Source: an uncultured Bacilli bacterium (GTDB lineage: Bacteria > Bacillota_I > Bacilli_A > RF39 > UBA660). Taken from it: a stretch of 32,000 nt of DNA. Under the pieces are notes generated by a model, which did no database searches, had not been told where the DNA came from, and worked only from the letters and a program-made list of their open reading frames with translations. Shown here piece after piece: positions 1-32,000 of this stretch. Location: NCBI GenBank assembly GCA_934098505.1, contig CAKOOR010000004.1, positions 1-32,000 of the forward strand, read 5' to 3'. Each line of letters begins with the position of its first letter. The first letter of the stretch is position 1. The position numbers and the translations under genes were made by a program.

Positions 1-4
1 AGAG

Positions 5-29
5 TATAAATTGAAAAGTTAAGTGTCCG
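5..29. repeat. Left terminal inverted repeat of the IS30-family element
   Basis: Matches the reverse complement of 1181..1205 at 22/25 positions. Confidence 0.7.
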
Positions 30-105
30 ATTGGGACATAAAAAAGACACATAGAATTACCTATGATACAATGTAAGTGCGAACTAACATTGGAGGTAAT
101 AAACT

Positions 106-1152
106 ATGTGTCTTTTAGATTATAACAAAAAAATAAATAAATATAAACATATAACTTATGCTGAAAGGACTATGATAGAAACTTGGTATAATTCAGATAA
201 AAAAAGTAAAAGAGAAATAGCAATATTGTTGCATAAAAGTGAAAGAACGATTAGAAGAGAAATAAATCGTGGACTAGTTATAATTAGAAATTATGATTGG
301 ACTGAAGGGGTAGAATATAGTGCAAGAGTAGCTCAAGAAAAATATGAATACGGTATGACTAGTAAAGGTCCAGCGTTAAAATTAGATCAAGATATAAAAT
401 TGGTTGAATATATTGAAAATGAGATACTGTGTAATAAGAAGTCTCCTGAAGTAGTAGCTATTCAGTTAAAAGAAAATGGATTTAATATAGAAATAAGTGG
501 TAGAACCATAAGAAATGCAATAAAAAGCGGGTTAATATTTGAAAAATTGCAAAATGGTAAAATAATATATAAAAAAGAATATAATAACAAGAATAAAGAA
601 AAGCGAGTTTCTAAAATGATACCGGCAGAAAAAAGTATTGAGCATAGGCCAAAAGAAGCGAATACAAGAGAGGAATATGGTCATTGGGAAGGAGATTTAG
701 TTGTTGGAAAGCAAGGCACAAAAACAGTTTTATTTACATTAACAGAAAGAAAAACAAGGCAAGAAATAATAATGAAACTTCCAAACAAAGAAACGAAGAC
801 AATAGCGAAAGCAGTTGATAAAATAGAAAGAAAGTATCAAGGAAGGTTTTACAAAGTCTTTAAGAGTATAACATTTGATAATGGAGTTGAATTCATGGGA
901 TATGAGGGCTTAGAAAAGTCATGCTTGAGGAAAAAGAATAGAACAAAAGTATATTATGCTCATCCTTACTGTTCTGGAGAAAGAGGAACAAACGAAAACA
1001 ATAATAGATTAATAAGAAGATGGATTCCGAAAGGAACAGATATAACAAATATAAAAGTATCATTTATAAAGCAAGTTGAAGATTGGATTAATAATTATCC
1101 GAGGTCAATATTTGAATATAAGAGTTCAAATATGATATTATTAGAAATATAA
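106..1152 (+). CDS. IS30 family DDE transposase
   Basis: 348 aa. N-terminal HTH region (ERTMIETWY..SKREIAILLHKSERTIRREI) and a DDE catalytic signature in IS30-typical context: HWEGDLV, ITFDNGVEF, GTNENNNRLIRRWIPKG. Confidence 0.92.
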   Translation: MCLLDYNKKINKYKHITYAERTMIETWYNSDKKSKREIAILLHKSERTIRREINRGLVIIRNYDWTEGVEYSARVAQEKYEYGMTSKGPALKLDQDIKLVEYIENEILCNKKSPEVVAIQLKENGFNIEISGRTIRNAIKSGLIFEKLQNGKIIYKKEYNNKNKEKRVSKMIPAEKSIEHRPKEANTREEYGHWEGDLVVGKQGTKTVLFTLTERKTRQEIIMKLPNKETKTIAKAVDKIERKYQGRFYKVFKSITFDNGVEFMGYEGLEKSCLRKKNRTKVYYAHPYCSGERGTNENNNRLIRRWIPKGTDITNIKVSFIKQVEDWINNYPRSIFEYKSSNMILLEI

Positions 1153-1180
1153 ACGAGCACTTATAAGGTAATTCAATGTG

Positions 1181-1205
1181 CGGACACTTATTATTTCAAT
1201 TTATA
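1181..1205. repeat. Right terminal inverted repeat of the IS30-family element
   Basis: Its reverse complement matches 5..29. It lies 29 nt after the transposase stop codon. Confidence 0.7.
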
Positions 1206-1289
1206 GACTTTTTATCAGAGTCTTTTTTTCGTTGTCAAAATAAACGATTTAGTTTATAATTAAATTAAGATAAGAAGAGGTTATAGATT

Positions 1290-2717
1290 ATGAATAATAA
1301 TACTAATGGTAGCACAAATAATATTAATAATTTACCTAATATAAATCAAAATACCACTAATAGTCTTAATAATGTGGCTTTTAATAATGGAGTAAATAAT
1401 TCCAATATTTCGAATAATAATTCTAATAACATGATTAACAATAGTAATGTTGGCGGTGGAGTAGTTAATAACCAAGCAGTTATTTCTAACAATCAAGGAA
1501 ATATCGTTAATAGTAGTCTATTAAATAATAATCCAGTTAGTAATCCAAATAATGTAAATCAAACAATACCTAATAATAATCCTCTACCTAATCCTAATAT
1601 AAATACAGCTGTGAATTCTAATATAAAAGACCAAAATGTTAATAATGTTAATACGGAAAATAAAACCGCTAATCCAAACAATATAAAAATAGAAGAAACC
1701 AGTGTAACAAGATCACAAAAAGGAACCGTAACTATTGCTACAGTTAATGGTGGTAATGTAAGTATTTTAACTGATAAGATGCCAGAAGCAATTGATTTAA
1801 GTGTTAAAGAAGCCAAAACTATTACTAAGAATGGTAAAAAAGTTCGTATTATGACCAAAAGAGAACTAATAACTAATATCATCTTAAGTTTCTTTTTCGT
1901 ATTAGTATTATGCGGTGCTGGGTATGGCGTTTATTATTATTTATCTGGCAATAACCCTCGTAATTTTGAAACAAAAAATATAAGCATTGAGTATGGCGAG
2001 GAAATACCGGCCTCGGTTCGTAATTATATAAATTTAACAGATATTAGTGAACCTGATTATATTTTAGATACATCGGCAGTTAAAAATGAAATAGGCACTT
2101 ATACTTATAAAGTAAGTTACGGTAGCACCACTAAAACCGGAACAATAACTATAAACGATACTAAAGCCCCAGTTGTAACATTTAATGATGTAAAAGAATT
2201 TATTGAAGGCACAACTATCACTAAAGAAATGCTAGTTGCCAGTTGTGAAGATATATCTAGTTGTACTTATGATTTAACTTCTCCTGTTGATACTAATACT
2301 CCTGGTACTATAACCGCTAGCATTACAGCTAAAGATAATTTAGGTAATTCAAAAGATTATCCAATTGAACTAAATATTATAGAAAAACTAACTACTTTAG
2401 TATGTAGTAGTACTATAGTAACTACTGATGAAAATAGTAAAACTTTATTAGAAAGTAATAATTATACTTTATCATTTACAAACCAAAAACTCTTAAAAAC
2501 AGGTAATTTAAAAGTAATAAGAACTTATTTAAGTGATAGTGATTATACAAGTATAAAAGATAATTTAACTAGTAGTGGTTATACTTTAGAAGACATTAAT
2601 AGAAGAGCTATTAAAGAATCTACTATTGATAATGTTGCTAATTTAACTACACAAGATGAAATAAAAACGCATCTAGAAAGTAATAGTTATACTTGTAGTA
2701 TTAAAGATAATGAATAA
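1290..2717 (+). CDS. Membrane-anchored protein: Asn-rich low-complexity N-terminal region, one TM helix, Ig-like extracellular region
   Basis: 475-aa ORF with RBS AAGAGG 8 nt upstream. Residues 1-130 are dominated by N/S/T/P (NNNTNGSTNNINNLPNINQN...). TM helix IILSFFFVLVLCGAGYGVYYYL. The C-terminal part carries a G-x-Y-x-V-x-Y...D..GN...P pattern typical of bacterial Ig-like surface domains. Function unknown. Confidence 0.75.
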   Translation: MNNNTNGSTNNINNLPNINQNTTNSLNNVAFNNGVNNSNISNNNSNNMINNSNVGGGVVNNQAVISNNQGNIVNSSLLNNNPVSNPNNVNQTIPNNNPLPNPNINTAVNSNIKDQNVNNVNTENKTANPNNIKIEETSVTRSQKGTVTIATVNGGNVSILTDKMPEAIDLSVKEAKTITKNGKKVRIMTKRELITNIILSFFFVLVLCGAGYGVYYYLSGNNPRNFETKNISIEYGEEIPASVRNYINLTDISEPDYILDTSAVKNEIGTYTYKVSYGSTTKTGTITINDTKAPVVTFNDVKEFIEGTTITKEMLVASCEDISSCTYDLTSPVDTNTPGTITASITAKDNLGNSKDYPIELNIIEKLTTLVCSSTIVTTDENSKTLLESNNYTLSFTNQKLLKTGNLKVIRTYLSDSDYTSIKDNLTSSGYTLEDINRRAIKESTIDNVANLTTQDEIKTHLESNSYTCSIKDNE

Positions 2718-2740
2718 TGGCTAGTAATAGTCATTTTTTC
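2717..2740 (+). terminator. Rho-independent terminator of the 1290..2717 gene
   Basis: Hairpin ATGGCTA-GTAA-TAGTCAT (7 bp including one G-T wobble) followed by TTTTTT, starting at the stop codon. Confidence 0.6.
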
Positions 2741-2758
2741 TATATATAAAAATAAAAA

Positions 2759-2785
2759 TTTCATAGAGCATATAACTCTATGAAA
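2759..2785. repeat. Recombinase-core-site-like repeat, locus A left (10-bp arm, 7-bp asymmetric spacer, 10-bp arm)
   Basis: TTTCATAGAG-CATATAA-CTCTATGAAA. It is the perfect 27/27 reverse complement of 3014..3040. Confidence 0.8.
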
Positions 2786-3013
2786 TAGAAAAATAGATAT
2801 CTATCTTTAATATATAATATAACTATAGCATATAATTAGGTTAAATTAAAGAGTTTTTATGATGTTATTATAGTCAAAATTCCCGTCAATTAAATTTTTC
2901 TTTTTATTAGGTTTTATCAGTCTTTATTTAACTTTTTGTAGTCAATTAATTAAAATCTTTTCTGGTCAAAAAATGTAGTCAAACTAGCTTTAAACTTAGT
3001 AAATACCTACTAT

Positions 3014-3040
3014 TTTCATAGAGTTATATGCTCTATGAAA
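3014..3040. repeat. Recombinase-core-site-like repeat, locus A right (inverted relative to 2759..2785)
   Basis: TTTCATAGAG-TTATATG-CTCTATGAAA. The spacer is the reverse complement of CATATAA. It lies 38 nt upstream of the ATG at 3079. Confidence 0.8.
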
Positions 3041-3078
3041 GCGTAATTTAGGATATTTATTAGATGGAGTAAGAAAGA

Positions 3079-4323
3079 ATGAAAAGATTTAATAAAGATA
3101 AGTATTTAAGAAGATTAAAATTAAAACGTATGTTGTCTAATAACTCAAGAAAAATCTATATTATTTTATTATGCCTATTATGTTTTATTATAGGTATCTA
3201 CTTTGCTCATTCTAATTTTTTTGTAAGTGAGGATCAAGAAATAATAAGAACGACAGTAGGAGATTTTACTCAAGGTGATGTCGTAATTGGTGCTTATATA
3301 GAAGGCGAGAGTTATAATCAAATTCCTGCTAAGGGTGATGGCTACGAGGCAACTAAAGTAGTATGTGATAATAATGCCAATGGGACTTGGGATAACGACA
3401 ACTGGCGAATTATAATTGACAATTTGACCATAAAAACTAAATGCAATATTTATTTTGAGTTTAAATCTAGTTATGAATTTGAATATACCGGTAATATTCA
3501 AGAATTTACAGTTCCCAAAACCGGTATTTATAAATTAGAAGTTTGGGGTGCCCAGGGAAGTGCTATATCTTCTAATACAGTGGAAAGTGGATATGGCGGT
3601 TATTCAAGTGGCTTAATAAGTTTAGCTAAAGGTAATAATATTTTTGTTGTAGTTGGTGGTCAAGGCGCAACGATTAGCAATTATTCGACAAATTATAGTG
3701 GCGGTTACAATGGTGGTGGCAATTCGCTTACAAATTCAGATACATTATGGGGAGCTGGCGGCGGCGCTACCTCAATTCAAAATATCTTAATAAATGATGG
3801 GTTACTAAAAAATTATGAAGAAAGCAAGGACAATATTTTAATAGTAGCTGGCGGTGGTGGTGGTTTTGGAACATTTCAAAGTAATAAAAATACAGGTGGC
3901 TCTGGCGGCGGTTACGTAGGTAATAATGGTACATCAAGCAATAGTTCATATGGCGTTGGTGGTAATCAATCTAGCGGTGGTCATGCAACTAATTCAATGT
4001 ATCAAGACCAATCGATTAATTCAGGAAGTTTTGGCTTGGGTGGAAATGGTAATTTAAATACTAGGACAGGTGGAACCGGTGGCGGCGGCGGTTATTATGG
4101 TGGTTCATCAAGTTATGATTACGGCAGTAGTGCTGGTGGTGGCTCTGGCTACATAGGAAACTCATTATTAAATAATAAAATCATGTATTGTTATAACTGC
4201 AACGAATCTAGTGAAACCGATATTAAAACCGTATCTACTACCTGTAATGAAGAAACCCCAACCGAAAATTGTGCAAAAAAAGGCAATGGTTATGCTAAAA
4301 TAACTTATATTGAAGAAAATTAA
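3079..4323 (+). CDS. Membrane-anchored glycine-rich protein (bacterial Gly_rich / ALK-LTK glycine-rich-domain type), paralog 1
   Basis: 414 aa. N-terminal TM anchor IYIILLCLLCFIIGIYFA. Family-typical entry motif YTGNIQEFTVPKTGIYKLEVWGAQG followed by GG-rich repeats (GGYNGGG, AGGGGGFG, GGTGGGGGYYGG, AGGGSGYIG). Cys-containing C-terminal module MYCYNCNESSETD..CNEETPTENC. Confidence 0.85.
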   Translation: MKRFNKDKYLRRLKLKRMLSNNSRKIYIILLCLLCFIIGIYFAHSNFFVSEDQEIIRTTVGDFTQGDVVIGAYIEGESYNQIPAKGDGYEATKVVCDNNANGTWDNDNWRIIIDNLTIKTKCNIYFEFKSSYEFEYTGNIQEFTVPKTGIYKLEVWGAQGSAISSNTVESGYGGYSSGLISLAKGNNIFVVVGGQGATISNYSTNYSGGYNGGGNSLTNSDTLWGAGGGATSIQNILINDGLLKNYEESKDNILIVAGGGGGFGTFQSNKNTGGSGGGYVGNNGTSSNSSYGVGGNQSSGGHATNSMYQDQSINSGSFGLGGNGNLNTRTGGTGGGGGYYGGSSSYDYGSSAGGGSGYIGNSLLNNKIMYCYNCNESSETDIKTVSTTCNEETPTENCAKKGNGYAKITYIEEN

Positions 4324-4336
4324 TATTAAAATAAAT

Positions 4337-4371
4337 AGACAGAAATATCTAAAAAGAATTCTGTCTTTTTA
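4337..4371 (+). terminator. Rho-independent terminator of paralog 1
   Basis: AGACAGAA ... TTCTGTCT (8-bp perfect stem) followed by TTTT. Confidence 0.6.
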
Positions 4372-4414
4372 GTATCCTTAAATAATTGTTACTTTTGGTA
4401 TTAAAGATAAAAAA

Positions 4415-4440
4415 TTCATAGAGTATATAACTCTATGAAA
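4415..4440. repeat. Recombinase-core-site-like repeat, locus B left
   Basis: TTCATAGAG-TATATAA-CTCTATGAAA. It is the perfect 26/26 reverse complement of 4669..4694. Confidence 0.8.
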
Positions 4441-4668
4441 ACTATTTTTCAGTATCTATTTTTAACTTATATTACAAATATACCATATAATTAGGATTAA
4501 TTAAAGAGTTTTTAATAAACTATTATAGTCAAAATTGTAGTCATTTAATTTTAGGCTTTTTCTAGATATTATAGGACTCTAAAGCTATTTTTAATTTCAA
4601 AGAACTATTAACTTTTATGGTCAAAAAATGTAGTCAAGTTGGCTTTTAATCTAGTAAATACCTACTAT

Positions 4669-4694
4669 TTTCATAGAGTTATATACTCTATGAA
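4669..4694. repeat. Recombinase-core-site-like repeat, locus B right (inverted)
   Basis: TTTCATAGAG-TTATATA-CTCTATGAA. It lies 38 nt upstream of the ATG at 4733. Confidence 0.8.
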
Positions 4695-4732
4695 ACCATA
4701 ATTAAGGGTATTTTTACTAACGGAGGTTAAAA

Positions 4733-5935
4733 ATGAAGAAATTTAATAAAGATAAGTATTTAAGAAGATTAAAATTAAAGCGTATGTTGTCTAATAACTC
4801 AAGAAAAATTTATATTATTTTATTATGTCTATCATGTTTTATTATAGGTATCTATTTTGCTCATTCTAAGTTTTTTGTAAGTGAAGATCAAGAAATAATA
4901 AGAACGACAGTAGGCGATTTTACCCAAGGTGATGTTATAATTGGTGCTTATATTGACGGAAAAAGTAATAATAAAATTCCTGCTAAAAGTGATGGTTACG
5001 AGGCAACTAAAGTAGTATGTGATAATAATGCCAATGGTACATGGGATAACGAAAGTTGGCAAATTATAATTGATAATTTGACCATAAAAACTAAATGCAA
5101 TATTTATTTTGTTTCTAAAAATGAATATTCCTACACTGGCTATGAAGAAATTTTTACAGCTTATAAAACTGGAACTTATAAGTTAGAGGTCTGGGGTGCT
5201 CAGGGTGGTGGTACAACAACTTATCAAGGTGGCACTGGTGCTTATAGTACGGGTATTGCTTATTTAGAAAGTGGTAATAAATTATATATCAATGTCGGTG
5301 GCTCTGGCACGATAAACACATCAACAAGCAGTAGTTTTAGTTATTTAACTGGTGGTTATAATGGCGGTGGTAATAGTACAGTCGGTGGAGATCCAAATAA
5401 CTACGCTGCTGGTGGTGGTTCTGGTGGCGGTGCCACGCATATAGCCAAAGTTTCCGGTCTTTTATCGACTTTGGAAAATAATAAAGACGATATTATAATT
5501 GTTGCCGCTGGCGGCGGTGGTGCTGATACTAACTCTTATGATAGCAGTCTTTCTCATAGCGGGACTAATGGTAGTGGCATTAGTAGTTCTACTACAGCAG
5601 GCCAAAAAAATTCATGTACCATTGCCACCCAAACTACTGGTTATAGCTTTGGCCAAGGCGGTAATTATACCTCCAAGACTCATGGCGCCGGTGGCGGTGG
5701 TAGTGGCTTTTATGGCGGCGGTGGTGGCGGTATGAACGGCCCAGGATGCGGTGGTTCAAGCTACATCGGCAATTCTTTATTAAGTGATAAAGCTATGTAC
5801 TGTTATAACTGTACCGAATCTAGTGAAACTGATACAAAAACCGTATCTACTACCTGTAATGAAGAAACACCAACCGAAAATTGTGCTAAAAAAGGCAATG
5901 GTTATGCTAAAATAACGTTTATAAAAGAAAATTAA
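4733..5935 (+). CDS. Membrane-anchored glycine-rich protein (Gly_rich / ALK-type), paralog 2
   Basis: 400 aa. The first ~127 aa and last ~55 aa are nearly identical to paralog 1 (MK[RK]FNKDKYLRRLKLKRMLSNNSRKIYIILLCL... and ...YIGNSLL..K.MYCYNC.ESSETD.KTVSTTCNEETPTENCAKKGNGYAKIT). The central Gly-rich region is divergent. Motif YKLEVWGAQGGG is present. Confidence 0.85.
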   Translation: MKKFNKDKYLRRLKLKRMLSNNSRKIYIILLCLSCFIIGIYFAHSKFFVSEDQEIIRTTVGDFTQGDVIIGAYIDGKSNNKIPAKSDGYEATKVVCDNNANGTWDNESWQIIIDNLTIKTKCNIYFVSKNEYSYTGYEEIFTAYKTGTYKLEVWGAQGGGTTTYQGGTGAYSTGIAYLESGNKLYINVGGSGTINTSTSSSFSYLTGGYNGGGNSTVGGDPNNYAAGGGSGGGATHIAKVSGLLSTLENNKDDIIIVAAGGGGADTNSYDSSLSHSGTNGSGISSSTTAGQKNSCTIATQTTGYSFGQGGNYTSKTHGAGGGGSGFYGGGGGGMNGPGCGGSSYIGNSLLSDKAMYCYNCTESSETDTKTVSTTCNEETPTENCAKKGNGYAKITFIKEN

Positions 5936-5945
5936 TAAAACTTAT

Positions 5946-5991
5946 AAGAGTAATATTTTAAAATTAATAATTAGAAATATTACTCTTTTTA
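5946..5991 (+). terminator. Rho-independent terminator of paralog 2
   Basis: Perfect 12-bp stem AAGAGTAATATT (5946..5957) / AATATTACTCTT (5976..5987) followed by TTT. Confidence 0.65.
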
Positions 5992-6107
5992 AAATTTTAA
6001 AATATCATTATTCAAATTTATAAATATAATTAAAAAACTTTAAAATGATAAAATTATGTGGTATATTTATAATATATGTTAGAGATAAAACTAAAAGAAA
6101 GAATAAA

Positions 6108-6208
6108 GTTGGGTAGGAATTAAAAGATGAAATAAATTTAAAAAGTAATATTAAAATAGCGGGTGGTATTGGTACAACTAATGATCTTTATATAATTGAA
6201 AGTAGTTA
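6108..6208 (+). pseudogene. Relic of the 3' end of a paralog of the 6250..7785 gene
   Basis: Translation of 6127..6208 gives DEINLKSNIKIAGGIGTTNDLYIIESS*. This aligns with the C-terminus of the downstream gene, VFNLKADTLAQGSGTASDPYRISS*, on the shared pattern NLK....A.G.GT..D.Y.I.SS-stop. There is no ORF upstream of it and the reading frame is broken around 6108..6126. Confidence 0.35.
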
Positions 6209-6249
6209 AATAATTTAAATAAATTATAATAAGATAAAGGAGATAGAAA

Positions 6250-7785
6250 ATGACAAAGAAAAATATAATATTTATAAGTGTATCTTTAATACTACTTATG
6301 TTATTAGGAATAGGAGTATCCTATTCTATGTGGATTTTGACTGTAAGTCAAACTGGGGTTAATACGGCTTATTCTAAGTGTTTTGATTTAAGTATAACTA
6401 ATAAAGAAAATAATATTTCATTAGAAAATGCTTATCCTATTACTAATGAAAAGGGTAAGAGCTTAACACCTTTTACTTTTACAATAACTAATACTTGTGA
6501 TATTAATGCTAGTTATAATATTAATTTAGAAAGTTTAAATGGTACTACTTTAAAAGCTGATTATCTAGATATAATGTTAGATAGTAATGAACCTAAGAGA
6601 TTAAATAGTTATTCTACTGCTACTTTAGTTAATAATGATAGTATTGATTCTAGAAACTTAACTAGTGGTATTTTAGATAGTGGTAAGTCTAAAAGTTTTT
6701 CTCTTCGTATTTGGATAGATTATAATACGACTTTAGCTGATTTAGAGAATTCTACTAAGTTATTTAAAGGTAAAATAATTGTAGTTGGTACTCCTACTAA
6801 TGAGTCTGAACCAATAATTAATAAGATTATTTCTCAGTTAGATACTTCTGGTAAGTGTCCAACGGTAAATGAAGATGGTTCGGTAAATGTAACTGGTGTT
6901 GAGGCAACAGATGGTTACTTATGTAAAGCCAAAGATGCTTATGGTGATTCCTATTATTATCGTGGTAATGTAACAAATAACTATGTGAAGTTTGCTGATA
7001 AATATTGGCGAATTGTTCGTATTAATGGTGATGGAACTGTTCGTGTTATTTATGATGGTACAAGTGCCCATACCAATGGAGAGTCAAGTAGTGATCGTCA
7101 AATTGGTACTAGTGCGTTTAATAGTAGTTATAATGATAATGCTTATGTTGGTTATATGTATGGTGCCACTGGTGCCTCAACGTATGCAGCAGCTCATGCA
7201 AATACCAATGATTCAACAATCAAAACTTACATAGATAATTGGTATAAAACGAATATTTTAGGAACTGCCAATGAACAATATTTGGCTGATAATGTTTTTT
7301 GTAATGATCGTTCAATAAGTACGTATACCACAAGTTCAAATACAAAACTGGGTTATGGAACTAATTCAACATATTATAGATGGGCATATGGTCCATGGAA
7401 CGGTACAAACTATGGTAATATGAAAATGATGTTAACATGTCCACAACAAAATGATGCCTTTACAGTAAGTGATACTACTAATGGTAATGGGGCTTTAACG
7501 TATCCAATAGGCCTTTTGAGTACAGACGAAATAGCACTAGCCGGTGGATGGAACGAAGAAAATAGTGGTTATTACCTATACTCTGGGCAAGCTTGGTGGG
7601 CTTCCTCGCCGTACTACTTCGGTGGTAACTACGCTAGCGTGCGTCGCGTGGATTCGGGTGGCTATGCGAACCACAGCAACAACGTGGGCGACGCTCGCGG
7701 GGTTCGGCCAGTTTTCAATCTGAAGGCTGATACACTGGCACAAGGCTCAGGGACAGCATCTGACCCATATCGCATTTCTTCGTAG
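6250..7785 (+). CDS. Membrane-anchored surface protein with C-terminal DUF6273-like (WW..SP ... GVRP) ligand-binding-type module
   Basis: 511 aa, RBS AAAGGAG. N-terminal anchor IIFISVSLILLMLLGIGVSY. The C-terminal ~280 aa carry the ordered motifs YWRIVRINGDGTVRVIYDG, YIDNWY, LLSTDEIALAGG, AWWASSP and GVRPVFNL. The name DUF6273 is from memory and has not been verified. Confidence 0.8.
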   Translation: MTKKNIIFISVSLILLMLLGIGVSYSMWILTVSQTGVNTAYSKCFDLSITNKENNISLENAYPITNEKGKSLTPFTFTITNTCDINASYNINLESLNGTTLKADYLDIMLDSNEPKRLNSYSTATLVNNDSIDSRNLTSGILDSGKSKSFSLRIWIDYNTTLADLENSTKLFKGKIIVVGTPTNESEPIINKIISQLDTSGKCPTVNEDGSVNVTGVEATDGYLCKAKDAYGDSYYYRGNVTNNYVKFADKYWRIVRINGDGTVRVIYDGTSAHTNGESSSDRQIGTSAFNSSYNDNAYVGYMYGATGASTYAAAHANTNDSTIKTYIDNWYKTNILGTANEQYLADNVFCNDRSISTYTTSSNTKLGYGTNSTYYRWAYGPWNGTNYGNMKMMLTCPQQNDAFTVSDTTNGNGALTYPIGLLSTDEIALAGGWNEENSGYYLYSGQAWWASSPYYFGGNYASVRRVDSGGYANHSNNVGDARGVRPVFNLKADTLAQGSGTASDPYRISS

Positions 7786-7960
7786 AAGAAATAAAAGAAA
7801 TTGAATTTTAAAACAGCTTAGCTTGGAATGACATTGGGAGAGTTAAAAGATAGAACGTGACGGAACCAAGAAATTCAAGCAACCCAAGAGCGAAAGGAAA
7901 GTACGTGTGCAAGCCCCAAGGATGGGAAGCTAAGGGACCCAAAACGAACAATAATGCGAG

Positions 7961-7997
7961 GGGTTTTGCTTAAACTATAAAAGCTTAAGCAAAACCC
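7961..7997 (+). terminator. Strong hairpin closing the intergenic element (possible terminator, weak T tract)
   Basis: Perfect 13-bp stem GGGTTTTGCTTAA (7961..7973) / TTAAGCAAAACCC (7985..7997) with an 11-nt loop. It is followed by GATTT rather than a long T run. Confidence 0.4.
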
Positions 7998-8032
7998 GAT
8001 TTAAATTAAAATTATAGAAATGAGGTAAGAAA

Positions 8033-11000
8033 ATGAGAAAAATAGTAGATGGTAATACTGCTTGTAGTAATATTGCTAATTTATTTACAGAAATAGCATC
8101 TATTTATCCTATTACACCATCTAGTCCGATGGCTAGTAATATCGATAATTTAAAATTAAGAAAGAAGAATTTATTTAATGAATCAGTTGAAGTAGTCGAA
8201 ATGCAAAGTGAAGCCGGGGCTGCTGGCGCTATGCATGGAGCTTTAATAAGTGGTTCTCTAGCAACGACTTTTACAGCATCACAAGGACTTCTATTAATGA
8301 TTCCTAATATGTATAAAATTGCCGGTGAAGGTTTACCAGGTGTCATTCATGTTGCGGCTCGTACGGTGGCAACCCATGCTTTATCAATCTTTGGTGATCA
8401 CAGTGATATTTATGCCACTCGTGGAACTGGTTTTGCAATACTCGCATCAACTAATGTCTTTGATGCTCAAAACTTAGCAGCCGTTGCTCATCTATCAACC
8501 ATCGAAGGAAGTGTACCTTTCTTACACTTCTTTGACGGTTTTAGAACTAGTCATGAACTAAATAGTATAGAAGAATTACCAGATGAAGAATTATTAAAAC
8601 TAATTGATTTTGATAAAGTAAATGCTTTTAAAAAACATGCTCTAAATGTTGGTTGTGGCTACCAAAGAGGTATGGCCGAAAACGAAGATATTTACTTCCA
8701 AAGTGTTGAAGCTCGTAATAATGATTACTTAAAGATTCCAGATATCGTAAATAACTATATGGAAAAAATAAATGATATCATGCATACTGATTATCAACCA
8801 TTTAACTATTATGGTTCCAAGACGGCAAAATATGTTATTGTTGCTATGGGTAGTGTTTGCGATACAGTAAAACTTACACTTGATGAATTAAATAAAGAAA
8901 ATAATGTTTATGGTCTAATTGAAGTTCATCTATATCGTCCATTTAGTAAAGATTATTTAACTAAAGTTATACCAAGTACCGTTGAAAAAATTGCTGTTTT
9001 AGATCGAACTAAAGAATCAGGTAGTATTGGGGAACCATTATATCTAGATGTTGTAGCTGCTTTACATGATAAAAATATCCAAATCGTTGGCGGCCGTTAC
9101 GGCTTATCTAGTAAAAATACAACTCCAAGTGATATTGCTGGTGTTTATAAAATGCTAGCAACAGAGTTAAAAAATAACTTTACGATTGGTATTAATGATG
9201 ATGTAACTAATTTAAGCTTAGCAAAAGTACCTATGGATATTCAAGTAGCTGATAAAGAAATTATAATCTATGGCTATGGTTCTGATGGTATGGTTTCAAC
9301 TTCTAAAGACATTATGCATTATCTAGGCGAAGAAAAAGATTTACATGTTCAAGGTTATTTCCAATATGATAGTAAAAAATCGGGTGGAGTAACTGTATCA
9401 AACTTAAGAATGTCTAGTAAACCAATAAATGCTCCATATTACGTATCCCATCCATCGTTACTAGTTATTACTAAAGATGCTTATTTAAAAGACTTTGATA
9501 TGTTTAGTAACTTAAAAGAAAATGGTATTTGCTTAATCAATACTAATAAAAAATCTCATGAATTAGACGAGATTATACCTAATAAAGCTAAAGAACTTAT
9601 TAAAGATAAAAATATCAAAGTATTACTAATAGATGCTGATAAAATTGCGTTAGAAAATGGTATTAAAGGTAAGATTAGTAAGATAATGGAAATAGTTATC
9701 TTAAAACTAATGGGATTTAATGATGCTGAAGACTATATTAAAGATTCTATTCGTAAGAAATTTGGTACTAAAGGTGATGATATCGTTAATGCTAATATTA
9801 ATTCTTTAAGTAGTGCTGTTAAGAGTGTTATCCTTGTTAAGGGAGAATTTACAAAAAAAGAAGAAAATGAATCACATGATGATATCTTTACTCTAATTAA
9901 TAAAAGAGAAGGGGATAATCTTAAAGTATCTGATCTCTTAGCTTATAAAAACGGTATTTTCCCTAATGGCCTAGCGGCTAATGAAAAACGTAAAATAACT
10001 AATATGGTTCCAAAGTGGATTCCTGAAAATTGTATTCAATGTGGAATGTGTGCAACAGTTTGTCCTCATGCTGTTATTCGTCCAATTATAACTGCGGCTA
10101 AAGATGCTGAAAAAGGTATTAAAGTCCTAGGACATACTGATTATAATTATGAAATTGTTGTTAGTGAAGCTGACTGTACTTCTTGTGGTCTATGTATTAA
10201 TGCTTGTCTTGGTAAAGCCGGTAAGAAAGCTTTAGAATTTGGTGAAGCTACTTACGAAACTCAAGATTATGCTGATAAAATGTTTAAAGACCATCAAAAC
10301 CCTGAAATTTTTGACAGATTTACTTTAAAAGGTGCCTCTTTAAGAAAACCTTGTTTCGAATTTAGTGGCGCTTGCGCTGGTTGTGGCGAAACTCCATACT
10401 TAAAAATGTTAAGTCAATTATTTGGCGAAAAATTAGTTATTGCTAATGCGACAGGTTGTTCATCAATTTACGGTGGTTCCGCTCCATCAACCCCATACTT
10501 AATTCCTTGGGCTAACTCTTTATTTGAAGATAATGCTGAATTTGGTTATGGTATGTATTTAACTTATAAAAATACCCAAAAACGTATCCATGATATTATT
10601 ACTAAGTCAGTAGATTGTGTAAATGATGAAGTAAAAGAGTTACTAAATAAATGGTTAGAAAATGAGAATAACTATGATGTAACTAAAGAAATTGTTGATA
10701 AATTACAAACGATGGAAATTCCAGAGGATTTAAAAGATATTTTAGAATATATGGTTGCTCGTAGCGTCTTCATCGTTGGTGGCGATGGTTGGGCTTATGA
10801 TATCGGTTTCGGTGGTATCGATCATGTCTTATCTAGTGGCGAAAATGTTAATGTCCTAGTTTTAGATACCGAGGTTTATTCTAATACCGGTGGTCAAGCA
10901 TCGAAATCAAGTCGTGTTGGGGCCGTTGCTGAATTTGCAAACATGGGTAAAAAGACAGCTAAGAAAGACTTATTTAGAATAGCTATGTCATATCCAAACT

Positions 11001-11401
11001 GTTATATCGGTAGTATCTCTTTCGGGGCTAACTTCATGCAAACTATTAAAACTATGAAAGAAGCTGAATCTCATAATGGACCAAGTTTAATTATTTGCTA
11101 CTGTCCATGCATCGAACAGGGTCTTCATGGTGGCATGTCAAACTCTATAAGTGAAGAAAAATTAGCGGTAGAATGTGGTTATGTTAACTTAATGCGTTAT
11201 GTACCTGAAGATAAAAAATTATATATCGATTCTAAAGAACCAGACTTTACTAAATATGAAGATTTCTTAAAGAACGAAGTAAGATATAGTAGTCTAATGA
11301 AAAAAGATCATGAACTTGCTAAAGAACTTCTAGATATTCAAGTAAATAATGCTAAAGAAAGATATGACTTTTATAAAGATATCGCTAGTAAAAATAATTA
11401 A
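8033..11401 (+). CDS. nifJ: Pyruvate:ferredoxin (flavodoxin) oxidoreductase
   Basis: 1122 aa single-chain PFOR. Two 4Fe-4S ferredoxin motifs (CIQCGMCATVCP, CTSCGLCINAC), a Cys cluster (CAGCGETPY, ATGCSSIYGG) and the TPP-binding motif GGDGWAYDIGFGG...SNTGGQ. Confidence 0.95.
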   Translation: MRKIVDGNTACSNIANLFTEIASIYPITPSSPMASNIDNLKLRKKNLFNESVEVVEMQSEAGAAGAMHGALISGSLATTFTASQGLLLMIPNMYKIAGEGLPGVIHVAARTVATHALSIFGDHSDIYATRGTGFAILASTNVFDAQNLAAVAHLSTIEGSVPFLHFFDGFRTSHELNSIEELPDEELLKLIDFDKVNAFKKHALNVGCGYQRGMAENEDIYFQSVEARNNDYLKIPDIVNNYMEKINDIMHTDYQPFNYYGSKTAKYVIVAMGSVCDTVKLTLDELNKENNVYGLIEVHLYRPFSKDYLTKVIPSTVEKIAVLDRTKESGSIGEPLYLDVVAALHDKNIQIVGGRYGLSSKNTTPSDIAGVYKMLATELKNNFTIGINDDVTNLSLAKVPMDIQVADKEIIIYGYGSDGMVSTSKDIMHYLGEEKDLHVQGYFQYDSKKSGGVTVSNLRMSSKPINAPYYVSHPSLLVITKDAYLKDFDMFSNLKENGICLINTNKKSHELDEIIPNKAKELIKDKNIKVLLIDADKIALENGIKGKISKIMEIVILKLMGFNDAEDYIKDSIRKKFGTKGDDIVNANINSLSSAVKSVILVKGEFTKKEENESHDDIFTLINKREGDNLKVSDLLAYKNGIFPNGLAANEKRKITNMVPKWIPENCIQCGMCATVCPHAVIRPIITAAKDAEKGIKVLGHTDYNYEIVVSEADCTSCGLCINACLGKAGKKALEFGEATYETQDYADKMFKDHQNPEIFDRFTLKGASLRKPCFEFSGACAGCGETPYLKMLSQLFGEKLVIANATGCSSIYGGSAPSTPYLIPWANSLFEDNAEFGYGMYLTYKNTQKRIHDIITKSVDCVNDEVKELLNKWLENENNYDVTKEIVDKLQTMEIPEDLKDILEYMVARSVFIVGGDGWAYDIGFGGIDHVLSSGENVNVLVLDTEVYSNTGGQASKSSRVGAVAEFANMGKKTAKKDLFRIAMSYPNCYIGSISFGANFMQTIKTMKEAESHNGPSLIICYCPCIEQGLHGGMSNSISEEKLAVECGYVNLMRYVPEDKKLYIDSKEPDFTKYEDFLKNEVRYSSLMKKDHELAKELLDIQVNNAKERYDFYKDIASKNN

Positions 11402-11412
11402 AAGTATATTAA

Positions 11413-11446
11413 AGATGTAGAAAATTAATTTCTATGTCTTTTTTCT
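11413..11446 (+). terminator. Rho-independent terminator of nifJ
   Basis: AGATGTAGAAA-ATTAA-TTTCTATGTCT (11-bp stem with two G-T wobbles) followed by TTTTTT. Confidence 0.6.
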
Positions 11447-11497
11447 TATTTTGCTTTTTATTATGAAAAAATTAATTATATTTAAAATATAACTATT

Positions 11498-11541
11498 TTC
11501 ATTGAACAAAACTGCCGTAAACGGCAAAAAAGTTCAATGAA
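11498..11541. repeat. 44-bp nested-palindrome repeat, copy 1
   Basis: TTCATTGAAC-AAAA-CTGCCGT-AA-ACGGCA-AAAAA-GTTCAATGAA. The outer 10-bp arms and the inner 6-bp arms are both self-complementary. Confidence 0.75.
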
Positions 11542-11585
11542 ACATTGATTTTAACAAAAAAAGACTATATAATGACTATATAAAG

Positions 11586-11628
11586 TTATTGAACAAAACT
11601 GCCACAAACGGCAAAAAAGTTCAATGAA
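11586..11628. repeat. Nested-palindrome repeat, copy 2 (slightly degenerate)
   Basis: TTATTGAACAAAACTGCCACAAACGGCAAAAAAGTTCAATGAA. Same element as copy 1 with a 1-nt deletion in the left arm and GT to AC in the inner stem. It ends 18 nt before the ATG at 11647. Confidence 0.7.
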
Positions 11629-11646
11629 AGGAAAGAGGAACTTATA

Positions 11647-12894
11647 ATGAATGAAAAAATAATAGAAAGAAATGATTACTTAAATAAAATAATTGCTCGC
11701 AAAGGTAATGGTTTAATTAAAATAATAACCGGTATTAGAAGATGTGGAAAATCTTTTATACTTAATAACATTTTTTATAATCACTTAATAAGTACTGGTA
11801 TCAAATCTGACCATATTATTAAATTAGCTTTAGATAGAGCTGAAAATATAGAGTATCATGACGCTAAAAAATTAAATGAATATATTTTGTCACAAATTAA
11901 AGATGATAACATGTATTATGTATTAATCGATGAAATTCAGTTAGCAGCTGGGTTTGAATTTGTTTTAAATGGCTTATTATACGAAAAAAACATTGATGTT
12001 TATGTTACTGGAAGTAATTCTAGATTTCTATCGAGCGATATAATTACAGAATTTAGAGGTCGTGGCGATGAAATCAGAATATATCCATTATCCTTTGCTG
12101 AATTTGTTAATGCTTATGATGGCAATAGATATGAGGCTTGGAATGAGTACGTAACTTATGGTGGCATGCCTTTAATATTGAAGCAGAAAACAGACGAACA
12201 AAAGAGTAAATATTTAACAAGTTTATACGATTTAACATATAAAAAAGATATAATCGATAGAAATAATATTGATAAACCAGATGTTCTTGATACTTTAATA
12301 AACATTTTAGCTTCCTCAGTTGGATCTTTAACCAATCCCCAAAAAATTTACAATACTTTTATAAGTAATGGTATCACAGATATTGCCAAAAATACGGTTA
12401 TTTCATATATGGATTATTTATTAGATTCATTCTTAATAGAAAAGGCTGAAAGATACGATGTTAAAGGTAAAAAATATATCCAGACTCCTCAAAAATATTA
12501 TTTTGCTGATATTGGTCTTCGTAATGCAAAGTTGAATTTTAGACAACAAGAAGAAAATCACTTAATGGAAAATATAATTTACAATGAATTATTAATTAGA
12601 GGTTATAATGTTGATGTAGGTGTAGTTGAAGTAAGAGAAGCTGATACAAGAAAACAGTTAGAAGTCGATTTTGTTTGTAACCAAGGCAATAAAAGATATT
12701 ATATTCAATCAGCCCTAAATCTAGATACTCCAGAAAAAACTCTTCAAGAAACTAAGTCCTTAAATAATATTGGTGATAATTTTAAAAAAATAGTTGTTGT
12801 TAAAGATAACATTAAACTATGGCGCAATGACGATGGAATTTTAATAATAGGAATTCAAGAATTTTTATTAAATAAAAATAGTTTAGATTTGTAA
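11647..12894 (+). CDS. AAA_14 / DUF4143-type ATP-binding protein (COG1373-like)
   Basis: 415 aa. Walker A GIRRCGKSF and Walker B YVLIDEIQ. The C-terminal region (YYFADIGLRN..., ...VDFV...) is typical of this widespread uncharacterised ATPase family. Confidence 0.8.
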   Translation: MNEKIIERNDYLNKIIARKGNGLIKIITGIRRCGKSFILNNIFYNHLISTGIKSDHIIKLALDRAENIEYHDAKKLNEYILSQIKDDNMYYVLIDEIQLAAGFEFVLNGLLYEKNIDVYVTGSNSRFLSSDIITEFRGRGDEIRIYPLSFAEFVNAYDGNRYEAWNEYVTYGGMPLILKQKTDEQKSKYLTSLYDLTYKKDIIDRNNIDKPDVLDTLINILASSVGSLTNPQKIYNTFISNGITDIAKNTVISYMDYLLDSFLIEKAERYDVKGKKYIQTPQKYYFADIGLRNAKLNFRQQEENHLMENIIYNELLIRGYNVDVGVVEVREADTRKQLEVDFVCNQGNKRYYIQSALNLDTPEKTLQETKSLNNIGDNFKKIVVVKDNIKLWRNDDGILIIGIQEFLLNKNSLDL

Positions 12895-12939
12895 AAAGGT
12901 CATAATATTTAAGATATAACTGTTTTCATTAAACTTATA

Positions 12940-13053
12940 ATGAATGAAAAAATAATAGAAAGAAATGATTACTTAAATAAAATAATTGCTCGCAAAGGTA
13001 CTAGTTTAATTAAAATAATAACCGGTATTAGAAAAAAATTGGGAAAGTACTAA
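12940..13053 (+). pseudogene. Decayed duplicate of the 5' end of the 11647..12894 ATPase gene
   Basis: 12940..13035 repeats 11647..11742 almost base for base (ATGAATGAAAAAATAATAGAAAGAAATGATTACTTAAATAAAATAATTGCTCGCAAAGGTA...). It then degenerates and stops after 37 codons (MNEKIIERNDYLNKIIARKGTSLIKIITGIRKKLGKY*). The Walker A motif is destroyed. The upstream ATATAACTGTTTTCATTAAAC also matches 11486..11507. Confidence 0.75.
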
Positions 13054-13135
13054 GTTATTAATGGATAATATAGATGATTCATAGCAGTGCATAGAAAAGA
13101 GCCATAAGTAGTTAAAATAAAGTATCTAAAACTTA

Positions 13136-13144
13136 TGTTATAAT
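13136..13144 (+). promoter_or_regulatory. Extended -10 promoter element upstream of the HipA-like gene
   Basis: TGtTATAAT, 16 nt upstream of the ATG at 13161 and followed by RBS AGAGGTG. No clear -35 element. Confidence 0.4.
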
Positions 13145-13160
13145 TAATAAGAGGTGTTTT

Positions 13161-14105
13161 ATGAAAAATTTTGATAACTTAAAAGAAAATGGAATAAGAT
13201 ACGGTGGGCATAATGGTTATAAATTAGGAGTTATAATTGATGGTAAAAATTGGTTTTTAAAGTTTCCACAATCAACTAGAAATTTAGCAAGGAAAGTAGA
13301 AATTTCTTATACTACTTCACCATTATCTGAATATATAGGATCTCATATTTATGAGATTATTGGTATTCCTGTTCATAAAACAATACTCGGTATAAAAGAT
13401 AAAAAAATAGTAGTAGCTTGTAAAGATTTTCGAAAAAATCCTAATATATATTTTTTTGATGATTTTAATTCGATTAAAAATGATTATGTCGAAGGATTAG
13501 ATGAAAAGTTAGAATCAACTTCCTCCAGCAGTAGTCATGGTGTAAGTTTAGAAGAAACAATGATTATGATGGATAACAATCCTTTATTTTTAAAAATGCC
13601 TGCTTTAAAAAGACGTTTTTGGGATATGTTTATTGTAGATGCTTTAATAGGAAATAATGATCGTAATAATGGCAACTGGGGTGTACTTGTAAATAGTGAA
13701 AATAACGAAACAGAACTGGCACCAGTCTTTGATAATGGGGCTTCATTTAATACTAAATCAAGTGATGACAAAATCGAGGCTATATTAAATGACAATGCTA
13801 GATTTGTAGAAAGTGCCTATAGAACCAGAACCTGTATTTTTGAAGAAAATGCCCAGTAAATAAATCCATTCAAGTATATTGAATCACTAAAAAATAAAGA
13901 ATGTAATGAAGCATTAATAAGAATAGTACCTAAAATTAATTTAGATAAAATAAGTGAAATGATTAATGAAATACCAGAAAGTTTTGAAGGAATAGATATA
14001 ATTAGTAAAAAGAGAAAAGAATTTTATATAAAATGTTTAAAATATCGTTATGAAATTTCCTTATATCAAACTTATTTAAAAACTTTAAAATTAGAAAATA
14101 ATTAA
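13161..14105 (+). pseudogene. HipA-like Ser/Thr kinase (C-terminal-domain type) interrupted by a single in-frame TAA
   Basis: ORF 13161..13859 contains the HipA-type catalytic loop FIVDALIGNNDRNNGNWGVL. The stop at 13857..13859 is followed in the same frame by 81 more sense codons (INPFKYIESLKNKECNEALIRIVPKINLDKISEMINEIPE...KTLKLENN*) ending at 14105. Confidence 0.65.
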
Positions 14106-14173
14106 TAAAAGATAATTAAGATATAGTTTTTATACATAAGATTATAGCTTTTTTTCCTATTTTGAAAAAAATA

Positions 14174-14182
14174 TGTTATTAT
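14174..14182 (+). promoter_or_regulatory. Candidate extended -10 promoter of the four-gene ATPase/vWA cassette
   Basis: TGtTATTAT, 19 nt upstream of the ATG at 14202, with RBS AAGGTGA in between. The -35 region is weak. Confidence 0.3.
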
Positions 14183-14201
14183 ATGTCGCAAGGTGATTTA
14201 A

Positions 14202-16181
14202 ATGTCAGATTTTACATTTTTAAATAAAGAACAAGTATTTGGAGAACATCAATTATCCGTTCTAAAAAAGTATGGAGTAAAGGCAGTTCTAACGGATTTT
14301 TCTAATCTTCTTGGTGGTTTTTATGTTGGTACTAAACATTATGGTGTTTACTGGTTAAAGGATTTAACCGATGATAAGGTAGCCGTAGTTAATTATGGTG
14401 GTTCATTAAGACATGAGGCTGATAATGTAAAAAGTATCGCTGCCCGTATAGTATTACCAATAAACAACGATATAGAAAATTCTATTACAGAAAAAGGAAA
14501 ACTATTATTTTGTGAGCCTTCTAATTGTAATCCTTCTAATAGGCCTCTGGTTGTAAAAGAAGTAGAATATGGTTTTTATCCTCAGATGGCCGTATCAAAC
14601 GAACTACAAGAAAAATTAGAAGCGGAATATAAGACCTCTAATTTAAAGGTTAGCCACAACAGTTATACAGTAGACAAAAACCATTTTTTAACGAAAGACA
14701 AGGCCTTTTCGCCTTTAGCAATTCCTGAATATATATATGAAAACAAATATTATGTGAGAGTTATAAATTCTTCTTGGCCTTATACTACCTTAAATGATGG
14801 TAGAGAAGTAAAAAATGACGATTTTGTTTGGCTTGAAGTAAGTCCTGTTGAGTGGTTAATTGATAAAGAGTCTAATCTTTTAATAAGTAAATATTTATTG
14901 TTTTCTAATATCAGCTATTCATATGCTAAAAATGATAAAGATAATTTTGAAAAAACAGGTATTAAATGGTATTTAGATAATATTTGGTCTAAAGAACTAA
15001 TGCGAATATTTCAGATTAATCCGGTTAGTCCTATTATAAATAAAGAGCCTATTATAGATAAAGAGCCTAAAGAGCCTATTATAAATAAAGAGCCTAAAAA
15101 GTTACAAAAGGAACCTAACCCTTATAATTTTGATTTTTCTAAAGTAAGGGAAGAAGATATTATTAAAGGGGCTATCCAAAGTAATGTTGCAGTCTTCTTA
15201 CACGGCCGAAGTAGTGATGGTAAATCAAGTAGAGTAAAACAACTAGACCCTGATTGCATAATTCTTTACTTAAGAAATGCTACTCCAGATAGTCTAAATG
15301 GTAAATCTGTTTATAATGAAAATACTGGTGAAATGATTGATGTTCCCCCAACTTGGTATAAAAAATTACAAGAAAAATGCGAAAAAGAGCCTGATAAAAT
15401 TCATCTTGTTTTCTTTGATGAATTAACTAATGCCTTGCCAAGTATTCAAGGTATGGCATTCAATATTATTTTAGATGGTGAAGTAAATGGTATCTGGAAA
15501 CTACCTAAAAACGCGAGAGTTGTTGCGGCCGGCAATGACTTGAATGATTCTTTGGCTGCGAACGAAATGGCTGAACCATTATTTAACCGCTTTGCTCATG
15601 TTTATTTCAACACAACTACTAATGACTGGTTAAAGTGGGCCTCAATGGATAGTAAAGATTATCAAACTCTATCTTATAGTTCTAAAGAAAATCCTATGAA
15701 AATTCATCCGGCTATCTATGCCTTTATTTCTTATGAACGCTCCTATGAACATAATATTTTAAGAACACCATTTGACGGTAAAACACCAAATGCTGACCCT
15801 AGAAAATGGGAGATGGCTTCTAGAGTTTTATATCAAACCGGTAAACCTGAAATGTTAAGAGCCTTGATTGGGTGGAAATTAACCAAAAAATTTATTGCAT
15901 TCTGTAAAGAAAAGGCCGTATGTTATCACGATATTATAACTAAGACCTGGAATATTGAAGACGTTGCCGATGCTGAATTAAACATTACCGAAAAATATGC
16001 CACTACCGTAAGTTTGGCTTTGCAAACCAAAGAAGAAGATTTAGAAGTCGTTAGAAACTTTATTGAGTGTTTTGGGCAAGAATTCTTATCAATGTTTGAT
16101 GCTATCTGGAGTTACAACAATAAAGAAAGATTAGAAACACTTAATAATCTAAAATTAGCAAAAGCCAAAAAGACTGAATAA
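14202..16181 (+). CDS. MoxR-like (AAA_5-type) AAA+ ATPase with N-terminal DUF6273-like sensor-type domain, copy 1
   Basis: 659 aa. Core motifs: Walker A HGRSSDGKSS (GxxxxGKS), Walker B LVFFDELTNA, sensor-1-like VVAAGND, and LFNRFAHVY (Arg finger region). This follows the MoxR/AAA_5 pattern DE..N..p..q......il.........lp.n.r..a..N........l...l.nRF. The N-terminal 270 aa carry the motifs FTFL..E, LTDFS.LLGG, YWLKD, ARIVLPI, YGFYPQ, VEWLID and IKWYLDNIW. Confidence 0.85.
   Translation: MSDFTFLNKEQVFGEHQLSVLKKYGVKAVLTDFSNLLGGFYVGTKHYGVYWLKDLTDDKVAVVNYGGSLRHEADNVKSIAARIVLPINNDIENSITEKGKLLFCEPSNCNPSNRPLVVKEVEYGFYPQMAVSNELQEKLEAEYKTSNLKVSHNSYTVDKNHFLTKDKAFSPLAIPEYIYENKYYVRVINSSWPYTTLNDGREVKNDDFVWLEVSPVEWLIDKESNLLISKYLLFSNISYSYAKNDKDNFEKTGIKWYLDNIWSKELMRIFQINPVSPIINKEPIIDKEPKEPIINKEPKKLQKEPNPYNFDFSKVREEDIIKGAIQSNVAVFLHGRSSDGKSSRVKQLDPDCIILYLRNATPDSLNGKSVYNENTGEMIDVPPTWYKKLQEKCEKEPDKIHLVFFDELTNALPSIQGMAFNIILDGEVNGIWKLPKNARVVAAGNDLNDSLAANEMAEPLFNRFAHVYFNTTTNDWLKWASMDSKDYQTLSYSSKENPMKIHPAIYAFISYERSYEHNILRTPFDGKTPNADPRKWEMASRVLYQTGKPEMLRALIGWKLTKKFIAFCKEKAVCYHDIITKTWNIEDVADAELNITEKYATTVSLALQTKEEDLEVVRNFIECFGQEFLSMFDAIWSYNNKERLETLNNLKLAKAKKTE
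15030..15101 (+). repeat. In-frame tandem repeat (18-bp unit CCTATTATARATAAAGAG, 3 full copies plus 9-bp partial copies) in the inter-domain linker
   Basis: Full units at 15030..15047, 15048..15065 and 15075..15092. Partial CCTAAAGAG at 15066..15074 and CCTAAAAAG at 15093..15101. Encodes PIINKE-PIIDKE-PKE-PIINKE-PKK. Confidence 0.85.
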
Positions 16182-16248
16182 TATCATATTATTTTTAAAT
16201 TTTTCAATTTAGGAATAATTAACGTTATAAAAAAAGGAAAATAAATTT

Positions 16249-16650
16249 ATGAAACAAGAAAAGTTAAAGTTGTTAAAAGATTATTTAGAATTAGGACAAA
16301 TTCCAATATTAATAGAAGATACCTACCAAAGTATTTTTAAAGATAGTATCTTTCTTGCTAATGATTGTCAAATAGAAGACTTAAATGGTCATTATGAAGG
16401 AATAGACTTCTGCCCACCAGATTGGTATAGCAAACTTTTAAACCAGTCTAAAAAAACTAGACCAGTTCTTATGATTAGAAACATTAATAAAATAGATATT
16501 AACGATCAAGCCAAATTTATTGAAATATTAAAATATAAGCAAATAGCAACCTTTGAGCTACCAAAAAACACTTTAATTATCTTAACTGTAACTGATTTAA
16601 ATAGTAATAAATTAAATAAAGAAGTAGCCTCTTTAGTAGCAATGATATAG
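16249..16650 (+). CDS. Small degenerate AAA+ core paralog lacking Walker A and Walker B (pseudo-ATPase)
   Basis: 133 aa. CPPDWYSKLLNQSKKTRPVLMIRNINKIDINDQAKFIEILKYKQIATFELPKNTLIILTVTD aligns with VPPTWYKKLQEKCEKEPDKIHLVFFDELTNALPSIQGMAFNIILDGEVNGIWKLPKNARVVAAGND of the flanking ATPases. The P-loop position reads EDTYQSIFKDS and the Walker B DE position reads NI. Confidence 0.7.
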   Translation: MKQEKLKLLKDYLELGQIPILIEDTYQSIFKDSIFLANDCQIEDLNGHYEGIDFCPPDWYSKLLNQSKKTRPVLMIRNINKIDINDQAKFIEILKYKQIATFELPKNTLIILTVTDLNSNKLNKEVASLVAMI

Positions 16651-16658
16651 GAGTAGTT

Positions 16659-18143
16659 ATGAATGTTGATATTGATAAAATAAAAAGAAAAATGTTAATA
16701 AAATATCCTTTCTTTGGTAGTGTTATTGCCAACTTAAAGTATGTAAAAGATGAAGAAGTAAAAACCGCCGCGACTGATGGTGATAATATTTATTATAGTG
16801 AAGAATTTCTTTCTAAATTAAAACCAGATGAACAAGTATTTGTTTTAGCCCATGAAACTTGTCATATAGTTTTTAAACACGTTGATAGACGTAATAGTAA
16901 GGAACCTATAATGTGGAATATTGCTTGTGATGCGGTTATAAATGCCTTTTTAGAAAGTGATGGGCTACCTGTACTAAAAGATGCTGTTAAAATAGAAGGC
17001 GCTATTAATTATGATGCTGAAGAATTATACGAAAAATTAAGACAAAAAAAAGAAGAAAATGAAAAGTCTAAAGACCCTAATGGAAACTCTAACCGTCAAC
17101 AAGAAAATGGAAATCAGGGAAAATCTAACGGTTCTAGAAATCAAAAACCGCAAAATAATTCTCCTGCTTCTGAAAGCAAAAGTGCTAATGATAATTCTAG
17201 TAATAATATTGAAAATGCTAATTTTGATATAAAAGGTATCATCCCTCCGGCTAATCATGAACTATGGAAAAAGGATTTAAAAAAGACTAATAATAATGAA
17301 AATCAAGATAATCTAAGTGATAATAATAAAAAAGAATCTAATCAAAATAATTCCAATCCCAATTCTAAACTTGAAGACGCTAAGAAAGAATCCGATACTG
17401 AAAGTGATAGGGAAAAGAAAGTAAAAGAGTTAACAAAGAAATTTGCTAATATTGGTGAAAAGAAGGCCTTTGCTCAAAATAAAATTGAAAGAACTAAAGT
17501 ACTAGAAGAATTAAAAAAATCACTAGCCCAAGAAGCCAGTAATCATGGTAATACAACTAATATGGAAAAAAGAAAAGTAGATAATATCGGTATTTCTAAA
17601 CCATTAATTGACTGGCGCCGTCTTTTAAGAGAAACCATTACTTATGATAATGATTGGTCTTATCAAAATGCGACCATTGAAGATGGTTGTGTTGTTCCTC
17701 ATTTAGAAGATATACCCAAACCAGTTGCAGAAATAGTATTAGATACTAGTGGCTCTATTGATGAGAACTTATTACGCAATTTTTTAAGAGAATGTAAAAA
17801 TATTTTTCCAACTTCAAAAGTAAAAGTAGGTTGCTTTGATACTAAATTCTATGGCTTTCAAGAAATAAGAAATATTAATGATATTGATACTTTTCCTTTA
17901 GTGGGCTTTGGGGGTACCAACTTTGATGTTGCTGTTAATGCTTTTTCTAAAAGAGTGGAAAATAAAATTATATTTACCGATGGCTACGCCGATATGCCAA
18001 GTAAGAAAGTTAATGCTATCTGGGTTGTGTTTGGTAATGATAAAATTAATCCTCCTGGAGGCAAAGTTATTTATATAGATAGTGCGGCCTTAGAACGACT
18101 ATCTGGCTTTTCTTCTGGTTATGGGCTTAGAAGAAAATTTTAA
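16659..18143 (+). CDS. Zn-metallopeptidase-like (DUF2201_N type, HExxH) / vWA (DUF2201 type) fusion protein
   Basis: 494 aa. N-terminal YPFFGSVIANLKYV..AATDGDNIYYS..VLAHETCHIVFKH..WNIACDAVIN. A long N/K/E/S-rich low-complexity linker spans roughly residues 125-300. The C-terminal vWA has MIDAS residues VLDTSGSI, GGTNF and FTDGYAD. Start is 8 nt after the preceding stop. Confidence 0.85.
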   Translation: MNVDIDKIKRKMLIKYPFFGSVIANLKYVKDEEVKTAATDGDNIYYSEEFLSKLKPDEQVFVLAHETCHIVFKHVDRRNSKEPIMWNIACDAVINAFLESDGLPVLKDAVKIEGAINYDAEELYEKLRQKKEENEKSKDPNGNSNRQQENGNQGKSNGSRNQKPQNNSPASESKSANDNSSNNIENANFDIKGIIPPANHELWKKDLKKTNNNENQDNLSDNNKKESNQNNSNPNSKLEDAKKESDTESDREKKVKELTKKFANIGEKKAFAQNKIERTKVLEELKKSLAQEASNHGNTTNMEKRKVDNIGISKPLIDWRRLLRETITYDNDWSYQNATIEDGCVVPHLEDIPKPVAEIVLDTSGSIDENLLRNFLRECKNIFPTSKVKVGCFDTKFYGFQEIRNINDIDTFPLVGFGGTNFDVAVNAFSKRVENKIIFTDGYADMPSKKVNAIWVVFGNDKINPPGGKVIYIDSAALERLSGFSSGYGLRRKF

Positions 18144-18163
18144 AAAGAAAAGAGTTGAAAAAA

Positions 18164-20071
18164 ATGAATGATTTTACTTTTATAACTGGCGAAGATGCTT
18201 TTGGCGATGATGATCAAGCATTGGAAATCTTTAAAGTAGCTGGTACTAAATCACCATTAACTGATTATTCTATTATTTTAGGGGCTTATTATGATCCTGA
18301 ATCTAAATTAAGTTATGGCTCTTATTGGACTAAATCAACAGTTAGTAGTAATAAAAATGTTATCATTGTTGATGAAGAAGGCTATTCGGCAACTTATAGT
18401 ATTTGTCTGCGAGATATTGGGGCTAGAGTTGTTTATAATTTACCTGAAAATATTGAAAAGGAATTAACTAAAAATCTGGATACAACTACTGAACATATTT
18501 TTCAAGTAAAATACGGTTATTATCCTCAATCTGCCTTAAATAGGCTAGAACAAAAGAATTTAGATAATATGCTAAAGCAAGGTAAATTGCAATTAACCAA
18601 TAATTGTTATACTGCTGATTCTAGAAAGGATGGCGAAGATGATGAAATTTTTGCTCCTATTACTTTTAAAGAATACAAATTAGAGGATAAAAGATTAATA
18701 AAAGCCGTTGCCAATACAGCCTTGTATAATGGGTTTAAGTCCAAGTATAAAAATGGCGATAGTATTTGGGTTAATGTAGAACCAGTTTATTGGTTACTTG
18801 ATACTAAAAAGCATCAAATGATAAGTGGAAAAATTTTATTCGCTGGTGTTCAATTTGCTGATAATCCCAGTTTTACTAAGTTTGAAGAAACTAGAATTTA
18901 TCAATTTTTAAATACTTGTTTTGCTAGAGAATTAGTCCAAGGCTTAGATGAAAAATTGCTGCCTATAAAAGAAGAAGCTTCTATTAAAGATACTAAATTT
19001 TCAAATTTATATAATTTTGATTTTTCTAAAGTAAGTGAAGAAGACATTATTAAAGGGGCTATCCAAAGTAATGTTTCTGTCTTTTTACATGGCAGGAGTA
19101 GTGATGGCAAATCAAGTAGAGTAAAGCAACTAGATCCTGATTGCATAATTATTTACTTAAGAAATGCTACTCCGGACAGCCTAAATGGCAAAAGTGTCTA
19201 TAATGCCAGTACTGGTGAAATGATTGATGTACCACCAACTTGGTATAAAAAATTACAAGAAAAGTGTGAAAAAGAACCTAATAAACTTCACATTGTTTTC
19301 TTTGATGAATTAACTAATGCTCTACCTAGTATTCAAGGCATGGCTTTTAATATCATTTTGGATGGCGAAGTAAATGGTATCTGGAAACTCCCGGAAAATG
19401 CAAGAATTGTTGCGGCTGGCAATGACTTGGATGATTCCTTGGCTGCCAATGAAATGGCTGAACCCTTATTCAATCGCTTTGCTCATGTATATATTGATAC
19501 AACTGTTGATGATTGGTTAGATTGGGCAATGACTCCAGATAAAAATTATGAAGCATTAGATTATCAAAAACAAGAAAATTCTTTTAAAATCCATCCAGCT
19601 ATCTATGCTTATATTGCTTATAATGAGGCGATTGATAAATACGTTTTAAGAACTCGTTATGATGGGAAAAAACCTAATGCTGATCCTAGAAAATGGGAAA
19701 TGGCTTCTAAAGTATTATATCAAACTGGCAAGCCAGAAATGTTAAGGGCTTTAATTGGCGAAGATTTAACTAGGGATTTTATTGCTTTCTGCACCCAGAA
19801 AGTGCTAAGTATCGAAGATGTTTTAAATGAAAACTACTCTGAAGAAGACTTAAAAATGGACACTTCTAAGAAATATATTACTATTGTTAATTTATCCTTA
19901 GTAGATGAAGAAAATGTTGAAGTAATAAGAGATTTTGTAGCAAAATTAGGTAAGGAATTATTAGCCACTTTTTATTTATTGTGGACGCGTGGTAATGAAA
20001 CCAGATTAGAAAAAATAGCTGAATTAAAATTAGCTGGCAATCCTTTAAAATTACTAAAATCAAAAGACTAG
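18164..20071 (+). CDS. MoxR-like (AAA_5-type) AAA+ ATPase with divergent N-terminal DUF6273-like domain, copy 2
   Basis: The ORF track opens at TTG 18155. I prefer ATG 18164 because MNDFTFITGEDAFG then aligns with MSDFTFLNKEQVFG of copy 1. It has the same Walker A/B, sensor and Arg motifs as copy 1. The N-terminal domain carries YWTKS, GARVVYNL, YGYYPQ, VYWLLD. Confidence 0.85.
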   Translation: MNDFTFITGEDAFGDDDQALEIFKVAGTKSPLTDYSIILGAYYDPESKLSYGSYWTKSTVSSNKNVIIVDEEGYSATYSICLRDIGARVVYNLPENIEKELTKNLDTTTEHIFQVKYGYYPQSALNRLEQKNLDNMLKQGKLQLTNNCYTADSRKDGEDDEIFAPITFKEYKLEDKRLIKAVANTALYNGFKSKYKNGDSIWVNVEPVYWLLDTKKHQMISGKILFAGVQFADNPSFTKFEETRIYQFLNTCFARELVQGLDEKLLPIKEEASIKDTKFSNLYNFDFSKVSEEDIIKGAIQSNVSVFLHGRSSDGKSSRVKQLDPDCIIIYLRNATPDSLNGKSVYNASTGEMIDVPPTWYKKLQEKCEKEPNKLHIVFFDELTNALPSIQGMAFNIILDGEVNGIWKLPENARIVAAGNDLDDSLAANEMAEPLFNRFAHVYIDTTVDDWLDWAMTPDKNYEALDYQKQENSFKIHPAIYAYIAYNEAIDKYVLRTRYDGKKPNADPRKWEMASKVLYQTGKPEMLRALIGEDLTRDFIAFCTQKVLSIEDVLNENYSEEDLKMDTSKKYITIVNLSLVDEENVEVIRDFVAKLGKELLATFYLLWTRGNETRLEKIAELKLAGNPLKLLKSKD

Positions 20072-20212
20072 ACTGCTCAATAGATTATGTTTTATTTAAA
20101 AATTGAAATAAGCGTAAAATATTAGCTATTTAAAAATAAGTCATTTTCAAAAGATAATCATTAAAACATTATCATAAGTTAAACTAGACATTTAATATAT
20201 GCAAACTTTTAC

Positions 20213-20240
20213 TTGACAAATAGTAAAAAAATGTTAAACT
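20213..20240 (+). promoter_or_regulatory. Sigma-A-type promoter of the XRE regulator gene
   Basis: TTGACA (20213..20218), 16-nt spacer ending in TGT, then TAAACT (20235..20240). It lies 34 nt upstream of the ATG at 20274. Confidence 0.55.
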
Positions 20241-20273
20241 AATCATCAACCAAAGAAGAAAGCAGGTGGGTTT

Positions 20274-20630
20274 ATGGTTAAAGGTGATAGATTAAAAGCA
20301 TTAAGAAAAGAAAAAGGCTTAACTCAAAGTCAATTAGGTGAATTAATCGGGGTTAAAAAATCCGTTATTTGTCTTTATGAAAGAGAACTAAGAAATCCAA
20401 CTATTGAAAGTATCGTTGCCTTATGTCAAATTTTTAATGTCAATGCTGATTATTTAATCGGTAACGACGAACTAGCAACTGTTGATGTAAATGGAGAAGA
20501 AGAGCGCTTTGCAATGACTAAAGAAGAAGTTGCATTTATGAAAGAACTTCGTAAAAATAAAAAAGCTTATACTCTTCTTGTAGAAGATTTAAAAAGGGGA
20601 ATGGATTTTTTAGAATCCAAAATTAACTAA
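20274..20630 (+). CDS. XRE-family helix-turn-helix transcriptional regulator
   Basis: 118 aa. LKALRKEKGLTQSQLGELIGVKKSVICLYERELRNPTIESIVALCQIFNVNADYLIG is a canonical HTH_3 domain. Confidence 0.9.
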   Translation: MVKGDRLKALRKEKGLTQSQLGELIGVKKSVICLYERELRNPTIESIVALCQIFNVNADYLIGNDELATVDVNGEEERFAMTKEEVAFMKELRKNKKAYTLLVEDLKRGMDFLESKIN

Positions 20631-20654
20631 AATCTAGGAAACTAGATTTTTTTT
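20631..20654 (+). terminator. Rho-independent terminator of the XRE gene
   Basis: AATCTAG-GAAA-CTAGATT followed by TTTTTT, immediately after the stop codon. Confidence 0.7.
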
Positions 20655-20679
20655 AATGCTTTTGAATATGATTTATTAG

Positions 20680-21471
20680 GTGATAAATTTGAAAAAGTAT
20701 GGAAAATATATCCTTTTTAGCATTCTAGTCCTACTAAGCTTTTATACAACTAATAAAACTGCTAATTTAGCCCGTAATCAAGATCCTATATTAAAAGAAA
20801 TAAGGAATGTAAGTTTAGAAAAAAAATTAGACTTTGTTAATGCTGAAATAACTGATGATTATATCATTCCTGGCATGTATGGTAGTGTCATCGATGAATT
20901 AAAGAGCTTAGCTAAAATGAAAGAACAAGACGCTTTTAATAGTCTATATCTTGTAAGTCAACCCATAAAACCTGATATTTCTTTAAGTGATAATATGGAT
21001 AAAATTATTAAAAAAGGTAATAGTAAGAAACTAAGAGTAAGTTTTATCATAGATACTAATAGTAGTAAAGAAATTAAAGATTACTTAGTAAAAAATAATC
21101 TTAAAGCTTCTATTTTAACTACTAAAGAAACTTATTCTAAAGATAGTTATTTTGAACAAATTAATAATGACTTTAATAATTATCAAGACTTAGATAAATT
21201 GTTAAAAAAGAATAAAATAAATACTAATATTTGCGTTTTAGATAATAATAAAACTAATTTAAAATTTTGCCAAAAGAAAAAGAAATATTTAGTAATTCCA
21301 GAGTTAGTTTTAGATAAAACTAATATTATTGAAGTAAAAGAAAATCTAAGTAGTGGTAGTATTATTTATATCAAAGATGTAACTTATTTAGATTGCTTAG
21401 TCGAATATATTAAATCTAAAGATTTAAAAATAGTCCCGTTAAGTGAATTAATAAGTGAAAAAGAAAATTAA
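20680..21471 (+). CDS. Membrane-anchored hypothetical protein (possibly a degenerate NodB/polysaccharide-deacetylase-like fold)
   Basis: 263-aa ORF with N-terminal TM YILFSILVLLSFYTT. The true start is more likely in-frame TTG 20689, which sits 6 nt after the RBS AGGTGA. The functional guess rests only on a weak RVSFIIDTN...LKASILT pattern without catalytic residues. Confidence 0.6.
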   Translation: MINLKKYGKYILFSILVLLSFYTTNKTANLARNQDPILKEIRNVSLEKKLDFVNAEITDDYIIPGMYGSVIDELKSLAKMKEQDAFNSLYLVSQPIKPDISLSDNMDKIIKKGNSKKLRVSFIIDTNSSKEIKDYLVKNNLKASILTTKETYSKDSYFEQINNDFNNYQDLDKLLKKNKINTNICVLDNNKTNLKFCQKKKKYLVIPELVLDKTNIIEVKENLSSGSIIYIKDVTYLDCLVEYIKSKDLKIVPLSELISEKEN

Positions 21472-21557
21472 TTATTGCGATTAATTTATTATAAGTAAAA
21501 AGTAAAACTTAGAAAAACTCTTAAAAGATGAAAAGTATGTGAAGATTAGGAAAACAT

Positions 21558-21586
21558 TTGACTAATCTTTTTAGTAATGCTAGAAT
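21558..21586 (+). promoter_or_regulatory. Sigma-A-type promoter of the marR-ABC operon
   Basis: TTGACT (21558..21563), 17-nt spacer, TAGAAT (21581..21586). Confidence 0.6.
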
Positions 21587-21590
21587 TATT

Positions 21591-21608
21591 TTGTTAGTTT
21601 CCTAACAA
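21591..21608. promoter_or_regulatory. Palindromic candidate MarR operator
   Basis: TTGTTAG-TTTC-CTAACAA, a perfect 7-bp inverted repeat between the -10 box and the RBS of the MarR gene. Confidence 0.5.
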
Positions 21609-21621
21609 TGGTGGTAAAATT

Positions 21622-22080
21622 ATGCAAGAAAATAATTCGATAGGGTATCATATAATTAATACAGACAAGTTAATTGGTCGCTATATTTTTGGTAAATTTG
21701 CTAAAAAAGCTCGTTATAGGGTTAGTCCTATGCAGGTTATGATTACAAACTATTTACTTAAAACAAAAGAAAGACAAGTATTTCAGCAAGATATATGTGA
21801 TACTTTTAACTTAAGACGTTCAACTGTAAGTGGTATTCTAACAACAATGGAAAAAAACAATATAATAAAAAGAGTACCAAATGAAAGTGATCCTCGCAAA
21901 AAAGAAATAAAACTGGCCAAAGAATTTGTTACTAATACCAAACAAATTCCTTATGAATTTAGAAAAATGGAAAGTATTTTAGAACAAGATTTTACCATAG
22001 AAGAAAAAAAAGAATTAATTAGATTATTAAGTAAATTGGAAGGAAATTTAATAAATGAAGAGAGGAAGAAAAATGTTTAA
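21622..22080 (+). CDS. MarR-family transcriptional regulator
   Basis: 152 aa. Winged-helix segment QQDICDTFNLRRSTVSGILTTMEKNNIIKRVPNESDPRKKEIKL. Confidence 0.85.
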   Translation: MQENNSIGYHIINTDKLIGRYIFGKFAKKARYRVSPMQVMITNYLLKTKERQVFQQDICDTFNLRRSTVSGILTTMEKNNIIKRVPNESDPRKKEIKLAKEFVTNTKQIPYEFRKMESILEQDFTIEEKKELIRLLSKLEGNLINEERKKNV

Positions 22081-23833
22081 ATTATTTAAAAATTTTACTA
22101 AAAAAGATGTATGTATGATAATTGTAAGCATTGTCTTAATAGTATTTCAAGTTTGGTTAGATTTAAAATTACCAGATTATATGTCAGCTATTACAAGACT
22201 TGTTCAAACTGATGGCGCCCTTATGGCTGATATTTTACGTCAAGGTGGCTATATGTTACTTTGTGCTTTCGGTTCTTTAATATCCGCTTGTATAGTTGGC
22301 TTTTTAGCTAGTAACTTATCAGCCAATTTTTCTTATACTTTAAGAAGCAAAGTATATAATAAAGTTTTAAACTTAAGTACAGCGGAAGTTAAACAATTCC
22401 AAACTAGTAGTTTAATTACTCGTACAACTAACGATATTACTCAGTTAGAAATGCTTATCTCAATTGGCTTACAATTACTTATTAAAGCTCCAATTATGGC
22501 AGTATGGGCTATTACTAAAATTCTAAATAAATCTTTAGAATGGAGTATGTTAACCGCTGGTTGTGTTGTTGTTTTACTTTGCGTTGTTATTGGCTTAATG
22601 CTAATTGTTTTACCAAGATTTGAACGTGTTCAAAAATTAATTGATAAAATTAATAATGTTACTCGTGAATCTATTACCGGTATACGTGTTATTAGAGCTT
22701 TTAATGCTGAAAAATACCAAGAAGATCGGTTTGGAAAAGTAAATGAAGATTTAACTAACATGCAATTATTTAACCAAAAATGCTTTGCTATTTTAAATCC
22801 TATTATGATGTTAGTTATGAATGGCTTGACTTTAGGTATTTATGCGATCGGAACTTTCTTAATCAATAATGCTGTTATTAGTGTTAAGATTAGTTTGTTT
22901 AGTGATATGGTTATTTTCTCCAGTTATGGTATGCAGGTTATCATGTCATTCTTAATGCTAGCTATGATTTTCATGATGTGGCCTCGTGCCCAAATTTCTG
23001 CCCGTCGTATTAATGAAGTTTTAGACTGCAAAATTAGTATTGAAGATGGTAACGATGATATCAAACCAACCGAGGTCGGGACGGTTGAATTTAAAAATGT
23101 ATCCTTCAAATATCCTGATGCTGATGAGTATTTGCTCCGCAACATTTCCTTTAAGGTAAATAAGGGCGAAACCATTGCGTTTATTGGTTCTACTGGTTCT
23201 GGTAAGAGTAGTCTTATTAACCTAGTACCAAGATTTTACGATGCAACCGATGGCGAAGTTTTAGTCGATGGTATTAATGTCAAAAAATATTCTTTAGAAG
23301 AATTACATAACAAATTAGGATATATTCCGCAAAAAGCTGTTATGTTTACAGGGACAGTAAAGAGTAATGTCGCTTATGGTACTAAAAAAGGTAAGAAACC
23401 TAGTGCCCAAAAGGTAAGCGAGGCCATTAAAATTGCTCAAGCCGAAGAATTTGTATCGAAAATGGAAAATGGCATTGATGCTCATATTGCTCGTGGTGGA
23501 ACCAATGTATCCGGTGGTCAAAAACAACGTTTAGCCATTGCTAGAAGTATTGCTAGGGATCCAGAAATTTATATCTTCGATGACTCTTTCTCAGCACTTG
23601 ATTATAAAACCGATGCTACTTTAAGAAGTGAATTAAAAAAATATACTAAAGATGCTACTAGTATGATCGTAGCTCAAAGAATCGGTACTATTATTAATGC
23701 TGATAAAATTGTTGTTTTAGATAAAGGTACTTGTGTTGGTATTGGTACCCATCAAGAACTATTAAAAAATTGTGAAGTCTATAAAGAAATAGCCCTTTCA
23801 CAATTATCAAAGGAGGAGTTAGAAAATGCCTAG
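22073..23833 (+). CDS. ABC exporter permease/ATPase subunit carrying the degenerate (non-catalytic) nucleotide-binding site
   Basis: The ORF opens at 22055, but ATG 22073 (MFKLFKNF) has RBS GAGGAAG 4 nt upstream (GAGG core 7 nt upstream) and overlaps the marR stop (ATGTTTAA). Six-TM domain plus NBD: Walker A GSTGSGKSS, signature VSGGQKQRLAIAR, Walker B IYIFDDSFSALD (Asp in place of the catalytic Glu), and AQRIGT in place of the H-loop His. These substitutions match LmrC/TM287/BmrC-type subunits. Confidence 0.88.
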   Translation: MFKLFKNFTKKDVCMIIVSIVLIVFQVWLDLKLPDYMSAITRLVQTDGALMADILRQGGYMLLCAFGSLISACIVGFLASNLSANFSYTLRSKVYNKVLNLSTAEVKQFQTSSLITRTTNDITQLEMLISIGLQLLIKAPIMAVWAITKILNKSLEWSMLTAGCVVVLLCVVIGLMLIVLPRFERVQKLIDKINNVTRESITGIRVIRAFNAEKYQEDRFGKVNEDLTNMQLFNQKCFAILNPIMMLVMNGLTLGIYAIGTFLINNAVISVKISLFSDMVIFSSYGMQVIMSFLMLAMIFMMWPRAQISARRINEVLDCKISIEDGNDDIKPTEVGTVEFKNVSFKYPDADEYLLRNISFKVNKGETIAFIGSTGSGKSSLINLVPRFYDATDGEVLVDGINVKKYSLEELHNKLGYIPQKAVMFTGTVKSNVAYGTKKGKKPSAQKVSEAIKIAQAEEFVSKMENGIDAHIARGGTNVSGGQKQRLAIARSIARDPEIYIFDDSFSALDYKTDATLRSELKKYTKDATSMIVAQRIGTIINADKIVVLDKGTCVGIGTHQELLKNCEVYKEIALSQLSKEELENA

Positions 23834-26012
23834 ACCTATGCATGCTACTAACGAAAAATCAAAAGATTTCGTTGGTTCAATCAAAAGATTACTTCTTAAT
23901 CTAAAACCATGGAAAATTCTTATGGGGTTAGCTATTACTTTAGCTTTCTTATCTGCTATTTTATCCCTTACTGCTCCCAATAAATTATCAAGTTTAACTG
24001 ATGTTATAACTAATGGTATCAAGCCTAATACTGAGGTCTTACAAACTGTTATTAAAGAAATTAGTAATAACTTTAATAGTGAGGCAATGAGTGAAAAAAC
24101 AATGCTTATTTTAACTAGTGAAGATGTTAGTATTGAAGATAAAGCTACTTATCAAGCCTTCTTAAATAAAATGCAAGGTAGCACTGCAATGGCTAATAGT
24201 AGTGAAAATACTACTGATAATAAAGAAATGTTAAAATCAATTCTTAATTTACCAAGTAGCGTTTTAAATATTTTAATTGATGATATTGAAGTAAATGGAA
24301 CTAAAATTAGTAAGGAAGATGAAATTGCTTTTCTTAACTCAGTTATCGATATTGATTCTAGTGTGGTAACTGATGATACATTAAAAGTAATGGATAATCT
24401 GCCTGTATCAATTTATGATTTAGTTAAACCAACGATGGATCTTACGGCTGCTAAAAAAATTATAATAACTTTAGTTTGCCTATATTTACTAAGTGCTTTA
24501 TTTAACTATATTCAAAGCTATTCTATGACTACGGTATCTAATGGCTTTGCTAAAAATTTAAGAACTAATATCTCTACTAAGATAAATAAATTGCCATTAA
24601 AATTCTTTGATTCTCATGAAATAGGGGATATCTTAAGTCGTGTTACTAATGATGTTGATACTATTGCCCAAAATTTAAATCAAAGTTTGGCTACTTTAAT
24701 TAGTTCTGTTACGTTGTTTATTGGTTCTATCATTATGATGTTTACAACTAACTGGGTAATGGCGATAACGGCTATCCTTTCAACTCTTTTTGGTTTTACT
24801 TTTATGATTTCTATTTTAAAGAAATCGCAAAAGTATTTTATTGCTCGTCAAGAAGAACTAGGTAATATTAATGGTCATATTGAAGAAATTTATAGCGGTC
24901 ATAATGTGGTTGAATGTTATAATGCCAAAACAGAAGTTACTAATACTTTTAATGAATTAAATGGCAGATTACGTGAATGTAATAAAAAAAGTCAGTTCTT
25001 ATCTGGTCTTATGCAACCAATGATGGGCTTTATTGGTAACTTTGGTTACGTTATGGTTTGTATTGTTGGGGCTTTACTTACCATGAAAGGCTATATCACT
25101 TTTGGTGTTATCGTTGCCTTTATGATTTATGTTCGCCTATTTACTAATCCACTTTCCCAAATTGCGCAAGCGATGACTTCACTTCAAACAACGGCAGCTG
25201 CCTCAGAACGTGTCTTTGAATTCCTAGATGAAAAGGAAATGCCTAGTGAAAGTGATAAAACTAAAACTTTAGATAAGACTAAAGTTAAAGGTAATATTGA
25301 ATTTAAAAATGTTAAATTCGGTTATGATGACTCACGTTTAATAATTAAGAACTTCTCAGCTAGTGCTCATCCTGGTGAAAAAATAGCTATCGTTGGTCCA
25401 ACCGGCGCTGGTAAAACCACTATGGTTAACTTGCTAATGAAATTTTATGATATAAATTCTGGCGATATCTTAATCGATGGCGTTTCTACTAAAGATTTAA
25501 CAAGAAAAAATATTCATGACTTATTTGTCATGGTATTACAAGATACATGGTTATTTGATGGCACTATTCGTGATAATATTAAATTTAATCAAGAAAATGT
25601 TACTGATGAAGAAATTTGGACTGCTTGTAAAACCGTTGGCGTTGATCACTTCATTAAAACTTTACCAGGCGGCTTAGACTGTGTAATTGGCGAAAATGAT
25701 TCTATTAGTGGCGGTCAAAAGCAACTACTAACTATCGCTCGTGGTATGATTGAAGATGCACCTTTCTTAATCTTAGATGAAGCTACATCAAACGTTGATA
25801 CCAGAACCGAGGAACTAGTTCAAAAAGCAATGGACAAATTAATGGAAGGTCGTACCTCATTTATTATTGCTCACCGTTTATCAACTATTAGAAATGCTAA
25901 TCTTATCCTTGTTATGAACGAAGGTAATATTATTGAGCAAGGTACTCACGAAGAATTAATGCAAAAAAACGGTTTTTATGCTGATTTATATAATTCTCAA
26001 TTTAAAAAATAA
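23826..26012 (+). CDS. ABC exporter permease/ATPase subunit with the consensus catalytic site and an enlarged first extracellular loop
   Basis: 728 aa. RBS AGGAGG. Overlaps the upstream stop by 8 nt. Walker A GPTGAGKTT, signature ISGGQKQLLTIAR, Walker B FLILDEATSNVD, H-loop AHRLST. About 150 extra residues lie between TM1 (ITLAFLSAILSL) and TM2 (IIITLVCLYLLSALF). Confidence 0.9.
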   Translation: MPRPMHATNEKSKDFVGSIKRLLLNLKPWKILMGLAITLAFLSAILSLTAPNKLSSLTDVITNGIKPNTEVLQTVIKEISNNFNSEAMSEKTMLILTSEDVSIEDKATYQAFLNKMQGSTAMANSSENTTDNKEMLKSILNLPSSVLNILIDDIEVNGTKISKEDEIAFLNSVIDIDSSVVTDDTLKVMDNLPVSIYDLVKPTMDLTAAKKIIITLVCLYLLSALFNYIQSYSMTTVSNGFAKNLRTNISTKINKLPLKFFDSHEIGDILSRVTNDVDTIAQNLNQSLATLISSVTLFIGSIIMMFTTNWVMAITAILSTLFGFTFMISILKKSQKYFIARQEELGNINGHIEEIYSGHNVVECYNAKTEVTNTFNELNGRLRECNKKSQFLSGLMQPMMGFIGNFGYVMVCIVGALLTMKGYITFGVIVAFMIYVRLFTNPLSQIAQAMTSLQTTAAASERVFEFLDEKEMPSESDKTKTLDKTKVKGNIEFKNVKFGYDDSRLIIKNFSASAHPGEKIAIVGPTGAGKTTMVNLLMKFYDINSGDILIDGVSTKDLTRKNIHDLFVMVLQDTWLFDGTIRDNIKFNQENVTDEEIWTACKTVGVDHFIKTLPGGLDCVIGENDSISGGQKQLLTIARGMIEDAPFLILDEATSNVDTRTEELVQKAMDKLMEGRTSFIIAHRLSTIRNANLILVMNEGNIIEQGTHEELMQKNGFYADLYNSQFKK

Positions 26013-26021
26013 CGACTTTAA

Positions 26022-26056
26022 AGAATCATTATTTGCAATAATGGTTCTTTTCTTTT
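26022..26056 (+). terminator. Rho-independent terminator of the ABC operon
   Basis: AGAATCATTATT-TGC-AATAATGGTTCT (12-bp stem with one G-T wobble) followed by TTTCTTTT. Confidence 0.65.
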
Positions 26057-26081
26057 ATAATACTAACGAAGGAGGTCATTT

Positions 26082-26843
26082 ATGTTTACAAATGATACCA
26101 ACTATTTAGATCAACATTTTTTAATTGATACAAATATTATTGCAAAGTACATTGCTTTTCCTAAATTTACGAAGAAAGATATAGTTTTAGAAATTGGCCC
26201 TGGACAGGGGACTCTAACAAAGTTAATAGCACCGCAAGTAAAAAAAATGTATGCTATTGAATTAGATAAAAGATTAAAGAATTATTTAGAAACAATACCA
26301 AATTTAGAGGTTATTTGGGGAAGTGTCTTAGATGTTACGATACCCAAAGTAGATAAAGTTATTACCTCACTTCCTTACAGTATTATTGAACCCTTTATTT
26401 ATAAAATGATTACGACTGATTTTAAAGAAATGTATATGTTAATGGGTGATAAATTTGTTTTAAATGTCGTCAATCATGAAATTACAAAATTAAGTGTTAT
26501 TACTAATAGTTTCTTTCAAACTAAAATCTTATTAGAAGTACCACCAAAATCTTTTGATATTCCTCCACGTACTAATTCTTATATTGTTAAAATGCAAAAG
26601 ATTACCAAGCCTTTAACTAAAAAGTATCAAATTTATCGTGAATTGTATTTACTAGATATTAAGAAACTAAAGAATAGTTTGATGGAAGCTTTAATAAAAC
26701 TTAATAATTTAACGAAAAGAGAAGCGAAAGAACTTATCAAAAGACTTAATATTTCAGAAGAAATATTAAATGAAAATTTTGCTAACTTAAGTAATAATAA
26801 TTTAAAATTACTAGATAAAGCCTTAGAAAAGCTAGAAAATTAA
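26082..26843 (+). CDS. rRNA adenine N6-methyltransferase family protein (KsgA/RsmA-Erm family, divergent)
   Basis: 253 aa. RBS GGAGG. LDQHFLIDTNIIAKYI (family GQNFL.D motif, here degenerate), SAM motif VLEIGPGQGTLT, AIELDKRL, and catalytic motif SLPYSIIEP (family N[LI]PY). Confidence 0.7.
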   Translation: MFTNDTNYLDQHFLIDTNIIAKYIAFPKFTKKDIVLEIGPGQGTLTKLIAPQVKKMYAIELDKRLKNYLETIPNLEVIWGSVLDVTIPKVDKVITSLPYSIIEPFIYKMITTDFKEMYMLMGDKFVLNVVNHEITKLSVITNSFFQTKILLEVPPKSFDIPPRTNSYIVKMQKITKPLTKKYQIYRELYLLDIKKLKNSLMEALIKLNNLTKREAKELIKRLNISEEILNENFANLSNNNLKLLDKALEKLEN

Positions 26844-26931
26844 CAAAAGCCAAAAAAAATCGCAGAAAAAGTAAGAAAAGCCTTGCTTTTTTTTTAGAAT
26901 AATTATACAATTATATTGCGTTGGAAGTTTT

Positions 26932-27008
26932 GCACCCATAGCGCAATTGGATAGAGCGTTAGACTACGGATCTAAAGGTTAGGGGTTCGACTCCCTTTGG
27001 GCGCACCA
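26932..27008 (+). tRNA. tRNA-Arg (anticodon ACG)
   Basis: Hand-folded cloverleaf. Anticodon stem TTAGA/TCTAA, loop CTACGGA, T loop TTCGACT, encoded CCA. Two stem mismatches are noted (A3-C70 and G12-A23). Confidence 0.85.
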
Positions 27009-27015
27009 CGTATTT

Positions 27016-27092
27016 CGGGAAGTAGCACAGCTTGGTAGTGCACCTGGTTTGGGACCAGGGGGTCGCAGGTTCGAATCCTGTCTTCCCGACCA
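27016..27092 (+). tRNA. tRNA-Pro (anticodon TGG)
   Basis: Hand-folded cloverleaf. Acceptor CGGGAAG/CTTCCCG, D stem GCAC/GTGC, anticodon stem CCTGG/CCAGG with loop TTTGGGA, T loop TTCGAAT, encoded CCA. Confidence 0.92.
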
Positions 27093-27228
27093 TTTTAGAT
27101 TATTAATGCCGTTTTTTGCGGTATTTTTTTATTCCCCCCTGGCTCCAAATAAGTGGCACATCAATCCGTGCTACATATAAGAATAAAGAGCCTGTATATC
27201 AAATATAATCAAAAAAAAGGTGATATTT

Positions 27229-27705
27229 ATAAAAGAAAAAGATAAATTATTTTAATATTATAATTTTGCATTAAGAACGCTAGAAATCGAAATAAATATT
27301 TTAGTAGATGAGTTTGTTTTTAACCACGGGTATAATCCAGTTGAACATATTAAATCACGAATTAAAAGTGAAAAGAGTATAAAAAATAAATTAAAAGACA
27401 AAGGATATGATTATACTCCAAGTAATATTAAAAAATATATTCACGATGTTGTTGGTATTAGAATAGTTGTATCATTCTTAAGTGATGTTTACGATATTGT
27501 AACTGTTCTCAAAAATAGTCAAGATTTAATAATCGTCAAACAACAAGACTATATCATTGAGTATAAATTTAATAACGCTGATAAAATACCTTTAGAAGTC
27601 TATGATAAAATGTATGAAAATTCTCTTATTATTAAAGAATTAGACAAAAAGATGATGCATTTAAACGAAGTAGTTAACAAATATGAAAATAAAGATAAAA
27701 AGTAA
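27229..27705 (+). pseudogene. Small alarmone synthetase (RelP/RelQ-type RelA_SpoT domain) pseudogene
   Basis: Not in the ORF track because it has no ATG. RBS AAGGTGA is followed by ATA at 27229 where a start codon is expected, and there is an in-frame TAA at 27253. The translation YYNFALRTLEIEINILVDEFVFNHGYNPVEHIKSRIKSEKSIKNKL...YIHDVVGIRIVVSFLSDVYDIVTVLKNSQDLIIVKQQDYII is collinear with B. subtilis RelP (YwaC, sequence recalled from memory). It then jumps straight to the C-terminal EYKFNNADKIP...LDKKM segment, skipping the catalytic PKPNGYRSLH...EIQIRT block. Confidence 0.75.
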
Positions 27706-27769
27706 AAAATCGAGGAGTAATTAAACTGACAACAAGAAAGCTGGTCAGTTTATTATCCTTGATTTTTTA
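27704..27769. terminator. Bidirectional terminator between convergent genes
   Basis: Nested hairpin. Outer stem AATCGAGGA / TCCTTGATT and inner stem AAACTGAC / GTCAGTTT. Flanked by an A run on the left and a T run on the right. Confidence 0.6.
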
Positions 27770-27791
27770 TTAAATACAATTATTTATAATT

Positions 27792-28541
27792 CTATATATT
27801 ACTTATGTCTATTTTAGTGAATAGCTTATTTATATTTTTTTCATCAATTTCAAATGTGGTTCCCTTATCTTGGATTTTTCCATATTTTTCCTGAGAAGTA
27901 TAAAAAGAAATCTTCATATTTATTCCAATATCACCAGTGGAAATTAAATCTAAAAAGCAATCAAAACTTCTTAATTTGTATAATTTAAAATTATGATATT
28001 TAAAATAAACATCATCTTTATATTTCTTCTTTTCTACTGGAATTAAAGCCAAATAATTTAGTTTCATATTTAAACGATTTTCCAATTGTTCAAAAGACCA
28101 AGAAATATTTTTATTGATATAATTTGTATACCTGTTTTTAACAACCAACCATATTTTTTTATGAACTTTATCAACTTCTAATTTAAATTCTTTAAATAAG
28201 CCAATTTTGGTAAATTTATTACCGTAAATTTTGCCAAAAAATACTTTATACTTTCGATCTTTCCTACTAGGCCAACCATATCGAATTAAAATTTCTTTAA
28301 GCGCTAGTGGTCTATTATCAGGAACCATTGAGAAAAGGCCAATATGAGGTTCACTATATAAAAATTTAGTTTTTAACTCGATTCCATAATAATCAGCAAT
28401 AATTAAATTATCATCTTCTTTACCTAACAAATTTTCTAACATTTTACCAGCGGCACTTGTACCTTTTTCTGTATTTTTAATCCAATTTTTACATTGAATT
28501 TTATAAAACTCTATTTTTAATTTTTTAATATTATCATTCAT
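27792..28541 (-). CDS. PD-(D/E)xK nuclease of the MvaI/BcnI-MutH-Sau3AI type (putative type II restriction endonuclease)
   Basis: 249 aa. RBS AGGAGG. GTSAAGKMLENLLGKEDDNLIIADYYGIELKTK gives D50-x4-E55-x-K57. This is the same spacing as the D-x4-E-x-K catalytic triad I recall for BcnI, and the G..G...E.llG.......D..giELK pattern is shared with MutH. Size is similar to BcnI and MvaI. Confidence 0.6.
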   Translation of the reverse strand: MNDNIKKLKIEFYKIQCKNWIKNTEKGTSAAGKMLENLLGKEDDNLIIADYYGIELKTKFLYSEPHIGLFSMVPDNRPLALKEILIRYGWPSRKDRKYKVFFGKIYGNKFTKIGLFKEFKLEVDKVHKKIWLVVKNRYTNYINKNISWSFEQLENRLNMKLNYLALIPVEKKKYKDDVYFKYHNFKLYKLRSFDCFLDLISTGDIGINMKISFYTSQEKYGKIQDKGTTFEIDEKNINKLFTKIDISNI

Positions 28542-28924
28542 TCAAAAACCTCCTGTTTATAAAAAATTAAAATATTTAAAGTTAAAAAACTTTAATAATT
28601 AGTTATAGATTTTAGCATAATAGCTTTAATTGTTAAAGCGTAAATTATTAAAATAGCCATAAAAGTTCTGATGTTAGAAGTATTCTTGATTATTTTGATA
28701 TTCATTTAATTATTTTTATAATGTTTTTCAATTATAAAGGTTACAGTTTATAAATAACTAATATCTATAATTAAAAGAAATATAAATTTACAATGTAATT
28801 ACAAGTGCTGCTAAACTTTCTTTCAAATAAATATCTAGCTTTTACTTATCATTTTTGCTAAAATACATCTTAGAAAGGAAATAGCTTAATTTTAAAATAA
28901 AACTAAGCTTTAATAGCCTGAAGA

Positions 28925-30061
28925 ATGAATGAAGAATTATTTACTAAAATAAAAGAGAATATGAATCATGATGCCTTTTTAGGACCGCTTGCCTCTAAAA
29001 ACAGTGAAGCTATTCGCTTACATGAAGAAAAAGATGATATAAGACCACCTTATTTTCATGATACAGATAGAATTATTTATTCCCTTGCTTATACTAGATA
29101 TATCAATAAGACCCAAGTATTTACTGATACGCTAAACGATAATATAACAAGACGCAGTACTCATGTGCAACTAGTAAGTAAAATTGCCAGAACCATAGGC
29201 AGAGCACTTGGTCTTAATGAAGATTTAATCGAAGCTGCAAGCCTTGGTCACGATATTGGGCATACACCTTTAGGACATGCTGGCGAAGCAATCTTAAATG
29301 ACATTTCCATGCAAGTAGGAGAAGGGTATTTTAATCATAATATTCAAAGTGTTCGTAAACTTGAATTTATTGAGAATAAAGGTGTTGGCTTAAATTTAAC
29401 CATGCAAGTTATTGATGCCATCATGTGTCATAATGGTGAATTAGAATTAGAATGTTATAAACCTAAAAAGAAGACATTTCAAGATATATTAGATGAATAT
29501 CATAAGACTTACCAAGAAAAAGATGCCAATACTTCTTTAATCCCTTGTACCTTAGAAGGCTGTGTCGTAAGAATTAGTGATATCATCTCCTATCTTGGCC
29601 GTGATATTGAAGATGCCCTAAGACTGCATACTTTAAGTAAAAATGATTTACCTAAAGATATTATGGATGTAACCGGGTATACCAACAAAGAAATAGTTAA
29701 TTACTTTATTAATGATATTATTATCAATAGTTATGGCAAAGACTATATAAAAATGAGTAAACCGGCCTTTGAAAACTTAAAAAAACTTAAAAAATTTAAT
29801 TATGAATATATTTATAGCCAGGCTAATAGTAAAGAAACACTAGCTAAATGGCATACCATGATGGAAAAATTATTTAAATTATCTTTAAAAGATTTGCAAG
29901 AAGAAAATAAAACCAGTAATATTTATATTTATTTTTATAAATACATGAATGCTGATTATAAGCAAAATACTACGAAAGAAAGAGTAGTAATCGACTATAT
30001 TTCGGGAATGACTGATCGTTTCTTTATAAAATCTTGTGAAGATTTAAATCTTCACATATAA
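28925..30061 (+). CDS. dGTPase-like deoxynucleoside triphosphate triphosphohydrolase (HD domain)
   Basis: 378 aa. FHDTDRIIYS, TRRSTHVQLVSKIARTIGRALGLNEDLIEAASLGHDIGHTPLGHAGE, and the C-terminal VIDYISGMTDRF motif typical of the Dgt family. Confidence 0.85.
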   Translation: MNEELFTKIKENMNHDAFLGPLASKNSEAIRLHEEKDDIRPPYFHDTDRIIYSLAYTRYINKTQVFTDTLNDNITRRSTHVQLVSKIARTIGRALGLNEDLIEAASLGHDIGHTPLGHAGEAILNDISMQVGEGYFNHNIQSVRKLEFIENKGVGLNLTMQVIDAIMCHNGELELECYKPKKKTFQDILDEYHKTYQEKDANTSLIPCTLEGCVVRISDIISYLGRDIEDALRLHTLSKNDLPKDIMDVTGYTNKEIVNYFINDIIINSYGKDYIKMSKPAFENLKKLKKFNYEYIYSQANSKETLAKWHTMMEKLFKLSLKDLQEENKTSNIYIYFYKYMNADYKQNTTKERVVIDYISGMTDRFFIKSCEDLNLHI

Positions 30062-30183
30062 AAAACAAATATATAAATAAAACAAAATACTTTATATTAT
30101 CCAAGTGAAATGTCAATAATTTTTGTAAAGTTAAATTGACTTTTTCCACGTTTAATAAGATAATAGATGTAGAGGTGAAAATT

Positions 30184-31938
30184 GTGTCAAAAAAAGAAAA
30201 AAACTTGACTATAACCGAAGAAGAAATAAAAAATAATCATATTGTTAAATCAACTAAATCTTATTTGATTGTCTTTAGTACTATGTTTTTATCAATATTT
30301 TTACTATTAATCGGTAGTCTTTTCCGTACTAATGTTACACCAGATTATCCAATTGTTTTTAAAGGAGCCGATAATCGTTTGATGGTAATAACCAGAAATA
30401 ACGATGTTAATGATATAACTGATATTGATGAAACCGATATAGTTTATGCTAATAGCGATATTCGTTATATTCTTTATACCGATAAGAATACTTTATATCT
30501 TCTAGATACAACCAGTACTGAAAATAAAAAAATATTAACTAATAAAGCTTCAAGTTATGGTTTTAGTAGTGATGATAAGTATGTTTATTATATTGAAAAC
30601 AATAAAGATTTATATATTTATAATCGCAAAACATCTTCTACTTATCTTGTCGATAGTAATGTTACAAAACTCTTAGATGTATCTTTAGATTATGTTATAT
30701 ATGAAAAAGATAATTCTTTGCTAGTAAAAAATATTGCTACGCAAACTATTGATACAGTTGCTAAATCTTATGAAGATATTATTCTAAGTAAAGATGGTAA
30801 GAAAATGCTTTATTCTAATTTAAATCAAGATGAATCTTTAAGCTATTATTTATATAACTTTAGCGATTTTAGCAATGATCGGGTTTTGTCTAACATTGAA
30901 GAACTTCTAAATTATAATCCTAATTTTACTAAATTTATTTATACTACGAAAACAACTGATACAATAAATATTTATAATTATATTAAAGATAGTAAAGCTA
31001 GTAGTGATAAAAAATTTGTTGCTTTAGATAAAAATAGTGCTACTAAAGAAGAATTAGAAGCTAATAAACGATTACAAGAAGAAATAAGTCTTCGTAATGA
31101 AATGCGTGATTACGCTAAGAATTATACTGTCAAAGCTTATGAGGTTTATTATCAAAATAACCAAACAAAAACGCTTTTGGCTAGTAGTGTTAATAAAGTA
31201 TATATTGATGATATAACTGATCGTAAAATCATTTATACGAAGATGAATTGGAATAGTAACTTTGATTTATCTAATTATACATCTTTAGAAGAATTTAAAA
31301 AGGATATTGAAACTAATAAAGAAAATGGTCTATATTACAAAATTACTGATAGCGAAGCCTCTTTAATTAAAGAAAATGTTAATGATACCTTAGCAGTCGA
31401 ATTACTAGGTAATGATGAAATTTACTTTAGTGAAGACAATAACCTATATTATAGTAAAATTACTAATCGTAAGGCTAGCGCCTACAAAGAAGTAGCATCC
31501 AATTTAGTAAATCCAATAAAGAATATGACCAGTGATATAGGCTTAATTTATTTAGTAAAAGAAAATGAGTCTTATATCTTAAAATATATAAGTAATGGTA
31601 AATCAGGCATCATAAATACTAATGTTTATCCTGAGTTTATTACAATATCCGAAACCGAAAATAGTATTTATTATTTAAAAGATTATGAAAATAATCAAGG
31701 AAAATTAATTATTTATAATGGAATTATCAATAGTAAGATTGCTGATGACGTTAACTCATTTATTTATATTAATGATGATTTAATGTATGCAACGAAAAAT
31801 TTTGATGAAAAAAGCAGTACATGCGATTTATATCGCTTAAATGGTAGTAAATTAAACTTAGTTTATAAGGGAGTTTCTAAATGGTATAACCCTATTGCCA
31901 AAGAAAATGCTGTTTTAGAAGAAGCCCTAACTAATTAG
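30184..31938 (+). CDS. Membrane-anchored repeat protein, beta-propeller-like (DUF5050/TolB-like repeats), function unknown
   Basis: The ORF track opens at TTG 30136. In-frame GTG 30184 is preferred because it lies 5 nt after the RBS AGAGGTGA. TM helix YLIVFSTMFLSIFLLLIGSLF. Recurrent YY/LY-containing strands (KYVYYIENNKDLYIYN, NNLYYSKI, SIYYLKDYENNQGKLIIYNG, DLYRLNG). Confidence 0.7.
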   Translation: MSKKEKNLTITEEEIKNNHIVKSTKSYLIVFSTMFLSIFLLLIGSLFRTNVTPDYPIVFKGADNRLMVITRNNDVNDITDIDETDIVYANSDIRYILYTDKNTLYLLDTTSTENKKILTNKASSYGFSSDDKYVYYIENNKDLYIYNRKTSSTYLVDSNVTKLLDVSLDYVIYEKDNSLLVKNIATQTIDTVAKSYEDIILSKDGKKMLYSNLNQDESLSYYLYNFSDFSNDRVLSNIEELLNYNPNFTKFIYTTKTTDTINIYNYIKDSKASSDKKFVALDKNSATKEELEANKRLQEEISLRNEMRDYAKNYTVKAYEVYYQNNQTKTLLASSVNKVYIDDITDRKIIYTKMNWNSNFDLSNYTSLEEFKKDIETNKENGLYYKITDSEASLIKENVNDTLAVELLGNDEIYFSEDNNLYYSKITNRKASAYKEVASNLVNPIKNMTSDIGLIYLVKENESYILKYISNGKSGIINTNVYPEFITISETENSIYYLKDYENNQGKLIIYNGIINSKIADDVNSFIYINDDLMYATKNFDEKSSTCDLYRLNGSKLNLVYKGVSKWYNPIAKENAVLEEALTN

Positions 31939-32000
31939 GACTTTTTTGTTTAAAAAATAAAAAAATGTTAATAATAAAAGAAAGAAGGAGAATAATTAAT

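Follow-up and report, generated by a model that had tools for sequence, protein, structure and literature searches.

Candidate promoter-inversion switches with matched pairs of lox-like sites upstream of surface-protein genes in uncultured gut Bacilli

Introduction

Does the short interval upstream of a glycine-rich surface-protein gene invert in the chromosome of an uncultured gut bacterium, and if it does, what would the inversion control and which enzyme would carry it out? The question is raised by a stretch of 32,000 nucleotides (the window, hereafter) from a lineage which we take to be one of the small-genome, RF39-like gut Bacilli. These hosts are uncultured, their biology is almost unknown and they are common in human guts, those of the Hadza included. 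A first-pass annotation of the window had proposed that two head-to-head recombination sites enclose an invertible promoter segment directly upstream of a gene that we call gene 1.

Two kinds of known systems frame the question. In Cre/loxP and FLP/FRT, inverted arms surround an asymmetric overlap of 7-8 bp, the spacer alone sets the orientation of the site, and only sites with identical spacers recombine. In the fimS switch of E. coli, the tyrosine recombinases FimB and FimE invert a promoter segment of about 300 bp and thereby turn a surface structure ON or OFF.

Results and Discussion

Two candidate switches in the window

The window holds two switches of the same layout (Table 1), the second of which had been missed at first. 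The two 27-bp sites of switch 1 are exact inverted copies with a 10-7-10 organization, which were also picked up as an inverted repeat, and the sequence confirmed what had been annotated there: the sites lie head to head, their spacers CATATAA and TTATATG are reverse complements, 228 bp are bracketed between them, and 38 nt separate the right site from the ATG of gene 1 at position 3079. In switch 2, the corresponding distance to the start of gene 2 is 37 nt. When the full site pattern was searched with up to three mismatches, the window gave four matches, where 100 shuffles led to an expectation of 0.00. The outer spacer position reads C..G in switch 1 and T..A in switch 2, having changed on both partners together; the arms carry no mismatch in one unit and a single one in the other, and the spacers are perfectly matched in both. 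The inner segments are direct paralogues with about 72% ungapped identity, and the idea that they might be mutual flips was rejected, no reverse-complement similarity being found between them. Thus each switch has the arrangement of an inverton, an inverted pair around a short segment directly upstream of a gene, and the arms together with the matched overlap support the view that the sites would behave like a simple tyrosine-recombinase core of the lox, FRT or dif type.

Table 1. Coordinates of the switches, their promoter elements and the surrounding genes in the window
Feature	Position	Strand	Description
IS30-type transposase	106..1152		HTH_38 + rve; directly upstream of the locus
A-run on the + strand	2748..2758	-	T-run after the distal-site hairpin; looks like a terminator tail for leftward transcripts
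Switch 1, gene-distal core site	2759..2785		TTTCATAGAG / CATATAA / CTCTATGAAA; 10-bp inverted arms, 7-bp asymmetric spacer
Switch 1, invertible segment	2786..3013		228 bp; member of an alignable cassette family
Switch 1, putative extended -10	2822..2830	-	TGCTATAGT; 36 nt from the inner edge of the distal site, directed leftward from gene 1
Switch 1, putative weak -35	2845-2850	-	TTTAAT
Switch 1, gene-proximal core site	3014..3040		TTTCATAGAG / TTATATG / CTCTATGAAA; exact reverse complement of the distal site
Gene 1	3079..4323	+	414 aa, membrane-anchored, glycine-rich, PF12810 (ALK_LTK_GRD); taken as the controlled gene
Switch 2, gene-distal core site	4414..4440		ATTCATAGAG / TATATAA / CTCTATGAAA
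Switch 2, invertible segment	4441..4668		228 bp; orientation as in switch 1
Switch 2, putative extended -10	4477-4485	-	TGGTATATT; directed away from gene 2
Switch 2, gene-proximal core site	4669..4695		TTTCATAGAG / TTATATA / CTCTATGAAA
Gene 2	4733..5935	+	400 aa, membrane-anchored, glycine-rich paralogue of gene 1, PF12810
Putative fixed promoter facing gene 3	6039..6067	+	TTTAAA - 17 nt - TATATT, TG before; TGGTATATT at 6059-6067
Gene 3	6250..7785	+	pilin-like N-terminus, weak DUF6273 match

The proteins encoded by genes 1 and 2 are about 90% identical at their N- and C-termini and have diverged in their centres. No serine or tyrosine recombinase was found among the ORFs of the window, where the only DNA-breaking enzyme of that sort is the IS30-type transposase, just as the first-pass annotation had it. 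The transposase gene was also observed at the matching place in two other assemblies (L001 and L002).

A cassette family with pair-specific spacers

We scanned one genome per species with the pattern TTCATAGAG-N7-CTCTATGAA, which matched at least 110 stretches, and in these species-representative genomes the cassette was recovered at least 101 further times beyond the two copies of the window. The matches belong almost entirely to a clade of gut MAGs that go by the names uncultured Bacilli/Tenericutes or "Mycoplasma sp. CAG:956". Exact arms yielded at least 56 close pairs, and up to four arm mismatches yielded at least 103, the window's two included. Among the matches listed, about 200 sites have near-invariant arms and variable spacer positions 2-6, all 58 exact-pair cassettes can be aligned as a single family, and the partner spacers are exact reverse complements in 101 of the 103 pairs and direct repeats in none. 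Spacers that vary between switches and agree within them bear out the earlier reading of the sites as tyrosine-recombinase cores. They take at least 39 canonical forms, with mostly T at position 1, mostly A at position 7 and a free middle, and all seven positions are matched between partners, not merely a central dinucleotide. The inner segments measure either 225-228 bp or 235-239 bp, two size classes that differ by about one helical turn.

The number of switches reaches at least 25 in one genome (CAKOSN), at least 20 in a second (CAKOMH) and at least 14 in a third (CAKOMC). Spacers within a genome are mostly distinct; several genomes share one spacer among 2-4 switches, and the insulation between switches is thus incomplete. 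The target gene starts 1-100 nt past one of the sites and encodes a protein with a basic, hydrophobic N-terminus, either glycine-rich (of one family with a MKKFNKDKYL-type N-terminus or of a second with a different one) or pilin-like. This suggests that dozens of flip-switches serve membrane-anchored surface proteins of three or four families, an investment that points to intense selection by phage or host immunity.

Some arrangements within the family are more complex. In L019, two tandem paralogous switches (7-297 and 1892-2182) have a common spacer, GTTAAAA/TTTTAAC, and stand in opposite states; with shared spacers of this kind, recombination between switches could occur. On the distal side of some switches (L011, L085, L022, L089, L090, L096 and L043) we observed a second gene heading away, which in L011 and L085 encodes a small HTH-like protein (MIDIEKRIIGLIKQGK...). 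Inversion of such switches might toggle two divergent genes.

A short, non-coding, multi-copy unit of 282 bp that ends in inverted repeats of 27-36 bp also resembles a MITE, perhaps mobilised by the IS30-family transposase encoded nearby. However, none of the 103 copies is flanked by a direct duplication of 3-8 bp, the copies are always found just upstream of a few surface-protein gene families, at a set distance, and transposition leaves unexplained why copy-specific spacers should be mirrored at both ends. Collections of phages and plasmids gave no record similar to the cassette. We regard a MITE origin of the unit as extremely unlikely.

Orthologous cassettes in opposite orientations

Several orthologous cassettes differ in the orientation of their inner segment (L058 compared with L018, L092 and L081; L088 with L028; L117 with L029). 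The flanks on both sides remain collinear (84-96% identical) and neither 27-bp site has changed, while the inner segment aligns over its full length only as the reverse complement, with 86-92% identity. In three orthologous comparisons the orientation breaks at the first base inside each site, which matches the product expected of conservative recombination within the sites. The first-pass annotation had taken the two sites as partners that bracket an invertible segment, and a clean inversion with its breakpoints at the site edges is indeed what separates these orthologues.

Contig ends point the same way. Five contigs of one Hadza MAG assembled with k=77 (L014, L036, L069, L078 and L094) end exactly at a site edge, and two short contigs carrying recombinase genes, L127 (P0001) and L124 (P0002), also stop exactly there. 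L128 is a contig with inverted sites at both of its ends. Since the repeat is shorter than k, assembly breaks at site edges are expected from a population of mixed orientation, and these ends are indirect evidence that both orientations coexisted in the sample.

Could the palindromes nevertheless be static, either as operators at which a dimeric repressor would loop the DNA, the alternative that the first-pass annotation had raised, or as RNA elements such as terminators or a 27-bp long-range helix in the leader? Every site folds into a stable hairpin of 10-11 bp, the distal ones score as terminators, and the complementarity of partner spacers would also suit a long-range helix. Looping operators are contradicted by the inverted orthologues and give no reason for matched spacers that are specific to each pair. 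As for a helix, which tolerates G-U pairs, the spacers of 101 of the 103 pairs are exact Watson-Crick partners in which no G-U pair is needed, and a search of known RNA families (Rfam) gave no significant match to the cassette. Neither kind of static element predicts the inverted orthologues, the contig breaks at site edges or the linkage to tyrosine recombinases described below, and we consider both very improbable.

For the window's own copies, the evidence of inversion comes by way of the family. No flipped copy was found in seven assemblies (L001-L007), in which both switches are 100% identical and in the orientation of the window, and a scan of JGI metagenomes for the YATATAA spacer yielded two contigs, both of other species. 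Proteins identical to those of genes 1 and 2 are encoded on human-gut metagenome contigs, Hadza samples included. Many contigs pass unbroken through the window's switches, and 17 index blocks hold contigs of 50-200 kb across the locus. It might be argued that the family truly inverts and that these two copies are evolutionary relics, or invert at so low a rate as to be in effect locked OFF: the seven assemblies come from different samples and agree on one orientation, the long contigs run through the locus, and gene 3 shows that a switch can be lost and leave a fixed promoter behind. Yet the arms (none and one mismatch) and the spacers are intact, which would be unexpected once selection for recombination had stopped, and consensus assemblies display only the majority orientation, a state shared by 77 of the 85 scorable family members among the matches listed. 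Such locking seems improbable to us, and we infer that the two copies in the window still flip.

A conserved promoter-like element and a possible terminator at the distal site

The first-pass annotation had considered a promoter inside the segment, pointing away from the gene, with a TTGAC(TAC) motif as a -35-like box. Its position and direction are supported by a conserved extended -10 element; the -35 assignment was rejected, there being no suitably spaced -10 on that strand and the repeats that contain the motif recurring in recombinase-carrying segments without such a promoter role. Among the matches listed, a -10-like match falls in one alignment column in all 58 exact-pair cassettes, a TGnTA[TA]AnT motif lies 35-37 nt from one inner edge and is directed at it in 92 of 103 pairs (at exactly 36 nt in 80 of them), and this element faces away from the gene in 77 of 85 scorable switches and toward it in the other 8. 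In switch 1, the extended -10 TGCTATAGT is likely to be the promoter.

Transcripts starting there would meet the distal site. A terminator-like score was obtained at 2786-2758 on the - strand, with the tail TTTTATTTTT and a hairpin fold z of -4.9, and the distal site of switch 2 is terminator-like on the - strand too. At least six T in the 9 nt past the site were found at 27 of 91 promoter-facing sites compared with 3 of 91 other sites, among the matches listed. The pattern of a hairpin followed by a U-run, present at the distal sites on the - strand, is absent from the proximal ones, which fits termination as a secondary role of the distal site rather than the primary identity of the site pair.

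A third instance of the promoter-like element is fixed. Gene 3 has no sites in the window, whereas its relatives in other genomes usually have a switch, and the interval 5936-6249 upstream of it carries a putative promoter that faces gene 3 and aligns over about 40 nt with the invertible one, to which it is homologous. Gene 3 with this site-less promoter appears to represent a former switch that became locked in the ON state.

The conserved promoter directed away from the gene, the asymmetry of the T-runs and the fixed copy facing gene 3 together lead us to read both switches of the window as probably OFF, with their promoters directed away from genes 1 and 2. A mostly silent repertoire would plausibly suit a family of variable antigens. 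The states might also be reversed, so that the present majority is ON through another promoter or read-through and the flipped form is OFF, for instance by orientation-dependent termination as in C. difficile cwpV. About 90% of the switches are in the present orientation, the upstream genes are often co-directional (in the window as well), and TATAGT hexamers in the GTCA repeats give weak promoter-like matches on the + strand in 19 of 58 cassettes. But the sole promoter element whose position is strongly conserved is directed away from the gene, its fixed homologue faces gene 3, T-run terminators are enriched past the site that the promoter faces (27 against 3), and a mostly-OFF state is normal for large families of variable antigens. 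We therefore judge the reversed assignment to be unlikely, and keep the reading of the present orientation as OFF.

The 4-5 motif copies in the same orientation that had been noted inside the segment were located as five GTCAA-type repeats on the + strand of 2871..2983: TAGTCAAA at 2871, CCGTCAAT at 2883, TAGTCAAT at 2939, TGGTCAAA at 2963 and TAGTCAAA again at 2976. They include two tandem pairs with a period of 12-13 bp and are conserved in the cassette family. Similar GTCA pairs with a 12-bp period lie near the ends of invertible segments that carry a recombinase gene (L128, L026, L042 and L101). As the repeats go with this recombinase family, also in segments whose cargo is its own gene, we consider the GTAGTCAA copies better explained as accessory (arm-type) sites of the recombinase than as -35 boxes.

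In many cassettes, a near-palindrome, sCGAAAWTTCGs, directly borders the distal site on its inner side and the proximal site on its outer side (3041-3052 and 4696-4707 in the window). With this placement the context of a site differs between the two orientations, which might bias the direction of switching.

A candidate recombinase in related genomes

All ORFs in the loci were screened for recombinase motifs, followed by phmmer and Pfam searches, the whole being aimed at the tyrosine class. Tyrosine recombinases (PF00589 + PF14659) adjoin sites of this kind in five lineages. The distance between the gene and a switch is 177 nt in L008 and 143 nt in L107 ("Mycoplasma sp. CAG:956"), and the protein of this type has the sequence MGRKGESIFKRKDGRYEARY...; in L026, a Clostridia MAG from goat, the recombinase is encoded between inverted sites 1466 bp apart; in L073 and L116 it is found beside sites, and in L124 and L127 proteins with both domains are encoded next to or inside site pairs. 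The P0012 clade, 51% identical, is represented by a 1368-bp contig both ends of which are inverted TTCACAAAG-TATAAAA-CTGTGTGAA sites. No serine invertase of the Hin, Gin or Mpi type was found in the window, and the recombinases that this tyrosine-aimed screen detected beside sites were all of the tyrosine class.

By sequence, the closest solved structures are those of Tn1549 Int (6EMY and 6EMZ, E = 1e-15), and the N-terminus gave a weak match, below threshold (E = 0.09), to the arm-DNA-binding domain of Tn916 Int (PF02920). A close homologue, P0003, is encoded among housekeeping genes, and no sites were found within 4 kb of P0003 or of P0018. Since sites and recombinase are linked across bacterial classes, this relative of the Tn916 and Tn1549 enzymes, known from related genomes and encoded outside the window, is the best candidate; its action on the cassette sites is what we infer from that linkage.

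Other assignments were considered and set aside. XerC, XerD, XerS, the integron integrase and the FimB/E-type invertase all scored far below the cut-offs as the family of this recombinase, and a XerC/D-like gene in L065 was judged to be a housekeeping gene lying nearby by coincidence.

Two further arrangements of recombinase genes were observed. In L008 (1227..2309, - strand) and L107 (3089..4171, - strand), the recombinase gene is divergent to the switch, whose assembled promoter is directed toward it; the gene has a TGCTATAAT promoter of its own and a T-rich stretch follows the site, and orientation-dependent read-through into the recombinase gene is possible but doubtful. In L128 (1-1368) and L026 (3905-5397), from other Firmicutes, related recombinase genes lie inside their own invertible segments. 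The arms TTCACAAAG and CTGTGTGAA of L128 differ from those of the cassette, the spacer is again 7 bp, and none of the 75 sequences in its cluster is assembled past 1.4 kb.

A model for independent promoter flipping

We think it highly probable that each unit is a phase-variation switch in which a tyrosine recombinase encoded in trans inverts a 228-bp promoter segment. In this model, the enzyme, encoded elsewhere in the genome, would bind the two 27-bp core sites as dimers, and strand exchange across the 7-bp spacer would invert the segment between them. In the present orientation the promoter would fire leftward and be stopped by the hairpin and T-run of the distal site, leaving the gene OFF; inversion would instead direct it to the right, through the proximal site, where a T-run is lacking, and into the gene for the glycine-rich surface protein, turning that gene ON. 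Partner sites must have the same spacer, and since the spacers are largely specific to each switch, one recombinase could work many promoters (at least 25 in a single genome among relatives) independently of one another.

A more elaborate version can be offered tentatively, as possible but somewhat short of probable. In it, a single domesticated integrase of Tn916/Tn1549 type would independently toggle at least 25 promoters in a small genome, with dozens of switch-specific 7-bp overlaps curbing cross-talk, the 4-5 GTCA repeats assembling the synapse, and relatives of the enzyme flipping their own segments in other Firmicutes.

Relation to known inversion systems

The fimS system of E. coli comprises one switch, dedicated recombinases encoded next to it, repeats of 9 bp and accessory sites for IHF and Lrp, in contrast to the dozens of switches per genome, the 27-bp lox-like sites and the distant recombinase described here. 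Heterospecific sets such as lox511, lox2272, F3 and F5 are man-made, whereas at least 39 natural spacers are spread over the switches of this clade, and the candidate recombinase is of the Tn916/Tn1549 Int type, unlike Cre and Flp. The Tn916 and Tn1549 integrases provide its closest solved structures by sequence, and possible arm-type repeats are present here. However, the gene lies outside a conjugative element, appears to serve inversion rather than integration and excision, and is associated with symmetric sites that have a 7-bp spacer.

Among surface-protein systems, mpl (P35) of M. penetrans is similar in that individual invertible promoters control a surface-protein family, and both hosts come from the former Tenericutes. 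The mpl segment is reportedly about 135 bp long with 12-bp repeats, compared with 27-bp sites with symmetric 10-bp arms and a segment of 225-239 bp here, and both the site sequence and the recombinase clade differ. The mpl targets are lipoproteins, whereas the cassette targets, known from sequence alone, are glycine-rich and pilin-like membrane-anchored proteins. The mpl genes are described as a large, dispersed surface-gene family with an invertible promoter and short inverted repeats for each gene, most genes being OFF at once and the tyrosine recombinases, encoded elsewhere, acting in trans (PMC2268961, citing Horino et al. 2003).

In C. difficile, a Firmicute, one tyrosine recombinase, RecV, acts in trans on several invertible segments upstream of surface and motility genes (cwpV, flgB, cmrRST and pdcB) (PMC7446863, PMC9286219, PMC5903667). 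Those switches number fewer than ten, have dissimilar repeats and in some cases act after initiation through Rho or a terminator, whereas the cassettes described here form a single uniform family in which the arms are conserved and the putative promoter is internal. In the gut commensal Bacteroides, recombinases that act globally, the serine enzyme Mpi or the tyrosine enzymes Tsr, invert many promoters of surface structures (PMC2268961, PMC8748976). The Bacteroides systems belong to another phylum, have another repeat consensus and control capsule operons; Mpi is also of another recombinase class.

Our literature search returned no paper that ties this lineage or the site motif to DNA inversion. 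Invertible-promoter phase variation is a known mechanism, while the site, the recombinase clade, the host lineage, the targets and the scale appear to be undescribed in the searchable literature. The natural repertoire of overlap sequences specific to each switch is the most distinctive feature. If the model is true, this multiplexed system would be a natural counterpart of the engineered heterospecific lox and FRT sets, and one arm sequence with many mutually exclusive 7-bp overlaps and a candidate recombinase could provide synthetic biology with a toolbox of orthogonal sites. The switches also offer a direct measure of population heterogeneity from metagenomic reads.

Other features of the window

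Upstream of switch 1, the ORF at 1290..2717 encodes a protein of 475 aa whose N-terminal third is of low complexity and very rich in asparagine and which has a transmembrane segment in its centre; no match to it was found in Pfam or NCBIfam, and relatives are encoded upstream of switches in L027 and L071. At 27792..28541 on the - strand lies a gene for a restriction endonuclease of the MvaI/BcnI family, with no obvious DNA methyltransferase gene adjoining it. Between 14202 and 20071, two large paralogues of 659 and 638 aa, with nearly identical C-terminal halves, are encoded on either side of a small ORF and a DUF2201 metallopeptidase/VWA-like gene, and together they may form a defence-type module.

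Follow-up and report, generated by a model that had tools for sequence, protein, structure and literature searches.

In the 32-kb window (the whole 32,000-nucleotide stretch of DNA that we analysed), two loci, A and B, precede two genes for glycine-rich proteins. We put the probability at roughly 85% that both are invertible promoter cassettes (invertons) of a genome-wide family, flipped by a tyrosine recombinase.

According to the mechanism we propose, each end of a cassette is a lox/FRT-like core, in which 9–10-bp inverted arms flank an asymmetric spacer of 7 bp and would be bound by a recombinase dimer. A 355-aa recombinase of the Tn916/Tn1549 type, encoded elsewhere in the genome, would pair the two sites of one cassette and exchange strands within the 7-bp spacer, a step that would require matching spacers. 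Because of such a requirement, partner spacers would be reverse-complementary and a change in one would be matched in the other; since spacers differ between cassettes, one enzyme could flip each of at least 20 cassettes separately. One outward-directed extended −10 promoter, about 62 nt from one cassette end, would, once flipped toward the gene, drive its transcription with a leader of about 95 nt. When it faces away, as in A and B of the window, its transcript would meet the distal site hairpin and U-run, and the gene would be silent.

Paired sites with matching spacers

The window has a G+C content of about 29%, and the standard bacterial code reads cleanly in it. We found four exact matches to TTCATAGAG-N7-CTCTATGAA, starting at 2760, 3015, 4415 and 4670, compared with 0 expected from 100 shuffles; allowing up to 2 mismatches revealed no further sites in the window. 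The four sites form two pairs with a start-to-start distance of 255 bp in each, just as the original prediction had it for the arms and spacing of both loci. The sites and the genes that follow them are:

2760 to 2784, no strand assigned: distal core site of locus A, with spacer CATATAA
3015 to 3039, no strand assigned: gene-proximal core site of locus A, with spacer TTATATG
3079 to 4323, plus strand: gene 1, downstream of locus A, coding for a 414-aa paralog with a PF12810 glycine-rich domain
4415 to 4439, no strand assigned: distal core site of locus B, TTCATAGAG + TATATAA (4424–4430) + CTCTATGAA
4670 to 4694, no strand assigned: gene-proximal core site of locus B, TTCATAGAG + TTATATA (4679–4685) + CTCTATGAA, its spacer being the reverse complement of the distal one
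4733 to 5935, plus strand: gene 2, downstream of locus B, coding for 400 aa with a PF12810 glycine-rich domain; ribosome-binding site GGAGG at 4722–4726

TTCATAGAG and CTCTATGAA are exact reverse complements, so each site consists of two inverted arms around an asymmetric spacer. A spacer of 7 nt cannot be palindromic, and none is. Locus A differs from locus B at a single spacer position, altered on both partners. The earlier claim that partner spacers are reverse-complementary and that the A/B difference is compensated was therefore exact in both loci. Two of its measurements need adjustment. In locus B the perfect inverted repeat covers 27 nt (4415–4441 and 4668–4694, 100% complementary), and the interior of 228 bp that had been given applies only to arms of 26 nt; there are 230 bp between the 25-bp cores and 226 bp between the 27-nt arms. 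Likewise, a distance of 38 nt from site to ATG, given for both loci, is correct for B but is 39 nt in A.

The intergenic regions of A and B are 82% identical overall, and their interiors only about 76–77%. With such divergence the duplication must lie far back, and A and B are tandem paralogs that have drifted apart rather than a recent copy. The sites of both loci have evidently been kept intact since then.

Both gene products have a basic N-terminus, one hydrophobic helix and the PF12810 domain. Gene 2 belongs to a cluster of 137 paralogs among the 561 open reading frames near sites. Members sampled from this cluster begin with a membrane anchor or a signal-like helix, and their extracellular parts vary; among these are PF12810 glycine-rich domains, DUF6273-like ends and regions without a known family. 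The window holds one more paralog of switch-linked genes in relatives (80–88% DNA matches in L060, L076, L052 and L027): a 511-aa gene at 6250–7785 with a weak DUF6273-like end and no TTCATAGAG site upstream.

We then turned to other genomes, one per species, counting pairs among the matches listed. More than 110 stretches carry the site, nearly all of them in 12 related uncultured Bacilli genomes, which include Hadza gut MAGs, Mycoplasma sp. CAG:956 and Tenericutes UMGS735; the few matches outside these are lone chance matches. A phage origin of the sites was rejected, as a collection of 2.9 million viral contigs gave only 2 lone matches.

With exact arms, the matches listed contain 58 pairs with a spacing of 252–266 bp, and the spacers are reverse-complementary in 57 of them. 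The original prediction had proposed that partner spacers always co-vary as a result of strand exchange, and the comparison of the 12 genomes came out as predicted. With up to one mismatch per arm, spacers are exactly reverse-complementary in 92 of the 94 pairs listed (the partners differ in the remaining 2), while shuffling partners among the 94 gave a mean of 4.2 complementary pairs and a maximum of 12. A compensated change can also be seen at an orthologous locus, where L074 has TTAAAAA/TTTTTAA and L011, L085 and L065 have TTGAAAA/TTTTCAA. To judge by these pairs, partner sites share their spacer as a homology requirement would demand, and we infer that the crossover would take place inside it.

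The spacers of the family fall into at least 22 classes, with variation at each of the seven positions. Genome CAKOMH has at least 20 pairs in at least 15 classes, and CAKOSN at least 24 pairs in at least 19 classes. In some genomes two or three switches share one spacer, so spacer identity cannot be the sole insulation between switches. The idea that differing spacers keep the switches independent agrees with the 19 classes among the 24 pairs listed for CAKOSN, but the duplicate spacers in some genomes limit it.

Farther along the window we noted several other repeats and genes. At 11466–11629, two tandem 77-nt copies with a strong hairpin (TTGAACAAAACTGCC..GGCAAAAAAGTTCAA) precede a gene for an AAA_14/DUF4143 ATPase. 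A 102-nt stretch at 11639–11740 is repeated with 98% identity at 12932–13033, 1293 bp downstream. Two large paralogous genes without a Pfam match (14202–16181 and 18155–20071, 3887 bp apart) are up to 90% identical in parts, and their relatives in the MAG CAKOSN (L070) lie near switches. Two adjacent tRNA genes at 26932–27089 are followed by a minus-strand gene for an MvaI/BcnI-family restriction endonuclease (27792–28541).

Putative promoter, terminator-like features and direct repeats of the cassette

For the analysis of orientation, we used 46 pairs, including both window loci, in which exactly one gene starts 9–98 nt outside one of the sites. All 46 cassettes carry a conserved extended −10 element, TRTG-N-TAnnnT, at 61–63 nt from the nearer site's outer edge, and in all 46 it points outward through that site. 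The block presumably combines the Gram-positive "−16" TRTG motif with a −10 box. Its variation is limited to N and the inner −10 positions (TATATT in 26, TATAGT in 11 and TAAAAT in 7), which is where real −10 boxes vary. At the −35-like position the family has TTTAAA, TAGAAA or TTTTAA. The elements of the two window loci are:

2821 to 2831, minus strand: extended −10 of locus A, TATG-C-TATAGT
4477 to 4487, minus strand: extended −10 of locus B, TATG-G-TATATT (TRTG at 4487–4484, hexamer at 4482–4477), facing away from the gene and through the distal site
4500 to 4505, minus strand: weak −35-like hexamer TTTAAT of locus B, 17 nt upstream of the −10

The promoter within the segment would face the gene in one orientation only. 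In 43 of the 46 cassettes, both window loci among them, it faces away from the gene, and in the other 3 (L051, L076 and L081) the cassette is turned the other way. With the conserved promoter directed away from the glycine-rich gene at both loci, A and B are, as assembled, probably OFF.

Both loci also contain a plus-strand TTAACT-18-TATAAT (4462–4491 in B and 2807–2836 in A). It scores 10/12 in a consensus scan at both loci and has a perfect TATAAT as its −10. Were this the working promoter, the window orientation would be ON, with transcription crossing the cassette into the gene and a leader of about 240 nt. We regard this as unlikely, as promoter-like matches in the region number 11 compared with 13.8 in shuffles, and the 18-nt spacer comes without a TG extension. 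TATAAT at that position is not kept in the other 44 cassettes, whereas the opposite-strand element is universal in the set; we therefore rejected TTAACT-18-TATAAT as the family promoter. Moreover, it is the flipped state that would yield a conventional leader of about 95 nt.

In the same 46 pairs, the spacer position beside the inner arm is always A or T, and a C or G at a spacer end position always adjoins the outer arm (8/8, relatives and window). This placement gives the sites a polarity that inversion cannot alter.

If A and B are OFF in the assembled orientation, their leftward transcripts would run into the distal site, where we noticed features resembling terminators:

4337 to 4370, plus strand: terminator-like hairpin that ends the upstream glycine-rich gene, AGACAGAA...TTCTGTCT followed by TTTT, found by eye
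4409 to 4414, minus strand: T-run right after the distal site hairpin of locus B, a 10-bp hairpin followed by UUUUUUAUCU

The first was missed by a simple scan because its loop exceeds 8 nt; being terminator-like, it would insulate switch B from read-through. The distal hairpin of B together with its T-run looks like an intrinsic terminator for leftward cassette transcripts. At both window loci, the distal site read on the minus strand has the G+C-containing hairpin and U-run of an intrinsic terminator; among relatives such a T-run is present on the distal side in 14/46 and on the gene side in 0/46. The terminator is a secondary role and does not account for the covariation or the inversions.

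Additionally, each cassette has about five copies of TnT(A/G)GTCAAA on a single strand, arranged as two tandem pairs with a 12–13-bp period and one single copy. In the 46 cassettes, GTCA occurs 222 times on one strand and 7 times on the other. In the window the repeats are located as follows:

2871 to 2984, plus strand: GTCA direct repeats of locus A, at 2871, 2883, 2939, 2963 and 2976
4526 to 4546, plus strand: tandem direct-repeat pair of locus B, TAGTCAAAA and TAGTCATTT, with a 12-bp period; candidate arm-type sites
4618 to 4639, plus strand: second tandem pair of the same repeat in locus B, TGGTCAAAA and TAGTCAAGT, with a 13-bp period

The five TAGTCAAA repeats could be binding sites for the N-terminal domain of the recombinase or for another accessory protein. 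Two other candidate features were dropped. Of the 46 cassettes, only 7 have an internal inverted repeat (AGGTGAA/TTCACCT) that was first seen by eye. Nor does the gene-side outer flank mirror the promoter-side inner flank, as it would if the ON state formed a long palindrome (identity 5.0/12, against 4.4/12 in the control).

Inverted and deleted forms and the adjoining recombinase gene

When loci with matching flanks were compared pairwise, the interiors had the same relative orientation in 103 cases and the opposite one in 7. The discordant interiors belong to three orthologous groups: L051 versus L011/L065/L074/L085, L021 versus L081, and L022 versus L110. Their flanks are 89–96% identical in the same orientation, except for one flank at 79.5%, and their interiors are 84–92% identical as the reverse complement only (about 64% otherwise).

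Inversion was also observed within one species, in ten contigs from ten samples that encode an identical recombinase protein (P0121) and carry the same adjoining switch. This switch is flipped in L159 and L160 relative to the other eight (L161–L168). L159 equals L161 once positions 1017–1305 are reverse-complemented, and the flanks, both sites and both spacers are unchanged. Judged by its sequence, such an exact inversion is the expected product of a crossover inside the spacers. The original prediction would have failed had only deletions and never inversions been found; precise inversions occur both between orthologous loci and within a species. In addition, a site forms the exact end of at least 15 contigs (six bearing the recombinase gene and at least 9 MAG contigs), the usual mark of mixed orientation in the sampled population.

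These observations bear on the notion that the sites are static hairpins, operators or a left-right RNA or DNA helix, in which the compensated base preserves pairing and no recombination takes place. Each site does fold as a 10–12-bp hairpin, with a U-run after the distal one, and a 27-nt helix between left and right arms would likewise predict the C..G versus T..A change. Nevertheless, we find this notion extremely improbable, as precise site-bounded inversions between and within species and the breaking of contigs at sites speak against it. A helix would have no need of an internal palindrome in each arm, and a conserved promoter between the arms means that the two would not be on one transcript. 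Nor does the covariation call for any purely structural role. Rfam covariance models match no family here, and only the two tRNAs of the window reach the gathering score.

Besides the two orientations, a third state exists in which a single site is left and the cassette is missing (L142, L143 and eight contigs of another lineage). These "empty" forms lie beside the recombinase gene (L142 and L143; L149, L151–L155, L157 and L158), and the spacer they retain comes from the gene-side site, fused to the arm and flank of the recombinase side. Slippage between the directly repeated arms might produce such forms, and so might an aberrant action of the recombinase.

For the family, both orientations with breakpoints at the repeats exist, while A and B of the window are seen in one. 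Nine same-strain contigs from several samples, which encode exactly both window proteins, all have A and B in the window orientation with 100% identity, and none has either locus flipped. After inversion the junctions of B would read ...GATACTGAAAAATAGTT-TTCATAGAGTTATATACTCTATGAA-ACCATAATTAAGG and ...GATAAAAAA-TTCATAGAGTATATAACTCTATGAA-AATAGTAGGTATTTACTAG. A search of JGI metagenome contigs for the right junction of B in any orientation gave 0 matches and is uninformative on flipping.

The uniformity of the nine contigs would also fit a situation in which the family is real and A and B of this strain are locked relics, their genes fixed in one state; degraded forms in relatives (single sites without a cassette and the two pairs with mismatched spacers) point the same way. 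We consider this distinctly improbable. The sites of B are perfect over 27 nt despite an interior divergence of about 23% since the duplication, and neither locus has lost its exact spacer complementarity, its promoter motif or its GTCA repeats. Furthermore, consensus assemblies give the majority orientation only, and 43/46 relatives are in the same majority state. A and B themselves would, we infer, still flip.

As for the enzyme, the window holds no recombinase gene; its sole mobile-DNA enzyme is an IS30-family transposase:

5 to 1206: IS30-family insertion sequence, with the transposase at 106–1152 (HTH_38 and rve) and imperfect terminal inverted repeats TATAAATTGAAA..AAGTGTCCG

In all same-strain contigs this element lies between the rplQ-side genes and the switch region. 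Among species genomes, CAKOSN comes nearest to the window, with 93% identity over 2.2 kb. To find the recombinase gene of the window strain, we inspected contigs carrying four variants of the enzyme, and none could be tied to that strain.

A motif screen of the 561 open reading frames around sites picked out a 355-aa tyrosine recombinase in L001 and L100, which matches PF00589 and PF14659. In both loci its gene is divergent from, and directly adjacent to, a switch. Orthologs share 59–97% identity, and the next relatives about 51%. A site lies 161 or 195 nt before the recombinase ATG in 39 of 41 contigs, representing four protein variants; in the two exceptions, L150 and L156, the adjacent switch is 259 nt from the gene. 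Between the recombinase gene and the switch lie a terminator hairpin and the TGCTATAAT promoter of the gene itself. On the chromosome it is accompanied by RmuC, RNase J and a gene of about 560 aa, a housekeeping setting rather than that of a prophage or mobile element.

We noted some variation at this locus. A more distant ortholog, P0003 (74% identity, L120–L127), has no TTCATAGAG site within about 5 kb; downstream, the synteny of the unnamed gene, RmuC and RNase J is kept, and BacA stands upstream in place of the switch. In L129, L130, L131, L135, L150 and L156, the same or nearly the same recombinase adjoins different family genes and switches. Strains thus seem to gain, lose or swap switches together with their genes, as whole modules.

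The closest solved structure to the recombinase is Tn1549 Int, with E = 1e-15 over the catalytic domain; NCBIfam models of tyrosine-type DNA invertases match far below the cut-off. The N-terminal 59 residues were modelled as three strands and a helix (pLDDT 88). The best Foldseek match of this model is 1BB8, the N-terminal domain of Tn916 Int, and is not significant (E = 1.2, TM 0.39). For the N-terminus of the closest ortholog, the best Pfam match is PF02920, the Tn916 Int DNA-binding domain, below the cut-off at E = 0.058. A profile search of the N-terminus against PDB sequences returned nothing relevant, only a spurious pilin match. Going by the model, the recombinase may have an extra N-terminal DNA-binding domain.

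The position of this gene suggests that the 355-aa recombinase would catalyse the inversion. A serine invertase of the Hin/Gin/Mpi type or the IS30-family transposase might be proposed in its place, since Hin-type sites are also about 26 bp long with inverted half-sites and the IS30-like gene is 1.6 kb from locus A. We attach very little credence to either. Spacer covariation spans all 7 positions, not a 2-bp core, and the motif screen, crude as it was, revealed no serine invertase among the 561 open reading frames, whereas the tyrosine recombinase was found beside sites. The IS30 transposase was rejected as the invertase on account of its terminal repeats (TATAAATTGAAA...GTGTCCG), which are unrelated to the sites.

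More tentatively, the enzyme may be a heterobivalent integrase that runs at least 20 switches, each addressed twice, by a private 7-bp spacer and by arm-type TAGTCAAA repeats inside the cassette. The spacer would confine strand exchange to its own partner. The arm-type repeats would recruit the N-terminal domain and favour pairing of a cassette's own ends. Exchange between switches with like spacers, or single-site deletion, would shuffle or retire cassette-gene modules, which would account for the strain-to-strain differences beside the recombinase gene. We hold this extension to be possible, though clearly less probable than the inverton reading itself.

Comparison with known switches and significance

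Phase-variable promoters are well known from Bacteroides, E. coli, C. difficile and mycoplasmas. Cre/loxP and FLP/FRT use inverted recombinase arms around a short asymmetric spacer that sets the orientation; lox and FRT partners need matching spacers, and sites with different spacers do not cross-react, as in engineered heterospecific lox variants. The core sites described here are built in the same way, and the covariation data fit the spacer-matching rule. They differ from loxP in size (arms of 9–10 bp and a 7-bp spacer, versus 13 + 8 bp), in that their spacer variety is natural and used within one genome, and in that the enzyme is no relative of Cre or FLP.

In E. coli fimS, the promoter lies on an invertible segment of about 300 bp between inverted repeats, with adjacent FimB/FimE tyrosine recombinases and internal accessory sites. 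The fimS switch stands alone; its 9-bp repeats have no dyad of the lox type, its recombinases have about 200 aa, and IHF and Lrp serve as accessory factors. Like fimS, the present family places a putative promoter on a short invertible segment between inverted repeats; unlike it, there are at least 20 switches per genome, dyad sites of the lox type and a 355-aa enzyme.

Mpi of Bacteroides fragilis is a serine recombinase, and RecV of Clostridioides difficile acts on about seven switches with dissimilar repeats. In both cases, one recombinase serves many dispersed switches for surface structures (PMC2268961, PMC7446863, PMC9286219). In the present family, by contrast, the arms are identical at all switches, the spacer alone differs, and a genome has at least 20 of them.

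As summarised in PMC2268961, the Mycoplasma penetrans mpl (P35) genes are surface lipoprotein genes scattered over the chromosome, each with its own invertible promoter and switched ON and OFF independently, and the proposed invertases are tyrosine recombinases encoded near some mpl genes. The likeness lies in the many surface-protein genes of the present family, each with a short, probable promoter cassette of its own that can invert. The enzyme differs, being a 355-aa integrase of the Tn916/Tn1549 type that may have, according to the model, an additional DNA-binding domain at its N-terminus. The cassettes of M. penetrans have a length of about 135 bp and 12-bp repeats; here they measure 230–240 bp, with lox-like sites of 25–27 bp and five internal direct repeats. 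The present host, moreover, reads its genes in the standard code, and membrane anchors are found at the N-terminus of its proteins.

With heterobivalent integrases of the Tn916, Tn1549 and lambda type, the enzyme shares a catalytic domain nearest to Tn1549 Int, and the repeated motifs near the cores could be arm sites. In contrast to the Tn916 and Tn1549 integrases, it is encoded in a housekeeping neighbourhood, and it is proposed to invert a resident cassette rather than to integrate or excise DNA. We searched the literature on this motif, on the lineage and in inverton surveys and found no description of this switch family. From known switches it differs by the use of identical arms with private spacers, the Tn916/Tn1549-type enzyme and the repeated internal motifs.

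One practical consequence is that metagenome assemblies of this lineage fragment at the switch sites. In addition, nature supplies here at least 22 mutually distinct spacers, set on identical arms and, as proposed, served by a single recombinase. Should they prove orthogonal in practice, they would offer a toolkit for multiplexed DNA memory or switch design. Double-addressed switches, if they exist, would parallel in nature the orthogonal lox arrays that have been engineered. For the organisms themselves, an uncultured, reduced-genome lineage of human gut Bacilli, the switches would provide a large combinatorial repertoire of surface proteins, which bears on immune and phage evasion.

Follow-up and report, generated by a model that had tools for sequence, protein, structure and literature searches.

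The window, i.e., the whole 32-kb stretch of DNA analyzed here, has an average GC content of 29.1%. An ORF at positions 6250-7785 undergoes an abrupt change in composition close to its 3′ end, starting at the residues ...Q-A-W-W-A-S-S-P. The 120-nt GC maximum of the whole 32 kb starts at position 7591 (63.3%, z = 4.7), as expected from the earlier note, which had described a sudden GC-rich switch at this place; the runner-up peaks were a glycine-rich coding stretch (5651) and tRNAs (26972). Positions 7621-7680 contain 36 G+C in 60 nt and positions 6481-6540 of the same ORF contain 10 in 60, exactly the values previously counted by hand. A preference for NNC codons in the segment and for AAT as the asparagine codon elsewhere had also been noticed and was borne out by the counts: C occupies the third position in 17 of 40 codons of the segment compared to 25 of 448 in the remaining ORF, and the AAT/AAC ratio for asparagine is 0/4 compared to 43/5. 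An Rfam scan of the window (gathering cutoff and E ≤ 1) returned two tRNAs and otherwise spurious matches.

The segment was compared with template repeats (TRs) of diversity-generating retroelements (DGRs) from related bacteria, and the following features of the putative variable region (VR) and its gene were distinguished.

6250..7785, + strand: candidate DGR target gene from the ORF list, encoding 511 amino acids
Residues ~7-27 of the target protein: N-terminal hydrophobic anchor, MTKKNIIFISVSLILLMLLGIGVSYSMW
N-terminal domain of the target protein: lineage-variable, followed by a central domain conserved from residue ~190
C-terminal domain of the target protein: DUF6273-like, bears the VR
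7591..7711, + strand: VR, the block homologous to the TR of loci L042, L057, and L058 (TR/VR comparison)
7591..7611, + strand: invariant 5′ part of the VR, GCTTGGTGGGCTTCCTCGCCG, encoding WWASSP (5′ homology with the full TR)
7612..7698, + strand: mutable core of the VR with 29 codons; the TR has Asn codons (AAC/AAT) at 18 of them
7699..7711, + strand: GC-rich, IMH-like 3′ boundary element, GGGGTTCGGCCAG, identical in TR and VR
7712..7785, + strand: conserved tail at the 3′ end of the gene, FNLKADTLAQGSGTASDPYRISS with the stop codon (7783-7785), 49% GC, beyond the TR homology
TR of the L042 type, located on related contigs: GCTTGGTGGGCTTCCTCGCCGAACAACTTCAATGGTAACAACGCTAACGTGCGTAACGTGAATTCGAATGGCAATGCGAACAACAACAACAACGTGAACAACGCTAACGGGGTTCGGCCAG

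The target protein has more than 7800 homologs, many of them pre-annotated with PF19789 (DUF6273), a published C-lectin-like target domain of DGRs (PMC10743442). The window protein matched this Pfam model at amino acids 442-492 (E = 7e-4), with a score of 19.9 bits that is below the gathering cutoff of 23.5 bits and with coverage limited to the final third of the model. As many close homologs have precomputed PF19789 matches, kinship of the window protein with the DUF6273 family is likely. Residues 190-511 show 81% identity to the target protein next to the L042 cassette. A structural model obtained with AF2 had moderate confidence (pLDDT 63, pTM 0.72), and in Foldseek searches with this model the best viral matches were DUF6273 phage proteins (E = 5e-5) followed by DUF1566 proteins, with TM scores of ~0.3, and the best PDB match was the IgA peptidase of T. 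ramosa. A sequence search of the PDB with the target protein gave zero matches.

In the three family alignments A1, A2, and A3, all variable columns coincide with Asn codons of the TR-encoded peptide WWASSPNNFNGNNANVRNVNSNGNANNNNNVNNANGVRP. The L042-type TR was predicted from the family alignment and afterwards found on contigs of related gut Bacilli (L042, L057, and L058), which are metagenome contigs from other assemblies and not the contig of the window itself. Over the 118 nt compared (7594-7711), comprising 37 adenine and 81 non-adenine sites of the TR, the VR differs from this TR by 19 mismatches, which are located at 19 of the 37 A sites and at none of the 81 non-A sites (Fisher p = 4e-12). 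They represent 12 A→G, 4 A→T, and 3 A→C changes and are confined to codon positions 1 (12 changes) and 2 (7 changes), with the Asn-derived codons of the mutable core interspersed among invariant codons of the scaffold (F, G, A, V, R, S). The high GC content and the NNC codons of the VR result from the 51% GC scaffold of the template combined with A→G/C/T changes at positions 1 and 2 of AAY codons; the template and 15 A→G/C changes account for the GC excess. The TR of CAG:956 (L009) was also considered as the cognate template and was dismissed in favor of the L042-type TR because it leaves 6 non-A mismatches.

Both ends of the VR are shared with templates. The TRs of L009, L042, and L057 contain the 5′ part unchanged, as do the shorter mini-TRs described below from position 7594 on, which match only its last 18 nt (7594-7611). 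At the other end, TR and VR part ways immediately after GGGGTTCGGCCAG, the VR continuing with TTTTCAATCTGAAGG and the TR with ATTCCTACTAAGG, and the boundary as found in the VR is also present in the TRs of L009, L042, L047, and L057. These comparisons support GGGGTTCGGCCAG as a candidate IMH-type TR/VR boundary, in line with the GC-rich IMH end postulated before. The boundary and tail together (7699-7785) are identical at 87 of 87 positions to the 3′ flank of the VR adjacent to the L057 cassette and show two differences from L042. The tail differs by 2.7% from that of the syntenic ortholog L056, compared to 9.4% directly upstream of the VR, and positions 7695-7800 have a folding z score of -3.1 as single-stranded DNA. 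The tail (7712-7785) may possibly serve as cis context for target recognition.

In the cassettes of the relatives, the TR lies 0.07-1.8 kb from a pair of bAvd and DGR-type RT, the distance depending on the contig and varying through the insertion of unrelated ORFs; TR and bAvd-RT are convergent, and every TR is followed by a conserved spacer of ~260 nt. A bAvd gene overlapping the RT gene was found at L042, L057, L058, and L009. The RT of the cassettes matched RVT_1 (E = 2e-23, 84 bits) and contains the motif IGNMSSQ...YMDD. Its best match among solved structures was a 328-amino-acid chain named "Reverse transcriptase" (E = 4e-31), compared to 6e-11 for group II intron RTs; the PDB 8ub7 series is presumably the Bordetella bRT. 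For bAvd, the matches to PF22296 (E = 8e-8, 33.2 bits, with a cutoff of 40 bits) and NF033474 (E = 8e-9) were both below cutoff. The cassettes have chromosomal surroundings with MBOAT, PMT_2, and tRNA-synthetase genes as neighbors, and exact-pattern scans for the predicted TR gave no matches in JGI metagenome contigs or in IMG/VR. At the level of sequence, the adenine-only relation of the window VR to a real TR located 0.07-1.8 kb from an RT/bAvd pair is thus demonstrated, and the proposal of the earlier note that the segment is a DGR-type VR has held up. The copy with adenine-confined mismatches next to RT and Avd genes that it suggested searching for exists on the related contigs, but is missing from the window and its flanking sequence (~10 kb on each side).

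The comparison of lineages provided a second line of evidence. The syntenic ortholog L056 is 94.7% identical to the window at the nucleotide level over 5.3 kb. Its VR differs from that of the window at 20 of 37 A sites, but at 0 of 81 non-A sites and 0 of 29 non-A third positions, although the flanking gene has diverged by 9.4% (P = 3e-4). Judged from these alignments, this shows that one and the same syntenic locus was rewritten from the same template after the two lineages had split. Different VRs, again varying only at A sites, were found in P0002 and P0314-P0316. By comparison, 27 + 4 contigs (~31) of a near-clonal strain from many samples, with ~1 SNP per 17 kb, all carry one and the same VR. 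Strain variability at this site, which had been proposed as a check, is seen between lineages, whereas the contigs of the clone give no sign of ongoing diversification, so that the VR can be regarded as quiescent or orphaned there. Contig NODE_23 (306 kb, coverage 41.5) of the Hadza sample hadza-I-L_O_20_2642 matches positions 1-11152 of the window with 100% identity.

Neither a TR nor a DGR-RNA spacer, RT, or Avd was found in the 32-kb window or in the syntenic sequence extending ~10 kb beyond either end, indicating that the target is not adjacent to its cassette. For the TR, this result is based on exact patterns, patterns with 3 mismatches, and an ungapped adenine-tolerant scan of the window, all of which came out empty, in agreement with the previous statement that the 32 kb contain no TR or RT. 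The spacer at 7786-8032 was considered as a degenerate TR or DGR RNA and rejected; it is conserved together with the downstream PFOR gene instead. A link between a cassette and the genome of the window was not obtained via RT cluster members, sample look-ups, contig extension, BLAST overlap, or equal-distance comparison with reference genomes, and the samples listed for RT contigs and for window-type contigs did not overlap. Within one study series, 29 index blocks contained the exact window protein and 30 contained the exact protein encoded next to the cassette. In CAG:956, several paralogs per genome (L009, L010, L013, L016, L020, and L028) and only one RT locus were found, which fits cassettes acting in trans, and additional TRs or TR-RNA genes stand after other paralogs in some genomes.

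We consider it probable that positions 7591-7711 represent the VR of a DGR target that is served in trans by a remote cassette and rarely rewritten. That this cassette resides elsewhere in the same genome appears rather likely, and the low activity at the window VR is suggested by its fixation across the clone. The same data could also be explained if an ancestral DGR had written the segment and the clone had then lost the cassette, leaving the VR as ordinary fixed coding sequence. Such an orphan VR is possible, if doubtful. It would agree with the lack of cassette parts in the ~52 kb surrounding the target gene, with the same VR on ~31 contigs from many samples, and with the absence of an RT from the flanks (≤10 kb, ended by contig ends) of all paralogs in the reference genomes UMGS735 and CAKOOW01; moreover, the persistence of target genes in Treponema strains that lack a complete DGR is documented (PMC4891356). 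However, with 0 of 81 non-A mismatches to the TR and a boundary and tail still identical at 87 of 87 positions to a cassette-adjacent target, the VR has not decayed. The clone is also very young, so that the invariance of the VR within it says little, and the near-equal prevalence of the two proteins (29 and 30 index blocks) is compatible with a single clone possessing both.

The VR and tail might alternatively derive from a different member of the family, through gene conversion or mosaic recombination, the locus itself not being a DGR target. Mosaicism does occur in the family: P0312 combines the N-terminal 360 residues of the window protein with a different 3′ part, P0006 is likewise mosaic, and L009 contains a fragmented target and a duplicated copy of the 3′ tail. 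The much stronger conservation of the tail relative to the gene body would also be in accord with such an origin. On the other hand, the VRs of the window and L056 differ from each other while each shows 0 of 81 non-A mismatches, which would require at least one template-directed rewrite or the repeated import of perfect VRs, and the adenine specificity would be left unexplained and still call for a DGR. We therefore regard paralog recombination as improbable. Horizontal transfer of an intact segment from a GC-rich donor, offered as an alternative in the earlier note, or a local amino acid or codon bias without any retroelement would be in accord with the abrupt GC jump alone and can practically be dismissed, since the source template belongs to the same lineage of ~29% GC, relatives and orthologs differ at template adenines only, and the composition follows from the template and its A→G/C changes as described above.

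If the window VR is indeed a remote DGR target, the following sequence of events can be proposed. The hosts are uncultured low-GC gut Bacilli with "Mycoplasma sp. CAG:956" and "uncultured Tenericutes UMGS735" as relatives with named genomes. Their membrane-anchored surface protein would display a DUF6273/C-lectin-like C-terminal domain, and mutagenic retrohoming would rewrite the ligand-facing codons of this domain. A bAvd-RT complex would reverse transcribe a TR RNA that has a high content of AAC/AAT and precedes the conserved, presumably structured spacer of ~260 nt, misincorporating nucleotides opposite adenines. The resulting cDNA would then take the place of the VR, delimited by the 5′ block common to TR and VR, TGGTGGGCTTCCTCGCCG, and by the GC-rich boundary on the 3′ side, GGGGTTCGGCCAG.

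The related cassettes hold two templates, the full TR and a conserved 51-nt mini-TR upstream of bAvd. The 20-nt insert of the mini-TR contains no adenine, or one in the case of the CAG:956 copy, and copying of the mini-TR into a VR leads to a frameshift and a truncated target. In one common strain, an exact copy of the mini-TR has been written over the cassette-adjacent target and has truncated it. The cassette-adjacent VR of L057, whose boundary and tail match those of the window, has itself been overwritten by a template copy. We found no description of a truncating mini-template of this kind in a literature search. Tentatively, these gut Bacilli might possess a distributed DGR in which a single bAvd-RT serves several stand-alone TR-RNA genes, some of them located directly behind paralogous targets without a nearby RT, as well as the (nearly) adenine-free mini-TR. 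Copying of the latter would shorten the 87-nt mutable core to 20 nt and shift the frame, giving a truncated surface protein while both homing boundaries are kept, and could thus act, beside diversification, as an OFF switch that is templated and potentially reversible. With its identical boundaries, the window VR might be one remote site of both operations.

The results illustrate that a compositional anomaly spotted by eye can locate a DGR target even without a nearby retroelement. They place multi-paralog, membrane-anchored, DUF6273-like surface proteins of uncultured low-GC gut Bacilli under the control of a DGR, which makes these proteins candidates for a variable interface facing the host, phages, or glycans. 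DGRs with remote targets, with VR scaffolds of the C-lectin type, and with AAY templates are known already, and the finding fits established DGR biology. More unusual are the dispersed TR-RNA genes and the truncating mini-template of the related cassettes, which would widen the known abilities of DGRs if confirmed.

Among the known systems, the chromosomal DGR of Treponema denticola shares several features with the one described here. Its target TvpA has a C-lectin fold of the formylglycine-generating-enzyme type, and its VR is situated at the C terminus of a lectin-like domain, as is probably the case for the window VR. It is also a cellular, non-phage system in which one cassette serves several surface protein paralogs, with up to seven remote targets, some far from the RT, and remote targets are an established feature of DGRs (PMC5758913). 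The host phylum differs, however, and in our case the target domain is DUF6273-like, the full TR and the bAvd-RT genes have convergent orientations, TR-RNA genes are dispersed behind paralogs, and a mini-TR precedes bAvd. The DGR of Bordetella phage BPP-1 (Mtd, bRT, Avd, IMH) is similarly adenine specific with changes in AAY codons only, and has a GC-rich boundary common to TR and VR at the 3′ end of the VR as well as an Avd and RT pair. The BPP-1 TR must be located within structured flanking RNA (bioRxiv 10.1101/2023.10.23.563531), which the conserved ~260-nt spacer behind every TR resembles. The likeness at the 3′ end concerns the boundary sequence, the IMH/IMH* distinction and the downstream cruciform not being part of it. 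Furthermore, BPP-1 carries its DGR on a phage with the target adjacent, whereas the system described here is chromosomal, has no IMG/VR matches, and has a non-adjacent target. Phage DUF6273 targets of DGRs (tentaclins and the Faecalibacterium prophage DGRs) probably share their variable-protein domain family with the window protein; this family has been described as C-type-lectin-like (PMC10743442; PMC11792537). These are phage receptor-binding proteins, in contrast to the membrane-anchored cellular protein of the window with its large additional N-terminal and central region and adjoining housekeeping genes. More than one TR, as in the related cassettes with full TR and mini-TR, has been reported for DGRs such as that of Stenotrophomonas sp. 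SKA14 (PMC6642488), but here the second template has a length of 51 nt, a (nearly) adenine-free insert, and a frameshifting effect on copying. The DGR described here is a known kind of system in an uncultured lineage, currently frozen in this clone.

The earlier note described an abrupt switch to GC-rich, NNC-rich sequence at the 3' end of a surface-protein gene and read it as a variable region (VR) of a diversity-generating retroelement (DGR). The gene concerned, in a window with an overall G+C content of 29.1%, is:

6250-7785, + strand: ORF of the DGR target gene, 511 aa

Its hand counts of G+C, 36/60 in 7621-7680 versus 10/60 in 6481-6540, were exact, and G+C content reached 53-60% at the gene's 3' end from about position 7560 to 7740. 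The highest-GC 120-nt stretch in all 32 kb begins at 7591 (63.3%, z = 4.7). Codon usage agreed with the described bias, as the third position was C in 17/40 segment codons compared to 25/448 in the remaining gene, and the AAT:AAC ratio among Asn codons was 0:4 and 43:5, respectively. The compositional break is real and no chance fluctuation.

The target protein starts with the hydrophobic anchor MTKKNIIFISVSLILLMLLGIGVSYSMW and has more than 7,800 homologs in metagenome-derived protein collections, many of them already annotated as DUF6273 (PF19789). Its own match to Pfam DUF6273 covered only aa 442-492 (E 7e-4) and scored 19.9 bits, below the 23.5-bit cutoff. DUF6273 has been described, in phage proteins, as a C-type-lectin-like domain in which DGR variable regions reside (PMC10743442). 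Residues 185-511 gave an AlphaFold model of moderate quality (pLDDT 63, pTM 0.72), for which the closest predicted viral structures were those of DUF6273 phage proteins (E 5e-5 and weaker), with DUF1566 proteins next. The sole significant PDB fold match of the C-terminal 327 residues (window 6802-7782) was the IgA peptidase of Thomasclavelia ramosa (9qa6; E 2e-4, 314 aligned columns, TM 0.36), which hints at a domain also present in a secreted protease from a different lineage of gut Bacilli. Relatives with genome records, each with several target paralogs, were uncultured gut Bacilli/'Tenericutes' (Mycoplasma sp. CAG:956, UMGS735, and several Hadza MAGs). Two Hadza gut metagenome contigs were 100% identical to the window, L052 over 1-11152 and L049 over 18925-32000.

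Alignment of the window protein with homologs at 87-92% and, more distantly, ~65% showed invariant flanks (...GQxWWASSP and GVRPVFNLKADTLAQGSGTASDPYRISS) enclosing interleaved fixed and hypervariable columns (WWASSPxxFxGxxAxVRxVxSxGxAxxxxxVxxAxGVRPV). A scan of related loci for DGR-type reverse transcriptase (RT) motifs detected RTs adjoining family members in L009 (a CAG:956 locus), L040, and L041. In L009, target, template repeat (TR), and convergent RT with an Avd-like ORF form the textbook arrangement:

L009 11729-11845: TR, 3' of the target, encoding WWASSPNNFNGRNANVRNVNSNGNANNANNVNNNNGVRP
L009 12120-13229, - strand: RT, convergent with the TR and preceded by a small Avd-like ORF

The L009 TR was rejected as the cognate template, as it showed 21 adenine mismatches to the window segment but also 6 elsewhere. 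From the family alignment we predicted a TR of the window lineage with AAC for AGA, AAC AAC for AAT GCG, and GCT as third-last codon. Exactly this TR was found on the contigs (L042-L046, L057, L058) carrying RT P0132 or P0283, 90% identical to the CAG:956 RT, and all variable columns of the family alignment are Asn codons in it.

Comparison with this L042-type TR across 118 nt, TGGTGG to GGCCAG (window 7594-7711), showed the window to differ at 19 of the 37 TR adenines and at 0/81 non-adenines (Fisher p = 4e-12); TR identity starts at 7591. All changes (A to G, 12; A to T, 4; A to C, 3) fall on the first or second base of AAY codons, and the NNC bias is the third base of AAC template codons left unmutated. 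The TR owes its GC content of 51% to the fixed scaffold codons GTG, CGT, GGC, GCG, TCG, and GCT; as 15/19 adenine substitutions lead to G or C, that of the VR was raised to 64%. The GC-rich run GGGGTTCGGCCAG (7699-7711) to which the earlier note had pointed proved to be the final stretch that the VR has in common with the TR. Immediately 3' of it, the VR reads TTTTCAATCTGAAGG and the TR ATTCCTACTAAGG, as expected of an IMH-type boundary. Judged by its sequence, the window element qualifies as a DGR variable region; the proposed reading is supported overall, and we regard a DGR origin of the segment as virtually certain.

The TR and its convergent RT lie ~1.8 kb apart in L042, with two unrelated ORFs between them, and ~1.2 kb apart in L057, and in L009 the gap between the RT and the end of the TR's spacer RNA is only ~70 nt. 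The cassette RT matched RVT_1 (E 2e-23) and contains the motif IGNMSSQ...YMDD. Its best solved-structure match was a chain of 328 aa labelled 'Reverse transcriptase' (8ub7 series, E 4e-31), probably the Bordetella phage bRT, with group II intron RTs far behind (6e-11). The bAvd gene, which overlaps the RT gene, scored below the curated cutoffs in its matches to PF22296 (E 8e-8) and NCBIfam DivGenRetAVD (E 8e-9). The cassette-adjacent target of CAG:956 is split into two overlapping ORFs (L009 9596-11444), with an additional copy of the 3' tail after it (11373-11444); this nearest VR is not cognate, because it shows 16 non-A mismatches plus gaps to the adjacent TR. The full-length VR of L042 (4647-4770, - strand) has one codon more than the TR in a five-AAC run (ADYYYGIVGYALG vs ANNNNNVNNANG), which fits slippage in cDNA synthesis or integration.

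As the earlier note had said of TR and RT, the 32 kb hold no cassette: a scan for a TR copy, a six-frame phmmer search for RT and bAvd homologs, and a search for the ~260-nt TR-spacer RNA with an nhmmer profile of nine TR-downstream spacers (E<=1) were all empty. TR, spacer RNA, RT, and bAvd were also absent from syntenic contigs to about 10 kb past both window ends, which makes this a non-adjacent target. Such targets, and remote ones (>100 kb), are well documented for non-phage DGRs (45/372 DGRs; Treponema has seven; PMC5758913). The genomic context is chromosomal, the L042-type TR gave 0 matches in viral contigs, and CAG:956 has at least 6 paralog loci, with an RT found at only one. Window 7699-7785, the 3' boundary plus tail, is identical at 87/87 positions to the cassette-adjacent VR flank in L057, and the non-A sites of the VR are without decay, so the VR lacks nothing expected of a competent target. 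Prevalence within the same study series was nearly equal, at 30 index blocks for the exact cassette-adjacent protein and 29 for the exact window protein, which is circumstantially compatible with one clone having both; the listed samples of RT contigs and window-type contigs did not overlap, most places being hidden by de-duplication. On balance, the window's genome probably still contains the cassette. Loss of the cassette, leaving an orphaned target, has a precedent in Treponema strains that retain target 'remnants' lacking the full DGR (PMC4891356), and we consider it possible though rather unlikely.

Variability of the VR, which the earlier note proposed to look for, was present between lineages and absent within the window's clone. 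The VR is the same on 27 contigs with the exact window protein (P0313) and on 4 more with a one-residue variant (P0001, A379V), window-type strains are nearly clonal (about 1 SNP per 17 kb, the IS30-like gene set aside), and every relative with a ~93-97% identical backbone has a different VR; for these reasons current activity was counted against. The VR is stable over the clone's time scale and rewritten over that of lineage divergence.

Rewriting at this very locus was evident from its syntenic ortholog L056 (glycine-rich protein upstream, PFOR downstream, 94.7% nucleotide identity over 5.3 kb). The two VRs differ at 20/37 TR-adenine sites and at 0/81 others, including 0/29 non-A third-codon positions, whereas the gene just upstream is 9.4% diverged (70/744), giving P(0/81) = 3e-4; against the TR, the L056 VR shows 18 A mismatches and 0 non-A. 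As the VRs differ only at TR adenines despite the diverged flank, the locus was overwritten from the same template after the split in at least one lineage. Simple import by recombination between paralogs is insufficient to account for such overwriting, although mosaicism is clear in the family (P0312, P0006, L009). Derivation from a GC-rich donor, the alternative named in the earlier note, is excluded by this template-directed, A-site-only rewriting.

A homologous spacer of ~260 nt, with a terminator at its end, follows every TR, including TR-like copies that retain their adenines directly 3' of paralogous targets:

L008 5304-5682: TR-like copy and spacer
L011 9041-9421: TR-like copy and spacer
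L014 11100-11479: TR-like copy and spacer
L016 11270-11623: TR-like copy and spacer

In the retrieved DNA around these copies (some contigs are short) no RT or Avd was found, and the units look like stand-alone TR-RNA genes; CAG:956 has at least 2 TRs (L009, L016) and one RT locus found. Moreover, the bAvd/RT strand carries a conserved 51-nt 'mini-TR' (TGGTGGGCTTCCTCGCCG-TCTGTTTCTTATTCCTTGGC-GGGGTTCGGCCAG) ~245 nt 5' of the bAvd start codon, and an exact copy of this mini-TR occupies a target:

L057 9381-9431, + strand: mini-TR, TR 5' and 3' ends around an insert
L042 627-677, + strand: mini-TR, TR 5' and 3' ends around an insert
L009 ~13800-13850, - strand: mini-TR, CAG:956 variant form
L057 from 13140 downward, - strand, and the corresponding site in L058: mini-VR, exact mini-TR copy

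The 20-nt insert contains zero adenines; the CAG:956 variant has one, and its 5' block is one base short. Downstream follows a shorter (~205-nt) version of the TR spacer, whose first hairpin shows a compensatory change (GCTAA..TTAGC vs ACTAA..TTAGT). In the cassette-adjacent target of L057 and L058, the VR is replaced by the mini-TR of the same lineage with a VR-type 3' flank; the resulting frameshift ends the protein at ...WWASSPSVSYSLAGFGQFSI* (411 aa vs 453). This truncated allele occurs on 28 + 5 contigs, the full-length L042 allele on 2. The simplest reading would be template-to-VR transfer by the DGR, favoured because the homology arms measure just 18 and 13 nt, and it would imply recent activity of the L057/L058 cassette lineage and suggest a templated OFF state. 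DGRs with two TRs have been reported (PMC6642488); our literature search found no report of an adenine-free truncating DGR template.

Other features of the window were as follows:

106-1152: IS30-like transposase (HTH_38 + rve)
3079-4323 and 4733-5935: ALK/LTK-type glycine-rich-domain paralogs (PF12810, E 1e-40 and 1e-36)
27792-28541, - strand: MvaI/BcnI-type restriction endonuclease gene

The glycine-rich paralogs share their N-terminal anchor module (first ~127 aa), at 54% identity, with the N-termini of the cassette-adjacent targets of L042 and L009, so surface proteins of this lineage shuffle an anchor among C-terminal heads. The IS30-like transposase occurs in many genomic contexts (45 index blocks), with different flanks in L054 and L055 and at contig ends in some assemblies, and 40/41 differences between L001 and the window cluster inside it (280-717). 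The A-rich, relatively GC-rich spacer 7786-8032, which separates the target gene from PFOR (8033-11401), is conserved: aligned with L056 and L004 it has a mean column identity of 85%, and it closes with a hairpin (7961-7997; compensatory change in L056). Its RNA fold has a z of -2.4. It has no Rfam match, was rejected as a degenerate TR or DGR RNA, and could act on PFOR as a leader or attenuator. ORFs 14202-16181 and 18155-20071, paralogs on either side of a DUF2201 gene, share a ~750-nt stretch (15123-15871 vs 19010-19758, ~83% identical), with HipA_C-like and AAA_14/DUF4143 genes just upstream. Synteny with L048, L050, and L051 breaks at ~27014, just downstream of two tRNA genes (26932-27089).

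For the steps that would connect the TR-VR relation, the boundaries, the RT/bAvd association, and the lineage-specific rewriting observed here, we draw on the BPP-1 system (bioRxiv 10.1101/2023.10.23.563531). By analogy, TR RNA with its structured downstream spacer would bind bAvd-RT, cDNA would be made with misincorporation opposite adenines, and this cDNA would then supplant the VR, bounded by the 5' homology (7591-7611) and by the GC-rich 3' element (7699-7711), with eighteen Asn-templated codons providing diversity without stop codons. The tail (7712-7785), only 2.7% diverged from L056 versus 9.4% upstream and with a DNA fold z of -3.1, is also coding sequence and may be a candidate cis recognition context. 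The closest known system is the chromosomal multi-target DGR of the Treponema type, with a target domain like that of phage DUF6273 DGR targets.

Follow-up and report, generated by a model that had tools for sequence, protein, structure and literature searches.

A cytoplasmic sensor-domain ATPase and metallopeptidase-vWA cassette in gut Bacillota, a candidate recognition system with DGR-targeted relatives

Closest described systems and their comparison with the cassette

Pairs of a MoxR ATPase and a metallopeptidase-vWA protein were reported in phages by Iyer et al. 2021, with a proposed role as an assembly chaperone (PMC7824862). The pairing is already known and is common in lytic phages (phrog_1297/phrog_1314), about 500 of which carry it, including group 2.2 jumbo phages, Schitoviridae, rV5-like phages and others. 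Sensors diversified by diversity-generating retroelements (DGRs) likewise have a precedent among MoxR-vWA systems, the VMAP/iSTAND ternary systems (Kaur et al. 2020, PMC7159879; Doré et al. 2024, PMC10907252). In the NorQ-NorD and RavA-ViaA pairs, the vWA partner consists of an N-terminal domain, a linker and a C-terminal vWA domain, and NorQ remodels the linker in NorD (PMC13036017). DUF6273 is described in gut phages as a C-type-lectin-like DGR target (PMC10743442, PMC11792537); such targets (tentaclins, Faecalibacterium prophage targets) and the NTD of the IgA protease ThomasA are extracellular or virion receptor-binding.

We analysed a window of 32,000 nucleotides from an uncultured Bacilli bacterium, in which ORF calling placed four ORFs (g1 to g4) on the + strand between positions 14202 and 20071 (Table 1). 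The spacers of 67, 8 and 20 nt are those given for an operon-like cassette in a preliminary description. Comparison with the phage pair revealed an ATPase homologous in its core and C-terminal helical domain (25-30% identity by tblastn; 99.4% by hhalign for the nACB1 MoxR-like ATPase) and a homologous DUF2201_N-linker-DUF2201 partner, with adjacent genes in identical order. The phrog_1297 ATPase is matched by g1 (1.1e-41) and g4 (3.1e-45), and phrog_1314 by g3 (1.1e-70). In contrast, the phage ATPases lack the N-domain of ~270 aa, with matches spanning aa ~296-600 only, no DGR accompanies them, the small ORF between the phage genes is unrelated to g2, and virion assembly is their proposed role.

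The cassette family resembles the VMAP/iSTAND systems in combining a MoxR-like ATPase with a vWA protein, in a domain, lectin-type there and putatively so here, that is hypermutated by a neighbouring DGR, in a possible inactive NTPase as the third component (iSTAND there, a dead AAA+ core here) and in associated peptidase activity, with function predicted in both. However, their variable FGS/CLec domain forms the C-terminus of the vWA protein and their effector domains lie C-terminal to the vWA, whereas the g3 vWA is itself C-terminal, behind a DUF2201_N metallopeptidase; their hosts are multicellular cyanobacteria and actinobacteria, and those of the cassette are unicellular gut Bacillota with small genomes. 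Neither VMAP nor STAND components came to light in the cassette, and the bpMoxR model gave sub-threshold matches only, on homologs. Membership in the VMAP/iSTAND/FtsH/beta-propeller ternary class was rejected, the third component being a 133-aa dead AAA+ core and not one of those types. By structure, the ATPase part comes closest to NorQ-NorD and RavA-ViaA (E ~1e-6), whose vWA partners share the layout of g3; unlike them, the cassette has no metal-insertion client in its neighbourhood, and sensor and peptidase domains and a dead subunit are additional features of its family. Homologs of the N-domain match DUF6273, but in the cassette this domain is cytoplasmic, has a second beta-rich subdomain as an extension and is fused to an ATPase. 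PADLOC-DB v2 returned no family at E <= 0.01 for any of the four proteins and the NCBIfam search was empty, in line with the initial view that the arrangement corresponds to no named defence system.

Table 1. Coordinates of the cassette genes and their features in the window
Feature	Position	Strand	Description
g1	14202..16181	+	659 aa; N-terminal sensor-type domain (aa 1-~295); MoxR-like AAA+ ATPase (aa ~300-659), closed by a helical domain
g1 VR-equivalent	14370..14459	+	aa 57-86, DDKVAVVNYGGSLRHEADNVKSIAARIVLP; from alignment to relatives' DGR variable regions (VRs) and g1 orthologs
g2	16249..16650	+	133 aa; catalytically dead AAA+ alpha/beta core, third subunit
g3	16659..18143	+	494 aa; DUF2201_N (zinc-metallopeptidase-like), low-complexity linker, DUF2201 vWA
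g3 HETCH (HExxH)	16851..16865	+	aa 65-69
g3 linker	~17046..17648	+	aa ~130-330; low complexity, disordered; gap-rich and poorly conserved over aa ~140-260
g3 MIDAS, DTSGS	17742..17756	+	aa 362-366
g3 MIDAS, GGT		+	aa 418-420
g3 MIDAS, TDG		+	aa 440-442
g4	18164..20071	+	635 aa; N-domain (aa 1-~275), ATPase (aa 276-635); second sensor-domain-ATPase copy
g4 VR-equivalent	18350..18442	+	aa 63-93, NKNVIIVDEEGYSATYSICLRDIGARVVYNL; from alignment to relatives' VRs

Architecture of the four proteins

Sequence comparison bore out the proposed paralogy of g1 and g4, which share 50% identity overall, ~29% in the N-domains and ~70% in the ATPase halves, with a 300-nt core stretch of DNA that is 90% identical. 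The Walker A (GRSSDGKS, g1 335/g4 310), Walker B (FFDE, 404/379), sensor-1 (AAGN, 442/417) and Arg-finger (FNRF Arg, 461/436) motifs are intact in both, as had been claimed, and all four are invariant throughout the family alignment. Neither protein reached a Pfam gathering threshold: AAA_5 scored 14.2 and 15.0 bits, short of its cutoff of 22, over model positions 65-139 only. The longer homologs P0062 and P0072 pass at 29-34 bits. At the sequence level the PDB contained no match for the ATPase. In the AF2 model of g4, the pLDDT was 89.2 for the N-domain and 86.4 for the ATPase part, and Foldseek with the latter ranked NorQ and RavA first (9qhg, 6q7l, 3nbx; E 1.2e-6 to 3.3e-6), followed within a factor of ten by MCM, dynein and sigma-54 activators. 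The modelled fold supports placement in the helix-2-insert/pre-sensor-1 hairpin superclade, and the ATPase is likely MoxR proper, although this assignment is not exclusive. A vWA partner gene lies next to the ATPase, namely g3 here and a peptidase-vWA gene after the ATPase in sufficiently long related loci.

The peptidase-linker-vWA fusion described for g3 was recovered in full, with Pfam matches to DUF2201_N (aa 6-177, 5.7e-36, 125 bits; cutoff 23.2) and DUF2201 (aa 359-474, 1.3e-12, 48.4 bits; cutoff 26.4), the HExxH motif and a complete MIDAS. Among 66 g3 homologs, DxSxS is present in all and HExxH in 57, and residues E66, H69, H74, D362, S364, S366, T420 and D441 are conserved in at least 95%. 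Hhalign matched g2 to the ATPase core at a probability of 95.4% (E 1.8e-8), with Walker A/B, sensor-1 and Arg finger all replaced, as expected for the dead copy it was first taken to be; Pfam gave no match for g2. In related loci, 42 homologous ORFs of ~133 aa sit where g2 sits, and the g2-type gene is found in Bacilli-type loci and is missing from Clostridia-type loci.

All four genes are under purifying selection (dN/dS 0.16-0.28; g1 0.28 against locus L002, g2 0.17, g4 0.16). In g1 to g4, no 19-residue window exceeded a Kyte-Doolittle mean of 1.2, and the same crude check found no hydrophobic N-terminus, which agrees with the reported absence of signal peptides and TM segments. Translated from the ATG at 18164, g4 is identical to the database protein P0001, which is present on 40 contigs; a TTG at 18155, upstream of this ATG, is a possible alternative start.

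The N-domain as a DGR target in related loci

The two ATPase copies had been described as carrying different N-terminal domains. At 29% identity, these are homologous, which rules out separate families. Matches of the N-domain to DUF6273, a family otherwise seen on extracellular ligand binders, came from homologs and not from the window proteins: with the limit relaxed to E <= 10, DUF6273 (PF19789) still matched neither g1 nor g4, and the cutoff of 23.5 was passed by P0065 (27.3 bits), P0082 (25.4) and P0128 (26.3), over the first ~100 aa of the N-domain only. Foldseek with the N-domain model found no significant structural neighbour in the PDB or BFVD, so "C-type-lectin-like" denotes here only weak, partial DUF6273 matches.

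We mapped 79 related genome loci in gut and rumen Bacillota. Among the 49 with sufficient upstream DNA, 13 (about a quarter) carry a DGR, consisting of Avd, a template repeat (TR) and a reverse transcriptase (RT), directly upstream. The RT, which matches RVT_1 at 6e-17, was found in 15 genome loci and in locus L087, and an Avd-like protein, matching bAvd at 4e-5, in 12 and in L087; the PHROG matches of L087 are "Avd protein of DGR" (5.5e-11) and "Reverse transcriptase" (2.8e-106). The template matches ATPase N-domain codons ~65-95, and ~25 codons in a beta-hairpin and loop region are rewritten. TR adenines account for 138 of 163 TR/VR mismatches over 12 pairs, and for 11 of 14 in L087. The VR of the relatives lies where the DUF6273 match reaches its C-terminal end, and closes with a G-x-R-P motif. 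In one locus (L033) with the window's gene order both ATPase copies are DGR-targeted, and in the ATPase tree loci with a DGR are interspersed among those without. Since it is targeted by an adjacent DGR in relatives, the N-domain is, as read from the sequences, a ligand-recognition surface under diversifying pressure, for which the adjacent DGR provides direct evidence. This targeting adds weight to the earlier suggestion of a candidate NTP-dependent conflict system.

HMM search and six-frame translation of all 32 kb revealed no RT or Avd in the window, nor was a TR/VR repeat with adenine-specific mismatches found there. The g1 VR-equivalent has a GC content of 0.33, compared with 0.45-0.51 in active VRs, has lost the GC-rich DGR recognition flanks and lacks hypervariability. 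Its g4 counterpart forms a beta-hairpin with loops in the model (strands 65-69, 75-79 and 90-92), and showed no hypervariability across 55 close homologs, with an entropy of 0.08 bits over aa 61-100. The window thus holds a "frozen" family member, with no DGR, fixed sensor tips and four genes kept by purifying selection, and the DGR argument therefore reaches it through homology.

Distribution of the family and its possible roles

Across the 79 loci, conservation extends to [N-domain-ATPase]-(mini-ATPase)-[peptidase-vWA], a core of two or three genes, and not to the four-gene order of the cassette. Each locus has 1 to 3 ATPase copies with divergent N-domains, and the second, g4-type ATPase is a lineage-specific variable extra outside the conserved unit. 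The chromosomal site varies between genomes and the neighbours are unrelated and mostly housekeeping, which fits the accessory context proposed at the outset. No recurring neighbour gene was found across the loci. Neither defence nor prophage genes were found to be enriched around them, and a defence role is therefore one that we infer. These surroundings and the empty PADLOC search could suit a housekeeping or assembly chaperone-protease pair that matures or processes a cellular complex with the N-domain as client adaptor, as could the resemblance of the fold to NorQ and RavA and the assembly-chaperone interpretation of the phage pairs (PMC7824862). We consider this unlikely, given that DGR hypermutation would be unexpected for the client adaptor of a conserved complex, that no candidate client gene recurs nearby, that distribution is patchy with a shifting chromosomal position, and that copy number and N-domains vary.

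The evidence from the family points towards an as yet undescribed type of recognition system, probably an immune one, and we somewhat favour the reading that the cassette belongs, without a DGR of its own, to a cytoplasmic recognition-and-response family of gut and rumen Bacillota. The ligand bound by N-domains arrayed on an ATPase hexamer would be a variable protein, with a phage or another invader as its most plausible source; the paralogous g1 and g4 would represent two fixed specificities, and g2 may be an adaptor, or else a ring or cap subunit that does not hydrolyse ATP. Ligand binding could gate the ring so that it engages the g3 vWA/MIDAS, as NorQ engages NorD; an ATP-driven pull on the long disordered linker might then free the N-terminal HExxH peptidase or switch it on, and its cleavage of a host target or of the captured ligand would result in immunity or abortive infection. 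Weighed against this recognition reading are the missing DGR and hypervariability in the window itself, the N-domain's lack of a significant structural neighbour, the lack of defence-island enrichment, the empty PADLOC and NCBIfam searches, the sub-threshold AAA_5 scores, the phage pairs regarded as assembly chaperones and the 9 of 66 g3 homologs without a literal HExxH. MoxR ATPases, moreover, are generally remodelers and not unfoldases. A diversified cytoplasmic sensor could also act outside immunity, in regulation, kin or self recognition, or the processing of variable endogenous proteins. DGR targets serve many binding tasks, the N-domain also occurs fused to ankyrin or DUF4116 repeats and in stand-alone proteins, and kin recognition was raised by Doré et al. 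for DGR-diversified conflict systems (PMC10907252). Such a role appears improbable, as no regulator or output gene is conserved, and contact with other cells is unlikely because the hydropathy test gave no signal peptide or TM segment.

An accessory module that serves the mobile element or prophage carrying it, by superinfection exclusion, counter-defence or takeover of the host, with the window copy as a domesticated or stranded remnant, would overlap with the recognition reading and not exclude it, since a moron would still be a recognition system. PHROG families exist for all components, and in L087 the order Avd-TR-RT-ATPase-g2-g3 immediately follows tail fibre, holin and endolysin genes. 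However, the same type of scan found 1 relative in 2.9 million viral contigs versus 116 in genome contigs, housekeeping genes occupy both flanks in most loci, and the N-domain is missing from the phage homologs, which leaves a mobile-element module of this kind with a low probability. Also in its favour are integrase, transposase and toxin-antitoxin genes close to some related loci and the IS30-like, HipA-like and XRE genes near the window's cassette. In the window, the decayed duplicate, broken HipA-like kinase and XRE regulator noted beforehand as neighbours were each found: the start of an AAA_14 gene is duplicated over 102 nt at 98% identity, a HipA_C fragment of 232 aa falls below the Pfam cutoff, and an XRE HTH protein (Pfam) and an IS30-like gene are located near the cassette.

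Organization of the cassette genes in the window

Analysis of the window recovered all four cassette ORFs (g1–g4) of the preliminary description, separated by gaps of 67, 8, and 20 nt. The products of g1 and g4, the two ATPases carrying a large sensor-type N-terminal domain (N-domain), are paralogs with an overall identity of 50%. The likeness is uneven: the N-terminal ~280 residues share ~29% identity, whereas the ATPase halves share ~70%, and in the DNA a core segment of 300 nt retains 90% identity. Both proteins keep intact Walker A, Walker B, sensor-1, and arginine motifs. The metallopeptidase-vWA fusion g3 is matched in Pfam by DUF2201_N (5.7e-36) and DUF2201 (1.3e-12), and contains HETCH at residues 65–69 and a full MIDAS site (DTSGS 362–366, T420, and D441), residues conserved at at least 95% across 66 homologs; its linker (residues ~140–260) is of low complexity and rich in gaps. 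The small protein g2, described earlier as a dead ATPase core, aligns with the alpha/beta core of the ATPases at an hhalign probability of 95.4% (E 1.8e-8), with all catalytic motifs replaced. A crude hydrophobicity test revealed no stretch of the transmembrane or signal-peptide kind in g1–g4. The preliminary description was thus borne out on each of these points. Profile searches confirmed its family assignment for g3 and did not do so for g1 and g4, which pass no Pfam threshold (AAA_5 at 14–15 bits vs a cutoff of 22).

Comparison with the 92%-identical related locus L002 gave dN/dS values of 0.16–0.28 for all four genes, indicating purifying selection. Since the ORFs are also intact and the motifs invariant, g1–g4 are maintained genes, and the same evidence rules out decaying relics. 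A housekeeping chaperone-protease is a possible identity for them. Promoter and terminator scans of this AT-rich DNA performed no better than shuffles. The g1 linker between N-domain and ATPase (15030–15090, residues ~277–297) contains a short imperfect tandem peptide repeat, PIINKEPIIDKEPKEPIINKEPKK, which is shorter or missing in the orthologs of L002, L019, and L004.

Features of the window and of the viral contig L087
Feature	Coordinates	Strand	Description
IS30-like transposase	106-1152	+	HTH_38 + rve; left window edge
DUF6273-like ORF	6250-7785	+	511 aa; Pfam E 7e-4, below threshold
Tandem 77-nt element	11466-11542 and 11553-11629		two copies, 75% identical; between PFOR and AAA_14 genes
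Direct repeat, 102 nt	11639-11740 and 12932-13033		98% identical; copies the 5' end of the AAA_14/DUF4143 ATPase gene just past its stop
g1	14202-16181		659 aa
g2	16249-16650		133 aa
g3	16659-18143		494 aa
g4	18164-20071		635 aa; ATG start as in the identical database protein P0001
MvaI/BcnI-family restriction endonuclease	27792-28541	-	adjoins tRNA-Arg + tRNA-Pro (26932-27092), right side
L087 (IMG/VR UViG 3300006217_003178)	1-11622		Avd-TR-RT-ATPase-g2-g3 right after tail-fibre, holin, and endolysin genes

A diversity-generating retroelement in related loci and its absence from the window

Clustering of the flanking ORFs in related loci revealed two recurrent families immediately upstream of the ATPase. 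The first (~345 aa) carries YMDD and a 'GLPLGNQ(S/T)SQ' motif and is matched by RVT_1 at 6e-17, its copy in L087 matching phrog_1423 'Reverse transcriptase' at 2.8e-106. The second, a basic helical protein of ~194 aa, is matched by bAvd at 4e-5, below the Pfam cutoff, and in L087 by the PHROG 'Avd protein of DGR' at 5.5e-11. HMMs built from both families found the reverse transcriptase (RT) in 15 genome loci and the accessory protein (Avd) in 12, with no matches in the 32-kb window. Between the avd and RT genes lies a template repeat (TR) of ~80 nt, which matches nt ~+200 to +290 of the ATPase gene, corresponding to N-domain codons ~65–95. Mismatches between TR and this variable region (VR) fall on template adenines in 138 of 163 cases (12 pairs), to which L087 adds 11 of 14; an adenine bias of this kind is diagnostic for a diversity-generating retroelement (DGR). 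The VR encodes DNDARVVxxxGxxxxxxVxxRxxGARPALPYS and ends at an IMH-like element that is GC-rich. In L033, which has the exact gene order of the window (ATPase-g2-g3-ATPase), both ATPase copies contain a VR matching the locus's single TR. An N-terminal VR is rare, having been reported for 3 of 372 DGRs (PMC5758913).

The RT is present in 13 of the 49 loci with at least 2.5 kb of upstream sequence. In the ATPase tree, loci with and without the DGR are interleaved, and decayed states exist: the RT is truncated in L009 and frameshifted in L021, and L022 has Avd without RT. Such a distribution suggests repeated loss of the element. In-frame TAA, TGA, or TAG codons occur in the TRs (at ~6610–6740 of the locus in L006, L007, L012, and L020, with the VR at ~8160–8300), and 4 of 12 VRs keep a stop at such a position, cutting the ATPase ORF into pieces of 75–90 aa and ~530 aa. 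These stops could act as an on/off switch through mutagenic homing, or could be an artefact of MAG consensus sequences.

The window contains no RT, Avd, or TR. Its VR-equivalents (residues 57–86 of g1 and 63–93 of g4) have a GC content of 0.31–0.33 vs 0.45–0.51 in active VRs, their GC-rich flanks are gone, and their variability among 55 close g4 homologs and three g1 orthologs does not exceed that of the remaining protein. On these grounds the window cassette is a 'frozen' version, in which two sensor paralogs of ancient divergence take the place of a single diversifiable one. Diversification of the window genes by a trans-acting DGR is unsupported, given the loss of the GC-rich flanks and the lack of hypervariability.

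The g4 N-domain was modeled with confidence (pLDDT 89.2, pTM 0.89), and in the model its VR-equivalent lies on a beta-hairpin and loops (strands 65–69, 75–79, and 90–92). Pfam did not detect DUF6273, the family named in the preliminary description, on g1 or g4; it is matched above threshold on homologs, always within the first ~100 residues and with its end at the VR. DUF6273 is described as a C-type-lectin-like domain and is a frequent DGR target in receptor-binding proteins of gut phages, where the VR occupies the C-terminal end of the domain (PMC10743442, PMC11792537); it also forms the NTD of ThomasA, an IgA protease of the cell surface (PMC12402451). A Foldseek search of the g4 N-domain model against PDB and BFVD returned nothing at E <= 0.001 and thus did not confirm a C-type-lectin fold. 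An exhaustive search yielded 1181 representatives of the N-domain (a word-indexed database search gave 0), including proteins in which it stands alone, occurs in tandem, or is fused to ankyrin or DUF4116 repeats.

Distribution, phage counterparts, and proposed mechanism

Full-length relatives are numerous: of 8000 candidates examined, >2600 gave scored matches. Scanning a single genome for each species recovered 79 loci, all in MAGs or isolates of Bacillota from gut or rumen. Their hosts are uncultured Bacilli or 'Tenericutes', Coprobacillus sp. CAG:605, Anaeroplasma, Oscillospiraceae, Lentihominibacter, and Zhenpiania hominis. The conserved unit consists of the N-domain-ATPase followed by the peptidase-linker-vWA protein. 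Bacilli-type loci have a g2 homolog between these two genes (42 ORFs, nearly all of 130–135 aa), and Clostridia-type loci are without it, with a spacing of ~20–30 nt. Most loci contain a single ATPase; two tandem upstream copies occur in L005, L032, L040, and L043, and an extra downstream copy, as in the window, in L002, L004, and L033, L002 having three copies. Because the core is two genes and the number of ATPase copies varies, the four-gene order described for the window is one variant and not the conserved unit.

The cassette has an accessory distribution, occupying different chromosomal positions with unrelated neighbours. The flanks (150 proteins from 25 loci) contain 187 Pfam families, each in at most three proteins, and are mainly housekeeping, with a few integrases and transposases and a RelB. 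Around 37 loci, no conserved neighbours were found apart from the DGR genes. Nor did these surroundings show defence-island enrichment, a recurrent PADLOC neighbour, or an excess of phage structural genes. A mobile-element-borne accessory module is a possible explanation, favoured by L087, in which the whole set comes after prophage lysis genes. An ABC-ATPase-like gene intervenes there, and this contig, the single relative in the same type of scan of 2.9 million viral contigs, may represent a moron carried by a prophage or host DNA bordering one.

In PHROGs, the ATPases match phrog_1297 (1e-41 and 3e-45) and g3 matches phrog_1314 (1e-70), whose label 'HNH endonuclease' is evidently an annotation error. 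Searches with tblastn found adjacent ATPase and peptidase-vWA genes in ~470–570 lytic phages, among them PA5oct-like jumbo phages, Schitoviridae, rV5-like phages, cyanophage S-TIM5, and Campylobacter phages, at 25–30% identity and with the ATPase half alone aligned, never the N-domain. This phage pair has been described as a MoxR-vWA chaperone-cochaperone couple with an N-terminal metallopeptidase, with a proposed role in virion assembly (Iyer et al. 2021, PMC7824862). Acinetobacter phage nACB1 (L088, 3998–8054) encodes a MoxR-like ATPase (374 aa), a 137-aa ORF, a DUF2201 protein, and another AAA ATPase. The 137-aa ORF sits at the g2 position and was rejected as a g2 homolog, having no detectable similarity to g2 or the ATPase core. 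The AF2 model of the g4 ATPase part (pLDDT 86.4) is predicted to belong to the MoxR-containing superclade and to be most similar to MoxR proteins, because NorQ and RavA are its closest structures, with MCM, dynein, and sigma-54 activators close behind. PDB sequence searches with g4 and the family profile gave no true match, the fatty-acid-binding-protein matches at E ~0.007 being spurious.

The preliminary description recognised no named defence system in this architecture; PADLOC and NCBIfam gave no matches for the four proteins, and open-access full texts on DUF2201, DUF6273, and DGRs with MoxR, AAA, or vWA contained no account of this architecture. The cautious earlier reading as a candidate conflict system is supported and sharpened by the DGR link in relatives. 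In such a system, the N-domain would provide a ligand-recognition surface, for a ligand that may come from an invader; a non-immune recognition role is also possible. The ATPase ring may grip the vWA domain by analogy with NorQ-NorD, in which the ring takes hold of the vWA domain and remodels the linker that leads to the N-terminal domain (PMC13036017), and linker remodelling would control the HExxH domain. g2 may be an inactive ring, cap, or adaptor subunit, a logic comparable to the inactive STAND of iSTAND systems. The fullest form of the conflict-system reading, to which we assign a low likelihood, is programmable receptor-guided proteolysis, in which an invader protein would be captured by a DGR-diversified lectin-like receptor that is part of a MoxR-type AAA+ ring, after which the tethered vWA-metallopeptidase would destroy it or trigger cell suicide. 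The cassette would then be a cytoplasmic, anticipatory, antibody-like immune module of unicellular gut bacteria, with the extra ATPase paralogs of the window as hard-wired specificities and the TR-encoded stops as an on/off switch.

Conceptually, the family comes closest to the ternary MoxR-vWA conflict systems associated with DGRs (PMC7159879, PMC10907252), from which it differs substantially. Those systems have VMAP or STAND partners and carry the variable lectin domain at the C-terminus of the vWA protein, whereas in the present family the variable domain forms the N-terminus of the ATPase, the vWA protein bears a DUF2201_N peptidase, and the hosts are unicellular gut Bacillota. If the proposed function is correct, DGR-diversified cytoplasmic sensing, so far proposed for the multicellular cyanobacteria, actinobacteria, and purple sulfur bacteria, would extend to abundant small-genome Bacillota of the human gut, in a compact two- to four-gene format testable in heterologous hosts. 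The family also offers a functional handle on the very common, uncharacterised DUF2201_N/DUF2201 proteins and phage MoxR partners. DGR-active, decayed-DGR, and frozen multi-paralog loci such as the window form a natural series that could show a diversifying receptor becoming fixed, and an AAA+ ring with its own hypervariable receptor and tethered protease would be of interest for engineered targeted protein degradation.

Other features of the window

The context reported for the cassette is present in the window: a duplicate of the 5' end of the AAA_14/DUF4143 gene (the 102-nt repeat, formerly called a decayed gene duplicate), a HipA_C fragment scoring below the Pfam threshold, and an XRE protein. 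The IS30-like transposase and the MvaI/BcnI-family endonuclease are further accessory genes of the region. A HipA_C-like gene lies beside the cassette both here (13161–13859) and in L081 (15350–16285, minus strand), a locus that also has IS605 TnpB and RhuM upstream and is otherwise unrelated in context; this may be coincidence or a loose toxin-antitoxin association. A strong hairpin, TTGAACAAAACTGCCGTAAACGGCAAAAAAGTTCAA, lies within the tandem 77-nt element, which could represent either a terminator or a repeat of the REP-like kind. The 511-aa ORF terminates in a DUF6273-like, VR-like motif, VRRVDSGGYANHSNNVGDARGVRPVFN, and is preceded by two paralogous ALK_LTK_GRD glycine-rich-domain proteins (3079–4323 and 4733–5935). 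No RT was found near this ORF, and its profile comparison with the cassette N-domain was not significant (probability 1.8%). It may represent a second, possibly former, DGR-type target in the window.
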